Below are positions 1 to 64,000 of a DNA stretch of 64,000 bases, one piece after another. The notes under the pieces are model-generated. The model saw only the letters and a program-made list of their open reading frames with translations, was not told where the DNA came from and made no database searches. A program made the translations under genes and the position numbers. The stretch comes from Tubiluchus corallicola (taxonomy: Eukaryota; Animalia; Priapulida): contig JAQGDQ010000359.1 of NCBI GenBank assembly GCA_030141605.1, positions 175,242 through 239,241 of the forward strand, given 5' to 3'. Positions within the stretch are counted from its first letter, which is position 1. Each line of letters begins with the position of its first letter.

Positions 1-2194
1 CAGTGTGATGTAAATAGTGTCTTAGCTTGTTAATGTTAAGAGACAGATTAATTACTAAAATAATAATGAGTGTGATTAATGTTGTAAATATCTTGATAAC
101 AGTGTTAGCCAATGCTGGATGCTATGTGTTGCTAAGTGCCTAATGTAATTTTAAGCAGCTCAAATTGGTAAAATGACTTATTTATAGTTTTTGATTTTTA
201 AGTTGTAATATAAAGGCATTCCATATCTAAACATTATGAACTATTACTGTGGCCAAATGATTAATGATCTGAAAATTCCATGAGTGGTTGCCAAGTGCGA
301 ATTATTCGTTGTCAAGTGCAAAGTATTTCAGAAGCAAACCTAATCTTGAAAAAAACATTTTCTATTCTAATTGGGCAATACAAGTCCATTTCTAGCTACA
401 ATTTTACTTTCCCATATTTTGACTGAAAATAGCCAAAAAGTGCCGACAAGCAAAGTGTAAATTGCTTAGTAGGACAGCTTAGTAGGATTGCTTAGTAGTA
501 TTTTCATAGAAGTAAAAAAAGCTTTGATGTGAGAAAGCTGCAGTTTTATTGCTTACAGAAGAGTACGGAGTAAGAGATGTTAACTGGGATAACTATAATA
601 AGGTATTTCTAAGTTACCAGAATAAAAAGTTATTAGTATTTAGTAAGCATATAAAGGCTTGTCATTTATATCACAAAACATTTATTGTTACAGTAACACA
701 AAATTATTATGTGTATCAAATTAAGTCTATATTTTATACTATACAAAAATTCACTGCCAGTGCAAGAGACCTATAGTTGCTCTAACTGTAAATAAAATTA
801 TTTATATTGGGAGATGACCTAGTGTGGATTTCCAAAAACTACATTCAGGTGCGTAATGTTAATAGCTGTTATGGAATTCATGTATTATAACCTTTTAAAT
901 TGTTGGTCTGTCTAAATGATTCTTGTCCTGGGCCTAATTAAGGGATTACGTTTAAATTTTGTAAATTCATTAGCTTTCAAGCAATTTTAAATTATCAGCA
1001 AGACAGGTAATTAATTAGCTATAGTTAACCCAGGAATTTTTTTAATATTTGTGTATGCTCTCTGTGTTCTTTGGATCATATTCTGTTGATATGCAGATGA
1101 TGTAACATGCTGAAATATAATTTGTGCAAATCACTCAGTGTGCCAATGATCATAACCAATAAATTTAGCATTTCTGGACTATGAAAATGTTAAACAAAGA
1201 CAGATATGAAGCCAATAGCTGAGAAAACCCAAATTACACATGTAATTAGTCACTTACTCGTTGGTTACTAATCATATTATTTTAGATCTTAATCTTTGCT
1301 GTTTATTTTTGCTTGTAACGACTAATATAAAAGTAATTTTTCTCGGATATTATTTATTTAGGTGTGAAACTTATCTGCTAGCACAGTGTAACTATGTGAA
1401 TTGCAGGTGCTTAGAGGCAAATATCTGCACAGCTGCGGTGCAGATTGTTTCTTAAATAGCTCCCCAAGACTACCTGCTTTTATTTTTGCATATAGACATA
1501 AATGTTTCAGTAAAAATGAAATGAATTTATAAATTGTACAGCTGAATGAGAATTTTGCATTGAACACATCAAAGCTCATGCACGCACACACACACACACA
1601 TGTAGATATATACAGTGCCGGATGTTAAGCTGAAACACGTCTGCACACGGTAACTTTTGTTTGGGATACGAGTACACTCAACTGACACATGACTAATTGA
1701 TTGCTTTTTGTTGGTCTCATCTGGTTTCGTATTATGGAAATTGTTGTACCGACTTCCGAGCCCGCATACGGGACCATGGTGAGTTTTTGTGACAGAAAAA
1801 TAAGCATGACTAACAAAACATTTGTGCATAGAAAACTTGAAAGAAAACATATATCTGGTGTGCTTAAGAACAAACATCTATGTCTTACAAATTCTTGCCT
1901 GCGAATTTTGTTTCGTATGCGACTTGTATTACAAGCAGACTGAACCTTGCTTCTAGACGAGTTTTGATTTAAAACTGTTGAGTGACAACAGTTCATGACC
2001 ATCTTCTGTGATTTGTAGGGTTTTAAATTATTTTTTGTAATTTTGTGGATATTAAATATTTCTAATAAAGTGAATAAAATTTTCCTGGTTATTTTTCTCT
2101 CAAGTTTAACCCGCAAGTCTCTGCTTTACTTTAAAACGATGAATAACTATTGACAGTGTTTCTAGACGTTTTCCTCTAATAGATAAAACTAAAA

Positions 2195-2445
2195 AGGAGA
2201 GAGAGAGAGTGCAAGAGTGAACAAGAAGAGAGAGGGGGAAGGAGAGAGAATGAGAAAGAGATAGAAGTTAAGATTGGAGAAAAAGTGACAGAGATATAGA
2301 ACGAAAGGGGAGAGAATGAAGAAAGGATGAGGTAAAGAGCAAAGTGTAAAAGACAATTGGGATGATGAGAGGGGGGAAAGGATAGAGAGGGAAGGAAAAT
2401 GGGAGAGGGGGAGACAGAGGCAGGGAAGGAAGTTTAAGGGGGAAG
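2195..2445. repeat. GA-rich polypurine low-complexity tract
   Basis: Runs of gagagaga/ggaagg over about 250 bp. Confidence 0.7.
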
Positions 2446-2950
2446 CAGAAAATGCTTTACCTTACCAAAATAGCAGATTTAGCGATTAAAAAATCTCTGG
2501 GAAACATTTTTCGAGTTTTCTAGGAAAAATTTTTCTGGGAAATGGTTTTTCTGTGAAAAAAATATGTGGGAAAACGGACCTAAATCATAGTAAGTGGAGC
2601 CAAAGCTCACAAGGAACAAGATGAAAACGCTTTAATATTATTCCAAAAATAGTATTAGGATTCTTTCCTTTTTCTTTCACCTGAAGATAATGTACAAGTG
2701 TAGATTTAAAAACGTGTTTTTCCTTGCTTTAAAATGTAGCATTTCGCTGTAAGAGTAAGCTATAAGAGTTATTTTAAACGAGTAAACGTCACTGTAAAAA
2801 TTGGTGATGTAACAATTTACATGTCGCTAATAACTGTTTTATGTTGATGTACCTAGATTTCTATCTAGTAGAAATAACGAAATACAGTACACCATTATGC
2901 GTGTTACCGAACTACTTTATTTACAATGCGTTCTGACGCATTAATACATA

Positions 2951-4150
2951 ACATCTCCTTTCTTTTGAACAAAAGTAAACAATAACAGGGCATTGTTAAC
3001 AACAATAGTAAACATCCTTAAAGTAAACGTAACAGTAAAATTGACTTTGCCACTTTTCTTGAACTTTAAATTACAAAATGACTTTCATTACAGTTAAAAA
3101 TGAATTAAGTTCTAGAAACTAAAAGTAATAGAAACTTTTTTTGCACTTAGCACAAAACATTTTAAGTTAACTAATTATAATGCAGGGAAGTAACACTTAT
3201 TTTTACAACTACGTACTTAACATAGTCAATAAGAGTACTAGGAGGCTTTGAGAGTCTTCCAGACCTGGTAAATACTGGCATTTTTTATGCTGAAATTTGA
3301 GGACGTGGTAGGTTGTGTTTCTGGTGTTGATAGCATGTTTGGATTAGAGGCTGTTCAGTTACTATAAAATGACATTCATCTAGGTAATTTTCTTGTTCAA
3401 ATATATCTGTTTCTTGGGTTTCAACAAATCACGTCTGTTTCTTCTCCGGACTCTACCTGATGGAGTAAGTACATTGTATGAACGTGGTTGAAGAGGTTGC
3501 CTATCTTGAGGTAATAAAAGTGCTGGCTGCCATTTGTCTTCATGTCTAACCCGAACAGTACCTCCATGTTTTAATGGACTAAGAGTTCTCGACACTCTGT
3601 CAAAATAGTGTTTTGCCTTCTGTCTGTATTCATGTAGCTTTTCTTGTACATGTTCTGGTTGTTGTATTTTCGGGCTTAACAGTGTTGGATTTGTTGGTAA
3701 TTTCGTTCGTGTTTGTTGAATATTCTTTGCGCCGGTGATCCAGTTACGTCATCTCTTGGTGTATTACTGTGATTAAGTAGCGCTAAGTACGGATATTTTC
3801 TAGATTCGTAGCATTTAATAAGTATGTTCTTGGTTATACCAACTGATTTCTCTACTAATCCATTAGCTTGTGAGTGTCTTGGTGATATGCGGCTATGATC
3901 AAAGGCAAATTGATGTGCAAATTCAGCAAAGTCATTGCTACTAAATGGAGGACCATTATCGGTTGTGTCGTGAGTACAAAACCATTTTTTGAGTTGTCTT
4001 GTGACCGTAGATGCTTTAGAATCTCGTTCTAATTTCTCAATCTCAAAAAATTCACTGTAGTAGTCAGTACAAATTAACCACTTGTAACCTAAGCAGTCAA
4101 ACAGATCAGATGCTACATGTATCCAATGGCCCTGGAAAGGTTCTACAGCT
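2951..4150 (-). mobile_element. Decayed Ty3/gypsy fragment (integrase core and C-terminus, PPT, start of 3' LTR), probably in a RETSAT intron
   Basis: Minus strand reads ...VASDLFDCLGYKWLICTDYYSEFFE...TDNGPPFSSNDFAEFA...SPRHSQANGLVEKSVGITK...YLALLNHSNTP...SPAQR, then PRSYNVLTPSGRVRRRNRRDL (ORF 3380-3595). PPT AAAAGAAAGGAGA (2966-2954) is directly followed by TGT at 2953. Confidence 0.85.
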
Positions 4151-5824
4151 TTTAATTTAGGCTACTGCCAACTTAGCTTTGCACCCCCCCCCCAATAAAG
4201 TGGCAAAAATGGCATTCAAAAATAACACCCACAATGGAACAATCAACATGTTTCGGTCATGTTGAGTTAGTTAGTTTACTATAACTCAACATGCAAGTTA
4301 AGTTAATTAGTAAATCTTTATACTTTATAGAATATAACATTGCAAACAACATTAATTTTGTAAAAATCATTTTCTGCCAAAGCCTGTCGTGTTTATTTTA
4401 AAGTATGTTCAAGCAAAGTGTGACATGTGACCAAAAATTGACTATACATAGTGACTGGCAAAGTGATGTCTGACTGCATTAGTCAGTCTGGTGTACGTCT
4501 GCCTATCTGGGACATATGGTAGATTTGCCAGACCGGTCAACAATAACATAGCTATAGAAGTGCTATATTCTGACATCAAGGGGTCAAGCAATATATCACA
4601 GCAAAAACTGAATGGGCTGCTGATGAGGCAGGCACAATATTTCTATCAGCATTTGTCTTCATTGGCTTTATTCGAGGGTGTTGTGTAGAGAATGTTTCTA
4701 CCAAGTATCTTCTACAGATGGCAAATATGGTGCAGTTTAAAATAAGTCTTATATGACAGACGCACAATATCCAAATGTGGTAGAAGCTGTACTTTTGGTT
4801 TGCGTTAATTACTTTACTGCAACAGTTAATGTGTTATTGCAGTTTGACCAAAGAATATAAAAGTTCAAAAATGCACCAAGGCACTTTAAGAGGTTGCATA
4901 TGTCTTAGTCTCCAAGAAATTCTTTACACTCAGCGTTTAAGTCAATGTAGTGAGCAAACAGCTTACGTTAATCTAAGAAGTTTGTCGTAAAATTTAATTA
5001 ATGTTCATTTACTAACATTTACAGTGATAATTATGTCTGTAGAATCTAGGTCTATTGAACAGTTGTCATGGCTTTGTAAAAACACACAATTAAAACAGGT
5101 TTAAAAGCTGTAAATAGTTGTTAAATTTAACTTAAACAGTAAATGAACTTCTAGCTTTTTTGAGGAAATAACTTTTCTGATGATATGGAGATTAACTGGC
5201 TCCTAAGCAACTTTGTTCTAACCCCCACTCTATTGTTCGTCATGTTCAGATGTAAAAAAAATTGATACCGTAGGAAAAAATGTTGCATAGGGAATGGACA
5301 GCTAAGGCAATTTGAATGGAAGAAGCAGTTGTAAGTGGCAGAAAACCACGATTTAGGGACAAATGAAATTATCATTTCGCTTTTATATGACCTACAATCT
5401 TGAATTGCTCACACACTATATCATCTAAAAAACTAGATCAGTTTAGTGCTTGGAAATCCCTGGTGAAAAACGAGATTGTCATCAGGCTAGTGCACAACAC
5501 TATAATTACTTAGTAACAATATTGCTCAAGTCTTGGAAACTATTATGTAACTATTATTTATTTATCATATCATATTGTAATACAGTCAAATCTCGTTATC
5601 GCCTTTCTACGCTTATTTTTCTCCACTTTTTCATGCAGGAACAATTATGTTTTTCTTTCAAAGTAATTCTATTATGTTTTTCTTATCAATTATATCATAT
5701 CTACTGTTTGAAGAAACATTTTTACATTATTATATTTCGTTTTAGTAATACCTTAGAGTTCATTTGGTGTTTGAGAATGGATTATTTGCTTTTACATTAT
5801 TTCTTTAATTACTTGACTTTTTAG

Positions 5825-8688
5825 GCAAGTCAGTGTGCACAGTAGTGACTCATGGTAACTGGAACTGGTTCTATCAGTGGAAGGACAATCGTGTGATGAA
5901 GCGAGGTGATGTTTATGATGCTATAAAGAAAGCAATAGGCCACCACATGTGGGAACAGACACTGAAAATTTTTCCACAACTAGAAGACAAGGTCTGAAAT
6001 GCTTTTTTATTGACAGTTAGTGTGGTTATTTAAATACCTCTTGGCCCTCGTAAATGCACCTTATCTACTTTTCAGTTTTAATTTTCTTAGTCCTTTGAAA
6101 AGGTAGTATTAATTGACTTGTCATATAGAAGTAATGCCTTGTTGGCTGTGTGTCTACTCTACTTATGTTCTGAAGTTTGTGCCAGCTATGGGCAACATTC
6201 CATCATGCTTGGAGTGCAATAAAGTTGCATTTTGCCTAGATCTTTAAGTTTCCGATAATAATCATTATCAATGGGTAATCTACTATAAGTGTGTAAACAC
6301 CATAACGTAATATTTCCCAAAACTCACATTTACCGAACCTGAAACTAACCAAACATTTACGCTTTCATCAAAAAGTTTATTTGCTCAGAATTTATTTCTG
6401 TTCAATTTCGCCAGGGTACAGTCCTTAAGATAAATGCAGATGGGCAACCATTTAGCAGAATTAGTCCAAGAGATTTCTCAATGTAGTGAACACTTTTATT
6501 CTTTCTAAAAATGTTATCATCTTTCTCAATCCGATCACAAAAGTTCCTCAAAACATTCTCAGTAGTTTCCTTACCAATATGAATACACACATTCAATATT
6601 ATGCCCGATTACATGAAGCAACAAATAAAAATATTTTAGGAAAAGGTGTAGATATAAAACTGAACTTTAATGTCAGTGTTGAAATACTGACCCAAAAATT
6701 TGGTTTTTATTTTTTATACTTGCAATTTCTTTTTTTCATGCATTTCAAGAGTTTATTCATTTCCACACTGCATCTTACAATAATAGTACTAAAATACAGA
6801 TAATTATACAGTAAAGTAAATACAAATACAAATGCAGTATAGTCCAGATAATACAAGTAAAAACTTCAGTAGCTAGCACATACAGTTGCAATAGCACATT
6901 CACTAGGCTTTCAAATTACAATGCACAATAATTTTGATGAAAAATTATTCATCATTGCCATATTCACTTGTCTATATATTTTTGCACATACACGTACATG
7001 TCTTACCATGCTTTCTTTCACTATGCTTTCATGAGTTTTGGTAGTACTTTACGTACAGTATTTTATATAGGTTGAGTACTTTGACATTGGTTCACCGCTG
7101 AGTAATAATTATTATTTGGGATCTATGAAAGGAGAAATCTATGGTGCTGATCAGGATCTTGCCCGATTTTCTGATCCCGACGTCCTTATGAACTTGAGGC
7201 CAGATACAGACATACCGGGTCTGCTTTTGACTGGTAAGTAGCGGCAGCTGCGATATCTCAAAAAAAACTTTTAAAAATGAACTTGCAAAGTAGGGATTCC
7301 CAAACTATTTCAGAAAACTTTTTACCTTGTCCGTTGTGGAAAGGTGGGATGCTGTGACTGATGCTAAAACATTAGGTACCTATTTGCCCGCTAATGTTGG
7401 GCACAACACGTGTGCATGTAAGCTAACTTAATGTACATCTTTGAGTTTGTATATTGTCATCTTACTTGCCAGGCCCTGAGAGCGAAGTTGCTTCATAGAA
7501 AGGAGATATAACCTTTTCTTTAACGTACTACAAGAGCTAAAGCAGTAAATTGTTATAATGCTATTAAACAGTTTAGGTAACTTTCAGCTGCTTCGATATA
7601 ATTGAGATTTAGGTTACTCTGCTAAATTCATTTTAAAATTCCATGTTGCAATGATTTCGACCTAAAATTAGCAGAGCTGAGCATTGTTACGTTGTACACC
7701 TGAGGTGCAGCATCTGCACCATTATAGCACATGCTAATGGAAAAATCTTAATATCCATTCATGCTTTTATAATAATCTTATTTATGTTCAGCAAAATCTT
7801 GCTAATTTTGCTGAAATAGCATACAATTTTTTCAAGAAGGAAATCATTATGGTTTAGTGCAGGGGTGTGCAAATTATCTGACTAGCCGGGCCACATTAAA
7901 CTTTCCCGCAATTCCTGCGGGTCACAGGCAGTTTGATCAAGGAGCCAAGTACAGAAAGGCCTAATAATGATTTTTTTTGCATCCGACCTGCGTACATCAT
8001 TGCTACTACACTCAAGAAACTATTTTAGAAGTTATTAAAATTTATATTACAAACCATATATTTCTACTTTCAGGACAGATAGTGGTAATTTCATTACAAT
8101 GCATATTAGTAATGTGTATCACACAGTCTGTGTAGTACAGTGACATTAAGCTACAACCGTCTTATAAGGGTTAATGGCATCCGATCTAGTAGAAAAAACT
8201 ACCCGCACCATCTTTGGGATCGTAGCACGGACTTCAGCTGGATACACTCAATTAATCGCCCGGGCTGCACTTTCATTAGGTTGACAAATCTCTTCGCAGG
8301 CCGCACAAATTCTCTCGGCGGGCCGCAAGTGGCCCGCGGGTCGCAATTTGCACACCCCTGGTTTAGTGGTATTTCACTGTAGTTACTTTCCACTTGAATA
8401 TTGTTGCTTTCCACATGTTAAAATAGCTCCATAATGAGGGGGTTATTACAACTTTTGCATATTAGATTAAATTTATCCAGTTATTCGAAAAATTCCTCTG
8501 CAGTAACTAACTAGAAGTTGTGATGCATTTCAGGCCAAGATATTACCAGCTGTGGGTTTGCAGGAGCTCTTTCCGGAGCTGTGCTGTGCGCCTCAAAGGT
8601 TCTCAATCGAAACCTGTGGAACGATCTTGCCAAATTCAAAAATGAACTGTACAAAGGGAAAAGTGCATCTATGAAAAAGACCAAATAA
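5825..8688 (+). CDS. RETSAT: All-trans-retinol 13,14-reductase (retinol saturase)-like, last three coding exons: 5825-5991, 7071-7233, 8534-8688; 5' part not identified in the window
   Basis: AG/GT-bounded, phase-consistent exons give ...KRGDVYDAIKKAIGHHMWEQTLKIFPQLEDK / VEYFDIGSPLSNNYYLGSMKGEIYGADQDLARF...IPGLLLTG / QDITSCGFAGALSGAVLCASKVLNRNLWNDL...KKTK*. This matches the RETSAT C-terminus (FPQLEGK, GSPL, YGADHDL, LTGQDI). Confidence 0.92.
7860..8360. mobile_element. hAT-type MITE (501 bp) in the last RETSAT intron
   Basis: TIRs CAGGGGTGTGCAAATT / AATTTGCACACCCCTG; perfect 8-bp TSD GTTTAGTG; second copy at 57142-57615. Confidence 0.93.
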
Positions 8689-9421
8689 ATAGTTAAGCAG
8701 TAAACACTATACGAGCACGATAGAATCAGGGCAGCTACACAAAAAAACGTTTGTGATACGTTACTGATTTGTTATTTTAAAATTTGCATTATCTAATCAT
8801 TTCAAAATTTGGTCAGTAAATTGTTGTTACATGTGGTCATATTTTGAAATGCAATTATTAACATGAAAGTGGGAGTTCATTTTTTTGTATCACGAGTTCG
8901 TTAAACCAATGACATTTAGTTCTTTAAATCTTTTTATTTTTAGATTGATGGATAGTGGTTGATAATTAAATCTTGTACCTACCAATTGTAATTACACGCT
9001 TTTTGTAAATTATAAGTTTGCCTTTGCTTACGTTGTTGTTAAAGTGCACTAGTAACAAGTTTATTAGCCTTTGACTACAAGATGTTGAGTAAACTTTGAA
9101 ACAGACTTGAAGTTAGTCTACAATTTGGCTTCATAGAGTAATATTGTTGCTGCTGTTGTAATCTGCGGCATTGTTAAAAATTCATCGTTGAATATTTAAG
9201 CAATTTACTTTTATGCTTTCTAAGTTTCTTTATTAAAATGTTACACTATTTTAATTAAATAAAACGTAACATTTAAATAAAACATTTTATTTAAGCGTTT
9301 TCAGAAAAAAGCAAACAATGCTATGTTAAATGTTAACATGGGAAAGATAAAATTCAGTACAGGAAAACAAAAATTCATCTTCACAATTCTAGTTTTTAGT
9401 TAAATGTCTAGATATTAATAC

Positions 9422-9891
9422 TTAATAAACATAATTACAAACAATTATCAGCAAACCCATGACTTTCTCAGAATGGTGTCATCTCTGATTGTCTCAAATC
9501 TACATGTGATTTTATTTAATAAACATAATTACAAACAATTATCAGCAAACCCATGACTTTCTCAGAATGGTGTCATCTCTGATTGTTTCAAATCTGCATG
9601 TGATTTTATTTAATAAACATAATTACAAACAATTATCAGCAAACCCATGACTTTCTCAAAATGGTATCATCTCTGATTGTCTCAAATCCGCATGTGATTT
9701 TATTTAATAAACACAATTACAAACAATTATCAGCAAAGCCATGACTTTCTCAAAATGGTATCATCTCTGATTGTCTCAAATCCACATGTGATTTTATTTA
9801 ATAAACATAATTACAAACAATTATCAGCAAACCCATGACTTTCTCAAAATGGTGTCATCTCTGATTGTCTCAAATCCGTGTGCGATTTTGA
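9422..9891. repeat. 94-bp tandem repeat x5 containing the amidase-1 C-terminal codons, stop and proximal 3' UTR
   Basis: Units start at 9422, 9516, 9610, 9704 and 9798. The last unit is the real CDS end (KIAHGFETIRDDTILRKSWVC*). Confidence 0.93.
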
Positions 9892-12800
9892 AAATGGTGG
9901 CTTCGTCAAAGTGTTTTCCAATTATCATGACACCAATGGGGAGATGATCTTCTTTTGAGAAGCCAGCATTGATGGAGAGAGCTGGATGTCCAGTAAAGTT
10001 GAATGGTGTGGTGTTTTTAAGCCCTGCTGTCGTGATTCTTACATACTCTGAAAATCGAAAGAAACTTAATTACGTTGTAGAACTTTGCAATCATTTTATT
10101 GTAAAACGTATACAATGTTCACCTCAATCACAAAATTGAACAAACTGTCATAAAGTTAGCAATATGATATTTAACAGTAGAAAATTTGCATCCTTTCTCA
10201 ATGCAGTCTCTAGGTCAACTGAAACTTGCATGCCTGAGAGAATAAAGCTGTAATCACATGACCAGACATACAAGTTCCTATTCGAAGGTACATCACATTC
10301 ATGCATACAGACCATAAATGGAAAGGTCACCTATACTCTACAGACTACTAGTCAAACCAAAATCAAAGTCTACTTGGCTTCTTTGATAGCAGAATAAAGA
10401 TTATTGGTTTACAGAAAGCTGTGTTATAATGTTATAATTTTTCTCTATTTAAACTTGAATAAGAGAGTTAGAACCAGAATTAAAGCATGAAATTAGCAAT
10501 CTAATTACTCTGATTAATGAATATCTATAAAAGCAAAAGGAAACAATATTTAGAAACAAAATCAATCCCTGACAAACTTTGTATAATTAGAGTAAAACAA
10601 CGACTGTAGATGGCAGCATAGACTAATTCAGTACTTTAGTGTAGTTCACTGACAATTAAATGGGTCACATAATACTACAGTCGCGTACTCGGTACAATAA
10701 GCGACTGTTTTACTTGCCATTCACTGTACAAATGGAATGCACAATTTTCTAACATGTTTCTGGCATTGACATTTATTGTAATGTTCTCTGTGTTAAAGAT
10801 TAATAATTCTTAATAATAAAGAACTGCGTACAGACATTTCACTGTGCACTGATTTAGTTTTTGAAACTAAATATAAAGATGTTAACAATAGTGATACGTT
10901 TTGATAATTATTGCATCAGCAATTATTACTGTAATTATCGTATTCATGTTATTCTAGGAATATACTGCCGTATCGAATTTGGTGCTTATTTATAAATCCA
11001 TTCACTTTGCTTTTTCATTTATGCATTGGAATTAAGCAAAAAAATTTAAAGTCATTTATTTGTAAGGTTGTTTGAAAAATTTTGTATTTTCTTCCAGCAA
11101 TAGCGGCTGTCTTCAGTCAGTATAATAGCACACGAATGCCAAGTGTGGTATTTTTAGAGACACTCTCCTAGTTTTGCACAGGCAATGCAGCATACATATA
11201 AACAAATGTAGTAATAGATCTATATGCGTAATACATTTATCTGTCGCAGGTCACATATTACTAAAGAAAGAAGGAAATTTGTCATTTATACGTTAATCCA
11301 GAAATAATCTACAAGAACACGTTGTTGCATTATCCTGACACACCTTGCTAATAACTAACTACATGTTCAATATTGAATTTATTGTTCGAAATAATTTATT
11401 GTAGCTTAAAAACCAGATTATCAATATCGTATTGTTACGAAAAAGTATTGTACCATTATTATTTAGCCAGATTTGTATCATTTAACATCCCTAACAGTGG
11501 TGACTAGTGTATAAGTACTGTGGAACTGCAATACCATCTATTTTCACTCCATATTCTCGATAATATTCAATATAAGTCTTTTTTCTTTAGTTCTTTCTTT
11601 ATACTTGTATGGAACCAAAGCACGCGAGGTTAGTACTGTTTGCTTCACAGCCCAGCACAGTGCGCGCCAGCACAGTTTCTTGTCAGTTATCACATGCTTA
11701 CTGTGAATAGATCAAGCTCGGACTGCGATAATTTAGGTTATTAGTTAGCAAAAAAGTTTTTTGTTTAGTATTTTATAAAGTTTATGCATAAGCTTTTGAA
11801 TGTTTGTTTATTTAAAATTACAATTAAGATTAGAACATTAAAATTACATGTGTTTGATTCATTTTACACAGTATTTAAACAATGGCTAAAAATTTTCTGC
11901 ATCAGCACCCCAGTAATTTTAGCTACGAGCTGCCACTGATCCCTAACATTATACACTTCCTTTTTTATATACAGACAACAAACAGAAATCATAAATTGAC
12001 AAGGCAACAATGTAAACGATACCTGAGATAGAAACATCTTCAGTTGGTATCTTTGGAGGCAAGTGATTAATCGTTGGCATGACGATGACTTCATACTTCT
12101 CCAGCACTTCATCTTTGTTATCTCATTCATAATGTTCTTTCCCTTGCAGAAGAAGTGAAGTCCAAACTCTGCACGCACATACGCTGATGCTAACAGCGGA
12201 AACTTGGCAGTATGGGACAAGTATCCGGCATTTGTTTTGAATCCTTTGTGAAAAGCACCGTCCAGTGAAGAGGCGTTATACAACCTAAATCCAACACTAG
12301 TTGCTGAAAAGAGAAATTTTTTACTCAAGAGTCTATTAACTAGAGTGTTTATTTATATAGTTCCTCTGAAATTGGTAAGAGAAATAGGTATAAATTAAAA
12401 ACTACAAATTTGTACCTTGTAACCTGAACATCGCTTCACCTTCGCCATGCTGTAGTAAAGACACACAAAGTTCAGCAGCTAAAAAGGAAAGATAAGTACA
12501 GAATCAGACTACGGCAAGCAGACCCTACATATCACTACTAAGTTGACAGCAGCAAATACATATAAAAATTTCCTTTTGAGTAGAACACGTCCCATGTGAC
12601 AGTACGCAAAGCACAGCACGTCTCTGAAGGTTTCTAAATTGGCCATGTGAGCAGTCAATACAAACTGATATTCAGCACCGTAGTTGCGCACATCAATTGG
12701 ACGCAGTACAAACTTGAGAAAGGATTTCATATCTTTGATTTTCTTTTCAAATCTGTTGCACATTTTGTGTGTATTGTGCATCACCTGTTGCTTGTAATTT

Positions 12801-15292
12801 GCAAAACAAATCTATCGTTATTTTGACATCAGAATAATAAATGCATATAAAGTGTAAACTATATACAGTTGGGTCTAGGGAACGGGTAAATGTCTGGGTG
12901 CATGCTTGGTCACTATGGTTACACTGTGTTTAGCCTGGATACTAGTAAACAGATGGTTCTAGGTGATTAAATTTGACCTATACACGGCATACAGCCTCTG
13001 GTCATTTCTCTCATTAAGAAAAAAGACGCATGTACATTCAAACTGCACTATTTGACATTTGGATTCTTCATAATGACCTACGTTCAGGACCTACCACAAC
13101 CCATCTACATTAGGTCCAGTTAATAAGTACGGGATTTCAGCTCAGGGTGAGTTGAACATTAAACAAAAATAATTACTAATACATTCTGATTACCATCAGC
13201 ATGTTGAGGGACAGAAATCCTGTCAACAGTGGCACCACCTATTTTTGTTGCCATGACAGCATCAACCACTGCTTGTTCAACTTCTTTATTGGCGTTTATG
13301 AAGCCTTCGTCCACGATTCCAATCTTTACGCCTTTTAATAATTTCCCTATACCACCTGTAAGCTAAAATTGTTAAGGAAACTATTCAAATAAATAATTTT
13401 ACAGCATTTTAAAATTGCATATATTTATTATGAAGTTTTGCATTACTCTACAGCTAAGTTTAGTGTGCACATACTTCTTTCATTTGTTATTGCCACTAAT
13501 TTTCTATTTGAAATGAAGAGCCTGTATACATAGTAGTGAAACAAAAGAAAAAAGAAAAGCCTTGATCTTTTTCAATGTTAAATGTAACTACGAAAAATTA
13601 TCATTCAAAGCAGCTGCCCTGCAGCCCATGAATAGGCCATTTCAATTATCATATTATGGTATTATTTGTGCAAACTTCTAAATTTCCAAACCAATGAATA
13701 TTTACCAGAAAAATGTATTTACAACTTACTTGCTCAGTATAGCTTGGGACTTTCACACCTTTGCGCATTCTACCATCAAGTGGATCATACCCCGCTATCA
13801 CTTCCAACAACAACACAGTCCTGGACACTCTGTGCCATTGGTCCAACATAGTCCAAGTCATATAATATACTAGCTGCACCAGTATATGGCACAAGTCCAA
13901 ATGTAGGCTTCAGTCCTATACAGCCACTACAGCATGCTGGACACCAAATTGAACCTCCCTGGTCAGTGCCAATGGCTAAGTCTACCTCACCTCCATAAAG
14001 CTGCAAACAAAGCAACCAATTAACAGTTCAAAAAAAACAATTGTGAACAAGCATATGACACTGCTGTAAGGTTTCAATTAATAATAAAAAATGGAAAAAA
14101 AGAATTGTAACATGAATAAGAAAACATTTGATATCTTTGATATCTAAGAGTCAAAGATACAAAACCGGATAATTACCAGATTAGATTAGATTAAACAGTT
14201 TAATTTTCACAACACATCACTTATTTTCAAAATATAAAAAATCTTAATCCACAATATTCAAAAGTAATGAATGTTGTGGGAAGAAGAGAGGAGCCTAGCT
14301 TTTGAGGTCTTCACCCATATTCACAGAACAAACATGTACTACAACACACACACGCTAGCTTGATTAGAAATGAACAGCACGTATGCTGTTATTCTGTAAA
14401 TTTGCTTTACTAAAACGCCATTCTGTGAAATCAGTGAAGCAGCAATTTATTAATTAACATACATACGAGCACAGCAGATCCAGAGCTTGATGCTCCTGCT
14501 ATATGTTTCTCATTGTAAGGATTCCTCACAGGTCCTGTACAAGAGGTAACGCTGCTTCCACTGAGGCATAGATTCTCACATGATGACTTCCCTACAATTC
14601 GTCCTCCTGAAGCAAAAAAATAGCGAAAAAGCTAGATTTTATTACATAATTCAGCCATTGTCATGGGCTATTTAATATGGATGGTTGTGGCAGGACTGGT
14701 ATCAAGTTTATCATTAAGGAAAACAATTCAAGATTAGCCACTGAACCGCCAGAGGTCTCACCAATGTTTGGATGTGAACATATTTTTTCAGTAAGGTAGA
14801 GAGCCAGAATCGGTATGGTAAGTGACACCCTCAAAACAAGTATTAAGCCAAGGGGTCATCCATCTGTTCAATCACTAGCCTCGATGTTGATTAAATTTGG
14901 TCATTCAGCATGCACCAAAGGTGACTGCTTCACTGTATCCTTCACTTGTAAAAACATCTACAAAAACTATAAAATTATTTTGAGCAATAAGATGCTACGT
15001 GAGCAAAAAGTGAATTGGCTGTGACATACCATAAGGAATTTTTTATTCGCTAATGTTTGTAGCAAAGAAAAGACAATGAAACTAAAAATATTTCTAGAAT
15101 AAATACATTTTTTAAAATGCCATAGAATCACAGAAATCATGGTACACACTATAAAGATAGTTCAGTCAGTTATTGATCTATAAAGATAGTTCAGTCAGTT
15201 ATTGATCTAGCACACTGAAGCTTTAAGATGCGAGTTCATTGTAGCCAATAAATTTTCAAATTTAAGTGTATACATGAATATATTGATCAGTA

Positions 15293-16653
15293 CAGTCAAA
15301 AACCTCATTATAACACCCCCTTGATTATAATGCCAACCTTGCTTAATGCCCACATTTTTGGCAAAACAAAATGCTTATATTGACATAGACAAGTATGTAT
15401 TAATGCACCTCATTATAATGCCCCCTTTATTATATTGCCAACCTCGCTTAATGCCCACATTTTTGGCAAAACAAAATGCTTATATTGACATAGACAAGTA
15501 TGTATTAATGCACCTCATTATAATGCCCCCTTTATTATAATGCCAACCTCGCTTAATGCCCACATTTTTGGCAAAACAAAACGCTTATATTGACATAGAC
15601 AAGTATGTATTAATGCACCTCATTATAATGCCCCCTTTATTATATTGCCAACCTTGCTTAATTCCCACATTTTTGGCAAAACAAAACGCTTATATTGACA
15701 TAGACAAGTATGTATTAATGCACCTCATTATAATGCCCCTTTTATTATATTGCCAACCTTGCTTAATGCCCACATTTTTGGCAAAACAAAATGTCTATGT
15801 TGACATAGACAAGTATGTATTACTGCACCTCATTATAATGCCCCCTTTATTATATTGCCAACCTTGCTTAATGCCCACATTTTTGGCAAAACAAAATGTC
15901 TATATTGACATAGACAAGTAGAAAGTATGTATTAATGCACCTCATTATAATGCCCCCTTTATTATATTGCCAACCTCGCTTAATGCCCACATTTTTGGCA
16001 AAACAAAATGTCTATGTTGACATAGACAAGTATGTATTAATGCACCTCATTATAATGCCCCCTTTATTATATTGCCAACCTCGCTTAATGCCCACATTTT
16101 TGGCAAAACAAAATGTCTATATTGACATAGACAAGTAGAAAGTATGTATTAATGCACCTCATTATAATGCCCCCTTTATTATATTGCCAACCTCGCTTAA
16201 TGCCCACATTTTTGGCAAAACAAAATGTCTATATTGACATAGACAAGTATGTATTAATGCACCTCATTATAATGCCCCCTTTATTATATTGCCAACCTCG
16301 CTTAATGCCCACATTTTTGGCAAAACAAAATGTCTATATTGACATAGACAAGTATGTATTAATGCACCTCATTATAATGCCCCCTTTATTATATTGCCAA
16401 CCTTGCTTAATTCCCACATTTTTGGCAAAACAAAATGTCTATATTGACATAGACAAGTATGTATTAATGCACCTCATTATAATGCCCCCTTTATTATATT
16501 GCCAACCTTGCTTAATGCCCACATTTTTGGCAAAACAAAATGCCTATGTTGACATAGACAAGTATATATTAATGCACCTAGTTATAATGCCAAACTCACT
16601 TAATGCCAACTTTTTTCTGGAATCTCAAAGTAGGCAGTATAAAGGTTTGACTG
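15293..16653. mobile_element. Tc1/mariner (pogo/Tigger-type) MITE expanded by an internal 105-bp minisatellite (about 12 copies)
   Basis: TA|CAGTCAAA(AA)CCT ... AGGTTTGACTG|TA termini. Unit aatgcccacatttttggcaaaac... recurs every 105 bp; two units are 112 bp. Confidence 0.85.
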
Positions 16654-18110
16654 TATAATTAACTTGAAAAAATTACTTACATCAACACTAAAATTTGTTC
16701 TATGAATTCCTATCATGCAATACATACAATTGTCAACAATTATAAAATTAACAACAAGCTCACAAAATCAAGGCAACACAAAACAAGTGAGATACGAAAG
16801 AGACTTTCTAAATATTAGAGTTCAGATACCAGCATCTAAAATCCTTGTCACAACTGTAGCATCAAGATCAGGAACATAGCCTTCTAACAGTTGAGAACCA
16901 TTCCTCATTGGAACTCCAGCTACCATAACGCTGTCTTTGATCACTACTGTCTTTCCTAAAAGTTTCCCAGTTGATGCTCCCGCAATATCACACTTCCATG
17001 CCCTGAAAGTAAGTGAATTGAAACGCAGAACGTATTGTAGCAGAAAATAAATTTCTCATGCCTGGGTTAAAAGGGTGCAGAATAAAAAAACATCTCCAAA
17101 TTCAAGCTGATTTTATTTATAACTGTATTTCAGAAAGAATACAAACAATGAGGCGATACTGACTGATATGAAATTATATTTATTAAGTTCACAAGTTACA
17201 ATTGTCTAGTTTCATAGATAATAAAACCTCAATTATTCTAAAATTATCCAAATCAATTATTTGAAGCGTAATATGAAATATAATCTAACAGGTATATAGG
17301 TTACGAAAAATTATATGTTAAGTTCAGCACTACACTACGTCTTGAAGCCATAATTATCATTTAATTTGGCACTCGACATGCTGAGATCCAGCACTTGGCA
17401 AAGTTTCTGCTCCGTACAGACGTGTGTGGCTGGACTGAAACCTATCTCAGAATCAAAGTAATCCTTTAAGACACTAGACTAGCCATATGTGTCACACTTA
17501 ACCTAGTATCCAAATATCAGCAGTGATTTATATTAGCTTTACTTCTTCTAGCCAGGGAGGCAATTTACCGATAAAAGAGTTATTGAAACCCAAGTAAGCG
17601 TTTGAAATACTCTTACCAAGCATTGTACGGGTTATCTTCTGGCTTAGGCCTATAGCCAGGTGTCCGTGGATACTTCACTCGAGGTATGGGCTCTGTCAGA
17701 TTAGCTATGGTTTGAAAACAGTCAAGCAATCCATCAGCACACTCTACAAAATGAAAAAAATAATTAAAATCTGCTATCAGAAGCTTTCAAATAATTCTAC
17801 TGTGACTGCAACCAGCACACAAGGTACGGGGTAAGATAATATTAAAAACTCAAGTAAACAAAAAATTACAGAATGTGGTTTTCAAACAACGATGCAACAA
17901 TACGTACCCGACCCGTGACACAATACACTTCGAATGTTTCGTTTCCTAAAAATAGCAGTCTTGAAGGGCTATGGTATTAAATTATCGTGCTACATTTGCA
18001 TAATACATTCCTTCTTCGTTCAATTCGAGAAGTGTGGCATAGAGCATGCAATAATGCACATGGTGCCTGGCCTTACAGCAATTAAAATTTAAGTTATAGT
18101 ACCATATGTT

Positions 18111-18320
18111 GGTCGTCCTCTCCTTCGCTTCAAGGACAAGGTGAAGTTCTCTCTGAGGAAAGGTGGAATGTTGGACAAGCTGCCTTTCGCAGCTCACGAC
18201 CGTCCTGCATGGAGATCCCTAGTCAACAACTGTGCCGAAAAACTCGATGAAGAAAGACGGATGCTTGGATACGCAAGAAGGTTCAAGTCGTGGATAAGAG
18301 ATGGTTTCATGAACATCTGA
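18111..18320 (+). mobile_element. 3' fragment of an RTE-clade non-LTR retrotransposon
   Basis: Translates GRPLLRFKDKVKFSLRKGG...AHDRPAWRSLV...*, the GRP..R.KD / DR..WR pattern of RTE ORF C-termini. Confidence 0.7.
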
Positions 18321-18600
18321 CTCGCACTGATTTAGCCGTATCGGCTTCGACGTTGTACTTATAGTACCATAGAGCATGCGTGAACGCATATTCCTACGCA
18401 GAAATCTTTCAAGATATGCAATGCCAAAATTTAATGTTCTGTACCTTTGTAACCCTTCAACTCTTCTTCACTGCAGTTTAATCCATATTTCTCCGATATA
18501 GTAGCTATACGATCAAAACGTGGAGCATTGATTCCTCGCGCTTTCAACAATCCTATAACAATAAAAAACTTGGTCTTTATTATTATTATTATTATTATTA

Positions 18601-18986
18601 CAGTGTTCCCTTGCTACTTCGCGGTTCGTTTATCGCAGACTCGCTGTTTCGCGGGTTTTCAAAAATATTAATGTAAAATATTTATCGCGGTATTTTTGCT
18701 GTTTCGCAGGTTTTTGTGGCACTCCGTCAAAATTACGTATCTAGGTTTAAGAGTTTAAGACATTCTTATGACCATTTAAGTAAAGTTTTTTAAAAGGTCC
18801 ATGTGCAGTATGAGAAAAGTTATTAAGGGAATAGGAAAGGGTTATGTATAAGAGTGTGGGGAGGGTTTATAAAAACTTAAAATAATGTATAACTACTAAA
18901 ATAAGTATAACGTTCCTACTTCGCGGAAATTTACTTATCGCGGGTGGGCCTAGAACGGACCACCCGCGATAAGTGAGGGAACACTG
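18601..18986. mobile_element. Tc1/mariner-type MITE in a (TAT)n tract
   Basis: TA|CAGTGTTCCCT ... AGGGAACACTG|TA; subterminal tcgcgg repeats. Confidence 0.88.
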
Positions 18987-19540
18987 TATTATTATTATTA
19001 TTATAATTATTTACTTAATTTACTTAAAAATATTATTCTTTTTCTTGCGAGAAAAAACTAAAGAGGAAAGAAATCAAGTGGACTGAGTAGGAATCAGATA
19101 GCCACCAATGATGACTGCCTATAGAAATTAGCATTTCAGCAGTTTGTCTTTGCTTAGTTATAACGAAATTGTGACACACACTTGCGTTTTGCAAAATTTT
19201 TCTATCAAGGCCAAAATCTGATCAAACAAAGAGAAGGTGACAACTTTTTCTACATACAATATTATAAGAAAAAATTTTAAAACATTTTATAACATTTACT
19301 CACTACTGCTTTGAGCACAGGGGTCTTCTGAATAAAACATGTCTTCACAGACACAGTTTAGCAAAACTCCATTACTTCAAACACAGGCCTCAAAGACTAG
19401 TATCAAGTCTCTGCATATGCTCATATGGCTTTGGTACAATCTTTGTACTGTCAACAAGATTGTTATTGATTTGTACACAAATTCCATGATGACCAGTAAA
19501 ACGTACAGTCTCTGAATAAGATGCACAGTAATCTCAAAAG

Positions 19541-20435
19541 GTCTAGCATGGTTCAGATTAAAATGCATGTCAAAAGATTTAGCATGGTTCAGATTGAAAT
19601 GCATGTCAAAAGATTTATCATGGTTCAGATTGAAATACATGTCAAAAGATTTGGCATGGTTCAGATTGAAATGCATGTCAAAAGATTTAGCATGGTTTAG
19701 AATTGAAATGCATGTCAAAAGATTTAGCATGGTTTAGAATTGAAATGCATGTCAAAAGATTTAGCATGGTTTAGATGGAAATGCATGTCAAAAGATTTAG
19801 CATGGTTTAGATGGAAACGCATGTCAAAAGATTTAGCATGGTTTAGAATTGAAATACGTGTCAGCAGATTTTGCATGGTTTAGCTTGAAATGCATGTCAA
19901 AAGATTTAGCATGGTTCAGATTAAAATGCATGTCAAAGGATTTAGCATGGTTCAGATTGAAATGCATGTCAAAAGATTTAGCATGGTTCAGATTGAAATG
20001 CATGTCAAAACATTTACCATGGCTTAGATTGAAATGCATGTCAAAAGATTTAGCATGGCTTAGATTGAAATGCATGTCAAAAGATTTAGCATGGTTCAGA
20101 TTAAAATGCATGTCAAAAGATTTAGCATGGTTCAGATTGAAATGCATGTCAAAAGATTTATCATGGTTCAGATTGAAATGCATGTCAAAAGATTTATCAT
20201 GGTTCAGATTAAAATGCATGTCAAAAGATTTATCATGGTTCAGATTGAAATACATGTCAAAAGATTTGGCATGGTTCAGATTGAAATGCATGTCAAAAGA
20301 TTTAGCATGGTTCCGATTGGAATGCATGTCAAAAGATTTAGCATAGTTCAGATTGAAATGCATGTCAAAAGATTTAGCATGGTTCAGATTGAAATGCATG
20401 TCAAAAGATTTGGCATGGTTCAGATTGAAATGCAT
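19541..20435. repeat. 36-bp minisatellite (about 25 copies) just upstream of the amidase-1 start codon
   Basis: Unit agatttagcatggttcagattgaaatgcatgtcaaa. It explains the MHFNLNHAKSFD-repeat ORFs. Confidence 0.95.
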
Positions 20436-21237
20436 AACAATGCATTATGACACATACTAAGTAAATATTGCAATATTTAGGTAAATAAGAACACTACTAT
20501 AAATAAGGAGTGTTTATCCCTAAATTTACAAAACAATTTGATATAGAACAGTAGTTTGTAAACTTCTAGACTAAACATGATCCTCCTAGTAAGAATTATC
20601 AGAGCCAGAAAAAATACATACTTCTCAGAATATTGTACAAAAGAATAAATGCAACTTTCACACATTGGATCGCTAAGTAATTTCGGATCAACGAAAAACG
20701 GAAACAGAGACAGACAGTCAAACTAAGAAGAAAAGCATTCCCTCGCACAACCACTTCCTGATGTGGAAGACAGCACCAACGTCACCGACAACAGTGCAGG
20801 CAGCCCACATAATTTTTGTACATAATGTACCAGCCCATAATTTAAAAGACACCAAACAAGTTAATATGCCGCCTGTCGTGAAGTTTGGGCGTCACGATTC
20901 ACCCGCCGTAAAGAAGCCAATGTGAATTAATTTACGTATAGCTGTAGGAACTGGTTCGAGGAGTTAACCTAGTTAAAATAGGAAGTTACTTGATGAGTTG
21001 ATATGGAACAGAAAAATGTATATTGCGCTTTCGAAAAAAGAATAAATCTAGCGTTATGACAGAAGGAAAAGTTCTCGTTTTTGTTTTACTGTCGCTAAGA
21101 CACCGCCTCATTAAGAAAAAAATCAGTGCATTTCAACAGTTGAGTAGTTACCCTTATCTCAATAAAAATTATAACAAGCAAAATAATTTAATAATATAAC
21201 TAATAATGTTACGAACTAGTGCACACTGATTAAAAAA

Positions 21238-24200
21238 CTATTTTTTATCTCCCAGTTGCTCCACGGCATAGGCATAATTTAACACAGTGACTTCATCAAA
21301 ATGTCTGCCGACTATCATGAGTCCAAAAGGAAGTTTGTCTGGTTCTGATAATCCTGCTGGAACCGATAGAGCTGGATGCCCGGTGGAGTTAAAGATGGCG
21401 GTGTTGATCCTCACATCAAAGGCATTGCGTATGTGTTCTGCAAAGATATTACTCAATTTTTAATCTTCTTTTCGAAGTCTATAACTGTTGTGGAGATCGC
21501 TGGCAACTATTAGAATAAAATAGAACATTGTAGAATGTTCCATTAGAATAATCGTCTTACCTTGTAGAATGTTCTAGAAAGAAACTTCTAGAATATTCCC
21601 TGACACGTTATATAAGGGGAAGCTGGCCGCTGAAGAACACACATGGATTTGCACGGACTCACACTTACACGTTCTCTTGTACACTATATTTTCAGATACA
21701 CTCAAACGTTTTCCAGATTTTCACGTTTACCGTAAACATATCGCGTTCCTTCATACTTTTGTCTTGTAGAATTCTCGCTTAATAAACTAGTTTAATTTGA
21801 CGAAGTGCTTTCTGGTTTTCTCTATGAGCCTTCCGAGAGAAACGAAACACAACAATATCGGCGCATTCAAACTAGCAAGTTTTCTAGTGAGAGTTTCCTT
21901 TCTGGCAGCAGACGCGCGAGTGTGAACGAGTTACTACCACAAGTTATTTCAAACTCTCTGACAGTTGGTGCGAGTTGATTTCTTACGAGCCTAACGCCAA
22001 GGCGAGCTACTCTTGACACTTCTCGCAGCGAATAAAGACGTGAGTGTCAGCTAGCGCTTACTGTCAGAGAGTAACTCGCAGCAAGTTTTGCTCTCTAATT
22101 TGAACATGCTTGCAAGTTATTTGGCGACAAAATTTGCTAGTCCGAACATGCAGTTAGCAAGTGATGTAAAAACATGACTTTATACTAACAATTTGCATAA
22201 ATGTTTGATAGTTGTAATTATTGATCCATAGTAAGTTAGTAACCAACAACCTGATTACGGTTTACATACCAGAAATAGATGCATCTTCTTTTGGTATTTT
22301 TGGTGGTAAGTATGTTGTGGTAGGCATCACAAGGACATTGTATTTCTCAAGAGCCTTGTTGTACTGCTCAGTGATTTCACGCAAAATGTTTTGTCCTTTA
22401 CAGTAAAGCTGAAAACCCAATTCCTCTCGCACATGCTCCGCTGCCAAGATCATCAGCTTCATGGGGTGAGATAAATAGGGTGATAGGGTACTGTAGCTCT
22501 TCCGCATAACTGTCCCCAGAGAAGTTGGGTAATAGCCTCTGTGTCCAATGCCACCTCCTGGAACACAATGGATGATATTATGCCGGTAAATCATGTGGTA
22601 ATTATTTACATGCCGATCATTTACAGTTTAGGTACAAAAATGTGTAGTGTGTTGTCTTAGCAACCGAAATTGAGAATGGCACCCCGAGACTGGTCAGTAA
22701 GTACATGTGTGAACCACTTAGATGATTTGCCCTGGGTGGCTTCATTCGCAGTGCTAATTATGGGTGATTACCTCGTAGAGAAAAGATGTATACATATAGA
22801 GTAATAGTGATATACTACTGCTGGTTCAGTGGCTCAACCTAGATGCATAAGCCTTGATAATGAACAAGGTTGCAGTCTCCAATTTGAATGGCACACACTG
22901 CTGAATTCTGGATTCCGACTTAAAGGATTCCGAATTGTATAAAAATAGTTTTATACATTGACAATTTGGTAAAAAACTGCCCTCAAACAGTTTATTGTTG
23001 TTATGTAAGGGAACAATTGTAGATTGCTTTTGTACAAATGATATATTCTTGCTTCTAGTTTGCATTAGCATCTTAGTTTTAAATACTAGACTGTGAGCAA
23101 TGAGCCGAAATACAACCCACTGGTCTAAAGTTAATTAGTTCTACTACATTTTCATTGTTCTGTGAAATTAGTAATGTTTCTACTGAAGATGCAAAAGTTA
23201 TTACAACAAATTAGAACTGAGCAAACATTTTATTGCTACTTGGAACGAAAATGCAAAATTCCTTATACTTTTTAATTCTGCGCACACTTGTCGAAAAAAG
23301 AAAACTGAGTAGACAGGAGTCTGGCTTCTTCCATGATGAAAAAAACAGGGTTTGAAGCAATTGCACACAACATTTGTTTACAATTGCGTGGTGACCATCA
23401 GAGAACTGATTTTCAATAATCCAAACAGAAAATGTCCAACATTTGCATCATAATATATAAGCAAAATCTTAGAGCAATTGCACCATTTGTGAGAAAACTT
23501 CTTTTATGAAAATTGCATACAGGCAAAAAGTAACCTGGAATTACCTTGCATTTGAATCATCCATTCAGTAAGACCTTGTAAAGCCAGTGGCCCATGTACC
23601 TTTAAAGCTAAAAAATTAAAATTACTCCAATAACATGTACTGCTTACATAGCATCAGGCACGAAAACATAATCCTTCGCAAAATGGCACAATCGCTGAAA
23701 TTACAATAATGGTGCTGCTTTTGCTTCTACTATTCTCAAGATGCAATTCTAAATTCGTAATTTGAAACATCTATTTGACTAAAATATTGTTATTTATACA
23801 CAAAAATTCTCATAAATAATAAACATGAATTAAAAAAGTACCATAAGCATGCTCAGGTATAAAAACCTCTTCTACAACAGCTCCAAGCTCCTTTGTCGCA
23901 TAAACAACAGCATGAACCACCTGTTCTATTTGCTTGTCACAATTTAGGAATCCTTCCATCAAAACTCCCACTTTTATACCTTGTACATCACCTGTAAGCT
24001 AAATTTCTATTAATGAAAGATAATGCAATGTTTATTAATTAAGATCTAGAATTTCTGCATAACTACATGGAAATTCGTTTAACCAGAGGAAATTTTTAAA
24101 CTAAGCAAACTCTTGAATATCATCAGTAAACGAGATTCTAGAAATATTATGGAATGGGTAAAATTACTATGATGCACTACGGTGGCATAAAAGTTTTCAA

Positions 24201-27200
24201 GTCTCTGCAAACAGAAGCCGAGAGCCTATCATTCAAATGCAAAATTTTATAGTCTACAAACTAACAACACACAGCACTGCCATAGAACACACTTTCATTC
24301 CAAAAACCTTTGGTCAAATTTGTGTATTTGAACAAAGCTAGTCTTGCCATTTCGGTAATGCTTTCTTTTCTCCTATTAACTGTACAGAAAGTATGGAAAA
24401 CCATAAAGTGTCTATGTGCCGTCTCATACTATATAGACCCTACTAATCTACCCTAGCTTCTAAATGCAGACTCTTTTCATCATGACCAAAGGTCCGCTTA
24501 CCCACTCTTGCAACTGCGTTTTTCAAAAGTGGTACCTTTTCAACAACGTTTTACCTTTATGGTTCACTTGTTTTAATTTTAAATACAAAATAAAAATGCG
24601 AAATAAATTAAAATGGTTAGATGTGACGTTTACGTGCTTCCTCTGCATAACTTCAGAACTTTGCTGTATCCCCAATTAAGCATGAAACTTAATTTTGCCC
24701 AGAACAAAAAGGTCATATACAAAACTGCACAGTCCTGATAATTTTAAATAAACCTACCATTTCTGTATAATTTGGAATTTCCACGTGTTTGTGAGTTCTG
24801 TCATCCAGTGGATCATATCCAGCTATAACTTCTAACAACAATGCACAGTCGTAGACAGTACAAGCCATCGGACCTAGATGATCCAATCGATACTCCATAC
24901 TAGCTGTTCCTGTGTACGGCACCAAACCAAATGTAGGTTTGAGACCGACAATACCACCCCAACCAGCAGGATTACGAACCGAGCCTCCCTGATCGCCACC
25001 AATTGCCAAATCAACTTTTCCAGCAGTTAACTGCAATGTAGCAGTATGTTAAATGTAGTAGTCTGTTATCTATATATATATATATATATATAACCTACAA
25101 TGTTCAAACGTTAAACTGCTACCAACTCTGACACAGTTAGGTGCTTACAAAGTGTTTTCAAAATTTCAAATATTATTTAAAAATATTTGTAATCAACAAC
25201 ATTGAAAAAAAAGCATTCTGATAGCAAAATTCCAGAACGACAAAAAATTGATTTTTTTACTATGTAAACAATTTTTGAAGAAACCATGATAAGCTAACAC
25301 AAACAGTGTCCAGTACTGAAAACAACCTCAGCGTGCAAAGAAAGCAATAGAGAATTTATTCAAAAACCCATGTCATCAACAAATTGGATGAAACAAACAA
25401 ATCTGTTGTGGTTGATTCTCCTTACTATTAGGGGTGAGCATTCCCCTCCCTACCAGAAAACGAATTCTAATCTAACCGAATTTCAGTATTTGGAATCCGA
25501 ATCGAATTCGAATTGAGTTTGAAAGATTTTTGAAAAAGTTATTGAACCACTAGTAAACAGTCGTCTTAAAAACTCATGCATATTGTTTGATTTTGTTCTG
25601 CAGTAAAACCACTATTAATTTGTTAAAAATTTTGAACAGAAAATGCAGCTAAATAGGCTTTGTATGCTGTTTCAAAGATTTTAATGATAAAGAGCATACG
25701 TGGCTGAAATGCTGAATTATTTGAATCTATGACTTTAGGTTTGAATCGAATTCGAACTAAAAAAAACTCATTTGAATCGAATTTGAACATTCGAATGAAA
25801 AGGCAGATACTACTACAGAGCACATTACCAATGCTGCACAGCCTGTGCTTGAACCACCTATGCAATGCGCCTCATTATGCGGATTTCTCACTGGACCAGT
25901 AGCAGAGGTGTGACTGCATCCACTAAAACACAGGTCTTCACAAGTAGCTTTGCCAATGATGTGACCACCTAATAATCAAAATAAATACTTAAAATATGTA
26001 AACCTGTATCAAACAAAAGCCGTAGAAATTGTTGAAGTTTCAAATTTCTGGGAATAAAAATATTCTTAAATGGCAAGTAAACATGCTCTGTTGTGTAAAA
26101 AAGGCCTGCCAGCATCTGTACTTTTTAAGAAAACTTAAATCAATTAACACTCCTCCTGCTGTGCGAATTTTTCCCGGGCAGCAATTGAAAGTCTTCTTAA
26201 CAACAACCCTCAGTGTTTGATATGGCGCTACCATGCAGGAAGATCGCTATGCTCTTGATCGGATTGTTAAATCCACTTTAAAAATTGAACAGTGACCTAT
26301 GGCTTAATTGAACGAAACGAGGGTCGCAAGGACAACAAGTTATCAATAATGGCATCCCGGTAACAAAGTATTTGTAATGCTCCTCTCTGGCCATAGACAC
26401 TGTTTAATTAATGCTAAAACGACAAGGACTAAATTCTTTCTATCCTGTTGCAGTATTAACGGTAAATTTCCGTAAATTTGCATTATTCTCTCCATCACCG
26501 TATATAGTTTATTAGCAATGAGTAGACAACTGATTGAATTTATCTGTCTTAATTTTCTTTTGTTGTAGTACACAAAGCTACACAAATTTCATTATATGTA
26601 TTATAATATAATGACTGTAAATTGCTTGCTTACTTAAAATTAATTTATACACTCCAAAAATAAAAAAGGTGCCCGAGCAAACTGTCGATATTTAGTAAAC
26701 AAACAGGAAAACAGCATTAACAGAAAGGAAGCTACTAACGTCTAGAACTGTGTCTTGTCAATTCTAGTCTAGTTTTAACACTTGGAATTTGAAAATGTAA
26801 ATTTTATGCACATTTATAATGCAAGTAAGTAATTTTTTATTTTTCTCCATATATTTACATTAATTTAAAAATAAAACATACAAAAATACAAATGAACATG
26901 GGAGAAAGGGTGGCGAAAAACCAAAGGTTAGCGAGTCAACCACCTTTCTCAGAAAGACAAGTAAACAAAGAGACGCTAATGAAAGCAGAACACAACTATT
27001 AAAAAATACATAAACGTCCATAAATACAAAAAACAAAAATACAACAATAGCAAAAAAAGCAAAAAACCAAAAACCAGTTGTTCCTAAATATAGCCAAACA
27101 TTAAACATGATTATATATGATCCAAAACACAAAATCAGATCAAAGAGAATATTTTAATGTTCAGAAAAACAACATTTGCAAGAAAAAATTTAACTTTAAT

Positions 27201-30200
27201 CACGGTTATCAGATATGCATAGCTAAACATTGTGAGATGAAATTTAAACCAGTAACCTTAAGAGAAGCAATAGTTATCAACTGTTTGTTTTATGGAAGTT
27301 GTAACATATATCTATAAAGAGTCTATGAATATACATGTGAATAGCAAAAAGAAAGAAAAAAAGGTAAAAAAGCAAGATAAATTGTCCTGACAATTGCAAT
27401 ACATTAATTAAAAATTTTTGAATTTGAAAAATAACAAATTTATGATCCAGATTTAACAAAACGCACCTCATTGATAATCCAAAATAAACTGTACGTGTTG
27501 GGAAACTCGTACATTTACATTCACATAAGTAAAACTGCCATGCCAAATGACATAAATACCTTATTTAAATCTGTACATTCCTCGAAATAACGTAAACTTC
27601 GAATATTTTCTTCGTATTTAGCCAGTTCATTACACGAGACGTGGCTTACGTAACAAACTTTTTGACCAGACGGTTTAGTCTAGTGGTAACGCGTCTGCTT
27701 TCCGTCTGAGAGGTCGTGAGTTCGAACCAGCGGCCGGGTCAAACCAAAGACTTTAAAAATGGTACCTGCTGTTGCCCTGCCTGACGCGTGGTATTTAGGG
27801 CAAAGTGGGGTAATAGTAGTCTCTGTTATGTAGTTGTAGGTTGTTATTTACAGTTGGCGATAATAGCTCTTTGAGCTAATGTTAATTGTTGACCCAAAAG
27901 CTGACTTTAAATAAAGATTATTATTATTATTATTATTATAAGCTTTCTGGTTTCAAACATTATCCGTAAAAGAAGCAAATGCAAAACCAAATGGGCAAAG
28001 TACAGCCAACCTCGGGTATAAGGTACTCGCTTATAAGGGACACTCGCTTATAAAGGACCACCAACACCGGTCCAGATTTTTCGGTAACGTTTTTCCTATG
28101 TAAAGATCTTCGTATATAAGGTACTCGGATATAAGGGACTTTCGGTTATAAGGGACGATATTTTCAGGTCCGCGTAATAGAAACCGAGGTAAATTACCTC
28201 GCATATAAGGGACCCTATGATCAAAGCGAAATTGATAGATTTTTAACCTCAATTTTTCGCAAACTCGGCCTTCGAACAGCTCGGTTTCCTCGGTCACATA
28301 CATCTCGCATCGCTGAAGGAGCTTCCTACGTACAGTTTGCAATATGGGTAAAAGCACAGGTCTAGATACACCCTCAGTCTGACTCAACTTCAGCTGCGGG
28401 GGACAGTTTTTTCTGGTCCCGAGGTGTCCCTTATATCCGAAGTTGATTGTAGGTTATTTACCAGCATCTAATACTCTGGTAACTATAGTAGCATCCATAT
28501 CAGGAACAAATCCTTCCAAAACTAAAGAACCATTCATCATTGGAACCCCAGCTACCATAATACTATCCTTTATGGCCACAGTCTTTCCCGAGAGCTTTCC
28601 GGATGGTGCTCCTTGAATGTCACATCTCCAATACCTGAAAGGAGCAACTTTTTATCAATTTCTTTGCTTTGTTCCATTTAATTATTAGTGGTGAAGGAAA
28701 ATTCCTCAAAGAATAATAATATAAAAACTGTCAGCACTCGTGAGGTCATTTTTGTCAATGATAGCTTGCGAACAACACTCCACGTGATGTCACATCTCTC
28801 CAGCTGTATGCCATATGCAACCAACAAGGAAGTCTGCAACAATGCAATAATTATTGCTTTGGTTTTAAACACTGTATTTGCAACCAAGCACTGAAAATGC
28901 ATTAAAACTGCCACACAGTGACAACACTGACTAAAATCTAGGCCAGTGCAAAAAAATAACAAAACTGACTTTAGTGTGGCATTTTGTTGCTCAAACTTAT
29001 TATCCACATATTTCGCAAATGTATAACTTTTTTAAACTAGAAGTTAGTAGGTACAAAAATAGGATAAAATTGTTTAAATAATTACCAAGCATTGTACGGG
29101 TTATCTTCAGGTTTTGGTCGATAGCCAGGAGTTCTGGGATACTTCACTTTCAATTTCGGCTCTGGTAACTCAGCTATTTTTCTAAAGGAATTTAAAACAT
29201 TCCCAAAACTTTCTGAAACATTTATGAGAGCCTTAATTTTTTTTCAAAAAACAAAAATATAACAGAAAGGCATCGAATAACAATTACATAAAAATTTCTG
29301 CATGAACAGTTAATTTTATCAATTTGTCATAATTAAATATCAAAAATTCAAAATCTATTATAACCTTTGTAACTAACTAGCTCCTCTGTACTGCAGTTTA
29401 AACCATATCTCTTGGATATTTCATGAAGTCTACACAGTGATGGAGGATTAATGCATCTTGTTTTGAGAATTTCTGAAATAAACAAGGTGCGATAAGAATA
29501 AAGATTGTTTATGTAAAATTAATAACAAACTTGTTACTTATAATGTATTGCAAAAAATGAAATTGGAAAAAAATTGACACTTCTACAGGAAGAATTTGAC
29601 AAATGTCCTAAAATGGAATTGTTAGTTTTTGCTCAGCGATTCAATAACAGGACCAATAGACCTAATTTGTGTTGCACAGCAAACAGAAACTGCATTACAG
29701 CGTGGTGAAAGTAATATTGCACAATGTTTCCACTGTAATCTTATTAAAACTCGACTGTGTTCAACAGGTTACTGAACGCTTTATAATCATGATCACGGTT
29801 TTTTTAGTTATTGCTCCATTTAATTATTCATTCATTACTCCCCCAACATCAATGTATATATTTTATCATTATCTCAATAAATTGTATTAAGCCTTTTTTT
29901 ATGATGCCACCTACAGTTTGGCCTCTCAAGCTACATGACTTTAGGTTCAAACTGTACGCAACAAAATCATTGCTTAATGTAATTTGCACGTGTATAACCT
30001 AGCTACTAAGAACTCTTTACTTGCACTATCTGGACCATATTGTATTTGTATTTACTTTCCTGAATAATTATCTACATTTTAGGTGATATTGTAAGATGCT
30101 GTGTGGTAATGAATTAATTCTTAAAGTCCTTTGATGAAAGCATGGCAGGGCAGCAACAGAGCTTAGAAAATTATGAAAAAATGTACTGATAGAGTTAAAA

Positions 30201-30324
30201 TTTGTTAATCAATCGTCACCAATGCATAGAAATGAAAAGGTGAAAATCGGTAACTGGAGAAACTTTTTAATTTTTTTAAACACTTACCATCGTTGCTGTG
30301 AGACGCCTCAGGAGCAAGCGCCAT
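21238..30324 (-). CDS. Amidase-signature family enzyme, paralog 2, intact, 521 aa. Exons 30324-30288, 29472-29365, 29212-29086, 28634-28462, 25968-25829, 25030-24758, 23998-23842, 23607-23545, 22557-22270, 21437-21238
   Basis: All introns GT-AG; exon lengths sum to 1566 nt in one frame. Lys/cis-Ser/Ser triad motifs VAIKD, GGSSTG and [11 protein letters not shown], plus [18 protein letters not shown] and [12 protein letters not shown]. Confidence 0.92.
21486..21854 (+). mobile_element. Solo LTR (369 bp) in the last intron of amidase 2
   Basis: TGTTG...CAACA termini; TATATAAGG near 21609; AATAAA at 21781; near-TSD ATAAC/ATATC. Diverged relative at 55204-55526. Confidence 0.8.
25429..25797. mobile_element. 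MITE family with CGAATCGAATTCG repeats (truncated copy)
   Basis: Starts TAGGGGTGAGCATT; similar to the fuller copy at 46476-46871. Confidence 0.7.
26060..26640 (+). mobile_element. Decayed Rex1/Babar (L2-group) LINE 3' fragment
   Basis: [15 protein letters not shown]...AIES...[17 protein letters not shown], read across frameshifts, resembles the KKAQQRLYFLRKL...WYG...DRKALQRVV region after the RT domain. Confidence 0.7.
27664..27939 (+). mobile_element. tRNA-derived SINE, Meta/MESC-core-like
   Basis: A box TAGTCTAGTGG, B box GTTCGAACC, core GGTCAAACCAAAGACTTTAAAAATGGTACCTGCTGTTGCCCTGCC, AATAAA and an (ATT)n tail. The core assignment is from memory of MetaSINE/MESC consensus. Confidence 0.8.
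28003..28449. mobile_element. pogo/Tigger-type MITE about 10 nt from the amidase-2 exon 4 donor
   Basis: TA|CAGCCAACCTCGG ... CCGAAGTTGATTG|TA; repeated TATAAGGGAC motifs. Confidence 0.8.
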
Positions 30325-30395
30325 TTCGCAGATTTGCACACACAAAAACAATGTTTCACTTTCCCAGGCACTGGGCACTGCACACTGTATTAGCG

Positions 30396-30403
30396 TATTT
30401 ATA
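30396..30403 (-). promoter_or_regulatory. Putative TATA box of amidase 2
   Basis: TATAAATA within the palindrome GTATTTATAAATAC, about 70 nt upstream of the ATG at 30324. Confidence 0.5.
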
Positions 30404-31663
30404 AATACCTAGCAGCCTCAAGGTCACTGTGCAAACTTCTGTAAGCAGTAATATTAACTACAGGTGGGTAAACATATCAGGAAATTTTTATTTGGGGCAA
30501 AGTTCAAGAAATCATTACGATTACAAGTGCAGCAAAATGATGCTACTGTATTTTCATTTCTGTAGAACTGATCTTTAAAGAGCATTTTAGAAGAAGCGTT
30601 CACATTGAGAACATAAAAACACTTTATTATAGTTTATATATATGTCTGTCGATGGAAAAATATTTCGCTGTTGATGGTTTCTATACCTTCAAGGACACGA
30701 AATGTTTGGATTAAATCTTGTCTTTTGCGTCTGTACTTCAGAGCTGTAAGGCCCAGAATCTTAAGTCTTGCTACATATGGTAAATGATAAATGGCATTTA
30801 CAAGTCTAGTAGCTTTAACAGGTGAAAACTATATATTTTTCTGACTATAAAAACTAATTTAATCTATTAAGATAGTATGTCAGAAAAAGTTAGGATATCA
30901 GAAGACAATGTCTGGATTTATGTACCACCAACTTACATCGGCCCATCTGTAATAGTTTATACAGGAGAAAAAGTTAAAATAACCCCCCAAAATAGCGATT
31001 TTTTGCCTCTTTTGAGGTCAATTTCTTGATGTGGTCATTTCTTTGCCAATAGTAGCCCGATCGATTTGATATCTTGGTTACATGGTTTTGGGGGGTCACC
31101 CTTCATGTTAGAAAAAAATGATATAAATTGGTCACCCCTCATGTGCCACCCCCTGCATGGTGCTCTCGCGTACTCGTTCTTAACTTATATGATTTACACA
31201 GTATTGCTTTTGTCTCTGGAACATATCTCAATTCTTTTGCATCACGTTCTGTGGAAGTCTTGGCTTCATTTAACAAGGTTTCTCTTAATGTCGCATTTTG
31301 TTGGAACACATTAGAGTCATTAAACGAGGCTGTATTGTCAAATTTGACTGCGAGGCTATCATTTGCTTACTATTGAACTGCCTGGTTTATAAATCAAAGG
31401 TCAAATGTCAGGTCAGGGTTAATGTGTGACTAGTAAGTGAATTTCGAGTCTGGCTTTACCTGGATGTGTGTGTTTGCAGTACGTGAAAAAAATAAATATG
31501 TAATTTATAGCCAAATTTAGGAAACTCAATCACCAATATCAAAACTGGCAGAAAGCTAATGACGAAAATTATGCAATGGAGTTTATGCCCTTTTATAGCT
31601 CATGTAACAAATGAATGATCGTGTTACATACAATTTGGCTATAATGTTTGCATGATTATAAAT

Positions 31664-32577
31664 TGTTGGGAGCCGTTTGGGCCACTGCGCCAAGTAGACC
31701 ACTTGATGCGCTAAAAGTAGTGTCCTACATGGGCAGCCCAAGTAGGACACTAGCGATTTTTGTCGAGAAACTTGCTCTGGCAAAACTTGTTTCCAGTTTA
31801 TATTACCATTGTTTATAAGTATTGTTATGACATAATAAAGCATAAAACAAAATTTCTTTTAGAAATGGATATTCCTTGGCAATTTACAAATGCATTTCTT
31901 ACAATAATTTCATCATTATGATTAACTCCTTTAGATTTAATCATAACATTAAACCTAGAATCTAATGCTTTAAAGAGAGAAATTCTGCACACAGTTATTA
32001 CAGAAATAATTGCAAATTTAAAAATGAGACAGATGCTGCTAAGCCTTCACAACACCAAAAAAGTAATTTTTAATATTTAAGAAAAGCATTGATAATTAGT
32101 TTTAATATTATCAGTAGTATTGTAACATGTAGGGCACTGTCCTACATGGCTCGCTAGCCCATGTAGGACACATAGATCGCTAGAACGTTTACTTATAAGA
32201 AAACAATTATTTGCCCAAGAGGTAGTGAAACGGATCACCTGTTTGTGAAGTGAGACAAAATCAAAAATGATGTACCTTAAACAAATGTTGAATTCGCAAA
32301 AAAGTGGGGTTTTTTCACTTCAACAACATTAATATCGAAACCAAATTTAATATTGTCCGTTCTACCAGCTCAGAATAAAATTCTTTTATTTTATTAGATG
32401 TATAATAAATTATTCAACGTGTATTAACGTTTTTAATTATTATTATTACATAAACAAGCACAACGGACGGTGTCAGTACACTTAACGACTGAATTCACCT
32501 GTCTCTAGTGTCCTACTTGGGCAGCCCAAGTAGACCAATTGGTCTACTTGGCGCAGTGGTCCAAACGGCTCCCAACA
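31664..32577. mobile_element. Non-autonomous TIR element with TGT...ACA ends and a 5-bp TSD (Ginger2-like?)
   Basis: TIR TGTTGGGAGCCGTTTGG(G/A)CCACTGCGCCAAGTAGACCA at both ends; TSD TAAAT. Confidence 0.8.
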
Positions 32578-33099
32578 TAAATGATCACCAAAGTTTCACC
32601 AAGGTTGGCCGAAGGATTACTCATCTCATAAACTGGAAACTAACATGTGTTTGAGGTTGGACATTAAAAGTTAAGGCTAGACAAGATGCAGTACATTTTA
32701 CATCGTCCAAAACTTATGTCAAATGTCAGTTATGAAAATAAAGCCAAATATATCCTAGAACAGCCACATTGTATGTTCTAGGAGTGATCAAAAATTCATG
32801 TTACATGACAAGTTTGACCATTTGATTGTCTGCCAGTGTGGTATACCTTATGAATATTTCTAGAACGAGCTAACAACTTTTTATGTCAAAATTGTTTAAA
32901 AGAAACAAAATGTGAATGTGAAGAACTCGCTGAGCCTGGCTTTGAGCCTTGCGACAACTCGAGCATTTAGCAGCATGGATGCCTGGATTTTGTTCTGGTT
33001 ATTCTTTCGTGCCAAGTTGTTAGGTTGTACATTTATTGTAATAGAAAACATCTATAAAGGTATTTTGTTATATTATATATTAGTTAGTATAATGTATTA

Positions 33100-33140
<41 letters not shown>

Positions 33141-35634
33141 CAGAATGCCTCAATAGACGTTTTCTATTACAATAAATGTACAACCCAATAACTTGGCATA
33201 CAAAAATAAAATTTTGCAAACATTTGAATATATATATCTATCCAAAAGACTGGCTTCAACAGGTTGTTTACATCAGGTTTCTGCTTGTTAAAAATTCATT
33301 GTGAAAATGACTTTCTAATCACTAACTACAAAAACTCACACGTTTTATAAACTACTCAGTAGCAGCTTTCCAGGTGTGCACACTAGGTTTACTTGGCTTA
33401 TTAAAATTTGGAAAGTGTATCCTTGAGGTAGGTCCGGGCGTGGGGTGATTTAGTTGCTTTGCTTTTCATGTTTGTCCAAGCATTTGAGCTAGAACACCAA
33501 ACAGAGTCAGCAGACACAGTTTTTCCTTACTAGCACCAGTGGTTGAGATAGTACAGTTTTCTGTCAAGCTGTTGAGCTTGCTGTTTTTGTGCCCAGCAGT
33601 ATGGCAACCTTCTTTCAAGAATGCTTATATAAAACAATGGCATAAATGTGAGAGTGCAACTTGCATGCTCATCTCAAGACCATGACTTCTCTTTAGTTGC
33701 CACTTCCTGCGAAGTTCAAGCTTGCCCTGCTCGCATTTTAAAGCATTTGCAAAAATTTGTTGTCAGCAAAATTTGTGCCTTTTATGAAACGCCTTTAGGA
33801 CAAACATGCTTAGCGAGAAAATTGTGCATGTTGGTCAAAGAGCTGAGGTCAAGAGTGCATACAGTATAGCTGTCATGCTGTAGTCAAGCATAGTCATAGT
33901 AAACTATACTGAAACCCAGTTGAAATGAGTGTTTGCATGATTAAGGTAAATTTCATTCGTTTTTTTTTTGTAAAACGTAAAATTCTGTGAATTGTTTGCC
34001 TTTGCATTTATTTAGATGATGTAGTTTTTAGAGTTATGCAAAGTTTTGTTTTACATTACTTGTCTGAATACCACCATTTAATGTTATGCAATTTGTTAAG
34101 TTACTCAGAAAATTGCAAGTTTTGATGTTTCAGGACAGTTATTATTTCTCACGTCCAAACAAACTGTTGATAAACGTAGCTATGCCAGTGTAATTCAAAT
34201 TGTTTAGAATCAAACTGTTCTACACTAAACAACTGAATTCAACACGAAATCAAATAAGCAGGTTGACAAGAGAAAGCTACAACACTCTCTATTTCAAACA
34301 CATTTTTCTCTAGTGGGCATTATTGCTAAATTCTTAAAAAAAATGTCAATTTAAACCAAAATTTCTCAGTGCATTTCTATAGGACTTTGTAGATTTGCAT
34401 ATTGCTTATGTTGGGTCTACATGCTGTGCAAGTATACCAGTGCATTTTCTTACATTAGTTGCAGGTAATGCTGATTATGGGGCAGAAGGCAGAGATACAA
34501 ACACTATGTAGCATTTCAGATAACTTTCTTACTGATGTCTACCTTCCAAATAAAATCAAGTATGGAGGTTGGATTTAGAAAACTGTAAAGGCTGTTTGTT
34601 ATGCCAGGCTTGTCTTTGTCTCATGTTTCTACATGATTGATTTGTTATAAGTGCTTGGTATGTGACTTTCTATCATGAATGTTCTTTTCGGTAAAATGCA
34701 AGATGATGGATAGATATGCACCTTGTTTGAGACAGTCAGCATTACTGTGAATAATAACTTTGATAACTTAACCTGTGTTAAAGGTAGAACTTGTCTAGCT
34801 TTGTATTTGCATCTGAATGATTTGAATGAGTTTTGCCCAACAATTTTTTGTGCATTTATTATTATTATTGTTACAGTTTGTAGAGCTGACAAACTTCTAA
34901 CTTTGTTTAAAAACGCATTTATTAAAACTGCTTTTATAAGAACAAGAGCTTTTAACAAAATAAAGCAACCAATTTCCTCGCCATGGCGTTCTGCTAATCT
35001 GTACCCTGTCCTTCTTTTTCTCTCCTCTGCTCCGTCTTCCTAATTTGCCCAACTAGTTCACTAATCAAGCTATATTGCATCTATGACTCAAGTACAGCTT
35101 AGTCAAGCACAACATTCGGCCCTCGCTACCTATCTGGTGTCCTCACCAGGCTACAAATATATCAAAGAACTAAAATACTATAATATACCATATGTTAGAT
35201 ACAAGCGCATATCGAGGAATGTCAACATAGTGCAGCCTACTCATTGCAACATATACGCCTAATGCAAATCTACAATATCTATCGAGCTTACAAAACCGTA
35301 ATTACTATATAGTTTGAATAAACTGAATAACTACATAGCCTAACAAAACTATAAGGTTACTACAAGTATTCTGATAAAGGCACTGCCAATCAATTCAGTA
35401 TGATCAAGAAAAATTACTGCCTATTCAGTAACTAGGCACTGTTCAACATGACTAATCTTAACCAATTTGTAGCAGTTGAAATGCACGAACACAAAAAAAG
35501 TATTACAACTTGACTTCGAAATAAGAGTATGCAAGCCTGAATACACAAATTTAACTAAACCTTTCAAACTTAAAACAATGGCATGTAAATCTGAAAACAC
35601 AAATCAACCAAATTTTCCACAAGTCCATATTGAA

Positions 35635-37172
35635 TTACTCCGTCACATAGTCTTGGTATCTAACAGGAGGTCTTATGGGTCGACCTGCTCTAGAATGTAC
35701 ATTTGGTTGATTCTCCACAACGATAGGTTCTACGGGAATATCACGCTCCAACTCATCATCACTAGAACTGAAATCACTACTGTCTATATCACTCACTACA
35801 GATTGAACTGCTTCATTGGCATCGTCTTCACACAAATTTGCCTTTTCCAACAGTTGATCGTCAACTGATCTTCGCTTAAAGTCTAGCTTTGTGTTGTTCT
35901 TAGAAACTAACTTCAGATTATGACCATGAACCCACATTGAATATCTTGCATTCGGTCTGCGCACACGGTAGTCAGGTGGACGAGCTTCCACAACACGAAA
36001 CGGGCCTTCAAAGCGACGAGAAAGCTTCCTCTGCGAGATTTGAAGTCCACTACCGCTACTAAATCACCTTCATTAAAGGACCCTCGTGGCTGGCCTTGAG
36101 CTCTCGACCGATTCTGATAATCACGAATATTCTGCTTGGCTTTTTCACATGTGGCAACCAAGTTTTCAGTCAGCTTTACATTATAGCTTTTGAAGTCAGT
36201 TACTACAGACAATTCTTGACTCTCATTTGCAACTATTTCACTCTCTAGTGGCTGTCTGGCTACTTTCCCAAATACTAGCTCATATGGGCTACACCCAGCA
36301 GTTGAATGGACTGATGTGTTGTATGCAAAAACAATCATCGGCAAGAACATGTGCCAGTCATCTTTGGCATTGTTCACATAGTGTGTCAGGGCCTCACAAA
36401 TGGTAGAGTTTACTCTCTCGCACTGCCCATTTGTCTGAGGTCTATGGGGTGATGTGCGAAGCTTTTTAATTCCTAGTCTCTCACAAAGTTGCTTTACCAA
36501 CTGCGCTTCAAAGTTTGCACCTTGATCTGTAAGTAAAGTCTTTGGGATACCACATCGTCCAAAGAACTCAATTAAACACTCAACAATACTCTCTGTTGTC
36601 TGGCGGACTAGTGGAAATAGCTCTACATGTTTGCTGAACAAGTCGGTTACGACTAAAATATACTGTTGGCCTCGAGAATTCCGGTTGAGCTTCAAGACAT
36701 CAGCACTGATCTCCTCACACTTATCTCCAAAAACTTCAATGGTGCCTTGTGATTCTTTCACTGGCTGTGCATTACGTTTCACACAAATGCAACTAAAGCA
36801 TGACTTGATGTAGTTCCTGACATCTTCCTTCAAGTTATACCAATAATACAACTTGGTTAACTTATCAACTGTACGACGAATTCCAAAATGTCCAGAAAAT
36901 GGGCTGTCATGAGCTAATTTCAACACTTTCTCACGCATTGACAATGGTATCAGTTTTTGGCTAATTAGGTGGCCATCTGTCTGTCGTAAAATTTCTCCAT
37001 CTCTCACGGAAAGTTTAGATTTCTCCACTGGATGCAAATAAAATTTCAATTCAGTCGACTGCTGATCTTGGGAAGGCTCAGGTTGCTTTCCTGACAAAAT
37101 ATCACGAAGCAAATAAAGATCTTTGTCACTGCCAGTGGCTTCGGCAAGAGATACATCATTAGTGTGGATACG
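35635..37172 (-). pseudogene. Gypsy-1 integrase (H2C2 finger, DDE core, GPF module), frameshifted near 36027
   Basis: AHDSPFSGHFG...CFSC, DVL, TDQGANF, NGQCERVN; continues after a 1-nt deletion as KLSRRFEGPFRVVEARPPDYRV. Confidence 0.9.
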
Positions 37173-39167
37173 TCAGATTCTACTCAATGCATCTACATGT
37201 GGTATCTGATCTCCAGATCTGTGTCTTACTTCAAAATCAAACTGGTCTAACCACAAAACCCACCTAGCTAAGCGACCACTGGGATCTTTAAGTTTTCGTA
37301 GCCAAAGCAAGGATCTATGATCGGTGACTAAGACGAATCTCTTCCCCACAAGATAATGCTGAAACTTTTTGACTCCATTAATCACTGCTAACAACTCTTG
37401 TTCAGTAGTCGTGTAATTTTTCTCTGCATCACTAAATTTCCCTGATGCACAGTACACTGGATGCTCTTGCTTACCATGGCCCTGAGATAGTACCGCACCC
37501 CATCCAGTCTTACTGGCATCTGTAGTCAATATAAATGGCTGACTGAGATCCGGATGACGAAGAACTTCGGTACTTGTTAGTTGTCTTTTCAATTGCTGGA
37601 ATGCTTGCTCACATTCTGGTGACCACAGGAATTGAACATCTTTCTTTGTCAAGTTCGACAGAGGACTAGCTATAGAGGCAAAACCAGGAACAAAATGTCG
37701 ATAGTAACTGCAAAAACCCAAAAACTGTCGTACTTCATGGGCATTCTTCGGCTGCTGCCAAGATTCTACTACTCTGGCTTTCTTATCTTGTGGCATTATT
37801 CCTTCATGACTTAGACGATGACCTAAAAATTCTATTTCAGTTTGTGCCAAAGCACACTTCTCTGGATTTAATTTTAGTTCTGAAATCTCTATACGACTAA
37901 GAACTTCACGAAGATCACTTATGTGCTGATCAAAGGTAGAACTAAATACTAAAATGTCATCAAGATATACTAACATGGTTTTCCACTGAAGACCATGGAA
38001 TATGTTCAGCATAAGTCGTTGAAATGTGGCTGGGGCCTCTGACAGACCAAACGGCAATACATTAAACTCGTAGGTACCATTTTCTGTAATAAACGCTGTT
38101 TTAGCACGAGAACTTGGATCCACTTCCACCTGCCAATAGGCTGCACTCTGATCAAGGCTCGTAAACCATTTCGCACCCTGCACACTAGCTAAAAGCTCAT
38201 CTATTCTTGGTAATGGAAATGTCGACCGCTCTGTCACTGCATTCAAACGACGATAATCTACACAAAATCTATACTTGCCATTTTCTTTTCTCACTAAAAT
38301 AATTGGGCTCGACCAAGGTGATTCACTATCTCGTATTATATGACGTTTCTTCATGTCACTAATCTGATCTGCTACGATGTCTCTCAGGTGAACCTGAGTT
38401 CGGTATGGTTTTTGCTTAATAGGTGGACCACTAGTCTCTATATGGTGCTGTACAATATCTACTCTACCGATTTCACCATCTACTGAAAACACTGTAGGAA
38501 ACTCTTCTAACAATTCAGTGATCTTTTGTTTCTGTGAATCATTGAGATGATCCAACCTTAATTTAGTCTCTAACTTGGATTTCTGATTATGAGCACTAGG
38601 TGATTCTGCTAGAATTGGGACATCTTGACTGCAAACACCAACTTCAATTTCACCTAGAATTTCACCAGCTCTGATCACTACTGGTTCTTCAGATAAGTTT
38701 ACTAGACGTACTGGCAGTGTTTCTGATTTAGCATCAACACAAGTTCTTGCAATGCAGACACCTTGAAACTGTTGTGCACTAGCTGGCTCGATGTACGTGA
38801 CTTGGGTACGCCGTGTTACAAAGTTTCCTATAGGCGGCAATGCCGGCAAAACCATTTCTGACTCAGATGGAATAACTGTAGTTTGCGAACAACGTACAAC
38901 TGCCTTACCACTGTATGTTGTAACGTTCTGACCAGCTAATGTGCATATTCCTCGTTTATAGTCGATGACGGCTTCTGCCCTAACTAAAAAATCCATACCA
39001 AGGATAATTTCATCACTGCATTCGGTAACTATACACTGTGTCACCACTTCAAGGTCGGCACTTACTGGCACTTTTAGTTCCATTAGGCCATAACTCAGCA
39101 AAGAAATTTCTCTGTTAGCCGTGAGAACTGTAATTGTACTCTTATCTTGTCTCCATGGCAAGTTCAA
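37173..39167 (-). pseudogene. Gypsy-1 pol segment: protease C-terminus, reverse transcriptase, RNase H, bounded by in-frame stops
   Basis: ILGMDFL, RFCVDYRRLN, LPFGL, YLDD, TDAS, TDHRSL, DALSR. Confidence 0.93.
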
Positions 39168-40136
39168 CTAGTCAACAAGTAATTTGCTAATCAAGGACTT
39201 CTCAGCCCCGCTGTCTAAAACTGCAAAAATATTACGATTTTCTATTCTTAATGAGATGTATAAAGCCTTTTCTTTTTCTGTTTGACAAGATCTTCTATTC
39301 AAGGTGGCACCTACTGCTGTTGACTGTGCTGACTCACTACGTATCTTTGAGCAATTTGCTGCTATGTGTCCCACGCTACGACATGTTCTGCATTTGGTGT
39401 AGCAGACATCTGCTTTACGACCAGGGAGAGTACATCGAGTACACTTTTCTCTCAGTTGTTTACGTTCCACAACTACGGACTCTCGATGATCTCTAGCTAA
39501 TGACTTATTACGACACTCTGCTGCGCGATGCCCTTCTTTGTGGTATTTAAAACAAGTCATTCGACGAACATAGTTGCCTCTCCCACGCTCATTTATTGAT
39601 TGTCTCTGTTTGTCAACAACCTCACGACTAATTTGCATTTTATGTAATTTGGCAATAGCTCCCTCCAGTGTAGTGATATGTGCATCATAAAATCTAGTAC
39701 GCCACTCTGGTTTTAAGCCTTCAATAAATTTTTGCACGCAAAATCTCTCTATAACATTTCTGTCGGTTATCTCAGGATTTGCTGACTTAAACAAGCGAGT
39801 TAATTCATTGGCATAGGCATGCGCACTTTCATCCTTTTTCAAATTTCTCTGATTGAATTCAGTCAGATATAAACGCTGGGATTCCTCTGGGGTATAAACT
39901 CGCTTAAGTGCATCAACTAACTCTGTATACGTATTTGGCACTTCACCATCTTGGCGAGTTAACCCGTCCATAACATTATCAGCCTGCCCAACCAACAATG
40001 CTGGCAGTACTTGGAATTTCTTTTCATCATTCCAATCATTGGCTACTGTAACTCGCTGAAAACGATTTATAAATCTTGAAAAATCGCTTGTGCCATCAAA
40101 TTCTGGTGGCTGCACAACATTTGACGCCTGTGCTAT
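39168..40136 (-). pseudogene. Gypsy-1 gag with three CCHC-type knuckles plus protease N-terminus
   Basis: PEFDG...RF...NDW; CRTCRSVGHIAANC; LDSGA. Presumed start codon reads ATA near 40136; TAG falls inside the protease. Confidence 0.88.
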
Positions 40137-41127
40137 GCTGCTAGATTGCTACTGACTTACTCGTATTACTATTACTGACGAAGTTTCAAAACTGATAGAC
40201 GTAGCTTATCCCACCGCTGTATGTTACAGTTTGTAGAGCTGACAAACTTCTAACTTTGTTTAAAAACACATTTATTAAAACTGCTTTTATAAGAACAAGA
40301 GCTTTTAACAAAATAAAGCAACCAATTTCCTCGCCATGGCGTTCTGCTAATCTGTACCCTGTCCTTCTTTTTCTCTCCTCTGCTCCCGTCTTCCTAATTT
40401 GCCCAACTAGTTCACTAATCAAGCCATATTGCATCTATGACTCAAGTACAGCTTAGTCAAGCGCAACATTATTAGTATCATCATCATCATCATCATTATT
40501 ACCGTATTTTCCCGTGTATAAGAGACCCTTTTTTGCACACTTTAACCTCAGCACACCCTCACATATTCCACTAACTACCATACCAGACAATTCCAAACCA
40601 GTTGATAAGTCCATTGACCCTCCTTCGACTGCATCAGCTCCACCCAACCCAGTTATACCACTACGTCGTTCAACTCGGCAGAGGACAACTCCTCAGTGGC
40701 ACAAAGACTTTGATATGTCTGGTAATTTGGTCAGTTATCAGTCTTCGACGTATGCTACCTCCGTCCAAGACTTAGGGGGGGGGGATAGAGGATCTTGAAG
40801 ATTTCAGCATATGAAGAGCACCCGTATTGCTGTTTGCCAGGAGGCAATTCTTAACACATTTAACGATAAGAACTCCATGCAGTGTCGAGCAGATGTTTAA
40901 CATTTAGAACGGTATATTATTTGCAGTTATACTTTTGTGATTAAAGGAACAATGCTTAAATTAGTATAATTCGAAACATTTATATTTGTACTTATGCGGT
41001 ATGGCAGTATTATATGTAATTATTTTGTTGTTGTTATTTCAGCCTGATCATTGCTGCAATATCATAAATAAACCACTTTGATTGATTCAGCAAAAACTTC
41101 CATAGTTATTTATGATCAGGCGGAAGA

Positions 41128-43026
41128 ATGCCAATTGTTCAATGCCCAATTACTGGCTGCAATTATGCAACAGAGGACTTGTCGGAGGCTATCGTTCTCG
41201 AACTCCTGCAAATACATCGTGGTAGTCACACCACGAACACAGAGGCGGCACCACCCGCACATTCTGCTCCAACTGCGAAAATTGAAAAAGTGAAAAGGCC
41301 TACTGTATCTGCCGCCGGTACCAGCGAAGAATGGGCATATTTTACCACACGTTGGCAAGAATACGTAGATGCCACTGGTATCACTGGTAAAGACAGAGTA
41401 ATTCAATTATTAGAATGTTGTGATGAAACGTTACGTAAAGATCTCACTCGTTCTGCTGGTGGCAGTCTCAGTGGCAAAGCAGAAGATGTAGTTCTTAATG
41501 CTATCAAAAAGCTCGCTGTTCGCGTTGAGAACACCATGGTGGCTCGTGTAGCATTGCATGATATGCGACAAGACCGTGAAGAACCTATCCGTGCATTCTG
41601 CGCCCGTCTACGAGGACAAGCCGGCATCTGCAATTATGAAGTGAAATGTCCCGAGTGCGACACCAGTGTCAGCTATACCAACGAAATAATTCGTGACTGT
41701 ATCACACGCGGCATCGCAGATCCAGAAATCCAACTGGACATTCTCGGCGACAAAAATCAAGTCATGGAAATCGAAGAATTATTAATGCTAATTGAAAGCA
41801 GAGAATCTGGAAAAAGATCTGCTTCAAAACTCTTCGATACCCACAATGCTGAAGCAGTGCGTAGCTCATACAGACGAACAACAAGCAATCTAGCCAAAGA
41901 TAAAACATCTGAACCATGCAGCCACTGTGGAAGGCACGGTCATGGAAGTGGTTCTGATTTTCAATTACGACAGGACAAATGTCCAGCTTTCGGCAAAACC
42001 TGTACATATTGCAGTCGCAGAAACCATTTCGCTCCGGTATGTAGATCTAGAAATAAGCCAAAACATGCTGTTCCAGACCGTGACAGAGGTCGTGAACAAT
42101 CCACCTCACTGGGTGAACAGGGAGCTGTGTTCGATACATTGTGTTCATTTACACCACACGTACATGAAAAAAATAGCCGTCGTACAGTTCCCCTTAGTCA
42201 TCACCTATATGACCAGATGTGTAATAGTTGGCTACGCCAACCATCGAAGCCTCAACCATTTGTTACACTGCGCATGTCAATAAACCCAAGTGACTACACA
42301 GCCCTTGGTTTTCGCTGTGGCAGACAACCAAATTCTTGTATAATTTCAGCAATAGCAGACACCGGATGCCAGAGTTGCTTGTGCAGCCTTAAAATCCTCA
42401 CTCGCATAGGCATATCAGAGCAACATCTCATACCTGTCACCATGCGCATGCAAGCTGCAAATGATCGTGGAATTAACATCCTTGGCGCTGCTATCCTAAG
42501 ATTCACTGGTACATCTACGGCTGGCAAACAACTGGAAACCAGGCAGATCGTATATGTCACCGATACTTCAAACAAATTATACATTAGCCGTGAAGCTTGT
42601 ATTGCACTCGGAATGATCACAGAAAGCTTTCCAAAGATTGGTGAGGTGTGCAACACGCTAGAGATATCATCATCAAACAGCACTTCATCTGAGACACATG
42701 ACATATCCAAACCCCAACAAAACAGTAGTGGTTTGACATCTGAGTGCCACTGTCCACGACGACAGCTGCCACCTACACCACCCTCCCAACTGCCATTTTC
42801 ACCAACGCAAGAAAATTTGCCAAAACTGAGACAGTACCTCCTTGACACTTACAAGGCAAGCACATTCAACATATGTGAGCACCAACCTCTCCCACTTATG
42901 GAAGGGCCCCCTTTGAAACTCATGGTGAATTCTGATGCCACCCCGTGGCACATCACAACCCCATCCCAGTCGCCTTGCATTGGCAGAAACAAGTCAAAGC
43001 AGATATCGATCGCGACGTCCACCTAG
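41128..43026 (+). CDS. Gypsy-2 gag-protease (632 aa as read; joins pol by a frameshift near 42942)
   Basis: N-terminal CPITGC...H finger; CSHCGRHGH...C and [14 protein letters not shown] knuckles; ADTGC protease site. Confidence 0.92.
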
Positions 43027-46000
43027 GAGTCTTGGAACCTGTCCCCATTGGCGAACCTGTCACTTGGTGCCATCGAATGATTGTATGCCCCAAGAAAAAC
43101 GGCCAACCCCGCAGAACTGTTGACTTTCAAGCCCTAAATGTTCATGCCACAAGAGAAACCCACCACACCCAGTCACCATTTCTGCAGGCAAGATCTGTAC
43201 CCCCAAACATGAAGAAAACGGTACTTGATGCCTGGAATGGCTACCACAGTGTCCCAATCCGTACAGAGGACCGCCATCTTACTACGTTTATCACTCCGTG
43301 GGGCCGATATCGCTACAAAACAGCCCCACAGGGCTACATTGCTTCGGGTGATGGTTACTCAAGACGCTATGACGAGATTGTGTCACACGTACCCCGTCAC
43401 ACAAAATGTATTGATGACACACTCCTCTGGTCACCTACAATCAAAGAAAGCTTTTTCCAGGCAATAGAATGGCTTGACATATGTGGCCGTCATGGCATCA
43501 CTCTTAATCCTGACAAGTTCATCTTTGCTGAAGACACAGTTGAATTTGCAGGATTTGAAATTACACCCAATAGTGTCCGCCCTTGTCGGCGATATCTCCA
43601 AGCTATACTAAAATTTCCCACTCCAAAAAACATCACTGATGTTCGATCTTGGTTCGGCGTAATAAACCAAGTTAGTTATGCTTTCAGTATGGCTGACCGA
43701 ATGCTTCCATTCCGTGCACTCCTGAAACCCGGGACCCCATTCACATGGAATGCACAACTAGATGAGATATTTAATGAGTCCAAGGCACTCATTGTTCAGG
43801 AAATAGAAGACGGTGTTCGAATTTTCGATAAAACACGGCCGACATGCTTGGCCACTGATTGGTCAAAGTCAGGCATTGGCTTCTGGCTGCTCCAAAAACA
43901 CTGCAAATGCCCCAAATCAACTCCTTTTTGTTGCCGTACTGGGTGGAAAATCACTCTTGTGGGAAGCCGATTCACCACACCAGCAGAATCACGATATGCC
44001 CCAATTGAAGGTGAAGCCCTAGCAGTGGCAGATGCCCTTCAAAAAGCTAGGTACTTTGTCCTGGGTTGTACAAACCTGACTATTGCAGTGGACCACAAAC
44101 CATTGCTCAAGATCTTCAGCAACAGATCCCTTGATGACATGCCCAACCCTCGCCTTAGGAATCTGAAGGAAAAGACGCTCCGTTTCAAATTCCAGGTCAT
44201 ACATGTCCCTGGAGCAAAACATCGAGCTGCAGATGGCATCTCTCGACACCCGTCTTGCCCTGGCCATGCTGGTGATATGCCTTTGCCTGACGACATTGCC
44301 ACAATTCGACAGGACACTAATATTACCTTGCCAAACCTACCTACTTTCTTTTTGGAAGGTATTCGTTGTCAGGAAACGCCTTCAGATTCCTTTGAGACAT
44401 CCTTAATATGTTCAGCTGCCACAAAGCTTGCAAACTTCAAATCAGTGACATGGGATATGGTCCGAGTTGCTACAACAAGTGACACCACCATGAACTTATT
44501 AAGAGACATCATAGAAACTAACGTGCCAGAAGCACGTCAGGAGTTCCCAGCTCCAATACGTGAGTATTACCAGTTCAGGGAACACCTCCACACCATCGAT
44601 GGTGTTATTCTCTATAAAGAACGCATCGTTATTCCCCCATGCCTACGTGACACTGTGCTTTCATCACTCCATGCAGCACACCAAGGGGTCTCATCCATGA
44701 TTTCTCGTGCAGAATCATCAGTATTCTGGCCAGGCATAACGACAGCCATATCGGCACTTCGAAGTCGTTGCCAAGAATGCAACCGTATTGCACCCTCACA
44801 ACCGGCAGCACCGCCCGTTCCCCCAGTTTTGCCGGTATACCCATTTCAGTGCATCTGCGCTGACTTCTTTCATTACAAGGGCGTCTACTACCTCGTTGTT
44901 GTTGACCGTTATTCCAACTGGCCCATTGTCGAACGTTCTCCAATTGGGGCCACTGGTCTCATTGCCTGCCTCCGCCGAGTTTTTGTCACTTACGGCATTG
45001 CTGAGGAACTGGCCTCAGATGGTGGCCCAGAATTTATTTCATTCCAAACACGCCAGTTTTTTTCAGACTGGGGTGTCCATCATCGTTTCTCTTCGGTTGC
45101 CTTTCCTCACAGCAATTGTAGAGCCGAATTAGGCGTTAAGACCGTTAAGCGCATGATTATGAATAATACTGGCCCCCAGGGAGACCTTAATACAGACTTG
45201 TTTCAACGAGCAATCCTGCAGTACAGAAACTGCCCAGACAGAGATACCAAACTCTCACCTGCCCAGTGTCTGTTTGGCCGCCCTATACGAGACTTCATCC
45301 CTATAATACCCGGTCGCTACCAACCTCATAACACTTGGCAGGAATCACTACTAGCCCGAGAAGAAGCCTTGCGTAACAGACACATGAAAGCATCGGAACG
45401 GTGGACTGAACACACAAAACGCTTACCCCCACTAGTTGTTGGTGACAAGGTACATTTACAAAATCAGACTGGGAAACATCCTACCAAATGGGACAAGTCT
45501 GGTATAGTCATTGAAGTCCGTCAATATGACCAATATGTCATCAAGGTGGATGGCTCGGGCAGAGTAACACTTCGGAATAGACGTTTTCTTCGGAAATATG
45601 AACCAATTCATCCACCACGCCCCAGTATCTCTATTGATACTGACCTTGCTTACAATGACAGATGCTTACCAGTTGAGAAACCTGCAACATCAACCACTTT
45701 GCCACCTAAAACAAACCAACGCCCTAATAATTCAACCTTAGTGTCACCCAAACACATGGATTTCAAACAAACAGACAAACCTGTTGGACCAGAGGACCCT
45801 CTCCCTAACCTCAGCACACCCTCACATATTCCACTAACTACCATACCAGACAATTCCAAACCAGTTGATAAGTCCATTGACCCTCCTTCGACTGCATCAG
45901 CTCCACCCAACCCAGTTATACCACTACGTCGTTCAACTCGGCAGAGGACAACTCCTCAGTGGCACAAAGACTTTGATATGTCTGGTAATTTGGTCAGTTA

Positions 46001-46049
46001 TCAGTCTTCGACGTATGCTACCTCCGTCCAAGACTTAGGGGGGGGATAG
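42945..46049 (+). CDS. Gypsy-2 pol: RT, RNase H, integrase (1034 aa open)
   Basis: [34 protein letters not shown]...CQEC, ADFF, SDGGPEF, RAELGVK. The ORF runs through the PPT and stops on the first TAG of the 3' LTR. Confidence 0.95.
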
Positions 46050-46475
46050 AGGATCTTGAAGATTTCAGCATATGAAGAGCACCCGTATTGCTGTTTGCCA
46101 GGAGGCAATTCTTAACACATTTAACGATAAGAACTCCATGCAGTGTCGAGCAGATGTTTAACATTTAGAACGGTATATTATTTGCAGTTATACTTTTGCG
46201 ATTAAAGGAACAATTCTTAAATTAGCATAATTCGAAACATTTATATTTGTACTTATGCGGTATGGCAGTATTATATGTAATTATTTTGTTGTTGTTATTT
46301 CAGCCTGATCATTGCTGCAATATCATAAATAAACCACTTTGATTGATTCAGCAAAAACTTCCATAGTTATTTAGAGGGTATGCATTCAATGTCACAGTCT
46401 GCGACAATGTTTGAAACCAGGTTGTGCTCCTATCAACGTTTAATTATGCAGTCCACTTTTAAATAGAGTTCTAAG

Positions 46476-46871
46476 TAGGGATGAGCATTCTCAAGCAGAA
46501 AACTAACTCGAATCGAATCGAATTTGTGACTTTCGAATTCGAAACGAACCGAATTTCAGTATTTCGAATCCGAATCGAATACGAATTGAGTTTGAAAGAT
46601 GTTCGAACAAGTTTTCGAACCACTAGTAAAAAGTGGTCTTACAAAGATTACTTGATTTTGTTCTGCAGTAAAACCGCTATTAGTTTACTAAAAATTTTGC
46701 ACAGAAATCACAGCTAAATTGAACTAATTGCGTGACGTTTCAAATGTTTTAATGATAAAGAACATAAGTGGCTGAAGTGCTGAATTACTCGAATCTATAA
46801 TTTTAGCTTCGAATCGAATTCGATCTAAAAAACTCGTTCGAACAAATTCGAACGTTCGATGCTCACCCCTA
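46476..46871. mobile_element. MITE, hAT-like, with CGAATCGAAT subterminal repeats
   Basis: TAGGGATGAGCAT ... ATGCTCACCCCTA termini; same family as 25429-25797. Confidence 0.8.
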
Positions 46872-47330
46872 GTTCAACTTCAAACTTATACGAAAACCCA
46901 TTTTACAGTTTCATATAGAAAAATTTAGACATGCGTTGGCAAAATAAAAGATTTCTGTTTTGTAGTTACCTGCAGACAGTTTGGCGCTTTGCGGCAGCTG
47001 CGTGTGTTTCGTGGACAAGTGTCCAATTCAGAAGTTCTCAGACTCGTAGCAGAAATATTAGTAGATGAATATAGCAAATATTTAATGATTTCCCGGTAGT
47101 ATAGTCTGCAAGTGCTTTGTTGGCTACACGCAACCCCTTCGGCAGTTTCAGAACTGTGTATAAACGACAAACCAATCCATTTACTTGATAATATTATGTA
47201 GGTTTTTAGTATGACTCTGCCTGATTTCAGTCTAGTCATTGCTAAAAAATTGCTTGCTTTCTTTATATTGAAGGCACACATAAGACCGTTAACACTTTCA
47301 TAGTCTGTTAACACACCGCCAACAAATGTA

Positions 47331-49323
47331 GGTAAATTGGCAAGGTAAAAATTGCACAGGAAAAAATTGCACATTAAAAATGGCACAAATGGAAAAGTTG
47401 GTAAAAATCGCGCATGTAACAATGGCGCAGCAACAATGGCACAGGAACAATGGCAGAAATGGAAAAGTTGGTAAAAAGCGCGCCGGTGACAATGGCACAG
47501 GAACAACGGCATACGAAAAATGGCAAGGTAAAATGGCAAGGTAAAAATGGCGCAGGAAAAAAATGCACAGAATAATAGCACAGGAAAAATGACACAGTAA
47601 AATATACCACACGAAAAAATGGCACAAATAGGAAAGTAGGTAAAATGGCACACGGAAAAAAATGGCACAGAAAAAATTGCACACTTAGTAAAATATGAGT
47701 TTAGGGTTAGGGTTGGGGGGGGGATAATTATTCTAGTTATTTTTACCTCTGCCAATGAAGTCATGCTTCAACACAGTTTGTTTGTTTAGTTAGTGAGTGG
47801 CGCACCCTGGTGGGTGAGTCAGCGACATTTTACCAATTGGTAAAAACATTTTAAATAATTAAAAATTTTCTTTTCTAGTTACATAAGTCTTTCCAGGAGG
47901 TAATCAAAATGCTAAGTAATATAGATTTGCATGGAAAGTTTTTTGGGACATAATTTAACATTTCCTTTTCTTCCCCTGATTTACGTTTGCGTAGTGACGT
48001 CATGTAATTACGACAACAGTATTGCGGGAGATTTAAAATGAAAACAAACAAAAATTCCTTGCAACGCGAGTACGATATACGGATAGAATTGCTGCAAAAT
48101 AATATAATTTTTTAAGGTGATTTTTCTGAAACCAGTTCAGGAACCCCTTTTCTTGTCCTTTAATCTTTACTGGATTTGGATGCCTTTGTGTGCAATAGCA
48201 GTAAGAGTGTTACGCAAAAATTACCCAACAGATTTCCACGAAACTTTGTGGAGAAAGCGAGTATTGGCTGCCAAAATTGACGTTTTTTCGACAATAAAGC
48301 ACTTCGTGGAGGTCTACGAAGGGGTGTTTAGTATTATCTGGACTATGACAAACAACTACGAGTTAGTTCCGGGTTCCATTTCGAGAAATTCTTGCTTGAA
48401 AATCTGTGTCCCGCCGTCTACACCCTTTGCTTATTAATGTGTGTAGCCTAGTAAGCTGACTTTTATGTAAATACGTATATATGTCAACCTGCTACAATTG
48501 CCAAAATTAATGGTTAAAAAGGGTAGAGAAACGAGATGTGTTTACAAGTATAAACACCAATTATAAACATTATTGATCACAATTCTATTTAATGAACAAA
48601 ATATTATTTAGTCTTTAGCTGTTGTATATAATGCTAGTACAGGTACATTTTGTGTGTTTGCTTGTTTATCTTTCTTTTACATTTTTTTAATCAAAAGAAT
48701 AAGACGAATAAGTTTAGGATTGTTCGGCTTTAGCAGAAATCTGCTTTCTACTGAGCGCATTCTAGTTTTATTAAGGAAATCAATTGCATCAAAATAACAT
48801 ATTAGCCATTTTTCTAATTTTCTTTTTGTGCCATTTTTCCTGTACCATTTTTACCTGTGCCATTTTACCATGCCATTTTCCTTGTGCCATTTTTACCTGT
48901 GCCAATTTACCTTGCCATTTTTCCTGTTCCATTTTTACCTGTGCCATTTTACCATGCCATTTTCCTTATGCCATTTTTACCTGTGCAATTTTACCATGCC
49001 ATTTTTCCTGTACCATTTTTACCTGTGCCAATTTACCTTGCCATTTTTCCTGTAGCATTTGCACCTGTGCGATTTTACCTTGTCATTTTTCCTGTACCAT
49101 TTTTACCTGTGCCAATTTACCTTGCCATTTTTCCTGTAGCATTTTTACCTGTGCCATTTTACCATGCCATTTTTCCTGTAGCATTTTACCTGTGCCAATT
49201 TACCATGCCATTTTTCCTGTAGCATTTTTACATGTGCCATTTTACCATGCCATTTTTCCTGTAGCATTTTTATCTGTGCCATTTTACCATGCAATTTTCC
49301 TTGTGCCATTTTTACCGCGCACC
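47331..49323. mobile_element. Non-autonomous foldback-like DNA element with long inverted arrays of AAAATGGCA / TGCCATTTT
   Basis: 47331-47690 (aaaaatggcac...) mirrors 48827-49323 (gtgccattttt...). Contains TTAGGGTTAGGG at 47701 and a nested repeat. Confidence 0.75.
47905..48295 (+). repeat. Dispersed repeat, copy 1
   Basis: aatgctaagtaat...ctgccaaaattgacgtttttt; near-identical to 56525-56915. Confidence 0.8.
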
Positions 49324-50044
49324 ATAACCAACAATTAACTTTTCTCAGGATGCTGACTTACCAGCAACCTTACTCTTCCGTTTGTCAAACCTTAATTGGG
49401 AATTTTCAGGAGTGTTTGCAAAACTGGTTGAAAAGTTTAGGATGACATGCGTCCCGAACAAAAAAAAACAGCACAAGGTTGTCACTGTTACCATCGTCTG
49501 CGAAGTGTGTATTTTGCATAACGTGACTCACTGCACGACAGAATTTAGGAACTAGAGTATAGAAAATGACTTTCAGTTGTCCGATAAAATCGCATGTGTG
49601 TCAAAACTCGACTGAGAAGATTACCAGAAGAACACTTTGCAGCATTCTGTTGCTGATCTTTTCGCAGCAATTTGCTTCGACAAGAGTTGTGAGTGTGTCA
49701 CTGAACGAAAAAGAGGTTTTGATGGGTTGATGCATGTAGAAATAACACTAAAATTTCGACACAGACGTATTGCATTGCACTGCACGTATGTAATCACTTA
49801 TTTATGTCATTTCGCGGAATTGTTTGTGAATGCTAACGACATTTTAGTAAGGTTTGAAATGTTTTATCAATGTCAAACAGCTTGACAAAGGAAAACACGT
49901 TCGCTTGAAGCCAAACAAAGTAAATTTGCGTAAAAGGGTTGATCCGGAAAAAATGGTAAAAATATGTAAACTGATATTTGCTTCGTTTGTAGTTGCGTGC
50001 GCGTTGTACATGTAATCTCATCGGTCGTAATGACAACAAAAACA

Positions 50045-50180
50045 TTACTACTACTGCTGTTACTGCTGCTGCTGCTGTTGTGGTGTTGCTGCTGCTGCTG
50101 CTGCTGCTGTTGCTGCTGTTGTGTGTGTGTGTGTGTGCGTGTGCGTGCGTGCGCGTGCGTGTGCGTGTGTGTGTGTGTGT
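50045..50180. repeat. Compound microsatellite (CTG)n/(TG)n
   Basis: Visible directly. Confidence 0.95.
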
Positions 50181-51254
50181 CCAATAAGATTTCCTTAACG
50201 TACTGATAGCTTTGTACTTGAACTAAAACAGTAGCAGAAATTTCTTACCAACGTCATGGGAGCTTAGATAGTCTGCAAGGAGAAACATGAACTGCTCTTG
50301 TCCAAAAAATAATTTGATAGCCGAATCCTAGCTGACTTTCATTTTAGATTATTAAACCAGTTTTATCTCAAATTTTACGAAAGTTGTAGAGACAGTTTTG
50401 CAATTAAAAATAGTACTAAAATAGTAATAATAAGTATTGCTGAAAGGATTCATTACATGTCCTGTAACTAGCACAACATTGCCTGATTAGTTCTAACTGC
50501 GCGCTAAAACGCAGAATTATTAATCTCCCTATGAGCTTGGGTTTTCATAGCATCAATTGTCTGCGCTTGTACAAGTTAAATGCTTTAAGTACTGTCAATC
50601 GAGCTAAGCCGACATGAGCGTATCGATCCAGAACATCTCAAAGACGATTAACTGGATTGATCCCGACTCTAGTTAGTTCAGCTCTGGAATTAACAAGCTC
50701 TCGCTCGTCTGGGTTTGTGTACACAGGCGAAATTGTTCAACAACCATTTCCAAATAGAGAAACAAATGTTTGTACACTTATTAAAACGTGCTGCCGTGTC
50801 TTTGCATCGGTGAATTTATTGTGTGTTTCGCCTTTGTTAAATTTTTAGCAGAAATTTTTAGTTTTTAATAAATAAGAAAGGAAAGTTTAAAGATAGAAAC
50901 TTATTTAGATATTTACTGTTTTGCCGGTAGAGGACGTTAAAAGATATGTCTTACGTACGCGATGCTCTTATGTAGTACTAGTCTACTGCTCCGAGTAGCT
51001 GCTTCAGTCAGCAATTAATTTGCTCGTACGTAAAGCCTAACATATTTCACACTAGAAGGAGAGAGAAAGGGCGTGTTTTTAATTAATTATCATCCTCTTT
51101 TAAAAGCAGTGATGTAGTTAATCAACTTAGCAGACGACGTGTTAACTATTTAACATAACAGTTACTGAAAAGCGTTGAATCATTTTCGAAAAGAACTCAT
51201 TTTGCTCCATAAAGTTAATAGTGTTTATTGTTTATAAACGTCGCTTTAGACGCT

Positions 51255-51965
51255 GTTGTTTTTCACGTGTCTTGTCCATTGTTATTCACGTGTCTTGTCC
51301 ATTGTTTTTCACGTGTCTTGTCCGTTGATTTTCACATGTCTTGTCCGTTGATTTTCACGTGTCTTGTCCGCTGTTTTTCACGTGTCTTGTCCGTTGTTTT
51401 TCACGTGTCTTATCCGTTGTTTTTCACGTGTCTTGTCCGTTGTTTTTCACGTGTCTTGTCCGTTGTTTTTCACGTGTCTTATCCGTTGTTTTTCACGTGT
51501 CTTGTCCGTTGTTTTTCACGTGTCTTATCCGTTGTTTTTCACGTGTCTTGTCCGCTGTTTTTCACGTGTCTTGTCCGTTGTTTTTCACATGTCTTGTCCG
51601 TTGTTTTTCACGTGTCTTGTCCATTGTTTTTCACGTGTCTTGTCGGTTGTTTTTCACGTGTCTTGTCGGTTGTTTTTCACGTGTCTTGTCCGTTGTTTTT
51701 TACGTGTCTTGTCCGTTGTTTTTCACGTGTCTTGTCCATTGTTTTTCACGTGTCTTGTCCGTTGTTTTTTACGTGTCTTGTCCGTTGTTTTTCACGTGTC
51801 TTGTCCATTGTTTTTCACGTGTCTTGTCCGTTCTTTTTTACGTGTCTTGTCCGTTGTTTTTCACGTGTCTTGTCCGTTGTTTTTCACGTGTCTTGTCCGT
51901 TGTTTTTCACATGTCTTGTCCGTTGTTTTTCACGTGTCTTGTCCGTTGGTTTTCACGTGTCTTTT
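51255..51965. repeat. 23-bp minisatellite (about 31 copies), most units containing CACGTG
   Basis: Unit cacgtgtcttgtccgttgttttt. Confidence 0.95.
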
Positions 51966-52599
51966 TTCGTTTCCCGCAGTTTTTAGCTGTCGATTCATTA
52001 TTTCAAAGCTGTACCAATTATTGCGTAACTGGCTATTTTTAACAACGCAAATATTTTCAAAAATCGATATTTGTTTTCTTCGACATGGCTATACAGCAAT
52101 ACTGAAGATGGCTCGTTATTATGCTAAACAACAAGAAAATGGCGGCTATTGTCTCAACTTGTGCTTTAAATCTTTGATACGTTTACTCTTTGCTGACAAT
52201 TCTGCTGAAGAAACGTGGTCACGTGACACGCGTGTTGTGTGAAAATTGCATTTTATTCATTTCGTGTTTGTAATTGCCCTAGAGTCTCATACGCCTGCAT
52301 CGCTGGCCAAGCAGAGATGAAGTTATTATTGCCGACGATTTCAGAACAAATGGAAAACTGATTTCAGTCAGTCTGTCAATACACCGAAGATTAATATTTT
52401 GTTTATATAAGTTGGTCCTCGGAAAGGTTTTTGTTGCACAGTGGAGACAACGTACTTGAAATGGGTTGCAACTTTTGTTGGACTCGATGAGCATGCTGCT
52501 TTGTGCTGCTACACAAAAGTACTTAAACTACAAAAATGTTTGTAAACGACCTGGCTTTTGATTTAGCATGCAAGTATTCTAGAAACTGCATGTATATTA

Positions 52600-52861
<262 letters not shown>

Positions 52862-53012
52862 GAGCTACTGAGCCACAGAAGCCATTAGGGTGGATAAGAC
52901 CTGATATGTACAGGCGTCGTCGGGGATGAGACCATTCATTCACAGAGAAGTGTCAATTTGAAAGCCCCTTGTTTGTCTTTTTAGTCACTTTTTGGTTTTT
53001 GTTTTGTTATCG

Positions 53013-53148
53013 GTCCTCCTCCCCTCCTCCCCCTCCTCTTCCTCCTCCTTTCCCTCCTCTTCCTCCTCCTCCTCGTCCTCCCCTCCTCCCCCTCCTCTTC
53101 CTCCTCCTTTCCCTCCTCTTCCTCCTCCTCCTTCTCCGCCTCCTCCTG
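53013..53148. repeat. (CCT)n polypyrimidine tract
   Basis: Visible directly. Confidence 0.9.
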
Positions 53149-53703
53149 TTTGTAAATATGTATATATGTAAATCTTGTTAGAGATGTTGTACGGAAAAAG
53201 TTGTTATAAATTAATTCAAATTATATTTTACAGAAAAACATGTACTGAATTAATCGTTATATAAATTATAGTGTAAAATATGTATATGTTTAAACTTTTT
53301 CTTAATAGGTGTTGTGAAAGTTAATATTGTGGTTTTGATGTATATATGTAAAAGTTATGTAAAAGTTAGAAAACTGAAACACTACTGGCAGAGTATGTTG
53401 GTACAAAATTGGCATTATGTATAATATTGTTATCGTAGATAACTATTTTGTAAACGAACCCCTGTAAACGAATATTTTGTAAACGAAACAAATAGAGGGG
53501 AAACAATGTACTTATTGTTTAATAAAAAGACTTATAAAAAACACCTCCAGTTTTTTCATATTTCCTTTGTCAGCTTTCTTGTCTTCACCACCACTGCCGT
53601 CATTTTTCTTTTTGTCTCTTGGTTCTTCACTTGCTACTTATTTCCATCTTTGTGTCATTTTTGCTTTTTCGTTTCATTGATAAACATTTTGCTTCCATTT
53701 CAG

Positions 53704-53824
53704 GGAGATCTGGAGTTGGAAAATTTCGTTCATGAAGACAGTTCAAAATGCGGTCTGCGCTCCTGTGCATTTAACGAGGATTGTTGCGGGGATGACCTCT
53801 GTGTAGATGTGCCAGGAAGAGAAG
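53704..53824 (+). CDS. Internal exon of an ITG-like peptide / prohormone-3-like cysteine-rich precursor; other exons not found
   Basis: Long pyrimidine tract with TTTCAG acceptor and GTGAGT donor. GDLELENFVHEDSSKCGLRSCAFNEDCCGDDLCVDVPGRE has the C-x4-C-x5-CC-x4-C-V-D spacing of prohormone-3/ITG precursors. Confidence 0.65.
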
Positions 53825-54096
53825 GTGAGTAATAGTGGGAGGCGCTTGAGAAGATGAGTACTAATGGGAGAGGGGGGCATGTTTTGTAGGGTGACTGTGA
53901 CAATATAGGAAAATATAGGCGCTTCTACAATAAACAGTACAGATAAAATTTGCTGAAGTGCTGAAATATGCTAATCAATTTCAATCATTTTCAAATAATT
54001 AATGTGGTTGTGTTAATTAATTTAGTAAGTGATTGTACTGCAAGAATTACTGCAAATGTACACGGTTAAATTGCAGTCAGAAGCAGGAGCAACGCG

Positions 54097-54315
54097 CAGG
54101 GCCTATTTCAGGGGGGTATACTTCCCCGGGGCCTCACCCTCCAGGGGGGCCTCACGCCGAGGTAATTTTTTTTGCTTCATGCAAACATACTGCGTCCTCT
54201 CCCCCTCTCTCTCTCTGTTGCGTTGCCGCACGCACCCCCTCCCCCCTCCCCCCCCCCCCCCCCGAGGGGCCTCACACGCCCCACTTCCCCGAGCGTCGCT
54301 TAGGCTGAGGCCCTG
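54097..54315. mobile_element. GC-rich hAT-type MITE
   Basis: CAGGGCCT...AGGCCCTG termini; 8-bp TSD GCAACGCG/GCAACGTG. Confidence 0.8.
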
Positions 54316-55143
54316 GCAACGTGGCATATTGTGAAAAACACACTCAAATTCATCAGGTTGGCTCAAATTTGGTTCAAAACGAACTTGCACTTCCGCTTTG
54401 AGACATCATAATATTGCAAAAATTCCAATTTCTTTTGACTTAATTTTCAACTTTGATAATGACATTTGTGTCATGCAAATAAAAAGCATGCATGTTGATT
54501 CCTAAAGTCCGGCTCTTTCTTGTATAAGAAATACTTACGTTATTCCAAGTTTTCTACCGTATAACTTGCTTTTTGCGCATTCCAAAGTGTCTATATCAGC
54601 TTTTTCTGGAACACCCTGTAGAAACAGTCAAATGTGGCATACGAACTGACAAACGAATCGAAAAGCATCAATAGTCTGGTCCATTGTGGGACAGACAAAT
54701 GCGACCTAAGTCATCTTACAAAATAGTTGGTAATTGTACACTCCCAGTTGGAAACACACAAATATTCGATTGATACAGACAATGTTGTCTCTGCTTTTAA
54801 ATATCTCACTTGACATGCGATATCTCTAATAATTCATGCTGCATCTAGAATGAACAACATCACATTTAGCCGATTCATAGTCATACCCTTGATTCCTTGT
54901 CGAGGCTTATAGAAAATGCCCTCCTTTTACGTTCCGAGTAGCACTTCTACCATTGGTCATTGATGGTTAAATTTAACAAAAAAATTTGACCTTTGCGAGG
55001 AGGGAAATGGGCGCCCCCCTCTGATATCAAGGTAAGCACTTGTTTCAAACAGACAACGCAGGCAGGCAAAAACTAATGCTTCAGACACACGGATTAATCA
55101 GAACTCTTAAATGCTTTTATTAAAACTTTATAAATTGAAAATC

Positions 55144-55198
55144 ATTGGAAATCAGTTGGGATTTTCCCGCACAGGTTCGAATCCTGTCGACTGCGCCA
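55144..55198 (+). pseudogene. 3' 55 nt of a tRNA-Ser including CCA (extended PBS / reverse-transcribed primer), not a functional tRNA gene
   Basis: ATT GGA AA TCAGT T GGGA TTT TCCC GC ACAGG TTCGAAT CCTGT CGACTGC G CCA: variable arm and T arm pair, G discriminator, no 5' half. Confidence 0.9.
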
Positions 55199-55203
55199 AA
55201 ATT

Positions 55204-55526
55204 TGTAGTGTTTTGTTTCTCTCGGAAGGCTCGTTGACAAAACCAGAAAACACGTCGTCAAACTAAACTAGTTTATTATGCGAGAATTCTACAACACAAA
55301 AGTATGAAGGAACGCGAAATGTTTACAGTAAATGTGATAATCTGGAAACGTGAAAGCAAGAAAGCGTATCTGAGAATCTGAGAATACAAGAGAATAAACT
55401 ACAGCGGCCAGCTCCACCTTATATATCAGTGCAAAGGAACAATCTAGAAATAGAAAGTTCTAGAAACTTCTACAAGGTAAGAAGATTGTTCTACTATAGT
55501 ACAGAATATTCCAGATCTCCACAACA
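55204..55526 (-). mobile_element. LTR (323 bp), same family as 21486-21854
   Basis: Minus strand TGTTGTGGAGATC...GAGAGAAACAAAACACTACA with TATA and AATAAA; PBS TGGCGCAGTCGACAGGAT follows after 5 nt. Confidence 0.85.
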
Positions 55527-56524
55527 GATACAAAATAACACAATTCTCTTTGTAAAAAATTTAACACAAAACAGTCTGCTAAAAAGTAGTTCCCAACTCC
55601 TCCGCCTTCCTGCCAAATAGTTCCACATTAACAAAAAAGGAAGAAATTTGTTGTTTCCTACGTTCCTCGCGACAAGGCCTCTCTGTTGAAGTTCCACAAG
55701 CCAATATATTAGCGTAGTAAGATCATCATCTCGCTACTGACCCGCATTTTGCTGTACAAAATAATTTAATGTGGACGTGCAGAAACCGAAATTCACACAG
55801 GGGAATCACGTATAACACAGGTCAGCTATGAATTATACATGAATGGCACAGATGATCCAAATTTGGTTAGGGGAATCCAAATCCCGTAAAGATGGTAAAG
55901 ATAATGAATCTGGTCAAGGATTTTGACGCCAGGGCGTAGAGCTCTAAAACTTTGCTTCCTCTTACAACAAACTAAAGCTTTAGTAGGCCATCCCAAAATG
56001 CGAAATTCAAAAATAGACCATACTTTAACAAATTTTTAACTGAGGGGGTGGAACCTTTAGTGGAAAAATAAACGCAAACACCACCCACGCAGAGAAACAT
56101 CTTTCGATTCTTTCGATGATCTAATGCTTCAGTATCTTAGCTAATATACAAGCCTATATTACTGTATTTTGCTTAAATGGTAAGCAAGCACTCTTCATTA
56201 ATAAAGCTTAAAAATTCGTCTTGAAATCACCACTTGCATGCTGACTTATTGCATAAAGAGATTGCATTAGCAGTAACGTTGTATAAAACATGTCAATTTA
56301 AACTGCTGCAATGACCTTTAGACGCAGCCATTTTAACGGTAAATCGTTTGAAACAAGTTTCGACAATCAGAGCATTCGTAGCGCACTGTTCCCTAACTAA
56401 GCATAAGTTTTTGGTGTTCCAGTGGTGCACACTGGGTATGGCCATGCAGTGACACCTTACAGCGAATATTTTAAATTATTAAGAATTTTCTTTTCCTCTT
56501 ACGTAATTTTTTCAAGCAGGTAAT

Positions 56525-56915
56525 CGAAATGCTAAGTAATGTAGATTTGCATGAAAAGTTTTTTAGGACGTAATTAAACATTTCCTTTTCTTCCCCTGAT
56601 TTACGTTTGCGTGGTGACGTCATGTAATGGCGACTTCGGAACAGTATTGCGGGAGATTTAAAACAAAAACAAACATAAATGCCTTTCAACGCGAGTGCGA
56701 TATGTGCATGAAAATGCTGCAAAGTAATATAATTTTTAAGACGATTTTTCTGCAGCCTACTTCAGGTACCCTTTTCTTGTCCTTTAATCTTTACTGGATT
56801 TGGTTGCCTTTGTGTGCAATAGCAGTAAGCCTGTTGCGCAAAAATTACCCAACAGATTTCCACGAAACTTTGTGGAGAAGGCGGGTATTGGCTGCCAAAA
56901 TTGACGTTTTTTTTT
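56525..56915 (+). repeat. Dispersed repeat, copy 2
   Basis: Matches 47905-48295. Confidence 0.8.
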
Positions 56916-57141
56916 CGCTCGTGGTGTATAAGCTAAGTAGAATGGCTTTGTATGAGAAGTTTTTTTGAGATACACTTTAAAATTTTCTTTCTTCGTATGT
57001 GGCAGGTTACCTATGGTTATGGTTATTGGCTAACACGCCGAAACGTTTGATTAAAGAAAGATGTTTCCAATCCTAGGATCTTATAATAAATTATGTTTAA
57101 ATTACAGATGTCTCTTTACGTGTGGTGGATTCACCTTACAC

Positions 57142-57615
57142 CAGGGGTGTGCAAATTATCTGACTAGCCGGGCGAGATTAAACTTTCCCGCAATTCCTGC
57201 GGGCCACAGACACTTTGATCAAGAAGCCAAGTACAGAAAGGCCTAATAACGATTTTTTTTGCAAACGACCTGCGTACATCATTACTACTACACTCAAGAA
57301 ACTAGTTATTAAAATTTATATTACATACCATATATTTCTACTTTCAGGACAGATAGTTGTAATTTCATTACAATGCATATTAGTAATGTGTATCACACAG
57401 TCTGTGTAGTACAGTGACATTAAGCTACAACCGTCTTGTAAGGGTTAATGGCATCTGATCTAGTAGAAAAAACTAACCGCACTATCTTTGGGATCGTGGC
57501 ACGGACTTCAGCTGGATACACTCAATTAATCGCCGGGCCGCACTTTCATTAGGTTGACAAATCTCTTCGTGAGCCGAACAAATTTTCTCGGCGGGCCGCA
57601 ATTTGCACACCCCTG
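57142..57615. mobile_element. hAT-type MITE (474 bp), same family as 7860-8360
   Basis: Same TIRs; perfect 8-bp TSD CCTTACAC. Confidence 0.93.
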
Positions 57616-57776
57616 CCTTACACGTTCTGTGTGAAAGAAGCGTGTCCATTCTGATTGCTCTATGTTGTGCGTGGATAATGTGTTTGTTTGTCTGTTAAAT
57701 TTTATTAATTGTTTATTAAACTGTTGCACAAGGAGAACCGATTAAACTCGAACATGAAGTAAAACGTCTTGGTCAC

Positions 57777-60700
57777 TGTGACGCCGTGTAATAACTAAAT
57801 CAGGACGTTAAGAAATCAGAGTACTGTATTCAGGGTTCTCGAGCGTTTCCGTCACTTTTATATGCTAAATCTACAGGATAATCATTCATTTGTGTAGGCT
57901 ACGTGAATCCGTGTCACTGATGAAACACTTGTGTGCACGTGCAAATTATTTAATCAGAACGAAAACGGAACTAAAAGCTAATATTTAGATTTAGAATTTA
58001 ATCAGTAAAACAACAATAGCAAATTAAATTGATAACAATTTCGAACAATACCTAATTCCCCCAAAGTAACGTTGGCCGGCTACGCTTCTGTCTCTCATCA
58101 GGCTTCCGGATCTATCAACCACGCTCTTGAGTCTCCAACCATACGGCATCGGCTTTTCATCTCCAGCAGTCAGCCACGTCCTCGCCAGCAACTCTTTGCC
58201 AATGGTCACCAATCCAGCCTCTGCATGGACCACGCTTTAAAACTGCTCCAGCAATCCAGCGGTTGAACTCGTACCTGGTTGCCTCGGGATTGAACTCTCG
58301 CCTGGTTGACTCGGACTTCCAGTAATAAAGCCAGATATCGTCCTTTTGCAGGGTGACAAACAGAACCTTCAGTTCAGACAAACAGACAGACCATTGGTCC
58401 AAGTAGAACTGGTCCACGACTGGTTTTCCACTACTATTCAACGAGAATTTTAGTCCTATTCTGCAGGTAGAAATATGGTTACCAAACACTTGCTTCTTGG
58501 AATGTCAAGACAGTGTCATCACAGCAAACAACGAATAAACAAAAGTAGACAAAACCATTGCCTTTATGACAAATCATCTCACTGCATACGAGTACCATTA
58601 AAGACAGGTTCACACCAAACTTGGTGTTCAGCCATATAAAATAACCTCAGGATGTGGACTAACCAGCAAAACTCCACCACCCTGTAACTTTGACAGTCAG
58701 AACATAACTAGTGTAAAACACGAACTCTGTAGTAAGATCCCAAAACAGGTTGAAGCCATTTGGTATTCGAATTTTCAGGTAACCTAATTACAGGTAAGCA
58801 GAGAAATAAGCGGCCAGAGCCATCTAGTGTCAAAATCTTACAAAAACACACAATGTAATATAAGTTTAAATAAACAGTGCAATAAATCAATCAGGTACTT
58901 AGATCATTATTTATGCGCACGCAACAACATACGAAAGATATATCAAAATAGGTGTTGCGACAATGATGGGTGGTATAACCGATCATCACATAGCATCTCT
59001 CTCCTTTTAAAACTCTGAAGGAGTTTTCACAACATAGCGACACCTATATTGAAACGATTGAAGAAAATAAAAGCTAAACAATGATTTGCTAACTAAATGG
59101 GCTATCTTAATTACTCTGAGAAGCAACTTCAATCAATACTGATACAAAATAAATCTACGAATAACACAATAAACGACTTTACTTCTGCCATTTCACTTTT
59201 AAAGGCTTTATGTTGTTTAATTAAAAAAACAATTTCTTCGTATAAAACTATCAAAATTAGGCAAAATTTATAGGCGTGAAAGTGCATCCGCCACAACATT
59301 CATTCGTCCCGGAATATTCTCCACCGTGTAAGAGTATTCCTGGAGAATGAGCAACCAGTGACACAACCGGCGGTTATTACGCTTAATGCGAGGAAGGGCC
59401 AACAAGCTGCGCTGGTCAGTTCGGATAGTAAAATGCCGCCCTTCCAGGAAGTATCTCAACTTCTCCACACAGTAAACAACTGCTAAACACTCCACTTCTA
59501 CCACACTGTAATTACGCTCAGTAACAGTTAATTTTCTGCTGAGGTCTGTTATAGGTAGTTCGCCATGTTCACTTTGTTCTTGGGATAGTACCCCACCTAC
59601 ACCACTCAAAGATGCATCAGTAGTCAGCATGAAAGGCTTCATGAAATCTGGAGAGTGCAATACAGTGTCGGAGCCAAGGCAGTCTTGCAATTCCACAAAA
59701 CTCCGCTCGCAGGCTTCTGTCCACTCAACTTTGGTTGGAGCGCTTTTCTCAAGTAGCTGAAAAAGAGCAGCAGCCTTGGTACTAAACATAGGAATGAACC
59801 TACGGTAGAAGCCAACAAGTCCCAAGTAGGCCCGTACTTGTTTCTTGTTTTGTGGACGTGGGAAGTTGTGTATGCGTAGAATCTTGTTGGGTTGTGGCCA
59901 AGTATATTCCTGCAGTACTCGCTTAGTAGTTTTTCCAATGCCTAAATGTCCAGCCATCTTATTATCATGTGCCAGGGAGAGCACCTCCAGTCTCCTTGTC
60001 TTAGGCACAACCAGTAGTTCTCGTGGTTCTAGGCTAGGACGCTCACATGCCAGGTAATAAAGTACTCCTTCACGAAGATAGTAGCCTTTGCCTTCTTTCC
60101 TCACAATTTCTTCAGTGCGTGCATTGTCGCGTAAGTTCCTTAAAGTTACATCATCTACTTGTTCTTGGTGTAACTGTGATTTACTGAGCACAGTTAGGTG
60201 CATTTGGTTTTGCTTTGACTCGTGCTCAGTCAGTGGAGGTGCTTTGATTCTGTCTTGCAAAAACTCTTGTTGGAGGGTCTTGTCTCTTTTCTCAAGGTTT
60301 TGCAGTTTCGCAGCTTTACTGCGTGTAACAACTAATGCCGTGTGCAGCTTGTCACCACTACTGTTTTCATCCTGCTTCATAGCATGCTTTTTAAATTGGC
60401 AGGAGGAATCCATGTTGGCCACAGTAGCTGTTGAAGCTGGTTTCGGTACACACTGGAAGTTCTTACTCCTCTTTGCCGGGAATGGAGTAACTGCCGTCCG
60501 AAAGTCATTACCAAGTAAGAAGTCAACTGGAAGGTCACCAGAGACAGCCACTGTCAAATACCCACTGACCATCGGACTTTCAACCTCCGCAATAGCCATG
60601 CGTACTTCCTTGGAATCTCCATGTACACACTTAATCGTCCTGGTTGACTCATCAACATATTGCTCTGGCCTTACCAAATCTGGGTGAACAAGGCTAGTGC

Positions 60701-63700
60701 ATGCCCCAGTGTCGCGCATGCATTTCACATTCTTGCCATTCACAGATGCCCAGCAGCAATATTCATCTTCAGAAGATGCAATAATGTTGCGCAACTTCTT
60801 TGTGGTTTTTCTTGAACCACCTTCCTGGGTCTTCTTAGCATCACCTTTAGCTAAAAAATTCCGACCCATCGTGCTTCTGCCTTTCCCGGTGGCTTCAGCA
60901 CCTGCCATGCTTCTTCTGCATTGATTTCTTTTATGTCCCAACTCGCCGCAGGAATAGCACTTCACATTAGATCCACTATACGTGCTTCTTCCTCTTGCTA
61001 AGCTACTACCATCGTGCATTGGCTGCTTGAATCCTTTCTTAAATGTGTGAGGTTGCATGACTTTTAGGCCACCCTGTATCGACATCACAGATGCTTGGTA
61101 CAAGTCTGCTTTTTCCACAACATCATCGAAGGAATGAAGATCTTGCCTCCGGACCCATTCACACATGTCACGTGACATCAGTGTTAAGACTTGTTCCTTA
61201 CAGACCAATTCCACAACTTTATCTACAGAGTCAGCATCTTCTGCATTTCTGTACTCATTGTAGGCACGAACAAGTCTTCTGCCAACTTGCTGAAAAGTCT
61301 CATTGGCCCTCTTTTTTATAGCACGAAAACGTTTCAAGTAGCTCTCGCTGGTTAATACATATGCTGCCAAAAGTGCTTTCTTCACAGCATCGTAGTTGCT
61401 CATTTGCTCAGGAGGTATTTGGTGAAAAGCAATGGAAGCTTTCCCGGTGAGTGCAGGCCCTAAAGATGCTGCATATACGTCCTGAGGAAGCTTATTTGCA
61501 GCTGCAGTTGATTCAAACTGACTTAAGAAATCGTCAATGTCTTCAGCGTTTTCATCAAAGACCCTCATTTTGATACGCTGGATGGGTGCATGCAATTGCG
61601 GGTTAACAGGAGGGGAAGGGTTTGCGACCTGTAATAAAGTGGGTGCGATCTCAATTCGTGCAAGCTCGGCACGCAATTTTTCAAGCTCAACCCGTTCCTG
61701 ATGTTCAAGTTGCTTAATACGTAACTCTTTGTCCATCTGCATTTGCATCTCCATCTGCTTGACAGCTCGACGCTCTTCGCTGCGTAGCTTTTCCAGTGTA
61801 ATCATAACTGAATACCTCTCTGAGGGGGGTAATTGCTGCATTCCGTCAGTAATGTCATCTACCATAAATGACAAGTCGGGCGGAGGTGTGTGTTCTAACC
61901 TCGTTGCCACAGTTGGCTTCCTTTTCACGCCACCTGAAATAGGGTTCACGGGAGTTGCTGCATTTAAATTAGTTTCAACATATGTACCCCCGTCCAGGTC
62001 CGCATCACCAAGGCCTTGAATTGCTTGTGTTAGCGCAGGTTGCGTCATATTCAAAGGAAGCTGAGCTTGTAGGATAGCAGCTATTAAAACAGGTTTAGTC
62101 GCTGTTGAGGCAACTGTGATCCCGCATTCAGCTATAATTTCTTTTAGCTGTGACACTTTTAAAATATTTAACTCGTTTTCAGTGTATGCGTTTGCTGCCA
62201 TGGTAATTTACCGTTTCGTTTTATTATTAATTTAATAAGGTTAATACAGCAGTCAAATACTATGTGCAATTGTATTTACCTTATAGTATTAGATTCTATG
62301 TAATTAATTTTTTTGCAAAGTATTTATTTGCGTTTTGTTTCGTTTTAACTTTGCTATTACACTTGTGAAAATTTATTCACCACTCACGTGGTTTCTTTTA
62401 CTCTTCTCTCACTCTGTACACAAGCAAATTGCTCTGGTTACATACAGCTAGTACTGTGCAAAATAAGTCCCGAACCGAACAGGAAGTTACAAGCCGTTCA
62501 ATATATTACTAGGGCTCACCAATTCGTAAACAAGCTTTTGCGTCGCATGCACTTCACAGTCAGACAATGTGACCTAGTTTACCTATAGTTCGAAATCTCC
62601 TACTGCAATGAAACTACTAACTATTTGCGCAGAGAAATTTATACCTACAGCACGGTCAACGCAAGTGTCAAAAGTTCTAAGCTTACTCAGTAGAAATATT
62701 ATATTATCAGTTCTGCAAAGGGCAGAGATGCTATTTTTTTCAACAATAAACAGAATAAATAATCTGCACAGCGGTTTCATTCAGTGGCAGGCCTTAATTA
62801 TCCCACCGCTGCCACCAAATTGTGACGCCGTGTAATAATTAAATCAGGATGTTAAGAAATCAGAGTACTGTGTTCAGGGTTCTCGAGCGTTTCCGTCACT
62901 TTTATATGCTAAATCTACAGGATAATCATTTATTTGTGTAGGCTACGTGAATCCGTGTCACTGGTGAAACACTTGTGTGCACGTGCAAATTATTTAATCA
63001 GAACGACAACGGAACTAAAAGCTAATATTTAGATTTAGAATTTAATCAGTAAAACAACAATAGCAAATTAAATTGATAACAATTTCCAACAATACCTAAT
63101 TCCCCCAAAAGTAACGTTGGCCGGTTACGCTTCTGTCTCTCATCAGGCTTTTGGATCTATCAACCACGCTCTTGAGTCTCCAACCATACCGCATCAGCTT
63201 TTCATCTCCAGTAGTCAGCCACGTCCTCGCCAGCAACTCTTTGCCAAACGTCACCAATCCAGCCTCTGCATGGACAACGCTTTAAAAGTGCTCTAGCAAT
63301 CCAGCGGTTGAACTCGTACCTGGTTGCCTCGGGCTTGAACTCTTGCCTGGTTGCCTCAGACTCCCAGATATCGTTCTTTTGCAGGGTGACAAACAGAACC
63401 TTCAGCTCAGACAAACAGACAGACCATGGGTCCAGGTAGAACTGGTCCTCGACTAGTTTTCCACTACTATTCAGCGAGAATTTGAGTCCTATTCTGCAGG
63501 TAAACATATGGTTACCAAACACTTGCTTCTTGGAATGTCAAGACAGTGTCATCACAGCAAACAACGAATAAACTAAAGCAGACAAAACCATTGTCTTTGT
63601 AATAAATCATCTCACTGCATACGAGTACCATTAAAGACAGGTTCACACCAAACTTGGTGTTCAGTCATATAAAATAACCACAGGATGTGGACTAACCAGC

Positions 63701-64000
63701 AAAACTCCACCACCCTGTAACGTTGACAGTCAGAACATATCTAGTGTAAAACACGAACTCTGTAGTAAGATCCCAAAACAGGTTGAAGCCATTTGGTATT
63801 CGAATTTTCAGGTAACCTAATTACAGTTAAGCAGAGAAATAAGCGGCCAGAGCCATCTGGTGTCAAAATCTTACAAAAAACACACAATGTAATATAAATT
63901 TAAATAAACAGTGCAATAAATCAATAAAGTAATTAGATCATTATTTATGCACACACAACAACATATGAAAGATATATCAAAATAGGTGTTGCGACAATGA
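57777..64000 (-). mobile_element. Gmr1-like Ty3/gypsy element 3, internally deleted; 3' LTR 58990-57777 (1214 bp), 5' LTR from beyond 64000 to 62821
   Basis: TGTGA...TCACA LTR; 18-nt tRNA-Leu PBS TGGTGGCAGCGGTGGGAT (62817-62800); PPT AAAAGGAGAGAGA near 59008-58996. Confidence 0.94.
59268..62201 (-). CDS. Gag-protease-(integrase Zn-finger stub)-RT connection-RNase H fusion, 977 aa
   Basis: CYSCGELGHKRNQC; RDTGA...LLGND; AHDNKMAGHLG...TWP joined to QPNK...FPRPQNKKQVRAYLGLVGFYRRFIP; TDAS, TDQRSL, ADALSR. No YxDD and no DDE core. Confidence 0.92.
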   Translation of the reverse strand: MAANAYTENELNILKVSQLKEIIAECGITVASTATKPVLIAAILQAQLPLNMTQPALTQAIQGLGDADLDGGTYVETNLNAATPVNPISGGVKRKPTVATRLEHTPPPDLSFMVDDITDGMQQLPPSERYSVMITLEKLRSEERRAVKQMEMQMQMDKELRIKQLEHQERVELEKLRAELARIEIAPTLLQVANPSPPVNPQLHAPIQRIKMRVFDENAEDIDDFLSQFESTAAANKLPQDVYAASLGPALTGKASIAFHQIPPEQMSNYDAVKKALLAAYVLTSESYLKRFRAIKKRANETFQQVGRRLVRAYNEYRNAEDADSVDKVVELVCKEQVLTLMSRDMCEWVRRQDLHSFDDVVEKADLYQASVMSIQGGLKVMQPHTFKKGFKQPMHDGSSLARGRSTYSGSNVKCYSCGELGHKRNQCRRSMAGAEATGKGRSTMGRNFLAKGDAKKTQEGGSRKTTKKLRNIIASSEDEYCCWASVNGKNVKCMRDTGACTSLVHPDLVRPEQYVDESTRTIKCVHGDSKEVRMAIAEVESPMVSGYLTVAVSGDLPVDFLLGNDFRTAVTPFPAKRSKNFQCVPKPASTATVANMDSSCQFKKHAMKQDENSSGDKLHTALVVTRSKAAKLQNLEKRDKTLQQEFLQDRIKAPPLTEHESKQNQMHLTVLSKSQLHQEQVDDVTLRNLRDNARTEEIVRKEGKGYYLREGVLYYLACERPSLEPRELLVVPKTRRLEVLSLAHDNKMAGHLGIGKTTKRVLQEYTWPQPNKILRIHNFPRPQNKKQVRAYLGLVGFYRRFIPMFSTKAAALFQLLEKSAPTKVEWTEACERSFVELQDCLGSDTVLHSPDFMKPFMLTTDASLSGVGGVLSQEQSEHGELPITDLSRKLTVTERNYSVVEVECLAVVYCVEKLRYFLEGRHFTIRTDQRSLLALPRIKRNNRRLCHWLLILQEYSYTVENIPGRMNVVADALSRL

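Follow-up and report, generated by a model that had tools for sequence, protein, structure and literature searches.

The window, i.e. the whole stretch of 64,000 nucleotides of Tubiluchus corallicola DNA analyzed here, contains an LTR retrotransposon of the Ty3/gypsy type, which is located on the plus strand together with the following features:

40543 to 40785, plus strand: extra upstream copy of the pol tail and polypurine tract, equal to 45806-46046 except for a longer G run
40786 to 41112, plus strand: 5′ LTR of 327 bp with TA..TA ends, which are fixed by the 5-bp target duplications of relatives
41011 to 41018, plus strand: TATA-like TATATGTA, recognized by sequence only; putative promoter element
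41037 to 41043, plus strand: initiator-like pyrimidine-CA (TTTCA at 41037-41041), with predicted +1 at A41041
41041 to 41051, plus strand: predicted self-primer of 10-11 nt; its paired part is GCCTGATCAT (41042-41051)
41052 to 41092, plus strand: predicted stem P2 (41052-41056 with 41088-41092), enclosing AATAAA at 41067-41072
41095 to 41107, plus strand: predicted hairpin P3 in U5, with a 4-nt linker after it
41112 to 41121, plus strand: primer-binding site ATGATCAGGC, the complement of the element's own LTR
41128 to 43026, plus strand: gag (two zinc knuckles) and protease, with the frame of the window copy breaking near 42930-42945
42945 to 46049, plus strand: reverse transcriptase (RT; motif CIDD), RNase H, and integrase; chromodomain absent
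46036 to 46046, plus strand: polypurine tract abutting the 3′ LTR
46047 to 46373, plus strand: 3′ LTR

Both LTRs form part of a longer direct repeat of 570 bp (40543-41112 and 45806-46373, 99.1% identity). This repeat was rejected as the LTR itself, since its initial 243 bp consist of the pol tail and the polypurine tract. Its upstream part is thus the remnant of a tandem copy preceding the 5′ LTR, leaving an LTR proper of 327 bp that begins with TAGAGG and finishes with TTTA. The same arrangement, spanning about 1 kb, was found in one relative (L006). No target duplication was detected at the LTR ends of the window copy. Other repeats lie nearby. On the minus strand, a conventional gypsy element with the RT motif YLDD (about 34869-40470) stands head to head with the self-complementary element and was included as a row in the tree described below. 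Another minus-strand LTR element (about 57777-63690) carries integrase-like sequence before RNase H and has lost its RT by deletion; its conventional TGG primer site near 62800-62820 provides a contrast inside the same window. Just downstream of the 3′ LTR, a high-copy repeat with inverted ends occupies 46474-46875.

An earlier, sequence-only reading of this locus had proposed that the element primes its own reverse transcription, as no TGG primer site was seen from the LTR to the gag ATG at 41128. Inspection of the sequence agrees with the lack of such a site. The 10-mer GCCTGATCAT was also correctly described as the exact reverse complement of ATGATCAGGC, the TATA-like motif, TTTCA, and AATAAA are located where they had been reported, and the 3′ repeat does stop at 46373, the equivalent of base 41112. 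As A41112 is both the last base of the LTR and the first paired base, the exact end of the primer is uncertain by one base. Taken by itself, a 10-bp match is weak evidence: the 64-kb window has five places with inverted 10-mer repeats that contain at least five G+C and are separated by 30-200 nt, this one included. The significance of the match derives from its position and from the relatives rather than from the 10-mer alone.

Folding of positions 41042-41130 gave -23 kcal/mol (z = -3.70), which was equaled by none of 200 shuffled sequences. The predicted fold of this 89-nt leader is a three-way junction comprising the 10-bp duplex, P2, the U5 hairpin, and the 4-nt linker. Two extra pairings had been suggested earlier. 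The pairing of TTGCTG with CAGCAA fits the duplex (stem 41052-41056/41088-41092), but the helix between 41061-41071 and 41106-41116 competes with the duplex and has a probability of about 0. As a family trait, the latter helix was discarded, since it reaches at least 9 bp in only one of 40 families, namely that of the window itself. The primer site opens with an ATG (41112-41114), which is out of frame with gag and buried in the duplex; an ATG opens the site in most other families as well.

For comparison, 96 related loci were assembled, 80 of them kept out of 166 in metagenomes and 16 in genome records. Leaving out ten loci without a gag start and two with a mis-mapped start, the remaining 84 loci and the window made up 49 families at a threshold of 80% gag identity. 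The named hosts of protein relatives were mussels, a clam, sea urchins, an octocoral, a sea anemone, and a priapulid. Scans of viral contigs yielded no member of the clade. L081-L096 are animal retrotransposons on 16 contigs of bacterial genome records (MAGs), and these contigs are likely host DNA that was binned into the MAGs. Relatives mostly display a single ORF of about 1550-1700 aa, whereas the reading frame of the window copy is broken. Of 120 sequences, 114 have CIDD or CVDD as their RT motif. LTRs of two-LTR relatives have TA..TA ends. Among 20 two-LTR loci, perfect 5-bp target duplications flank 11 (from four families, with eight loci from a single one; L087 is a carrier), and four of five bases match in three more; the six loci without a match include the window and two for which the script picked a wrong end.

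The complementarity seen in the window recurs throughout these relatives. In 40 of the 49 families, a duplex of 9-19 bp starts on the terminal A of the LTR; for L073, the 13-bp duplex located where the primer site is expected was taken instead of a top-scoring AT repeat. The nine families without a 9-bp duplex comprise (i) five with short or cut upstream sequence; (ii) one with an unmapped start; (iii) one with an apparently deleted junction; (iv) one with tandem repeats; and (v) L038, which pairs over 7 bp before a mismatch. When the site was anchored by the LTR-end motif alone, a perfect complement of at least 10 nt was present in 50 of 63 motif-bearing loci, compared with none of 407 control AT sites in gag. 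RNAalifold recovered the helix unaided from a MAFFT alignment of 40 leaders.

Covariation between the LTR arm and the primer site, which had been named earlier as a check on the proposal, proved strongly positive. Changes on both sides occurred at 13 of 15 pairs (209 cells), and the covariation score was 0.87, compared with 0.18 for shuffled alignments (0/500 as high). Pairing amounted to 92% in register but to 30-44% when the partner was slid. At positions 5-11, arms and sites paired at 99% within a family and at 34% across families, with complementary runs of at least 9 nt in only 0.3% of cross-family comparisons. On a gag tree, a quick one with many open forks, parsimony required that positions 3-11 underwent compensated change at least 124 times. 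In four loci (L030, L031, L035, and L039), U3 holds a second copy of the primer site about 30 nt before the arm, which could pair with the arm of the 3′ LTR.

Based on the location and covariation of this duplex, we consider it very probable that the Mag-related Ty3/gypsy element primes reverse transcription with a stretch of its own LTR instead of a tRNA. Transcription would start at about A41041. The initial 10-11 nt of the transcript (in relatives, 9-16 or more) would pair with the site to give a three-way junction whose two other arms are P2 and the U5 hairpin. The conserved A-U-U at the 3′ end of the primer arm would then be cleaved by a nuclease, for which the RNase H of the element is the best candidate, as in Tf1. 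From this new 3′ end, RT would extend through U5 and the rest of R before jumping to the 3′ end. Plus-strand synthesis would later copy the primer, so that the binding site would be rewritten from the arm in each cycle. For the window, the predicted primer piece is 11 nt long (A41041-U41051). The modeled probability of its terminal U-A pair is 0.53, so that cleavage may occur before or after U41051; in the former case, the TA end would result directly.

An anchored P2 stem of at least 5 bp was found in 29 of 40 families (42% in shuffles) and a P3 stem of at least 4 bp in 34 of 40 (60% in shuffles), i.e. both are moderately enriched at their anchored positions. Whole-loop folding was no better than that of shuffled sequences (mean z = -0.08), and only 20 of 40 families have a canonical poly(A) signal in the loop.

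The 5′ end of the primer was examined through the extent of pairing, which is 95% at position 11 but declines to 50% at position 15 and 28% at position 16. Pairing ends at a Y-A dinucleotide, or 1-3 nt inside it, in 31 of 40 families, compared with 42% at random offsets, which fits an initiator. A pyrimidine tract with YAG is also the mark of a splice acceptor, and the primer could instead lie within a spliced or longer leader, its 5′ end not being the transcript start; self-priming would be kept. In 25 of 40 families the arm is bordered by a YAG, mostly with a T-rich tract. In L069 (1241-1565), the block AG|GTATAT lies within the LTR and precedes the AG of the arm by about 144 nt; the block is also found in L070 and L071, and is conserved between L069 and L071. 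Joining at this upstream block would lengthen the pairing in L069-L071 from 11 to 15 bp, and a similar block of the window (about 40903-40915) would add 1 bp. However, a virtual junction gained six paired bases in only one of the 25 families tested (L069) and at most two in 22, so that splice-built primers are unsupported as a general rule and the gain in L069 is possibly due to chance. Moreover, the LTR before the arm measures only about 35 nt in several relatives, which in L064 and L026 is too short to accommodate an intron upstream of the AG, and CAT or CAC replaces CAG at the arm boundary of several families. A spliced or longer leader is thus an unlikely, although not negligible, origin of the primer.

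A further variant retains the same arm as primer, but has it supplied by the 3′ LTR or by another RNA molecule within the particle. Both LTRs contain the arm, and covariation is equally compatible with pairing in cis and in trans. One young family, whose copies are 96-99.9% identical, is informative here. In L024, an arm base is new in both LTRs and the site is still the old one; in L027 and L029, which share 99.2% identity with L024, arm and site have both changed. These copies fit the intermediate and the end state that re-copying of the site from the primer would produce, although the path from L024 to L027 is a single event and could reflect a recombinant. New arms in both LTRs with an old site, corrected afterwards, fit a primer taken from the 5′ LTR with a lag of one cycle. 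As pairing also stops near the initiator-like base, an origin in the 3′ LTR or in a second molecule seems quite improbable.

The composition of the duplex bears on whether it could be a regulatory structure acting in translation, packaging, or poly(A) occlusion, with a host RNA priming at another place or at the conserved ATGAT. AATAAA lies in the loop closed by the duplex, which also conceals the out-of-frame ATG at 41112, and the first five positions of the primer site are fairly conserved. A structural helix would nevertheless tolerate G-U pairs. Across positions 1-11, 436 of 440 cells are Watson-Crick pairs, two are G-U, and two are mismatched, a count biased by a selection rule that allowed G-U but favored Watson-Crick; the other predicted stems contain 65 G-U among 422 pairs (15%). 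Near-absence of G-U is expected of templated copying of the primer into the site. Besides, the duplex starts on the last base of the LTR, the only place where priming can occur, in 40/40 aligned families, and a tRNA site would require more than five conserved bases. We therefore regard a purely regulatory role as very improbable.

All 40 sites begin with AT, and TGG occurs within 8 nt in only three of them, inside the self-duplex. Priming by a tRNA half or fragment, with a secondary LTR match, has a precedent in some copia lineages (PMC6317226) but is hardly credible here, given 38 distinct site 10-mers in 40 families, each matching its own LTR only, and no match to the Rfam tRNA model in 40700-41300. 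ARAGORN made a single doubtful tRNA call in the window and 19 loci.

Priming from the element's own LTR is known from chromoviruses, and the element was therefore placed by its proteins. As stated in the earlier reading, a chromodomain is lacking and the RT motif is CIDD: none was found in the window tail or in five of five full-length relatives, whereas it was present in the control L097. Bit scores to the SURL-like L100 exceeded those to the chromovirus L097 for RT-RNase H (157 and 77), integrase (154 and 34), and Gag (55 and 29). In an unrooted RT-RNase H tree of 19 rows, the clade sits on a long stem (0.93, support 100/100), followed by a sister group and the Mag-like rows, with the branch of chromoviruses and their neighbor beyond (100/99). 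This phylogeny, another check named earlier, thus parts the element from chromoviruses and groups it with Mag-like elements; a single clade with the chromovirus rows, which were the stand-ins L097, L102, and L103 with Tf1 and sushi absent, was rejected (AU p = 1.2 × 10−24, lnL -91). The first tree, obtained by a quick search, had 37 rows, 18 of which were left out of the 19-row tree. P0320 and P0388 we take to be Mag-like. The sister group (P0381, P0364, P0377, and P0387) displays [IV]VDD as its RT motif and sits between the clade and the other Mag-like elements. L097 was identified as Maggy and L100 as SURL by matching rows by eye to a supplementary alignment (PMC11673190). Covariation and the RT-RNase H tree together support a Tf1-like strategy that would have evolved independently, as the sequence-only reading had suggested.

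Mag elements are generally described as using TGG tRNA sites. From these the clade differs by its long stem and the lack of a tRNA site, although the Mag lineage (clades A, B, and C; SURL; MolGy3 and MolGy11 in PMC6238403) remains closest in RT-RNase H, integrase, and Gag and shares the order PR-RT-RH-IN. Unnamed Mag-related clades have been reported from molluscs and annelids, and the accessible parts of these reports do not mention self-priming (PMC6238403, PMC8220671). Motif searches for a named clade (A, B, C, MolGy, or LGF) in the supplements at hand, PMC8556966 among them, came up blank. The elements probably belong to unnamed MolGy or LGF clades.

To our knowledge, Tf1 is the only element for which self-priming has been shown, while predictions exist for its chromovirus relatives and for one plant copia lineage. 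According to the literature cited here, the Tf1 transcript's initial 11 bases prime after an RNase H cut (PMC7175516), the site begins with ATAAC and is copied into cDNA ends (PMC11042837), and the primer region of Tf1-type elements adopts a pretzel structure (PMC10085805). Tf1 and Tf2 of Schizosaccharomyces pombe, Tj1, and Tf1/sushi elements resemble the present clade in having an LTR-complementary primer site of about 11 nt next to the 5′ LTR (PMC10085805, PMC7175516), and Tf1/sushi sites also start with AT and adjoin a U5 stem (PMC11042837, PMC10085805). Unlike Tf1/sushi, the clade has no chromodomain, a C[IV]DD RT, and TA..TA instead of ..CA ends. Compared with the Tf1 pretzel, its three-way junction has a moderately supported U5 stem but no support for the third duplex, as pairing of the sequence downstream of the site with the loop showed no excess in 37 families (5.2 versus 5.4 in shuffled sequences). 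In every respect accessible to sequence analysis, the element works like Tf1, and it is not a Tf1/sushi member. Self-primers have also been described in yeast and vertebrate Tf1/sushi elements, Tcn1, and TAR copia elements (PMC6317226). TAR copia (Houba and Osr-1) and Tcn1 of plants likewise have predicted self-priming with an LTR-site complementarity of at least 10 bp (PMC6317226); they are a precedent for independent origin, but belong to another superfamily or to a chromovirus lineage and reside in plant hosts. Troyka and Kuafuorterviruses are similar as LTR elements of aquatic animals with a single gag-pol ORF, atypical ends, and an atypical RT motif. According to PMC12440569 and PMC11673190, they differ in CG..CG ends, 3-bp duplications, and IADD, VADD, or LADD motifs. 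Membership in these groups was ruled out by the TA..TA ends, the 5-bp duplication, and the C[IV]DD RT of the present clade.

Since vertebrate Tf1/sushi elements are already listed as self-primed (PMC6317226), self-priming in animals is not new by itself; what appears new is the lineage. The searchable literature, outside of which Repbase Reports and subscription journals fall, yielded no account of self-primed Mag-like elements from animals (the accessible parts of PMC5341516, PMC2864245, PMC6934838, PMC2836005, and PMC10045372 included). A previous description is possible, at clearly less than even odds. Repbase Reports is said to have once named self-primed non-chromovirus Gypsy elements. 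A wider proposal, whose chances we put a little short of even, is that of a large undescribed Mag-related clade of marine animals that would combine self-priming independent of Tf1, a three-way-junction substrate of its own, TA..TA ends, a site whose rewriting from the primer at every cycle lets the pair drift freely, and, in at least one subfamily (L069-L071), a spliced LTR-intron primer. If true, a second, distant gypsy lineage would indicate that abandoning tRNA priming is easy to evolve again, and would bear on what RT-RNase H needs for cutting an RNA duplex as well as on escape from silencing by tRNA fragments. The clade also contains dozens of naturally occurring primer variants that can be tested. 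With TA..TA ends and no tRNA site, such elements would be missed by LTR finders that require TG..CA ends and a tRNA match.

Follow-up and report, generated by a model that had tools for sequence, protein, structure and literature searches.

A long terminal repeat joined to a partial tRNA-Ser copy in the genome of Tubiluchus corallicola, a probable fossil of an over-read primer

The stretch of DNA that we analysed (64,000 nt of the priapulid Tubiluchus corallicola; hereafter the window) is eukaryotic and AT-rich. On the minus strand of the locus studied here (Table 1) lies a long terminal repeat (LTR) of 323 nt, with a TG start at 55526 and a CA end at 55205-55204. After a 5-nt spacer it is followed by 55 nt (55198-55144) complementary to tRNA-Ser, from position 76 back to position 31. 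Read in the tRNA sense, the CCA lies at 55196-55198, A58 at 55180, the anticodon GGA at 55147-55149, T32 at 55145 and A31 at 55144. This arrangement, including the GGA anticodon and T32, had been described in a first-pass annotation made from the letters alone, and it is borne out by the coordinates and by contigs that span the junction. Because 55148-55195 matches the nearest eukaryotic tRNA-Ser gene in our scan at 45 of 48 nt, the 52 nt from 55147 to 55198 are not a chance resemblance.

Table 1. Coordinates of the LTR-tRNA fusion, of the repeat that it interrupts and of two controls
Feature	Positions	Strand	Remarks
Left part of the interrupted host repeat	54900..55134		Left boundary approximate; contig depth, joints 55106/55128 to 55526
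Filler at the junction, belongs to the insert; repeats 55145-55154 in tandem at 9 of 10 letters	55135..55144	-	
Over-read extension (putative), complement of tRNA-Ser 58 to 32/31 (T arm, variable arm, anticodon loop)	55144..55180	-	Single-locus depth
tRNA position 32, T here; C in 52/52 homologous genes	55145	+	Likely m3C32 misread; from homologues
tRNA position 34, G here; the 52 homologous genes have A (50) or C (2)	55147	+	Likely inosine; from homologues
Middle base of the variable loop (e2/47d), reads T; the host gene has another base, all 52 homologous genes have C	55163	+	Likely m3C misread
Canonical 18-nt primer binding site, complement of tRNA-Ser 76-59 including CCA	55181..55198	-	Ordinary family copies stop matching here
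5-nt spacer, LTR end to primer binding site	55199..55203	-	
LTR of a high-copy family, TG...CA	55204..55526	-	AATAAA lies 79 nt and a TATA-like motif 227 nt ahead of the primer site
Right part of the interrupted host repeat	55527..55690		Right boundary approximate
Control: solo LTR of the same family, 4-of-5 five-base target duplication	21486..21854	+	75% over 331 nt
Control: unrelated Gypsy-type element, primer site of 18 nt, not extended	62800..62817	-	

Upstream of the LTR start at 55526 there was no purine tract (5 purines in 15 nt). Near the LTR we found no element interior and no second (3') LTR, the host repeat resuming at 55134, and no target duplication was found flanking the insert at 55135-55526. 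The first-pass annotation had already noted the lack of an interior, a purine tract and a target duplication. The tRNA copy at 55144-55198 holds positions 31-76 only and lacks the 5' half with the A box. Because the A box is lost, the copy cannot be a SINE. The half-tRNA was called neither by ARAGORN, which found 0 tRNA genes in the window, nor by an Rfam search of the window, which gave only 2 chance matches (E 0.14 and 0.96). Folding of the 55-nt copy was uninformative (z -0.61).

The fusion of the LTR with the tRNA-Ser copy at 55144-55526 is real. Its LTR-tRNA junction is crossed by one 156-nt contig of short-read run X2 and by overlapping contigs of run X1. These two runs are of one sample, which may be the source of the window, and all of the junction support comes from that sample. 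Run X3, from a second study, gave no cover of 55125-55180 and also lacked the contig of the host tRNA gene described below; it shows neither presence nor absence of the fusion.

The empty site was read from paralogues of the interrupted host repeat and not from an orthologous allele. Contigs of such paralogues in X1, X2 and X3 join 55106-55128 to 55526-55528, and the few letters in between agree with the left flank up to and including 55134 and, from 55527 on, with the right flank. Because the flanks abut in the paralogues, the insert comprises 55135-55526, with neither duplication nor loss (one-base ambiguity). This is the outcome of the empty-site inspection proposed in the first-pass annotation, which had overlooked that the insert extends 10 nt past the tRNA copy. 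Adjacent 10-mers repeated in this way occur at 9 of 43,638 window positions, and the 10-nt duplication at the junction suggests capture by end joining. Since the insert runs on to 55135, T32, T33 and G34 all lie within it; they are not chance bases of the flank, as the same annotation had feared for G34 and T32.

The LTR family is plainly abundant: contig depth summed over the LTR body was about a million in X1, compared to 135-195 at single loci, although this sum is not a copy number. This depth and the second copy at 21486-21854 support the identification as an LTR. All six ordinary primer-site contigs (X1, X2 and X3; two studies) matched from 55181 only, i.e., over 18 nt. In each, the match ended just before A58 and the contig then entered a common interior, of which about 30 nt were visible as loose ends. 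The tRNA match of the fusion passes position 58, whereas the family matches stop at 59, and the contigs of the extension itself were at single-locus depth (134 and 193). As ordinary copies match over 18 nt only, the family does not share the extension, and the comparison of primer-site lengths suggested by the earlier annotation, in which a filter hides some contigs, places it in the fusion alone. The control primer site at 62800..62817 is one that we take to be for tRNA-Leu.

Three Gypsy-type elements lie elsewhere in the window. The one at 34869-40470 (minus strand) has LTRs that are 98% identical and a primer site of truncated appearance; its gag-pol is in one frame, which two stop codons interrupt. 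At 40543-46373 (plus strand) the repeats are 99% identical and have no TG...CA ends or obvious tRNA primer site; the pol frame enters the right repeat and the first ORF, of 636 aa, has no Pfam match. The element at 57777-64000 (minus strand) has a SCAN domain in gag and an integrase zinc-binding domain before RNase H, most of the reverse transcriptase is apparently absent from its 979-aa frame, and its direct repeats of at least 1.2 kb are 94% alike. Pol homologues of a neighbouring element stood at about 65-73%, and the few that were named came from mollusc, sea urchin, anemone or symbiont-labelled assemblies. A tRNA-derived SINE-like sequence with A-box and B-box motifs lies at 27668-27800, and minisatellite arrays lie at 51117-52100, 19413-20567 and 15181-16649 (units of 23, 36 and 105 nt).

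The contigs also allowed a comparison of the copy with a host tRNA gene. A 32-nt contig of exactly 55164-55195 (depth 370 in X1) is common to the two, and it has two successors with 30-nt overlaps: one is the fusion (CCA, spacer and LTR) and the other is the gene, which after G73 runs into a T run without CCA. The depth sharing this 3' 32-mer is about one gene's worth. As a fusion-only contig ends at 55193, the 30-nt overlaps put the difference between gene and fusion exactly at 55163. We had foreseen this difference as a third signature before the contigs were checked; the first-pass annotation had missed it. The comparison covers the 3' part of the host gene, and for the anticodon with I34 and for m3C32 we relied on 52 homologous genes.

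These homologues were obtained by a scan with a 27-base T-arm/acceptor pattern, which gave 66 metagenome loci and 3 loci in prokaryote assemblies, 69 in all. The 52 gap-free 82-nt genes (11 distinct sequences) have C32 in 52 cases, A34 in 50, C34 in 2 and the variable-loop C in 52; none ends in CCA and 50 have a T run. Eleven loci (L011, L017, L025, L028, L030, L035, L036, L046, L048, L067 and L068) were left out of this count as cut, gapped or degenerate. Among homologues that share the variable arm of the window copy, the nearest is L004, a CGA gene; this and the single gene's worth of depth on the 32-mer speak against the AGA reading. The 3' 27-mer is different in each of seven neighbouring TGA/CGA genes. 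The earlier view that the CCA is not gene-encoded holds both for the host gene and for the homologues. The earlier modification reading gains the variable-loop base at 55163, which differs from the host gene itself; for an AGA anticodon with I34 and for m3C32 it leans on the homologues. Eukaryote-type tRNA-Ser genes also stood in prokaryote genome bins (L067, L068 and L069), likely on contaminating contigs. In L025 (380-480, tRNA sense) the two halves of a tRNA-Ser(AGA) stand in reversed order, the 3' half first and the 5' half about 16 nt downstream of it, as in a circularly permuted tRNA gene; ARAGORN makes no call in this region.

The modification m3C is usually misread as T. It is known at C32 and at e2/47d of Ser tRNAs (PMC7969016; PMC11417395), and inosine 34 is read as G at about 100% (PMC8062790). 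On the other hand, mim-tRNAseq detected no misincorporation at C47d of human Ser-AGA/CGA (PMC8062790), in contrast to HAC-seq and zebrafish data.

Six of the 69 loci end in CCA, and each continues with 2-5 nt and TGT; among the 63 non-CCA loci, which served as control, 10 did so. Three of the six (L008, L038 and L066), alike at 97-99.8% over 827 nt, represent a single insertion, which is likely inherited, being shared by the three records. Together with L040, L045 and L026 this gives n = 4 independent outside events, and their spacers, end points and flanks differ. The LTR-like calls in these records rest on the CCA-spacer-TGT layout and on AATAAA/TATA motifs rather than on full-length records. 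The scan pattern fixed A58, so the outside events necessarily carry A58. Two patterns run against viral contigs gave 0 matches, as did a pattern specific to the tRNA body of the window in the metagenomes.

The variable-loop C was altered in all four outside events (G, G, T and T) compared to 1 of 57 neighbouring positions (rough p 1e-6); with the window included, it was altered in 5/5 events and in 0/52 genes. All three gap-free events that reach position 34 (the L008 group, L045 and the window) have G34. Position 32 is T in the L008 group and in the window, and A in L045. L040 reads TT-GGA with a 1-nt gap, which is ambiguous and equally readable from a TGA gene, and the copy in L026 ends in the variable arm. 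A non-CCA fragment, L048, kept A34 and has three variable-arm changes, including the variable-loop C. As L008 has further mismatches at 13, 23 and 26, two of them in CpG, decay contributes to its changes; the G26-to-A of this group lies within CpG and was not counted as evidence of m2,2G. The junction of L045 carries a 13-nt inverted copy of its own LTR.

Two of the outside insertions have layouts of their own. In L008/L038/L066 (about 352-430) the primer copy is near full length, from about position 9 to CCA, with the A-box and B-box regions kept and pointing into the LTR complement. In L040 (126-827) two LTR-like stretches, about 80% alike, stand head to head, joined via a partial primer site and the tRNA copy; a fold-back or a recombination between two family copies may account for this.

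What process could have produced the fusion? The tRNA part is almost certainly a copy of the mature primer, and that primer was very likely the AGA isoacceptor with I34. The fusion as a whole is probably a plus-strand strong-stop cDNA that ran past m1A58, with three modified bases miscopied, and was end-joined into a chromosome break. That the capture did not involve integrase is also probable. An over-read plus-strand strong-stop DNA fits the start at the U3 edge, the whole LTR, the missing purine tract, the mature CCA and the match past position 58. Normally, plus-strand synthesis halts at m1A58 after 18 nt, while minor products pass it and stop later; for over-extended HIV-1 products, one later stop is in the anticodon loop, at ms2t6A37 (PMC13191261).

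Under this reading, plus-strand synthesis would have begun at the U3 edge, which would explain both the exact TG start and the lack of a purine tract. It would have proceeded through U3-R-U5 and the spacer into the attached tRNA and ended 0-1 nt past position 32, the reverse transcriptase having run past m1A58 and likely miscopied the variable-loop m3C, I34 and m3C32. The over-long 3' end would have been unable to make the normal second strand transfer. The last 10 nt may then have been recopied once, by slippage or templated synthesis, while the end was joined to a break, and host end joining would have fixed the cDNA in the chromosome. The first-pass annotation had arrived at a strong-stop cDNA that read through A58 and was captured, and this is now supported by the 18-nt site of the family, the CCA-less gene, the empty site and the recurrence. 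Its proposal that synthesis halted near m3C32 fits the window copy and L045; L008, however, reads on to about position 9, so the stop is not obligatory.

The main alternative keeps the same over-read copy and changes its entry: a delayed second-strand transfer could have given a U3 end competent for integrase, and a one-ended or whole defective element would have lost its interior, 3' LTR and target duplication during or after repair. The LTR does start exactly at TG, as integrase joining gives, and HIV-1 proviruses with 7-54-nt tRNA-Lys3 inserts exist (44 sequences; PMC12657518). However, interior, 3' LTR and target duplication are all missing from the locus, whereas a 5-base duplication (4 of 5) does flank the other family copy (21486-21854), and as the paralogue flanks abut with nothing lost, a later deletion would have had to end exactly at the outer edge of the duplication. 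We consider integrase entry unlikely. Another possibility is that a Ser-CGA or Ser-TGA isodecoder served as primer, or that synthesis stopped at G35, and that T32, T33 and G34 arose by slippage at the junction rather than from inosine and m3C32. The 10-nt repeat there is of the slippage type, a TGA loop with one inserted G gives identical letters, the closest variable arm is that of the CGA gene L004, and an AGA anticodon is assigned to the host gene from homologues. This is nevertheless improbable, as 50 of the 52 genes with the same 3' end are AGA and 0 are TGA, the L008 group has the same TT-GGA-AA loop, gap-free, within a copy that continues through the D arm, and the variable-loop change is independent of the junction.

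The first-pass annotation had itself offered a TRIM-like family with a heritable extended primer site, here of 55 nt. Extended primer-template pairing and primer over-extension sequences are described in retroviruses (PMC13191261), and the contig filter can hide contigs; the 18-nt end in six of six ordinary contigs, the single-locus depth of the extension (134, 193) and the lack of a second LTR and purine tract nevertheless lead us to reject this idea as very improbable. It is scarcely credible that an LTR merely lies beside a tRNA pseudogene or a prokaryote-type Ser-GGA gene with CCA, or that the locus was mis-assembled. Bacterial tRNA genes can encode CCA and Ser-GGA, and the junction was seen in one sample. 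Nevertheless, the 3' 18 nt of the tRNA part are the family primer site at the family spacing, the tRNA part is missing from the paralogous empty sites, and short-read contigs span the junctions. Furthermore, 185,579 prokaryote genomes gave the 27-mer in just 3 stretches, each of them a eukaryote-type gene without CCA or GGA. The over-read cDNA joined to a break thus remains the reading that we prefer.

Some candidates were rejected outright. A solo LTR made by integrase is ruled out by the missing duplication and by the presence of a primer site, and a tRNA gene or tRNA SINE by the restriction to positions 31-76 and the 0 genes called by ARAGORN. A provirus of the HIV type, from delayed second-strand transfer, would have an interior or a 3' LTR after the tRNA insert, and there is none. 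For a TRIM or Helenus element there are no paired LTRs, the tRNA-like part lies outside the LTR and the depth is that of a single locus.

We lean towards the view that over-read-primer fossils are a common, unannotated class in animal genomes, and that they form an inherited record of germline tRNA modification and of the places where retroelement reverse transcriptase stops in vivo. A single exact pattern, made for one tRNA, yielded 4 independent fossils and 52 ordinary genes, and such copies may therefore be frequent. The recorded modifications would be I34, m3C32, the variable-loop m3C and perhaps m2,2G26, and modification maps could be read from assemblies alone. If the fossils are frequent, tRNA modification could be mapped position by position in animals without tRNA chemistry, and insertions that are shared would give ancestral states. 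The modification m3C at e2/47d has been measured in human and zebrafish, and the variable-loop signature suggests that these invertebrate-type hosts have it too. The fossils would further reveal a leaky m1A58 stop in the germline, and they would mislead tRNA annotation through apparent Ser-GGA and encoded CCA. Near-full-length copies such as L008, with both Pol III boxes kept, could seed new SINEs or TRIMs, and the fossils would be real examples of the tRNA-LTR chimeras proposed as SINE precursors.

Several known systems share parts of this structure. Over-extended plus-strand strong-stop DNA is described for HIV-1 in vitro and in TRMT6 mutants (PMC13191261). It likewise reads through m1A58 and stops later, but it is transient and not inherited, another tRNA is involved and the stop differs, that of the window being near 32. 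In yeast, Ty1 cDNA intermediates are inserted at double-strand breaks (PMC10802722); these captures, too, are LTR-region replication intermediates placed at breaks without integrase signatures. In contrast, the breaks were laboratory-induced, and the accessible text mentions no over-read primer tRNA. The Helenus and Cassandra TRIMs also have tRNA-derived sequence attached to a short LTR element, as a tRNA-like promoter inside both LTRs and as a family trait with duplications (PMC10886601). In the window fusion, by contrast, a single copy carries the tRNA part, which is antisense and sits at the primer site, beyond the LTR.

Ohshima and Okada reportedly proposed that tRNA SINEs originate from strong-stop DNA with its primer, in this case minus-strand strong-stop DNA (R-U5 only). 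The model shares with the window fusion a sense tRNA, CCA and then the complement of the LTR end, whereas in the fusion the whole LTR is present. A search of mainly open-access literature yielded no account of primer copies that are inherited and preserve modifications.

The closest known case is that of 44 defective HIV-1 proviruses with 7-54-nt tRNA-Lys3 inserts, which follow the primer site and come from delayed (aberrant) second-strand transfer, as far as the accessible parts of the report go (PMC12657518). As in the window, an LTR and an 18-nt primer site are followed by a reverse tRNA copy that passes m1A58, in chromosomal DNA; the copy is 7-54 nt in the proviruses and 55 nt in the window fusion. 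The proviruses are somatic and run into the viral interior at a deletion junction. The window fusion, on the other hand, is a lone retrotransposon LTR without interior or target duplication in an invertebrate genome assembly. In the accessible text, the changes discussed for HIV-1 are at 58 (5 of 44) and 54 only and not at inosine or m3C, and a figure of that paper may bear on the signatures (PMC12657518). Over-read primers are thus already known from HIV-1, both in vitro and in these proviruses.
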